In this document: piece after piece, positions 1 through 20,000 of the stretch
Layout of the letters: each line of letters begins with the position of its first letter
Position numbering within the stretch: position 1 is the first letter of the stretch
Origin: Pseudobdellovibrionaceae bacterium
GTDB lineage: Bacteria; Bdellovibrionota; Bdellovibrionia; Bdellovibrionales; UBA1609
Length of the DNA stretch: 20,000 bases
NCBI GenBank assembly: GCA_030591685.1
Contig: JAUVAX010000008.1
Coordinates: forward strand, 50,890 to 70,889
Reading direction: 5' to 3'
Notes under the pieces: generated by a model
Database searches by the model: none
What the model was told of the DNA's origin: nothing
The model's input: only the letters and a program-made list of their open reading frames with translations
Position numbers and translations under genes: made by a program

Positions 1-1
1 A

Positions 2-421
2 CAAAATGTAAACTTTTGGATCACAGGGCAGGTGAAAGTTTTAAAAATAGTACCTGTACTTAAAAGAACACTGTTCGTCGGGCAAAAAATTCAACCCGGT
101 GACTTTGAGTATAAAAAACGTGAAGTTACATTTTTACAAAACAGAGTAAACCCTGACAAGAACCAAATCGTTGGTAAAAGAGTACGCAGAGGCCTGCGCT
201 CTGGAGAAATCATTTGGTTAGACTCTTTAGAGAGAAGCAAAGCCTTAAGAAGGGGCGACGTGGTGACCGTTGTCTCTAGTAATAGCAGTTGGTCCATAGC
301 GATTAAAGCGGTAGCACAACAAGATGGCTTTGTAGGGGATTTAGTAAGGTTACTCAATCAAGTTTCAAATAAGATTATAATGGGAAAGGTTATAAGTGAA
401 AACCTCGTGGAGCTACAATGA
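2..421 (+). CDS. flgA: Flagellar basal body P-ring formation chaperone FlgA (C-terminal part; 5' end lies outside the window)
   Basis: SAF/FlgA C-terminal signature (VGKRVRRGLRSGEII...LRRGDVVTVV...IAIKAVAQQDGFVGDLVRLLNQVSNKIIMGKV). Frame is open back to the window edge. Directly upstream of flgH and flgI. Confidence 0.93.
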   Translation, partial: QNVNFWITGQVKVLKIVPVLKRTLFVGQKIQPGDFEYKKREVTFLQNRVNPDKNQIVGKRVRRGLRSGEIIWLDSLERSKALRRGDVVTVVSSNSSWSIAIKAVAQQDGFVGDLVRLLNQVSNKIIMGKVISENLVELQ

Positions 422-1158
422 CTAAATATACAATTTTAATATTAATTTTTATAAGCCTAACGGGTTGTGCAAACTTTGGTAAAAAAATGAAGGCACTCGT
501 GTCCGGTAAGGACGCCAAAAAAGGGCCGGTTAAAATAAAGTCAGTAAATTTTTCAGATAAAGATTTTCATAGGTCAGGGCCTCGAAGGCAGTACACCAGG
601 GTTACAAAAAAATCATTAGAGCAAGCCAATCAGTTAAATTCAAGAGCCGGATCACTTTGGGTCATGGAGGGGCAGGGGTCTTATTTATTTTCACAAAATG
701 TTGTTCGAATGATTGGTGACTCTATGTCTGTACGCTTAGAGGGCGACCCGCGAGACCAACTAGAGGCGAAGGTGCAAGTCATACAAAACTTATTAGATAA
801 AATAAAAGAGCGAAAAAAACAAAAAGCACGTCGATTGGCTTCGAAAAGAAACAAAGTAAAGGGTAAACAAAAAGCCGAAGAGCCCTCGGCAAAAAAAGTA
901 GATACAAAAAAAGTGGCCTCAAAGGAGGGTGCATTAAGTGTTAAAACCGTACCTACAAGAATCGTAGAGAGAATGTTAGATGGAAATTACCGCATAAAGG
1001 GGAGCCAACCCTTCATGCTCGATAAGTACGAATATAAGGTGATTGTTATGGGAGTTGTTAGGTCAGAGGATTTTAACGAAGAAGGGGTCAGCGCATCAAA
1101 ACTCCTTGATCCAAAGTTTGAAATTGTGAGTTCAAGAAGGAGTGTATCCAGACTATGA
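418..1158 (+). CDS. flgH: Flagellar L-ring lipoprotein FlgH
   Basis: Lipobox LTGC; GSLW motif; C-terminal IVERMLDGNYRIKGSQ...VIVMGVVRSEDF typical of FlgH. ATGA overlaps with flgA and flgI. Contains a Lys-rich central insertion. Confidence 0.9.
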   Translation: MTKYTILILIFISLTGCANFGKKMKALVSGKDAKKGPVKIKSVNFSDKDFHRSGPRRQYTRVTKKSLEQANQLNSRAGSLWVMEGQGSYLFSQNVVRMIGDSMSVRLEGDPRDQLEAKVQVIQNLLDKIKERKKQKARRLASKRNKVKGKQKAEEPSAKKVDTKKVASKEGALSVKTVPTRIVERMLDGNYRIKGSQPFMLDKYEYKVIVMGVVRSEDFNEEGVSASKLLDPKFEIVSSRRSVSRL

Positions 1159-2156
1159 AAACTTTAACTGTATTTCATGTAGTAATGTTTGTATTAACAA
1201 TAGGCATAACGTCAGAGGCCGCACGATTAAAAGATGTAGCTAATATTAGAGGCGTTCGTGCAAATCAGTTAGTGGGCTACGGCGTAGTTGTCGGGCTTAA
1301 AGGAACAGGGGACAGCAAGGCAGAGTTTACTAATAAAAGTATCGAGAGAATGTTTGACAAGTTGGGAATGAAAACTTCAAGTAAAGATATTGCCAGTAAA
1401 AATGTGGCCGCTGTGATTATAACAGCAAAGCTCCCGCCTTTTTCAAGGGCTGGGAACGAAATTGATATCACAGTAAGTGCTGTGGGTGATGCTTCGAGTT
1501 TAAAGGGCGGTACGTTAATACAAACGCCACTTAGAGCTGCCGATCAGCAAATTTATGCAGTGGCACAGGGCTCAGTACTTGTTGGGTATAGTGCCGAAGG
1601 GGTTCATGAAACAGTGGCTCGTTTACCTAACGGAGCTATGATTGAGCGTGATTTAGGTGGAGATTTTTCGAAACGAAAAATGTTCAGGCTAACGTTGCAT
1701 AACCCTGACTTTACCACGGCGGCTCGTGTAGCAAAAAAAATAAATATTGATCTTGCTGGTAAGTACGCCAGTGCAAAGGATGCAAGTACAATTGATTTAA
1801 TCTCCCCGCCCGCTTATGAAGGTCGAGGTGTTGAGCTCTTGGCATTAATCGAAAGTCTAGAAGTTCTGCCTGATATTAACGCTAAAGTTGTGGTTAATGA
1901 AAAAACAGGTACGGTAGTTATAGGGCATAGAGTGAAAATTTCTACAGTAGCAATCATGCATGGTGACCTTTCTCTGAGGGTTGGTAAGAAAAGTAAAAAA
2001 GGCGGAGACAGGGTTATTGCTTTAAAGGAAACGGCAAATGTAGGTGAACTTGTCAAGGCTATGAATAGTCTAGGTGTCTCTCCTAAAGACCTGATAACAA
2101 TACTTCAAAGTATTAAGGCAGCTGGAGCTTTGCAGGGGGAAATCGAAGTTTTATGA
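1155..2156 (+). CDS. flgI: Flagellar P-ring protein FlgI
   Basis: Signal peptide, then ARLKDVANIRGVRANQLVGYGVVVGLKGTGD, KNVAAVIITAKLPPF, SSLKGGTLIQTPL and C-terminal PKDLITILQSIKAAGALQGEIEVL. Confidence 0.98.
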   Translation: MKTLTVFHVVMFVLTIGITSEAARLKDVANIRGVRANQLVGYGVVVGLKGTGDSKAEFTNKSIERMFDKLGMKTSSKDIASKNVAAVIITAKLPPFSRAGNEIDITVSAVGDASSLKGGTLIQTPLRAADQQIYAVAQGSVLVGYSAEGVHETVARLPNGAMIERDLGGDFSKRKMFRLTLHNPDFTTAARVAKKINIDLAGKYASAKDASTIDLISPPAYEGRGVELLALIESLEVLPDINAKVVVNEKTGTVVIGHRVKISTVAIMHGDLSLRVGKKSKKGGDRVIALKETANVGELVKAMNSLGVSPKDLITILQSIKAAGALQGEIEVL

Positions 2157-2204
2157 AAAATAAATTTTATTTTTATGATTTTAATTTTAAAATATTTAAA
2201 GGGT

Positions 2205-2407
2205 CGTTTTACACATGGATGTGTAGCGCCTCTGGGGATGGTGAGTTAGAGAGCGTTAACCAAGGACGGATAGCTGATTACAGTTTCTCGCAGGAAACGG
2301 TCGGCAAAATTAAAGTTCAGTGTAGGTCAAGGATTGACCACATACAGACTTTACTTAAGAGTGCAGGATGCACGTTGGTTTCTGGCTCATCTACCCCCTT
2401 TTTTTTT
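2205..2407 (+). ncRNA. Putative structured non-coding RNA with multiple GGA hairpins (CsrB/RsmY-like CsrA-binding RNA candidate)
   Basis: Seven GGA motifs in 2217-2368. Perfect hairpins TACACA-TGGA-TGTGTA, GGTCAA-GGA-TTGACC and GTGCA-GGA-TGCAC. Long closing stem 2234-2260/2374-2397 with many G-U pairs that only form on the + strand. T9 run at 2399-2407. The 5' boundary is approximate. Confidence 0.6.
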
Positions 2408-2472
2408 CATTTTGGTAGAAGACAATCATTGATATATAAAGCAGTAAACACCCCATTTCTGGCGGTATAGTT

Positions 2473-3180
2473 GTGGGGTCGATACCTATTAAAGGTGCAC
2501 TGCCAATTAACCCTAGAGCACAGTTGAAGCCCTCTGAGTTTCAATTGAAACAAAAACAAAAACTCAGACAAGCCTCTCAAATGTATGAGCAAAAATTTCT
2601 AAATACTATGGTTGCGCAAATGCGAAAAACCGTTTCTAAAAGTGGGCTAGTAAAACAATCTTTTACTGAAGGTTATTTTCAAGATCGCTTAGATAATAAT
2701 TATGTAGAAGCGTGGACAAAAAAGGGAGGGATAGGTCTGGCTGATTTAATTTATAATCAGCTAGAAGAAAAAATATTCCCTAAGCCTCACCGAATGCTAA
2801 AGCCTCAGGGGCCGCTCCCTGTAGCTCCAGGTAAAGCACACCCTATAAAAACGAACAAGGTAGAGCCAAAATTTAAAGTCATAGAGTCCCCTCCAGCTGA
2901 TGGTTCGCGAGGGGTAAACTTTCATATACAAAAGGGGTCACCCCTAAATGACAACATTGCGCTCACCGCACCCTGGGGGGGAGAGGTGACAGATGTTTCA
3001 TCGAATGGTTTAATAAATACGATTAAAATTTCACACAAAGACGAGTTACAAAGTGTGATTAGTTTTAATGGCACAATGCAGGCCTTAAATCGGGGAGAGT
3101 TACTACAACCTGGACAGGAGTTGGGGCAATTAAGCGGGGCCTCGTCTGGTTTTTTTTGGGGAGTACGGTTAAAGTCCTAA
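2473..3180 (+). CDS. flgJ: FlgJ-like rod-binding protein with a degenerate M23-peptidase-like C-terminal domain
   Basis: N-terminal rod-binding motif KLRQASQMYEQKFLNTMVAQMRKTV...GGIGLADLIYNQL; located after flgI. C-terminus follows the M23 pattern. GTG start has a weak RBS, so the start is uncertain. Confidence 0.82.
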   Translation: MGSIPIKGALPINPRAQLKPSEFQLKQKQKLRQASQMYEQKFLNTMVAQMRKTVSKSGLVKQSFTEGYFQDRLDNNYVEAWTKKGGIGLADLIYNQLEEKIFPKPHRMLKPQGPLPVAPGKAHPIKTNKVEPKFKVIESPPADGSRGVNFHIQKGSPLNDNIALTAPWGGEVTDVSSNGLINTIKISHKDELQSVISFNGTMQALNRGELLQPGQELGQLSGASSGFFWGVRLKS

Positions 3181-3217
3181 AACGGCTATAAAGCTGTATT
3201 AGAAGGGCTTTTACCAT

Positions 3218-3245
3218 TTGGAATTAGGTCTCATTATGGTACAAT
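3218..3245 (+). promoter_or_regulatory. Putative sigma-70 promoter for flgM
   Basis: TTGGAA (3218-3223), 16-nt spacer, TACAAT (3240-3245) preceded by an extended -10 TGn. RBS GGAGG at 3258-3262. Confidence 0.45.
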
Positions 3246-3266
3246 TAACTGTGTATTGGAGGAATT

Positions 3267-3584
3267 ATGAAGATTTCTAATAACTTAGGCGCTGACAGTA
3301 AACTGTCAAACCTAGACAAAGCAAAAAGTAAGTCGGACGACAATCTAGGGGCGTTGGGTAAAAATAAGCAGGGAACTAGCAGTGCTGATATTAATTCGGC
3401 AGCAAAGGTGAACCTTTCTGAGTCAGCGCAGAGAATGAACAAAGCTAAGGCTATCGCTAGCGAGCCATCTATTAATGATGCAAAAGTAGAGAGGCTTCAA
3501 AAGTTAATTGATGGTGGTGAGTATAAAATTGATGCTTCAGCAGTTGCGGATCGCTTAGTAGATGAACATTTGTTAATGTCATGA
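3267..3584 (+). CDS. flgM: Anti-sigma-28 factor FlgM
   Basis: Low-complexity N-terminus, KVNLSESAQ, and the C-terminal signature AKVERLQKLIDGGEYKIDASAVADRLV. Confidence 0.96.
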   Translation: MKISNNLGADSKLSNLDKAKSKSDDNLGALGKNKQGTSSADINSAAKVNLSESAQRMNKAKAIASEPSINDAKVERLQKLIDGGEYKIDASAVADRLVDEHLLMS

Positions 3585-3606
3585 ATTTATAGTTAGGGGT
3601 TTTAAT

Positions 3607-4122
3607 ATGCAAAAGTCACAACTAAAAAGCTATGATAATTTAATTTGTAGTCTTCAACAAATTATTAAAGTCTACAGGGGCCTGCTAGATAACTTGCGGT
3701 CAGAAAAAAACATATTAATTCAAGCTGATTTGAACGACCTTAACAAAAACAATGTGGCCAAAGAGAAACTACTGGTACACGTCGGCCGACTTGAAAAGCA
3801 AAGAGTTCTTTTAACAAAAGAATTCGCTACTGTAATTGAGTTTAACTCTGAAGACCCCCGATTATTAGATATAGCCAATCATCTTGGTGGAGAAAGCGGG
3901 GACAAGTTAAGAAACCTTCACTCAGTGCTTGTGTTGTTATTAAAGCGAGTGAAAGAGCACAATGATCAAAATGATGTTTTAGTGCGTTCAGCCCTTGAAA
4001 ACGTAACGGGCGCTATGAAGAGCATAAAAGAAACTGTGTCGGAGGGCTCGACGTATAAAAGAAAAGGAAACGTGCTGAAAGGCACAACCCAGTCAGGACG
4101 ACTGGTCAGTAAAGAGGCTTAG
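3607..4122 (+). CDS. flgN: Flagellar export chaperone FlgN
   Basis: Helical protein between flgM and flgK with the FlgN pattern (L..L..EK..L...DL..L; VKEHNDQNDVLVRSAL; STYKRKG). Confidence 0.88.
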   Translation: MQKSQLKSYDNLICSLQQIIKVYRGLLDNLRSEKNILIQADLNDLNKNNVAKEKLLVHVGRLEKQRVLLTKEFATVIEFNSEDPRLLDIANHLGGESGDKLRNLHSVLVLLLKRVKEHNDQNDVLVRSALENVTGAMKSIKETVSEGSTYKRKGNVLKGTTQSGRLVSKEA

Positions 4123-4150
4123 GGCTTTTTAAGGACTGAAAGGCGACAGG

Positions 4151-5578
4151 ATGTCGAAGATTAACTCCATGTTGAATATTGGGCGCAGATCTATGCAAAA
4201 TAGTTCTTCTGCGCTACAGACCGTCAGTCACAATATTGCCAATAAAAACACCAAGGGCTTTTCAAGACAAAGGGTTGAATTTGAAACCAACGAACCTGTT
4301 GGGCACGGTAATACGCGCGTAGGCATGGGGGCTCGCCCAGGAATGATTAGAAGAATTAACAACCCCTACCTGGAGAAGCAAATAGAAAAAGAGGGGATGG
4401 GCTTAGGCCGCTCTGAGGGGCGTTCTGAGAGTCTTTCAAGAGTTGAAGAAGTCTATAACGAGCAAGTCAACAAGGGTTTAAATCGATTTATGGGTGAATT
4501 TTTTAACGCCTTTAGAGAGCTTTCAAATAATCCAGAGAGTTTAGCTTCAAGAACAATGGTTAAAGAGTCGGCGGATTTTTTAACAAAAGATTTCAAGCGC
4601 GTTGGTACACAGCTATCCGGTATTCAAAGGGATATAGATTATCAATTGGCTGCACATGTTGAAGAGATCAATCAAATGACAAAAGAAATTGCTCAACTCA
4701 ATGAAAAAGTACAACTTGTAACTATGCAGGGCGGCCCCGCTAATGATGAGCGAGACAGAAGGGATGTACTTTTAAAAGAACTCGGCGAAAAAATTAATAT
4801 TAAATACGGCGAAAGCGATGATGGTTTAATTTCAATAACAGCCGGCTCATCGGCGGTTGTGGTGAGTGGTCTTGGTAGTCGAGAGTTATTTGTCAGTGCC
4901 ACGGGTGCAAAGGGTACAAAGGGTGAAGGTAACTTTGATGTGTTTTATAAGCCGACAGACACAGGAACCCCTGTAAATATCACACGTCAGCTCACTGGTG
5001 GTAAAATAGGTGGGCTTTTAAATGTTCGTGATGAAGTTATTAATGGATTTAAAAGAAATCTGGATGAAATGGCCTATACTTTAGCAAGTGAGGTGAATGA
5101 AGCTCATGTGTCAGGGTTTGACCATTATAACAAAAAAGGCGGGGCCTTTTTTGCCCCATTAAAAAAAGTAGAAGGTGCCGCTAATGAGTTGCAGGTTAAT
5201 AATCAAATTTTAGGTGACGTGGGTTTTATTGTGTCTGCCGCAAGCCCAAATGCTCCTGGTGACAACACTATTGCTAATATTTTGTCTTCGTTACAATATA
5301 AATCTGTGATGAATGGTGGCAAGGCCACTATTGATGAGTTTTATAACTCTCAAGTGGGCAAGGTGGGCATACTTTCTAATAGGGCCAACAATGAGAGGGA
5401 ATCACAGAACGCTCTTGTAAAACAACTTGAACGAATACGAGAAAGTGTGAGTGGTGTTAATTTAGATGAAGAGACAACGAAACTCATTGAGTATCAAAAG
5501 AGTTTTGATGCTTCGGCGAGGTTAATACGTACGGCGGACGAAATGATGGATACAGTTTTAAACTTAAAAAGGTTTTAG
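4151..5578 (+). CDS. flgK: Flagellar hook-associated protein FlgK
   Basis: ALQTVSHNIANKNTKGFSRQRV, NDERDRRDVLLKEL and RESVSGVNLDEETTKLIEYQKSFDASARLI motifs. Confidence 0.98.
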   Translation: MSKINSMLNIGRRSMQNSSSALQTVSHNIANKNTKGFSRQRVEFETNEPVGHGNTRVGMGARPGMIRRINNPYLEKQIEKEGMGLGRSEGRSESLSRVEEVYNEQVNKGLNRFMGEFFNAFRELSNNPESLASRTMVKESADFLTKDFKRVGTQLSGIQRDIDYQLAAHVEEINQMTKEIAQLNEKVQLVTMQGGPANDERDRRDVLLKELGEKINIKYGESDDGLISITAGSSAVVVSGLGSRELFVSATGAKGTKGEGNFDVFYKPTDTGTPVNITRQLTGGKIGGLLNVRDEVINGFKRNLDEMAYTLASEVNEAHVSGFDHYNKKGGAFFAPLKKVEGAANELQVNNQILGDVGFIVSAASPNAPGDNTIANILSSLQYKSVMNGGKATIDEFYNSQVGKVGILSNRANNERESQNALVKQLERIRESVSGVNLDEETTKLIEYQKSFDASARLIRTADEMMDTVLNLKRF

Positions 5579-5588
5579 GTAAACGATT

Positions 5589-6695
5589 ATGAGAATAGCT
5601 GACACAATGGTATTTGAGCAAACGAGGGAGAATTTAGGGACGAATCGTTCAAAATTAGCTCATTTACAGAACAAAGCGGCTACTCAAAAAAGAGTCACAA
5701 AGCCCTCTGACGATCCTGTGGCGGCAGCGCGAGTGCTGGCCTCAAGAATTGACCTCTCCGGGCAAAAGCAGTACTTAAAAAATTTAAATTATGCAAAATC
5801 ATTTTTAGACTTTACAGATCAATCCTTAGGCGAGCTCTCAGAGCTACTGATAAGGGCCAAGGAGCTTGTATTAGGTCAGGCCTCAGACGCTTCATCAAAC
5901 ACCGAATCCCGAAGGGTTGTCGGCACAGAGGTAGCTCAGTTATTTAGACAGTCTGTAAACATAGGGAATAGAAAGCTCGGTGATCGCTATATATTTGGGG
6001 GGTACAAAACAACAACCCCACCATTTTCGTCTAAGGGGCAATACGAAGGGGATAAGGGTGAAATATTAATTCACGTAAATAAAGACTCATTTATGGCTAT
6101 GAATATCCCTGGCAGTAAAGTTTTTGGCGGTGAGGGTTTAACAAATGGTGGGGCGGGACATGTGGCTAATGTTCAAGCAAAAACAGTAGAGGCCCTTAAA
6201 GAGCAGCAGCTTCAAAAAAAGCAGGCCACAGATCAAAAAAATGACCCCGGTTATGATTCAGTGTCACTAAGGGGGCCAGCATCTGTCGGGGGCTCTCCGG
6301 GTAGTACTGAGAGTGAGGCGCCTCAGAGCAAAGGGGTAGAGAGTGAGGATAGCGGTGATGGCCAAAATCTATTTGTCATGTTGCAAAACCTTGAAATCAG
6401 TTTAATGGCCGATGATAAAGCGGGGATTCAGGACTCTATTGATGAGTTAGACTCTGCTATTAATCAAGTTGTGCTCTCAAGGTCCCACGTGGGGGCCCGT
6501 GTGACGGCCATTGATAATACTTTTGAGTCACTTCAAAAAGCGAAGGTCGATAGCCAGACTACAATCTCGCAATTAGAGGATGCTGACATTTATGAACTAG
6601 TCAGTGACATAACTAAAACAGAGAGCGCTTTACAGGCCACCTTATCCACTTCAGCCAAAATTCTACAACCTAGTTTACTTGATTTTCTAAGATAA
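5589..6695 (+). CDS. flgL: Flagellar hook-associated protein FlgL
   Basis: MRIAD start, KRVTKPSDDPVAAAR, RYIFGGYKTTTPPF and C-terminal AKILQPSLLDFLR. Low-complexity central insertion. Confidence 0.97.
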   Translation: MRIADTMVFEQTRENLGTNRSKLAHLQNKAATQKRVTKPSDDPVAAARVLASRIDLSGQKQYLKNLNYAKSFLDFTDQSLGELSELLIRAKELVLGQASDASSNTESRRVVGTEVAQLFRQSVNIGNRKLGDRYIFGGYKTTTPPFSSKGQYEGDKGEILIHVNKDSFMAMNIPGSKVFGGEGLTNGGAGHVANVQAKTVEALKEQQLQKKQATDQKNDPGYDSVSLRGPASVGGSPGSTESEAPQSKGVESEDSGDGQNLFVMLQNLEISLMADDKAGIQDSIDELDSAINQVVLSRSHVGARVTAIDNTFESLQKAKVDSQTTISQLEDADIYELVSDITKTESALQATLSTSAKILQPSLLDFLR

Positions 6696-6891
6696 AAGTA
6701 AAAATCCAAAAATAATTTAAAAAAATTATTCTTAAACGTAAATATATTAGTCCACGACTATGCTTTAAATAGATTCGCTGAGAAAACACTACGACTCTTC
6801 TCAACCAATCTTAGCCTTTGTGATTAAGGACTCATCACTACAAAATTATCCATAAATTAGTATTATATTCCTAAATTTCGGACAAATTTCA

Positions 6892-6910
6892 TAACAAGGC
6901 TCCCTTGTTA
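6892..6910. promoter_or_regulatory. Perfect inverted repeat; candidate enhancer (UAS) for a sigma-54 activator
   Basis: TAACAAGG-CTC-CCTTGTTA, centred about 115 bp upstream of the predicted sigma-54 start site. Confidence 0.45.
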
Positions 6911-6940
6911 CATAACGCAAAATCTATATTTCCTAAATAT

Positions 6941-6953
6941 TAACAGATAGTTA
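6941..6953 (+). promoter_or_regulatory. IHF-like binding site
   Basis: TAACAG-ATAG-TTA versus WATCAR-N4-TTR (one mismatch), with an AT-rich 5' flank. Lies between the palindrome and the -24 element. Confidence 0.35.
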
Positions 6954-6990
6954 GGGTCGTCCCGTCGAAGTCCCAACAAATTAAAACTAA

Positions 6991-7006
6991 TGGCATATTA
7001 ATTGCT
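6991..7006 (+). promoter_or_regulatory. Sigma-54 (RpoN) -24/-12 promoter of the accessory operon
   Basis: TGGCAT-ATTAA-TTGCT versus consensus TGGCAC-N5-TTGCW; exact GG-N10-GC spacing (6992-6993, 7004-7005); correct orientation, about 50 nt before the ATG at 7055. Confidence 0.8.
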
Positions 7007-7054
7007 ATAGAGGTTGTTAAGGATCACTCGAAAACAATAAGGACACAGTAAATA

Positions 7055-8149
7055 ATGAAATTCCTCACTTTATTAATTACTCTTAATGTAGCTTTAGCCT
7101 CGTTGGCCCAGTCAGTGGGGTTCCAAAAGAATGATCTGTTTGCTGACCTCTTTAAGTACAGCTACAATTCATCAAAACTTATTAAAAGCGAATTTTATAA
7201 TCTAGCAGATTATATGATGTCAGAATGTGAAGCACATGATCATAAACTAAACTTTCTATGTGAGTTCCCCATCTCGGTCTCTGAATTCAGGCAAAGAGAA
7301 CGTTGGATTACTGAAAATACGCTTGATCCTATGAACCCATTAAGTGGCGGTCAAATTTATCTAGCTCAGGATGAATGGACAGATCATGATATAAGGACTC
7401 TCAGCTGGAGTCTCGGCCTTGCACTTACAGGATTAGACGAACAAACATCTATTGTAAAAAAGACTCTAGGTTGGTTACTCCTAAAGGAATCTGTAAAGTT
7501 TGAGGCTAAAAAACTAAAGGACCTCTTTAAATGGCGATCATCCAAAAAAGCCTATCAATTGGAATATACTTCTCTACCGCATATAATATCGAGTTTACAG
7601 AGCCCCTACGCTTTTTCTCAAGCCATCGACTTTGCCGAACAAATTGAATGCAGAGATCTTGTGATTTGCCTTGATATAAAAAGAGCACTGAAAAATATGG
7701 CCATAAATAACATTTTAAACCCAAGTATTATGGGAAAATCTAAAGCTATTTTGAAGGGGCTAAGGGCGGAGAACGAGTATACCTCTGGCCGAGTAAAAGT
7801 GGCCTTTGAGAGGGTCAGCCTTATAAAGAAATTAAGTAAGGCTGTCTATGAGAAAAAAGACATGGGGGATAACCAGCACTTACTTAATACTCTTGTCGAA
7901 GTATTAAAAAGGGATGTTGTTTCATATAGAAGGCTCACCCTTTCGTTACATATAATTAAATTAGAAACTCTAATTGAATATCAAGAGAAGTATAAAAACC
8001 AAGTAGTCACAAAAGATTTACCTTATATAAAAAACTACCCCGGGTATAAATTATTAGAGGATAAAATTAAAAATGACATCATAGAAACATTTAGAGTTCT
8101 GTCTCATGAATTAGAAAACACACAAAATGGCCTTGAAAATGGAGGGTAA
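7055..8149 (+). CDS. Hypothetical exported protein (toxin operon gene 1)
   Basis: 364-aa ORF with AAGGA RBS and Sec signal peptide MKFLTLLITLNVALASLA. Mostly helical-looking, with two Cys pairs. No family recognised. Confidence 0.85.
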   Translation: MKFLTLLITLNVALASLAQSVGFQKNDLFADLFKYSYNSSKLIKSEFYNLADYMMSECEAHDHKLNFLCEFPISVSEFRQRERWITENTLDPMNPLSGGQIYLAQDEWTDHDIRTLSWSLGLALTGLDEQTSIVKKTLGWLLLKESVKFEAKKLKDLFKWRSSKKAYQLEYTSLPHIISSLQSPYAFSQAIDFAEQIECRDLVICLDIKRALKNMAINNILNPSIMGKSKAILKGLRAENEYTSGRVKVAFERVSLIKKLSKAVYEKKDMGDNQHLLNTLVEVLKRDVVSYRRLTLSLHIIKLETLIEYQEKYKNQVVTKDLPYIKNYPGYKLLEDKIKNDIIETFRVLSHELENTQNGLENGG

Positions 8150-8150
8150 A

Positions 8151-9329
8151 ATGAAAAAGCATAAATATATAAACACAAGTCTATCTTTAGTAGTACTTTT
8201 AACCTTAAGTGCTTGTACAAAAAAACAACATGATGATTACCCTGCTCAACAAAAAAATAATATAGGTAAAAAGATAAACTCAGAGCCGCCGCGCTATAAA
8301 TATGAATTAGAAAATATATATAGGCACGTTAAATGGAATATTGAATTAACAGTAAATGAACCCATACACTTTGAGTCAAAAGCTGAATGCATATTCAGCA
8401 GTGTATATAGTGATACTTGTAATTTAAGGGAAATAGTGCGAGTACAGCAAGGGCCTAAAATCTATTACTTAAAGCAGGCACAGCCGGCCTCCGAAGCCTC
8501 ATCAGCGGTAAAATTAAATGCAGGTGAGCGAATTTATAAAAAATCTTATAATTTATCTACAATTAAAAAACACAAAGCCGATTTTAAAAGTCTAGAATCT
8601 GAATTCTTTAACCTTTTAGACAATTCAACACCAGTAAAAATTATTGAATTTACAGACAAAATTGACATGCCTCTCTACAGAAGGGCACTCAAAATACAGT
8701 ACCACTACCAAACGAATCGTTGTAAATCTGAGATACTTACTGAGTTGGCTCAACAGTGCCCTATAAAAAATCGAAGTATATATTTAAGCAACCTGGCTAC
8801 GAGCCTTTCTAGTATTCTAGTTCCATCAAACCTACAATTAATTGAAATTGATATTAATAGTTCTAACTTTCTAGGTTTACCGAGGATAAAAAACAACAGA
8901 CATTACCCGCATAATCGATATGCGCCAGGAATTTTTATAGAAAACCCCAGACTTAAAACTGTTCGTATTCAACTGAATAAACTCATTGACGAAAACAACC
9001 TTGTTGATTCTGTCCAGCCTACATTTCAGACGGGTTTAAAGTTTTACTCAATGTTCTGCTCTGATATTTATCAAAGAATATATATCGAGGATCTTGGAAA
9101 TAAAGATGGGAGATATTTCTCTGACGATGGAGACTATTATAACAAGGATATCGATTACAAGGCGGGGCAAGAGATTAGTTTAGAATGGGATAAAGAATTT
9201 GAAATAGTTGAACTTATAAATTTCATATCCGATGATATTTTTAATCCAAAACAAATAGTTAGTTATTTTAATGTTAATTATAAATATGACTTTAAAAAGA
9301 CCATTAACCTGGGAGCCCCTTGTGAATAA
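8151..9329 (+). CDS. Hypothetical lipoprotein (toxin operon gene 2)
   Basis: Start reassigned to ATG 8151 (GGAGG at 8141-8145; 1 nt after the previous stop). MKKHK-hydrophobic-LSAC lipobox with Cys22. Confidence 0.87.
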   Translation: MKKHKYINTSLSLVVLLTLSACTKKQHDDYPAQQKNNIGKKINSEPPRYKYELENIYRHVKWNIELTVNEPIHFESKAECIFSSVYSDTCNLREIVRVQQGPKIYYLKQAQPASEASSAVKLNAGERIYKKSYNLSTIKKHKADFKSLESEFFNLLDNSTPVKIIEFTDKIDMPLYRRALKIQYHYQTNRCKSEILTELAQQCPIKNRSIYLSNLATSLSSILVPSNLQLIEIDINSSNFLGLPRIKNNRHYPHNRYAPGIFIENPRLKTVRIQLNKLIDENNLVDSVQPTFQTGLKFYSMFCSDIYQRIYIEDLGNKDGRYFSDDGDYYNKDIDYKAGQEISLEWDKEFEIVELINFISDDIFNPKQIVSYFNVNYKYDFKKTINLGAPCE

Positions 9330-9333
9330 CTAA

Positions 9334-11202
9334 TATATATGTAGACTCAAAAAATTAACTATAATTGCACTAAGTTGCGCTTATACACCAATAGCACTGG
9401 GTAATCTATCCGTGGCAGTTGATGTAGATGTGAGCATGAACCTAACTGGCTCCCTTATGCATCACATAAAGGCCAGTCAATTAGACCCCTGCTGGCGCTT
9501 AAATGGAAAGAGGACGCCGTCAACATATGGTCCTAAAGAGGCAAGTAAAAAAATAAAAATAAATCTAGAGACCTCTAAAACACTCACTTATCATTTATAT
9601 GCCTCTGGGGTAAATGCCTCGTCAAGGTTACTAACTCATAAAATTTCTGACGATGGTGAATACCACACACTTAGAAGTTTAACCCTTAAATCAACAATAG
9701 AAAAAACTAACAATACTGAATCTGTCGAGTTAGACCTATCTGAATTAAGACCCATAGATAATAACAAGGGTCTTGGCACATACTTTAACAATAATACTTG
9801 CGAAAGCTTTAATTACAATTACATTTTTTCACAACCAAAAATTTCAGGTCATATTTTAGTGAAATATAAAATGCCTAAAAATAGTTACCTAGTTAAGGTC
9901 ACAAGAACACGTGCTGAATCACTTTTGTCTATAGAAAACAGTAAGGTTAATGGGTTTAGGGGGCTTAAAAACGCCCTTAACAGAAATCTTGATAAATCAG
10001 TGATTAAACAGACATACTATATTTGGGCAAAACCCGGCAGCACATTAATACAGGATTTTGAATACAGAGAAATGAAAGATGACTTTAGCGGTCATTTAAA
10101 ATTTAAATTCGAACCTATAATTGCGAAAGATGTAAAAATTAATACCAGTTCGTTTCGTAAGTTCACCAAAAAATTAGAAAATCTTCTAATGGCAGTTAAC
10201 ACTAAAGTACAAATTAAACCTAAGGATTTTCATCTAATAGAAGAAGAATTTGCAGAAGAAATGGCAGGAATTGTAGGGAATGAAGAAAACATACAAGAGA
10301 TAGCTAAAATACTTTCACTTAAAGAGTTATCAAGATTTCTTAATATGTTAATAACGTTAAGGGATTCAAATGTCAATCAGGCCGAATTTTCTACTGTAAA
10401 ATTGGGCATAAGTATATTTACCCATCAAATGACTCAGGCCTTATTGGCGGACCTTTTGCCTTTATGTGAAAGTATAACGATAAAACTGCCGTATAAGGAT
10501 AAAAAAATTACTACAGACATGGTTCGAGTTGCGAGTTATTTATTAAAAAAAGCGGCATTGAGGTTAGAAAACACAACCATAAAGCCATTTGAAAGCCTTA
10601 TTTCAAATATTTATGAATATCAAAAAAAAGGATTATCATTTAGTCAAATTAGAAATAACATGTCAGAGTACGAAAAAATATTAAAATCGTATTATAATGT
10701 CGCGGGCGCCATAGATGTAAGGCAAAGTCCGATCAAAGAGGCTTATAATAATATTGCATATATTTTAGATGAAACAAATAAATTAAAAATAAAAAATAAA
10801 GACCATGAAGACATACTTTTAAAATTAGAGCAGGCGATGGAATTAGAGAATAATTTCACAAATGAGCTGTCTGATTTCATTAGACTATTTTCAGGCACAA
10901 ACACTGACCCTATTAATATATCTGAATTAAAGAGAGGGGCTGAGAATATTGAAAGACTGGTGAATAAAACTATAGAAGAACTTAAATCAAACAGGGGGGT
11001 ATTTGCAGTGTCTAATAACGGGGTTCTGTTTGTTTATAACTTCATAGCATCCCTCGGAGCTCATGAAATTGATCCCTTAATAGAGCCGCTGAAATCAGAC
11101 TTAGAATATTTCAGACGTGCATTTTATGATCAGAAGTATCTAGTCAAAACATCAGAGAAAATTAAATTATGCCGCCTAGGAGTTGAAAATGAGACAGATT
11201 AA
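9334..11202 (+). CDS. Hypothetical probably exported protein (toxin operon gene 3), start region apparently disrupted
   Basis: The frame is open from 9334 and encodes a signal-peptide-like RLKKLTIIALSCAYTPIALG ahead of the first usable start (GTG 9412). Beta-rich N-terminal half, long helical/coiled-coil C-terminal half. Confidence 0.8.
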   Translation, partial: YICRLKKLTIIALSCAYTPIALGNLSVAVDVDVSMNLTGSLMHHIKASQLDPCWRLNGKRTPSTYGPKEASKKIKINLETSKTLTYHLYASGVNASSRLLTHKISDDGEYHTLRSLTLKSTIEKTNNTESVELDLSELRPIDNNKGLGTYFNNNTCESFNYNYIFSQPKISGHILVKYKMPKNSYLVKVTRTRAESLLSIENSKVNGFRGLKNALNRNLDKSVIKQTYYIWAKPGSTLIQDFEYREMKDDFSGHLKFKFEPIIAKDVKINTSSFRKFTKKLENLLMAVNTKVQIKPKDFHLIEEEFAEEMAGIVGNEENIQEIAKILSLKELSRFLNMLITLRDSNVNQAEFSTVKLGISIFTHQMTQALLADLLPLCESITIKLPYKDKKITTDMVRVASYLLKKAALRLENTTIKPFESLISNIYEYQKKGLSFSQIRNNMSEYEKILKSYYNVAGAIDVRQSPIKEAYNNIAYILDETNKLKIKNKDHEDILLKLEQAMELENNFTNELSDFIRLFSGTNTDPINISELKRGAENIERLVNKTIEELKSNRGVFAVSNNGVLFVYNFIASLGAHEIDPLIEPLKSDLEYFRRAFYDQKYLVKTSEKIKLCRLGVENETD

Positions 11203-13012
11203 AAATATATTAACACTAATTATATGTATATCTTTAAGCACGCCAGCTTTTTCTAAAAATGAGTTTATGGAGAACGCTAAGGAGTCCATTGTTGCGGCAA
11301 ACGAAGCGGCAGATAATCTGGTGGATACGTTGGTGGCACAGAATATTGCTGGCGCTCTCAATGAGGCTATATCTAAAGTTTCCTCACTAGAGGAGAATAA
11401 ACACAAAAGAGATAGTTTTGTTTTAGCTATGAAGAATCTAAAGATTAAATTTGAGAATTTTCAATCTAAGCCGCAAGATAGTTATGAAGTCACTAAAGAG
11501 GCCATTGAGGTGGCCTATGCTCAGTATATTAACTATTATAGAGAGGTCATGGATAGCTCATGGAATCCTATTTCAATTGACCATCAATTTAAATCATTAC
11601 CTAAAGTTTTGTCCTCAACACTGAGTCATATTAGGGAGCAATGCGATGCGGGGATCTCGATTGATAATTTTGAGAATATAGTTCAGTCTTCAGAGGATTT
11701 ACCGAAATATGAGTTTGATTGGGAGATAATGTTAAATCTTTCAGCAGATTATACCCCAAGTTACGCCGACTATCAGGCTTATAACTATTTAGAAGAGAAC
11801 AGCACTCGTACATTTTTATTTGATGCCTCAAAGTATGCCTTTGCAGGGTCTACAGGCGTTGCAAGCATTCAGGGGGCGGCATATTTAAATACTTTTATGG
11901 CCGGCGGGACACTGGCTTCAGCCGAACTCACTGGCGCAATAGGTACGGCCTCTAATGCTGCAATGGCAATTATGCCTTACGCCGCTGCAGCTATGGTTGT
12001 AATGGCTCTTATCATGGACATCTCAGCAAGAAACAAGTTAGACAAGTTACAAAGACAAAAGGCCGCCGCTGATGTGTATAAAATAAAAAATACAAGGCGA
12101 TCACAATGGCTAAAGGCTGAATATGCCACCCGCTGTGAAACAATGAAGGGATTACTAAGCACACTAATTACTGACTTAAATTTTGTAGCTAATAATATTA
12201 GTAATCAAAAGGCGTTGAGTGATTATTATACAAATGACCTTATGGACTTAAAAAATGCCTATAGTAAAATGGAGGATTTCAAAACCGCTAAGCAAATGCT
12301 AAAGCTTGAGTCACTATATAACAAGAAGCTTTGTGTCAGTGAGGGTGTGTATAAAAATATCGACCCAGACCTTTTTGTGTCAGCTAAAAGCAGTATACCT
12401 AAGTGTTATGCCTCTCCAGATAATTCAACCCTACATCTTGTTGACGGCAACCATTCACAACTTTTAATTAAAATTACTAAAAGTGGAAAGTTAGACATTG
12501 ATCAAAAATTCATTCAATCGTCATTGAATGAATTTAAATCTAAGGATGGCGATACGTTTTCTGACAATAAAAAAATATTCGCCACCAATAGCATGTACAT
12601 AAGGTATAAAATTTATGAAATGTTCGTAGTACAAAGAAAGAGTATTATGAATAGTATGAAGTCATTTTCAGGATCATACCTGTCTAAAGTTCAAACGCAG
12701 GCTTTTAATAGACTTCTAAATTTAATTTCAGTTTATAGAAATTTTAAATCTAGGCCAATTGATAAAATTCTTAATGACGAGCTTGATGCTCAAAAGGAGT
12801 ATAGTACCTTAGTCAGTGAGTTTAATGATCTCCTTAACTTAAGTACAAACTATATTTTTGGAAAGGTTAAAAAATCAGTTGTTAGACTTAAGAGCATGGC
12901 TTTAAATCAAAAAATGAGTAGTTTCTATGATAGATACGTATACATCGCTGAGGTTACAGACCTGATGAGAGACTTTAAAGGGTATAAACAATCACTTGGC
13001 TTTAAACATTAA
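11189..13012 (+). CDS. Hypothetical exported helical protein with a central Ala/Gly-rich hydrophobic segment (possible pore-former or translocator; operon gene 4)
   Basis: ATG 11189 after AGGAG, overlapping the previous gene. Signal peptide MRQIKNILTLIICISLSTPAFS. About 60-aa segment with a single charged residue at 11834-12016, flanked by amphipathic helices. Confidence 0.85.
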   Translation: MRQIKNILTLIICISLSTPAFSKNEFMENAKESIVAANEAADNLVDTLVAQNIAGALNEAISKVSSLEENKHKRDSFVLAMKNLKIKFENFQSKPQDSYEVTKEAIEVAYAQYINYYREVMDSSWNPISIDHQFKSLPKVLSSTLSHIREQCDAGISIDNFENIVQSSEDLPKYEFDWEIMLNLSADYTPSYADYQAYNYLEENSTRTFLFDASKYAFAGSTGVASIQGAAYLNTFMAGGTLASAELTGAIGTASNAAMAIMPYAAAAMVVMALIMDISARNKLDKLQRQKAAADVYKIKNTRRSQWLKAEYATRCETMKGLLSTLITDLNFVANNISNQKALSDYYTNDLMDLKNAYSKMEDFKTAKQMLKLESLYNKKLCVSEGVYKNIDPDLFVSAKSSIPKCYASPDNSTLHLVDGNHSQLLIKITKSGKLDIDQKFIQSSLNEFKSKDGDTFSDNKKIFATNSMYIRYKIYEMFVVQRKSIMNSMKSFSGSYLSKVQTQAFNRLLNLISVYRNFKSRPIDKILNDELDAQKEYSTLVSEFNDLLNLSTNYIFGKVKKSVVRLKSMALNQKMSSFYDRYVYIAEVTDLMRDFKGYKQSLGFKH

Positions 13013-13056
13013 GGGAATGTTTTTTAATTATTATTTACGGTTCCCTTGTTTTAAAG
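13000..13056 (+). terminator. Imperfect intergenic hairpin between gene 4 and the toxin gene (weak terminator or mRNA-stability element)
   Basis: CTTTAAA/TTTAAAG and AAGGGAA (13011-13017)/TTCCCTT (13041-13047) inverted arms; the inner stem is followed by GTTTT. Confidence 0.35.
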
Positions 13057-13082
13057 GCTCTAAGTTACTTAAGGAGTACAAT

Positions 13083-15296
13083 ATGAAGAATTTTTTAAAA
13101 ATCATATTAGGCATTAAAATAGCATTTTTTTGCATTATCTCTACGGCAGAAACAATTATTGATATTGATTATCGGGCGGTCGTCATATCAACGTCTAATG
13201 CAATGATTCCTGACTCTAATTCGCGAGTAACATATGTATTAAATGGGGTAGAGTATAGGCCAGATGGGTATATATATAATAATGATGAGCGCAGTGGCCA
13301 ATGGGGATTTATGTACAATAATACCCAGTTAATTAATATAGATGCCTATTATAATCGTATGGCTGAAAAAAATAATGAAGACTATAAAATTAATATAAAT
13401 AGCGGGGGGATTGAAGGTGGTACGCCGGGCAGTTCTGACAACGGATCTGGGTTGGTAAATCTAGGAGATCCAAAGGTTAGAGCTAAACTCGGAACGGGAT
13501 TTATAGCATCCCCCTCTGATGGTAAATCATATTATATAGGAGATAATCTGTATGAATCAGATGGAAAGGTTTATCACAGTGGAATGTGGACCGGAGAGTA
13601 CTGGGGGGTCCCTGGCTCCTTTAAAGGAGCTATTAATGGGGCTAAATCCAATGGTGGATTTTTTGATGGCCTCAGTGATGAGTTTAAAGAGGGTGCTACG
13701 GGGTCTTATAAATTTATAAGAAAATTTAAGTCCTATGTGGAGTATGACTCTAAACGAAAAAACTATGCTAAAAGTCAAAAACAAAATTATAAAAATAGAA
13801 TTAACAACATCACCAAACAAGATAGTGAAAATGCAAAAAACATTAGAGAGATCAGTGATGAAATAAAACGAGAAAAAAATAAGCACATAGACTCTATAGC
13901 GGAAGGTTCTGTAAACTCTGAAATTGAATACAAAGAACCCCGTTGGTTAAAGGGATTTAATGAAACTAAAGCTCCAATTGATCTTAATTCAGATAAAGTA
14001 AAGTTCAACATTACAGACAAGTCATATAAAAGAATTATAGAAAACTTTGAACATGCTGTGAAATATAAAGACTATAATAAAATATCGAATATCATTGAAA
14101 TGAGCATTAATAGTAGTCAGCCTCTGTCTGATGAAATTAAAGCCTATTTAAGTCCAAGTTTGATATTAATCCCTGAAAAAATTGACTCAACTCTTCCTGA
14201 GTCACCATTGTCTGAATTTGTAACTAACTGGAAACAGGATACTCACTTAGGTCAGATTGCAACGCGAACAGCCAATAAAATTCAAAAAAAGTGGGCGCAG
14301 CAAAAGGGATATAAATACTCCCCTACAGAGGATTTATTGAATTTTCTAACAACTATCAGTGTTTTTAGAAAGGCAGTTAACACTATTGATTTAGATGAAA
14401 GGCTCGCTAAAAATTTATTTAAATTAACACAAAATCTTTTAGATTTTGAGATAGGAGTCGCAATTGGGATTGGGGAGCAAGCCGTTAATATTTTACAAGG
14501 CACCCCCTTCTTGGCTAAAGAGGCAAAGGACTTTATATATAAATCCGTTTTAGATCCTAATCACGCGGTTAATACTTATCATAAAATAATAAAAAATATT
14601 CCTGAAATTAAGAAGGCCTTTTTGAATGAATTAAATCAAAAGCTTGAAACCTTAAACGATGGTTCCGCTTATCAAAGAGGAAAGCTTACGGGAGAGTTGT
14701 TTTTAGATATTGCATTGAACTTTGCTTCAGGGGGGGGCAGCGTAGCCGGACGAGCTGGTATTAAAGTTACTAATTACATGAGGAAATCATTAAAAAGGCT
14801 CTCTGCAAATAAAAAGTGGATAATTATTAACGGTGAGGCCCTTAAGGGCGTTGAAAAAGCTGTTAACACAGTGAGGAGAATAGGCATAAAACCTAAAGAT
14901 GACTTTAGTGATTTCTCTAAAGCCACTGAACAATTAACGAACAACAGCGTGGATAAGGCGTTAAAAAAGCGTTCCTCTGGCTTATCTAGCCCGGAGAGGC
15001 GTAGTCACATCCTAGAGGGTGACAAAAGTGGCGGAGGTCATAAATGGCCTGCAAAGACGGGCAAATCATCTTTCCCAAGAGACTGGAATAGTGACAAAAT
15101 TATGGAGACTATATCTGATATAGTTACTGACCCAAAAATTAAATGGCGACAGCTCACGGGAAAACCAGGAGCTACGCATACTAAAGGTGGGCTTCCAGTA
15201 AGGTATGAGGCTGTTGGAATTAAAGATGGCATAAATATAAAAGTTATTGTAGAACCAGGTGGTAAGGGCATTATAACAGCATTTCCGTTGGGGTGA
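13083..15296 (+). CDS. Secreted polymorphic toxin with C-terminal bacterial EndoU ribonuclease domain
   Basis: Start reassigned to ATG 13083 (TAAGGAG RBS; signal-peptide-like MKNFLKIILGIKIAFFCIISTA). C-terminus RSHILEGDKSGGGH...GKSSFPRDW...IITAFP matches the EndoU toxin signature seen in MafB/CdiA tips. Pre-toxin-like GKLTGELFLDIALNFASGGG. Followed by a small immunity-like gene. Confidence 0.9.
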   Translation: MKNFLKIILGIKIAFFCIISTAETIIDIDYRAVVISTSNAMIPDSNSRVTYVLNGVEYRPDGYIYNNDERSGQWGFMYNNTQLINIDAYYNRMAEKNNEDYKININSGGIEGGTPGSSDNGSGLVNLGDPKVRAKLGTGFIASPSDGKSYYIGDNLYESDGKVYHSGMWTGEYWGVPGSFKGAINGAKSNGGFFDGLSDEFKEGATGSYKFIRKFKSYVEYDSKRKNYAKSQKQNYKNRINNITKQDSENAKNIREISDEIKREKNKHIDSIAEGSVNSEIEYKEPRWLKGFNETKAPIDLNSDKVKFNITDKSYKRIIENFEHAVKYKDYNKISNIIEMSINSSQPLSDEIKAYLSPSLILIPEKIDSTLPESPLSEFVTNWKQDTHLGQIATRTANKIQKKWAQQKGYKYSPTEDLLNFLTTISVFRKAVNTIDLDERLAKNLFKLTQNLLDFEIGVAIGIGEQAVNILQGTPFLAKEAKDFIYKSVLDPNHAVNTYHKIIKNIPEIKKAFLNELNQKLETLNDGSAYQRGKLTGELFLDIALNFASGGGSVAGRAGIKVTNYMRKSLKRLSANKKWIIINGEALKGVEKAVNTVRRIGIKPKDDFSDFSKATEQLTNNSVDKALKKRSSGLSSPERRSHILEGDKSGGGHKWPAKTGKSSFPRDWNSDKIMETISDIVTDPKIKWRQLTGKPGATHTKGGLPVRYEAVGIKDGINIKVIVEPGGKGIITAFPLG

Positions 15297-15300
15297 CTCT

Positions 15301-15555
15301 ATGAATTATGAAACTGAAATAATAAGTATCGTTAAAATTTATCAACGCCAGTTTTCAAAAGATAGGGTAAAAAGCATTATCGAATTAGCTCAAAATAATG
15401 AACACGGAATTGCCCTAGAAAACCTTTGCTCTGAGATTTATGAACATAATTTACTTATTACTCGAGATGATTTTAACAAACTAAAACAAATGATCGATGA
15501 GATGGACTTGAGTAGTGTTAATATAGGTGGCCTGCGGGTTAAACCTATTAGTTGA
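15301..15555 (+). CDS. Cognate immunity protein (MafI-family-like)
   Basis: 84-aa helical cytoplasmic ORF 4 nt after the toxin stop. Motif NEHGIALENLCSEIYEHNLLI resembles the MafI-type immunity proteins paired with EndoU toxins. Confidence 0.82.
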   Translation: MNYETEIISIVKIYQRQFSKDRVKSIIELAQNNEHGIALENLCSEIYEHNLLITRDDFNKLKQMIDEMDLSSVNIGGLRVKPIS

Positions 15556-15651
15556 ATGTGAGTGGCCAAATTGAACCTTAAAGATGAACGCGGCAAAGTC
15601 TACATATACTCGACGGCTTAAGGATTTAAATTAAAAGCCTATCGATGACAA

Positions 15652-17814
15652 TTAAATAGACTCTGTAACTATAGTTGATTTTGATAACATTTCTTGAACG
15701 TCTTCCCATTCGCGCACATTATCTGAGTCGTTATTGAGTACAAACTCAATAAATCTAATAGCATCGTAATAGTCTCTCTCTCCTTTGTCTCCAAAAGTAA
15801 CAGCAACTAGCTCTTTGTTAGAGGCTTTAAACTGTAACTTTAGGTACACAAACTCAGACAAGGAGTCACTGTCAGAGACTTTCGAAAGCAAATAAAGTAA
15901 AAACCCAACGCCATGACTTTTAAAGAGCTCATTTTTTCGAAGCCTTGAAAAGCTCTCAAGGCGCCCTTGATTGCTGCGCTTTTTGTTAAAGGTGACTCTT
16001 AAGTTATGAATGAGCTCGCGGCCCTCAGCGCCCGCAATTTTCTTAAGGGCGCTATACTTACCCTTTTCGTCAAAATGTCTTGGATCTACCGATGTCGACC
16101 GGCTTTTTCTGTATTCAGACTCAAAAACTCCGAGTACATCAGCATACCTATAAAATTCATACTCCATCACCTTACGCTGACTTAAAGGCCCATGATAATT
16201 GCCTCGACCAAAAGAAGGGGACTCCAGAGCATAAAGTGCTTTGTTGTGAAATAAATAATCCATGCGTATGTTCGCGTGATCTGCCGACTTTTTACTTAAC
16301 CATCCGGCTTTGTTGAGCTTTTCTTCAATGATATGTCTGTGCCCCTCAGTGGGTAAGATTTGTGAAATTCGATTTAAAATTAACTTTAATTCTTTAGAAG
16401 AGGCTTCACGGTCCTCATAGCTGTAAGAAAAACTAATGTTTATAAATTTATTTGGGTTTGCTGAGCGGTCAGATTTAAAAATGGCGCTGCTCGATTGAAA
16501 AACGCTTTCGTCCTCGCCCTCAGCAATGTGAAAGAGCTGCGCTAAAAGCCCTTGTTCTCTCTCGGACTTTCTCGTCCAAGAGGGGTAAACAAAATACTCT
16601 CGCACTTCAGAACCATCATTTTTAACACTCGTGAGAAAGTTTTTCCTATAAGACTCTTTTCTCTCGGCTTTAAAGGTAAGAAGGCCATAGCTAAACTTTC
16701 TTGTTCGTGACTCAGGGGAGTTAGAACCCTTAAACTTACGAATAACAGTTTTTTGTTCGCTCTCTTTTATAAGCATTTGCTCTTGAGCTAGAGTCTCAAG
16801 GTCCTCAATGTTACTTATAAGCATGTTTTTAATGTCAACTTTTCCTTTTAGAGGATTTGCCACTTTGAAAGAGTTTAATTTTTTAATAGAGTTGAAGATT
16901 TCGTCATAAGCTTTAGAGGCCGAATCTGAGGATAAATCAACGACATAATCTAAGGCAAAAATATCATCATTTGAACGAGCCAGTTTAAAATTAAACCAAT
17001 CGTCAATATCAGAGAGCTTAACGAGCTGTTTGTCTAAAAAACTAATACCAAGGATTTCAAGTTTTTTATCGGCACCAAATTTTGCAGAAAAACTTGTCCC
17101 TTTTTTTCGTAAACCAATGAGCTTAAGCCGTACACGGGAATCATTAAGCCTGTAAATATGAACCTGATACTGGCCTCCAATTAAATAACCAAATTTAGAG
17201 GAAGATTTAATAAGATCTCCGGCTAAAAACCATGTTTGCCCAACCCCTACAGATAAATTCATGTGCGCGCTAAACTTGACATAATCACCCGTTTTAAGTT
17301 CGAGTGCTTTTTTACTGGTTGTAGGTAGTTTTTTTGGAGTATAGGTGCTTTTGGGGCTACGAGCTTTACGGCCTGATTCAAATTGTTGTGTGAAAATAAT
17401 CTCGTTTCCGGCTGACATACCAATATAAAGAGGCATGTCATCGAGTAAATCACCAGGGGTCAATTGACCTTCTAGTTTATATCTATCTATACGAGTGAAG
17501 TACTCATCCCCTTTGTTTGGTTTTACTTTGTACTTGTATTTGAGACCAATTGTTAAAGCATCTGCCAACTCAAGATCAATAAGTTTAAGGCTTGCGCTGA
17601 TTTTTTGGTCATCTATGAATTTTCTAAACTTAGAAAACTTGGCTTTGTCACATTTTCGCTTGCTTGAGACTTCTTTTAGTTCACCTTGAACATTGCAGAC
17701 AATGTTTTTGTCCTTAGGTTTTAGGTCAATAAAATTAAACTTTCCAAAAGCATATGTGTTTAAACAAAAAAACAACAATATCGAAGAGGTAATAAGTTGG
17801 CTGAGTAGACTCAT
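15652..17814 (-). CDS. Hypothetical secreted protein (720 aa)
   Basis: Long ORF with AAGGAG RBS and Sec signal peptide (MSLLSQLITSSILLFFCLNTYA). Beta-strand-rich N-terminal two thirds. No family recognised. Confidence 0.88.
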   Translation of the reverse strand: MSLLSQLITSSILLFFCLNTYAFGKFNFIDLKPKDKNIVCNVQGELKEVSSKRKCDKAKFSKFRKFIDDQKISASLKLIDLELADALTIGLKYKYKVKPNKGDEYFTRIDRYKLEGQLTPGDLLDDMPLYIGMSAGNEIIFTQQFESGRKARSPKSTYTPKKLPTTSKKALELKTGDYVKFSAHMNLSVGVGQTWFLAGDLIKSSSKFGYLIGGQYQVHIYRLNDSRVRLKLIGLRKKGTSFSAKFGADKKLEILGISFLDKQLVKLSDIDDWFNFKLARSNDDIFALDYVVDLSSDSASKAYDEIFNSIKKLNSFKVANPLKGKVDIKNMLISNIEDLETLAQEQMLIKESEQKTVIRKFKGSNSPESRTRKFSYGLLTFKAERKESYRKNFLTSVKNDGSEVREYFVYPSWTRKSEREQGLLAQLFHIAEGEDESVFQSSSAIFKSDRSANPNKFINISFSYSYEDREASSKELKLILNRISQILPTEGHRHIIEEKLNKAGWLSKKSADHANIRMDYLFHNKALYALESPSFGRGNYHGPLSQRKVMEYEFYRYADVLGVFESEYRKSRSTSVDPRHFDEKGKYSALKKIAGAEGRELIHNLRVTFNKKRSNQGRLESFSRLRKNELFKSHGVGFLLYLLSKVSDSDSLSEFVYLKLQFKASNKELVAVTFGDKGERDYYDAIRFIEFVLNNDSDNVREWEDVQEMLSKSTIVTESI

Positions 17815-17916
17815 AAGATCTCCTTAAATATAATGTGCAAAGTATTTTGACCCATTATACATAGGTATATTTTTTTTAAAAAAAAATGTGATGAATTTGA
17901 AAACTCTTCAGTGTTG

Positions 17917-18225
17917 TCAGATATTTAACCCGTACATAGTCCTTTTTGGCTTTGAATTGGCGTATAAAACTATGTCCATGTTGCTTGGTGCCCTCTAGAG
18001 TTCAAAGACCTAGCCTTTTGCATAATCATAACCTACTCCATGTATTTGTGGCTGTAAGTTGGGGCTTAGAGCCTGAAGGGCATTTTCTTCGATGTGTATA
18101 CAGCCCTCGGAGCGAGTGATGCCCTTAATTGGTTTTTATAAGATTAAGCATAATGAGAACGTGTTTTTGTGTGCATGGGCACTACATGCAGTGATGAGAG
18201 TAAAAAAATATAGGTGTAAAAATTA
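17917..18225 (-). pseudogene. Possible decayed small gene remnant
   Basis: One minus-strand frame reads FFTLITACSAHAHKNTFSLCLIL*KPIKGITRSEGCIHIEENALQALSPNLQPQIHGVGYDYAKG*VFEL*RAPSNMDIVLYANSKPKRTMYGLNI*. It has a lipobox-like ITAC and coding-like composition but three internal stops and no start codon. Confidence 0.25.
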
Positions 18226-18278
18226 TAACTCCAGATATCTGGCTATGAGTCTTGACTTTTAGCGGGGGAAATAATAGC

Positions 18279-18306
18279 TAATGTTCTCTAATTATGTCGC
18301 CGATAA
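18279..18306 (+). promoter_or_regulatory. Sigma-28 (FliA) promoter upstream of csrA-fliW
   Basis: Perfect -10 GCCGATAA (18299-18306). -35 TAATGTTC (18279-18286) versus TAAAGTTT, with a 12-nt spacer (consensus 11). Confidence 0.65.
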
Positions 18307-18388
18307 CTGGCACATAGGGGTATTGATGGTTACTGCAAGAGACCCCCTTTAAAAGGTCTTTGACTAGGATGTTGAAGGAGATAACGTC

Positions 18389-18616
18389 ATGTTAGTTCTT
18401 ACAAGAAAGCTCGGAGAGAGCATTGCAATAGACGACCACATTAAGATAAGAGTGGTCCAAATTAAAGGTAAACAGGTTCGTCTTGGGATTGAAGCCCCAA
18501 AAGACACTAAAATTCATAGAGAAGAAGTCTATTTAGCCATTCAAACCCAGAATGAAGAGTCTGCAACGAGTCAGCCCGACAGCGCGCGCGCCGCATCAGA
18601 GCTTTTAAAGCCCTAA
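18389..18616 (+). CDS. csrA: Carbon storage regulator / translational regulator CsrA
   Basis: MLVLTRKLGESIAI...QVRLGIEAPKDTKIHREEVY; Arg44 present; C-terminal extension with Asn55 as in FliW-binding CsrAs. Strong AAGGAG RBS. Confidence 0.99.
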   Translation: MLVLTRKLGESIAIDDHIKIRVVQIKGKQVRLGIEAPKDTKIHREEVYLAIQTQNEESATSQPDSARAASELLKP

Positions 18617-18747
18617 AGCGGTTACTGCAACGCGTTTTTTGCAATTATTACATCTAGACCATTGTCTATAGGTAAATTTATTTTTACCATTATCTCTGAA
18701 GAGGTGTCTTAATATATGTAGAGGCCTTTAGCCTGGGGGTAGGATTC

Positions 18748-19287
18748 ATGCAAATCGAAACATCTAGATTTGGCTTAGTGGACATTGAAAAAGAAGACAT
18801 GGTGTTATTTCCCGAGGGGATCCTAGGGTTTAATACCTTAAGAACATTTATTTTTTTAGATGACCCCAATGACGACATATTTGCCTGGCTACAATCTGCT
18901 GAAAACTCAGAAATTGCCTTTCCTATTTTAGAGCCTGAGTTATTTGCGGAGGACTATACAGTTAAAATTTCAAAAAGTGATATGCAGGCCTTAAAGCTTA
19001 CGGACCCGAGCTCTGGTTACAGGGCGTTTACTATAATCACTATCCCTGAAGACCCCACTAAAATGACAGCTAATCTAAAAGCTCCAATTATAGTTAATGT
19101 TAAAAATAAGCTAGCTCGTCAATGTGTACTTCAGGACAATAAGCTGGCCATTTGTGAACCTATTTTTAATAAGCTTCAACAGCGCATGGTGCAGGCCCCT
19201 GAGACTTCTATAAAATCACAAACAAGTGAACTCAGTTTGTCCATCAAGTTACCTGAGAAAAAAAGAACTCTAGAAATTGTAAAATAA
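18748..19287 (+). CDS. fliW: Flagellar assembly factor FliW (CsrA antagonist)
   Basis: MQIETSRFG, FPEGILGF, FAWLQS and MTANLKAPIIVN motifs; directly after csrA. Confidence 0.98.
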   Translation: MQIETSRFGLVDIEKEDMVLFPEGILGFNTLRTFIFLDDPNDDIFAWLQSAENSEIAFPILEPELFAEDYTVKISKSDMQALKLTDPSSGYRAFTIITIPEDPTKMTANLKAPIIVNVKNKLARQCVLQDNKLAICEPIFNKLQQRMVQAPETSIKSQTSELSLSIKLPEKKRTLEIVK

Positions 19288-19453
19288 TTGCTTTAAACCA
19301 TTAAGTTTCACCGTTTGATAGTGGTGGCTCAGTCTTGCTCTCATCATTTGCGTCACTCTTTGCAAAACAAGTGGGCGTGTTAAAAATATTTCTTTTCTAG
19401 ATTGATTCGATTAAAAGTTGCTGAGCCATAGGAGTTATTTTAAGTGCTCGTCT

Positions 19454-19488
19454 AAAAAAAAAATGGGCTTCGATAAGAGCCCATTTTT
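19454..19488. terminator. Bidirectional Rho-independent terminator
   Basis: AAAAATGGGCT-TCGATAAG-AGCCCATTTTT hairpin flanked by A10 and T5 runs, between convergent fliW and the last ORF. Confidence 0.8.
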
Positions 19489-19515
19489 AAAGTTATAAAA
19501 TTAAATATTTAAAAA

Positions 19516-20000
19516 TTACTTTAAACGCATTTCAATTTCTTTAGAGCTGCTCGCCCGATCCACAAAAAATTCACTGCCTTGAACTTTAACCTTAAAAATA
19601 ACATAAGCAATTTTGTCTTTTGAGGTGATATCGTAGCCTGTATCTACGGTAAATTCACTGGTGTTATTCATTGAAATAAATACGGCCTTAGAGGTTCTTT
19701 TTTTAGAAATCAAGCAAAGAAAGCAGTCTCGTTTGGTTTTAACATCGATGCTTAGAGCCATCTGCCCTTTAAAAATATCGGCATATTTTTTATAATTACC
19801 AGTAACTCTAAATTTAGCCATTAACCGCGAGCCTTCTTTTGTCAAAACACCACTGATTGAGTTTCTGGGGTAAAACTTTTTTCTTTTACCGATAAGTGTA
19901 ATTTTTGAAAAGTCATCTGTGCGAGTGTGTTCTACAGTAGTAAATTTGTTGTACTTTGAGTGAGAAGTTACTGTAATTTGCCCAGAGTTATTCATAGAGA
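19516..20000 (-). CDS. Hypothetical protein (probably the C-terminal part; frame open to the window edge)
   Basis: At least 159 codons, beta-strand-like pattern, ends just before the terminator. No family recognised. Confidence 0.7.
   Translation of the reverse strand, partial: SMNNSGQITVTSHSKYNKFTTVEHTRTDDFSKITLIGKRKKFYPRNSISGVLTKEGSRLMAKFRVTGNYKKYADIFKGQMALSIDVKTKRDCFLCLISKKRTSKAVFISMNNTSEFTVDTGYDITSKDKIAYVIFKVKVQGSEFFVDRASSSKEIEMRLK

Follow-up and report, generated by a model that had tools for sequence, protein, structure and literature searches.

A conserved GGA-rich structured RNA between flgI and flgJ of Bdellovibrionales, a homolog of the attack-phase RNA APsRNA1 with a predicted link to CsrA

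The locus and its neighborhood

The window analyzed here is the whole 20,000-nt stretch of contig JAUVAX010000008.1 from a Pseudobdellovibrionaceae bacterium. Between the flagellar genes flgI and flgJ, this window harbors, on the plus strand, a structured RNA of approximately 207 nt (2199-2407), with a likely promoter that is overlapped by the final codons of flgI (Table 1). The start of the RNA, at approximately 2199, is a prediction by homology, and its end is placed at the T-run. This run and a 65-nt spacer (2408-2472) separate the last GGA site of the RNA from the start of flgJ at 2473; no GGA site lies over the flgJ Shine-Dalgarno sequence in the window, the spacer 2408-2472 being free of GGA by eye. 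An earlier note, made from the letters of this DNA alone, had drawn attention to the spacer as the site of a CsrB/Rsm-like RNA, and the T9 run and the TAAAAT box are present where that note had placed them. The three perfect hairpins that it listed, namely, TACACA-TGGA-TGTGTA (2210-2225), GGTCAA-GGA-TTGACC (2325-2339) and GTGCA-GGA-TGCAC (2361-2373), are exact in the sequence.

Table 1. The RNA of the flgI-flgJ spacer, its parts, and the window genes relevant to it
Feature	Position	Strand	Basis or remark
flgI, flagellar P-ring protein	1155..2156	+	PF02119, 2.6e-111; upstream neighbor
TAAAAT, likely -10 box of the RNA's own promoter	2188..2193	+	by position
Small RNA, about 207 nt	2199..2407	+	covariance model match, fold, mapped homolog
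Hairpin 1, loop UGGA within CAUGGAUG, GGA 2217-2219	2200..2233	+	fold and alignment
Closing stem P1, 5' strand GGGGAUGGUGAGUUAGAGAGCG, holds GGA 2236	2234..2255	+	pairs with 2376-2397
Site 2 CCAAGGACGG, GGA 2264-2266, junction mini-hairpin of 2-3 bp	2260..2269	+	alignment
Arm with site 3, invariant GCAGGAAAC, GGA 2293-2295	2273..2305	+	fold and alignment
Arm with hairpin 3 GGUCAAGGAUUGACC, apical GGA 2331-2333	2311..2353	+	fold and alignment
Hairpin 4 GUGCAGGAUGCAC, apical GGA 2366-2368	2361..2373	+	fold and alignment
Closing stem P1, 3' strand	2376..2397	+	fold and alignment
T9 run, with P1 the likely intrinsic terminator; RNA 3' end	2399..2407	+	
flgJ, FlgJ-type rod-binding protein	2473..3180	+	PF10135, 4.9e-13; downstream neighbor
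csrA, FliW type, presumed protein partner	18389..18616	+	PF02599, 5.6e-26
fliW, protein antagonist of CsrA	18748..19287	+	PF02623, 5.8e-36

Distribution and synteny

A covariance model, R1, constructed from the window sequence together with 14 relatives, matches the window at 2202-2408 with 183.4 bits and detects the RNA in 117 of the 151 genomes that belong to Bdellovibrionales by their record titles. Nearly all of these genomes contain one copy, and two matches each were obtained in G140 and G150, both fragmented assemblies. Among 127 genomes from other orders of the phylum, there was no R1 match. The model also matches named B. bacteriovorus records (L060 and L113) and, among the first 100 matches listed by a pattern scan of genome contigs, R1 identified 53 as true, the remaining 47 being chance matches from other phyla.

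The genomic position of the RNA is conserved as well. The flgI gene lies upstream in 15 of 15 and in 32 of 32 related loci, and flgJ lies downstream in 14 of the 15 (the fifteenth contig ends inside the RNA) and in all 32, with the gene order flgH-flgI-RNA-flgJ-flgM in each of the 32 loci examined; the distance from the U-run to flgJ ranges from 0 to about 480 nt among the relatives. GGA hairpins are also present in the flgI-flgJ spacer of two genomes from other orders, with 2 sites in 95 nt in L178 and 4 sites in 313 nt in L177, and in both spacers a GGA hairpin lies beside or over the flgJ Shine-Dalgarno sequence.

A fold supported by covariation

The minimum-energy fold of 2200-2410 on the plus strand has an energy of -70 kcal/mol (z = -3.73), and none of 200 shuffled sequences folded as well, compared with -50.1 kcal/mol (z = -1.74; 12 of 200 shuffles as good) for the minus strand. 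The predicted structure, a 5' hairpin followed by a long stem that encloses two arms and a further hairpin (boundaries as in Table 1), has the same anatomy as the one drawn by the earlier note.

Structure statistics were computed over 44 pairs in a MAFFT alignment of 75 distinct sequences. In this alignment, 90.8% of the cells are paired, as opposed to 36.6-49.2% when the partners are slid; compensatory changes on both sides occur in 20 of the 44 pairs; and the covariation score of 0.315, which drops to 0.06-0.12 on sliding, was reached by none of 500 shuffles. Hairpin 1 shows changes on both sides in 10 of its 12 stem pairs. In P1, 92.7% of the cells are paired over 10 pairs, with changes on both sides in three of these, and the CC/GG pairs of site 2 are kept in 62 and 69 of the 75 sequences. 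The stem pairs of hairpin 3 change from C-G to U-A in 21 sequences and from G-C to A-U in 19, and hairpin 4, with 98.7% of its cells paired, shows U-A to C-G changes in 21 sequences and G-C to A-U changes in 7. The RNA consists of a 5' hairpin and a multi-arm junction closed by a long stem, and this fold is backed by covariation. In nearly all of the 75 rows of the alignment, P1 is followed by a T-rich run (judged by eye, uncounted), and the long closing stem together with the U-run looks like an intrinsic terminator.

Conserved GGA sites

All seven GGA trinucleotides that had been listed for the RNA (2217, 2236, 2264, 2268, 2293, 2331 and 2366) occur at these positions and in the contexts given for them, but conservation in relatives extends to only five: 2217 is kept in 74 of the 75 sequences, 2264 in 66, 2293 in 75, 2331 in 72 and 2366 in 75, compared with 49 for 2236, which is inside the closing stem, and 3 for 2268. 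The contexts of the five kept sites are CAUGGAUG, CCA(A/U)GGA(U/A)GG, GCAGGAAAC, CAAGGAUU and GCAGGAUGC. In site 3, G89-A94 and C97 (numbering of the first row) are invariant, and GGA 2293 is base-paired in the predicted fold, within the 3' half of the hairpin GUUUCU/GGAAAC. On average, a family member contains 7.4 GGAs on the RNA strand; the opposite strand has 1.9, and shuffled sequences have 4.4. No letters of the molecule are better conserved than those of the GGA sites, three of which occupy apical loops on covarying stems; thus, both the conservation of GGA loops and the covariation on which the earlier note had staked its proposal are found in the relatives, in the form of several conserved A(N)GGA motifs on hairpins. 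Even in a diverged copy (G045, 25.8 bits), four GGA sites survive, three of these in clear hairpin loops.

The density of A(N)GGA-in-loop motifs does not single out the locus within its own genome, where, with 3 sites, it ties with 7 other non-ORF windows; eight such windows compare with approximately 2 expected under a Poisson estimate. Under a loose definition (2.44 sites per kb), the locus is unranked and, under the strict one, there is the eight-way tie, and we dropped GGA-hairpin density as an in-genome detector. The signal of the locus exceeds chance because of the fold and the conservation, not because of this density. The seven other tied windows are unremarkable by eye.

Relationship to APsRNA1 and transcription

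APsRNA1 of B. bacteriovorus HD100 is an attack-phase small RNA of 207 nt, located at 499,375-499,581 on the plus strand (Karunker 2013, PLoS One 8:e61850, PMC3627812 Table 2). Its start was mapped by the TAP+/- method, and its RPKM is 50,451 in the attack phase and 3,181 in the growth phase, a 16-fold enrichment (PMC3627812). R1 matches G084:C1:499378-499590 (plus strand, 1.1e-32); the printed APsRNA1 sequence (PMC3627812 supplement Fig. S1) corresponds, by eye, to L166:2076-2282; and APsRNA1 aligns over its full length with the window RNA through the family alignment. Judging by this alignment, the window RNA is a homolog of APsRNA1 and a member of the same RNA family, which shares the flgI-flgJ position and a length of about 207 nt. 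The discrete transcript that the earlier proposal called for is on record, abundant and with its own start, for this homolog (PMC3627812). The neighboring flgI and flgJ (Bd0535 and Bd0536) have RPKM values of 15.0/9.0 and 7.7/41.5, respectively (PMC3627812 Table S1), so that APsRNA1 is more than 3000-fold more abundant than either.

The published 3' end of APsRNA1 falls within the U-run and, in G084, the published start lies 6 nt downstream of TACAAT. A hexamer matching TATAAT in at least 5 of 6 letters occupies the -10 place in 44 of 74 family members; in a control region 40 nt farther upstream, such a hexamer occurs in 10 of 74. This conserved -10-like box supports the prediction of an own transcription start in the organism of the window. 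The 2013 paper reports APsRNA1 to be without a FliA promoter (PMC3627812). Among public RNA data, the homologous G084 stretch is found in 14 runs, all as assembled contigs in which starts, ends and strand are unreadable. In three of the four runs inspected, the whole region is in one long contig; in the fourth, short unitigs lie inside the RNA, with a depth of 2200-7113 against 459 in the flanks, a weak hint at most.

The RNA had been described in the earlier note as unannotated, which does not hold everywhere, given that the homolog was published as a small RNA in 2013. In a search of the literature outside subscription journals, the name APsRNA1 was found only in Karunker 2013, and no paper was found that links a Bdellovibrio small RNA to CsrA. 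That article proposes no function for APsRNA1, reports its expression only, and describes the APsRNAs as lacking significant homology outside B. bacteriovorus (PMC3627812). Compared with the 2013 paper, the new elements are the conservation across the order, the fold with its support from covariation, the five GGA sites kept in the family and the predicted connection to CsrA.

CsrA, FliW and flagellin leaders

The genome contains a single csrA match, and the encoded protein has both a C-terminal extension and N55, features described for the FliW-binding type of CsrA (PMC13407953). CsrA is present in 140 of the 151 genomes of the order and is matched in 113 of the 117 RNA-positive genomes, the remaining four being fragmented assemblies. 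For 27 of the 30 best RNA matches, csrA is on the same contig, downstream and on the same strand, approximately 4-5.4 kb away in 25 of these. Conversely, CsrA without an R1 match is found in 27 genomes of the order, and 4 of the 5 of those probed had no FlgI detectable with our query. We considered the joint absence of the RNA and CsrA as a phylogenetic argument and rejected it: in 5 of 5 such genomes tested, FlgI was also absent with this query, and therefore the flagellar cluster as a whole is either absent or not assembled, and the joint absence carries no information.

Presentation of A(N)GGA on hairpins is described as a known mode of recognition by CsrA, and B. bacteriovorus CsrA is reported to repress the GGA-hairpin leader of B. 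subtilis hag (PMC13443453). Strict A(N)GGA-in-loop hairpins occur 6 times within the 170 nt upstream of the 8 flagellin genes of the window's genome, where 0.97 would be expected, with GCCAAAUGGAUGGC and CAUCAAGGAGGAUG as examples; by sequence, these native flagellin leaders look like the GGA hairpins of the RNA. Small RNA antagonists of CsrA are described from Gammaproteobacteria, under the control of BarA/UvrY, and, in bacteria with FliW, as absent or anti-correlated with fliW (PMC7652899, PMC13407953).

Possible functions of the RNA

The window RNA and its relatives appear to be non-coding, terminated and abundant transcripts with their own start: no reading frame is kept, P1 and the U-run are conserved, and the homolog reaches the RPKM given above from a mapped start. 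We consider it likely, as a prediction, that RNAs of the APsRNA1 family bind and sequester CsrA dimers on the five conserved GGA sites. A CsrA dimer, with its two RNA-binding faces, would bridge neighboring GGA sites 29-47 nt apart, and therefore two or three dimers would be held per RNA. In the attack phase, when the cells swim and the RNA is abundant, CsrA would be prevented from binding to the GGA hairpins and to the Shine-Dalgarno GGAs in the leaders of flagellin and other genes; after prey entry, the RNA would fall and CsrA would be released, to repress these leaders. FliW, encoded beside csrA, would be a parallel, protein antagonist. The interpretation offered in the earlier note, a CsrA sponge or attenuator with CsrA binding predicted, is thus partly supported. 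Three of the conditions under which that note would have given up its proposal were checked (loss of the GGA loops and covariation in relatives, lack of a transcript, and a confident match to another Rfam family), and none of them came true.

Several features of the family sit less easily with a sponge. Five sites are few compared with CsrB; the predicted fold places the invariant GGA 2293 in a base-paired stretch and GGA 2264 in a stem of 2-3 bp; CsrA is more widespread in the order than the RNA; and the use of the closing stem as the terminator stem, which is unusual, and the start of flgJ right after the U-run in some relatives fit a cis element equally.

It is rather unlikely, in our view, that this structured small RNA has a role outside CsrA regulation, such as that of a base-pairing regulator of attack-phase mRNAs or of a ligand of another protein, with the GGA loops conserved for that partner or for tertiary contacts. 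Base pairing has been proposed for the APsRNAs generally (PMC3627812), but the consensus fold is without the long single-stranded seed typical of base-pairing small RNAs. P1 is more conserved in sequence than pairing requires, given the changes on both sides in only 3 of 10 pairs, the invariant 9-mer GCAGGAAAC exceeds the length that a CsrA site needs, and the density of GGA hairpins is not unique in the genome, whereas the conserved letters amount to five separate A(N)GGA motifs on hairpins with freely varying stems. We know of no other bacterial protein with specificity for A(N)GGA hairpins, and the genomic link to the flagellar genes and to csrA-fliW fits CsrA.

Unlikely to a similar or slightly greater degree is the other possibility raised in the earlier note, namely, that the element is mainly a cis-acting, CsrA-sensing leader or attenuator, in which polymerase that has started at the promoter of the RNA, or comes from flgI, would be terminated by P1 and the U-run unless CsrA bound to the GGA sites alters the fold. 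Such an element would control flgJ-flgM-flgN-flgK-flgL and, in most relatives, csrA-fliW, which would amount to autoregulation, and the abundant short RNA would then arise as a by-product of termination, unless the element played both roles. This possibility is weakened by the more than 3000-fold excess of the small RNA over flgJ, yet the flgJ ATG immediately follows the U-run in L013 and L014/L030, which leaves no room for a promoter, so that in these relatives transcription of flgJ has to pass through the element, and in G084 a second hairpin and U-run are followed by the flgJ ATG approximately 25 nt later. By contrast, the window contains, by eye, a plausible promoter of flgJ itself (TTGGTA-17-TATAAA, approximately 2414-2442), and the distance from the U-run to flgJ differs widely among the relatives. 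According to the 2013 paper, intergenic signals joined to the downstream gene were dropped from that analysis (PMC3627812). The small RNA peaks in the attack phase and flgJ and flgM in the growth phase, but the flgJ/small RNA ratio is approximately 85 times higher in the growth phase than in the attack phase, by RPKM arithmetic that is confounded by RNA stability. The terminator stem is also the closing stem of the whole junction, which physically ties termination to the folding of the GGA arms. The downstream, same-strand position of csrA in 27 of the 30 best matches and the GGA hairpins in the flgI-flgJ spacers of L177 and L178 also favor control in cis.

That the locus is a protein-coding stretch (the 105-aa ORF 2153-2470 or a shorter one) or the 6S RNA of this lineage is hardly credible: although this ORF is open and a stop-free plus-strand frame spans the element in 38 of 75 family members, we rejected coding because no frame is kept (anchor distances modulo 3 of 47/16/10, 34/21/18 and 32/25/16 of 73), the translations are interrupted by stops and vary from relative to relative, no Pfam family matches the ORF and the observed changes are compensatory base-pair changes, and, although the size, abundance and accumulation in a non-growing phase recall 6S RNA, a canonical 6S RNA is found above the Rfam cut-off elsewhere in 4 of 4 genomes tested (G000, G084, G045 and G009; 57.6 bits at G000:C19:32338-32495), with no match of the 6S model (RF00013) in the window.

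To return to the sequestration of CsrA, which we prefer, a broader scenario can be tentatively outlined, and with more reservation. Conceivably, CsrA of Bdellovibrionales is under the joint control of FliW and a multi-GGA sponge that would have descended from a CsrA-controlled flgJ leader, of the type still seen in other orders; this sponge, among the most abundant attack-phase RNAs, might gate the switch between hunter and intracellular growth by its rise and fall, and its terminator might still meter the genes from flgJ-flgM to csrA-fliW. If true, a sponge RNA for a FliW-type CsrA, and one from outside Gammaproteobacteria, would be described for the first time, and the division of bacteria into those with small RNAs and those with FliW would be broken by a conserved, abundant multi-GGA RNA in the flagellar cluster. 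It would also show a route from a regulated leader to a sponge and give a function to an orphan small RNA of a predatory bacterium under study as a living antibiotic.

Comparison with known systems

No Rfam family matched the window at the gathering score, including CsrB, CsrC, RsmX, RsmY and PrrB_RsmZ, and a search of 2100-2520 with E up to 10 returned three noise matches only (snoRNA, lncRNA and scaRNA models); the genome's separate 6S RNA lies elsewhere. Judging from this result, the window RNA is not homologous in sequence or structure to CsrB/CsrC or RsmX/RsmY/RsmZ, with which it nevertheless shares the design of an untranslated RNA of 100-350 nt with several A(N)GGA hairpin loops, a U-run terminator, high abundance and a csrA gene in the genome. 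In CsrB and the Rsm RNAs, a string of hairpins precedes a separate terminator, whereas in the window RNA the sites are inside a junction closed by the terminator stem. The window RNA further differs in having only five conserved sites, in its location in a flagellar gene cluster and in the FliW type of the CsrA of its lineage. A further parallel is with B. subtilis (hag leader) and C. jejuni (flaA), which share with the window lineage the protein pair of a CsrA with a C-terminal extension and FliW, next to flgK-flgL, the flagellar context and GGA hairpins in flagellin leaders. In C. jejuni, the flaA mRNA is described as both a target and a titrator of CsrA (Dugar et al. 2016, PMC4894983); there, the titrator is the flagellin mRNA itself, whereas the window RNA would be a non-coding RNA dedicated to this role, with a promoter and a terminator of its own.

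Conservation and identity of the RNA

Between flgI and a flgJ-type gene of the window, which is followed by flgM, flgN, flgK and flgL, lies a structured RNA of about 207 nt. Direct reading of the sequence confirmed the features from which the earlier note had proposed a CsrB/Rsm-like RNA, namely, seven GGA triplets, three perfect GGA-tipped hairpins, a long closing stem (P1), a T9 run and an upstream TAAAAT, all correctly placed. The + strand folds at -70 kcal/mol (z = -3.73; none of 200 shuffles equally good), compared with -50.1 kcal/mol for the - strand (z = -1.74; 12 of 200). The density of GGA hairpins at the locus is unexceptional relative to the rest of the genome, and the Rfam search suggested in that note gave no family match for the RNA.

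Features of the window (strand as in the feature list; conservation and usual context from 75 aligned sequences)
Feature	Position	Strand	GGA kept	Remarks
flgI	1155-2156	+		PF02119, 2.6e-111; 5' neighbour of the RNA
105-aa ORF	2153-2470	+		spans the whole RNA and terminator
TAAAAT	2188-2193
Structured RNA	2199-2407	+
Hairpin 1 GGA	2217		74/75	CAUGGAUG
GGA in P1	2236		49/75
Site 2 GGA	2264		66/75	CCA(A/U)GGA(U/A)GG
Additional GGA	2268		3/75
Site 3 GGA	2293		75/75	GCAGGAAAC
Hairpin 3 GGA	2331		72/75	CAAGGAUU
Hairpin 4 GGA	2366		75/75	GCAGGAUGC
T9	2399-2407
flgJ-type gene	2473-3180	+		PF10135; 3' neighbour of the RNA
flgL-csrA gap	6696-18388			about 11.7 kb
Large ORFs in gap	7055-8149, 8127-9329, 9412-11202, 11183-13012, 12996-15296	+
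Large ORF in gap	15652-17814	-
csrA	18389-18616	+		PF02599; sole CsrA of the genome
fliW	18748-19287	+		PF02623

The RNA had been taken for unannotated; a homologue was, however, published in 2013, with no function assigned, as APsRNA1 of Bdellovibrio bacteriovorus HD100 (499,375-499,581, + strand), a discrete transcript of 207 nt, close to the 200 nt anticipated, whose start was located by TAP+/- 5'-end sequencing (Karunker et al. 2013, PMC3627812). Compared by eye, the sequence in the supplement of that paper is the same as L166:2076-2282, that is, G084:C1:499375-499581 in the genome with HD100 coordinates, where the covariance model R1 matches 499378-499590. The RPKM of APsRNA1 is 50,451 in the attack phase and 3,181 in the growth phase (PMC3627812), and the values for flgI (Bd0535, ends 499,332) and flgJ (Bd0536, starts 499,642) are 15.0/9.0 and 7.7/41.5, respectively (PMC3627812, Table S1), so APsRNA1 exceeds each of them more than 3000-fold. 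According to the paper, no other genomes have significant homology to the APsRNAs, generic base pairing is the only possible role put forward, and APsRNA1 has no FliA promoter. A literature search outside subscription journals found APsRNA1 named in no further paper and no link between any Bdellovibrio sRNA and CsrA. Judging by homology, the RNA of the window belongs to the APsRNA1 family and to no Csr/Rsm family.

When 41 related genomes were searched at the DNA level, the element was detected in 15 of them, each time preceded by flgI; flgJ follows it in 14, and the remaining contig ends within the element. R1 was built on these 15 sequences. It matches 117 of the 151 genomes of the order Bdellovibrionales (96 of 125 high-quality genomes; 59 of 70 genera), in a single copy except for two fragmented assemblies with two matches each. 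In a sample of the phylum run with stricter Infernal filters, all 20 matches (151 genomes) came from the order, and none of the 127 genomes of other orders matched. The gene order flgH-flgI-RNA-flgJ holds in 32 of 32 loci examined, with flgM next wherever the locus extends that far. All nine genomes of genus g34 were negative under speed filters; the one examined with filters off (G045, L176:2483-2701) carries a strongly diverged copy (25.8 bits) in which little remains beyond CAUGGAUG, CCAAGGAAGG, CACGGAUG and a second CAUGGAUG, three of these in clear hairpin loops, so that 117 of 151 is an undercount. Among the first 100 pattern-scan matches listed, R1 confirms 53, the other 47 being chance matches in other phyla; by record titles, the carriers are labelled Bdellovibrio, Bdellovibrionaceae, Pseudobdellovibrionaceae or Bdellovibrionales. 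Full-length copies (100-191 bits) also occur in L110 (CALQIT020000063.1), L058, L089 and L114, under the titles 'Streptomyces griseus' MAG, 'Proteobacteria bacterium' and 'Pseudomonadota bacterium'; the records are probably Bdellovibrionales bins whose labels are wrong or imprecise.

Among 75 distinct sequences, the best-conserved letters of the RNA are five GGA sites, with counts that, like all conservation counts here, are inflated by kinship among the genomes. These five of the seven originally highlighted triplets are well kept, whereas those at 2236 and 2268 are not. In hairpins 1, 3 and 4, the stems vary freely and the loops are constant; on average, the RNA holds 7.4 GGA, against 1.9 on the opposite strand and 4.4 in mononucleotide shuffles. 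In our comparison, the contexts of the sites resemble the CsrA SELEX consensus RUACARGGAUGU. The alignment was made with MAFFT and, therefore, was not fitted to the covariance model. The RNAalifold consensus (44 pairs) comprises a 12-bp 5' hairpin, the 13-bp P1, a 3-bp mini-hairpin around site 2, the hairpin GUUUCU/GGAAAC and two hairpins tipped by GGA. With the caveat that a structure derived from the same sequences somewhat favours pair statistics, 90.8% of the cells are paired (36.6-49.2% when partners are shifted by 1-3 columns), 20 of the 44 pairs show both-sided changes (303 cells versus 93 in shuffles), and the covariation score is 0.315 (0.06-0.12 when shifted; reached by none of 500 shuffles). 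Covariation and conservation of the GGA loops, which the earlier note proposed to seek in relatives, are both present in this alignment. In P1, variation is mostly one-sided, from G-C to G-U, which fits the + strand and implies that the sequence of P1 itself is constrained.

Promoter and terminators

By homology, the RNA of the window should start near 2199, 12 nt 5' of ACACAUGG as in G084, with TAAAAT as the presumed -10 box. In 44 of 74 members, a hexamer matching TATAAT at five or more of its six positions occupies the -10 place, compared with 10 of 74 in control windows. In L031, flgI and the RNA are set apart by a hairpin with a U-run, a further argument that the RNA has a promoter of its own. 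A motif GTTTC(N4-6)GA(C/A)AC, about 20-45 nt upstream of the RNA, is conserved in L034-L042, L017, L019 and L025 and absent from the AT-rich upstream version of the window; it occupies the -35 position, is part of an inverted repeat TGTGT-N9-ACACA in Bdellovibrio, and may serve as a weak -35 box or as a site for a regulator. In G084, a second canonical hairpin with a U-run, GGUAC-AUCC-GUACC (L166:2283-2346), directly follows the U-run of the RNA, and about 25 nt further come a Shine-Dalgarno sequence (AGGAG) and the flgJ ATG; a flgJ promoter does not fit into this space, so transcription would have to pass both terminators to reach flgJ.

CsrA, FliW and the likely role of the RNA

The CsrA of the window has a C-terminal extension and N55, the marks of the FliW-binding type according to PMC13407953. 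CsrA was found in 140 of the 151 genomes of the order: in a cross-table compiled by reading result tables, not by script, 113 genomes with an RNA match have a CsrA match and four have none, and the figures for genomes lacking an RNA match are 27 and seven. The double negatives are uninformative because FlgI, too, was missed with the query used in all five of those tested; among five RNA-negative, CsrA-positive genomes probed, four lack FlgI and the fifth carries a diverged copy of the RNA. By the same reading of tables, csrA is downstream on the same contig and strand for 27 of the best 30 RNA matches, in 25 of them immediately behind flgL and at a distance of about 4-5.4 kb, so the gap of about 11.7 kb in the window is likely an insertion. 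The RNA and csrA are 16.0 kb apart in the window and 12.2 kb apart in G103, and the arrangement is broken lower in the match list, for instance, in G013 and G162. Only one of the six large ORFs in the gap has a Pfam family above the cut-off; a 766-aa ORF carries a C-terminal bacterial EndoU nuclease domain (PF14436, 1.4e-09), an arrangement known from polymorphic toxins.

The genome of the window encodes eight flagellins (G000 C22:310, C85:1074(-), C93:27409, C23:18908 and four more) in addition to flgL. The 170 nt upstream of these eight genes contain six strict hairpins with A(N)GGA in the loop, against 0.97 expected; GGA hairpins are found in four of the eight leaders, for example, GCCAAAUGGAUGGC and CAUCAAGGAGGAUG, and GGA also occurs in ribosome-binding sites. 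These GGA-bearing leaders are likely CsrA targets. According to PMC13443453, B. bacteriovorus CsrA represses the GGA-hairpin leader of Bacillus subtilis hag.

We favour, with moderate confidence, a role of the RNA as a trans-acting sponge for CsrA. Observation provides the RNA, its fold, the conserved GGA loops, a transcript in a relative and co-encoded CsrA and FliW; from these we infer CsrA binding, its stoichiometry and the physiological consequence. During the motile attack phase, when the RNA is abundant, each CsrA dimer would be held by two of its five sites, which are spaced 29-47 nt, so that flagellin and other leaders with GGA could be translated; the 16-fold drop of the RNA in the growth phase would release CsrA. 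That the RNA is an sRNA with another function seems unlikely. We consider it less likely still that it is a CsrA-sensing leader or attenuator, even though the flgJ ATG abuts the U-run in L013 and L014/L030 and closely follows the second terminator in G084, the terminator stem closes the same junction that bears the GGA sites, and csrA itself lies downstream: the short RNA is in vast excess, its phase profile is opposite to those of flgJ and flgM, and the spacer varies in length. A dual role as sponge and leader is possible. That the stretch encodes a protein or 6S RNA is most improbable, given that a frame is open across the element in 38 of 75 members but is not preserved among relatives, so that open frames likely reflect purine-rich, stop-poor composition, and that a canonical 6S RNA is encoded elsewhere in the genome. 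The 105-aa ORF is at risk of false annotation as a protein by a gene caller.

Known systems and other orders

The RNA resembles RsmX/Y/Z and CsrB in design and, as we infer, in sponge function, but differs from them in having its sites inside a terminator-closed junction, in its flagellar location and in its pairing with a FliW-type CsrA. In the reviews PMC7652899 and PMC13407953, sRNA antagonists of CsrA are mainly a trait of Gammaproteobacteria, fliW is missing from that class and shows an anti-correlation with BarA-UvrY, and bacteria with FliW are described as lacking such sRNAs.

Outside the order, flgI is present in four of five genomes probed, two of which have a clear flgI-flgJ spacer, the other two lacking a spacer or a recognisable flgJ. 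One spacer (L177:2500-2812, 313 nt) contains 14 GGA and four strict hairpin sites, the last hairpin holding the flgJ Shine-Dalgarno sequence; the other (L178:2484-2578, 95 nt) has two A(N)GGA hairpin sites. Neither is matched by R1; they may be remote homologues or the ancestral form of a leader regulated by CsrA. These two cases suggest that the flgJ leader was under CsrA control before the sRNA arose.
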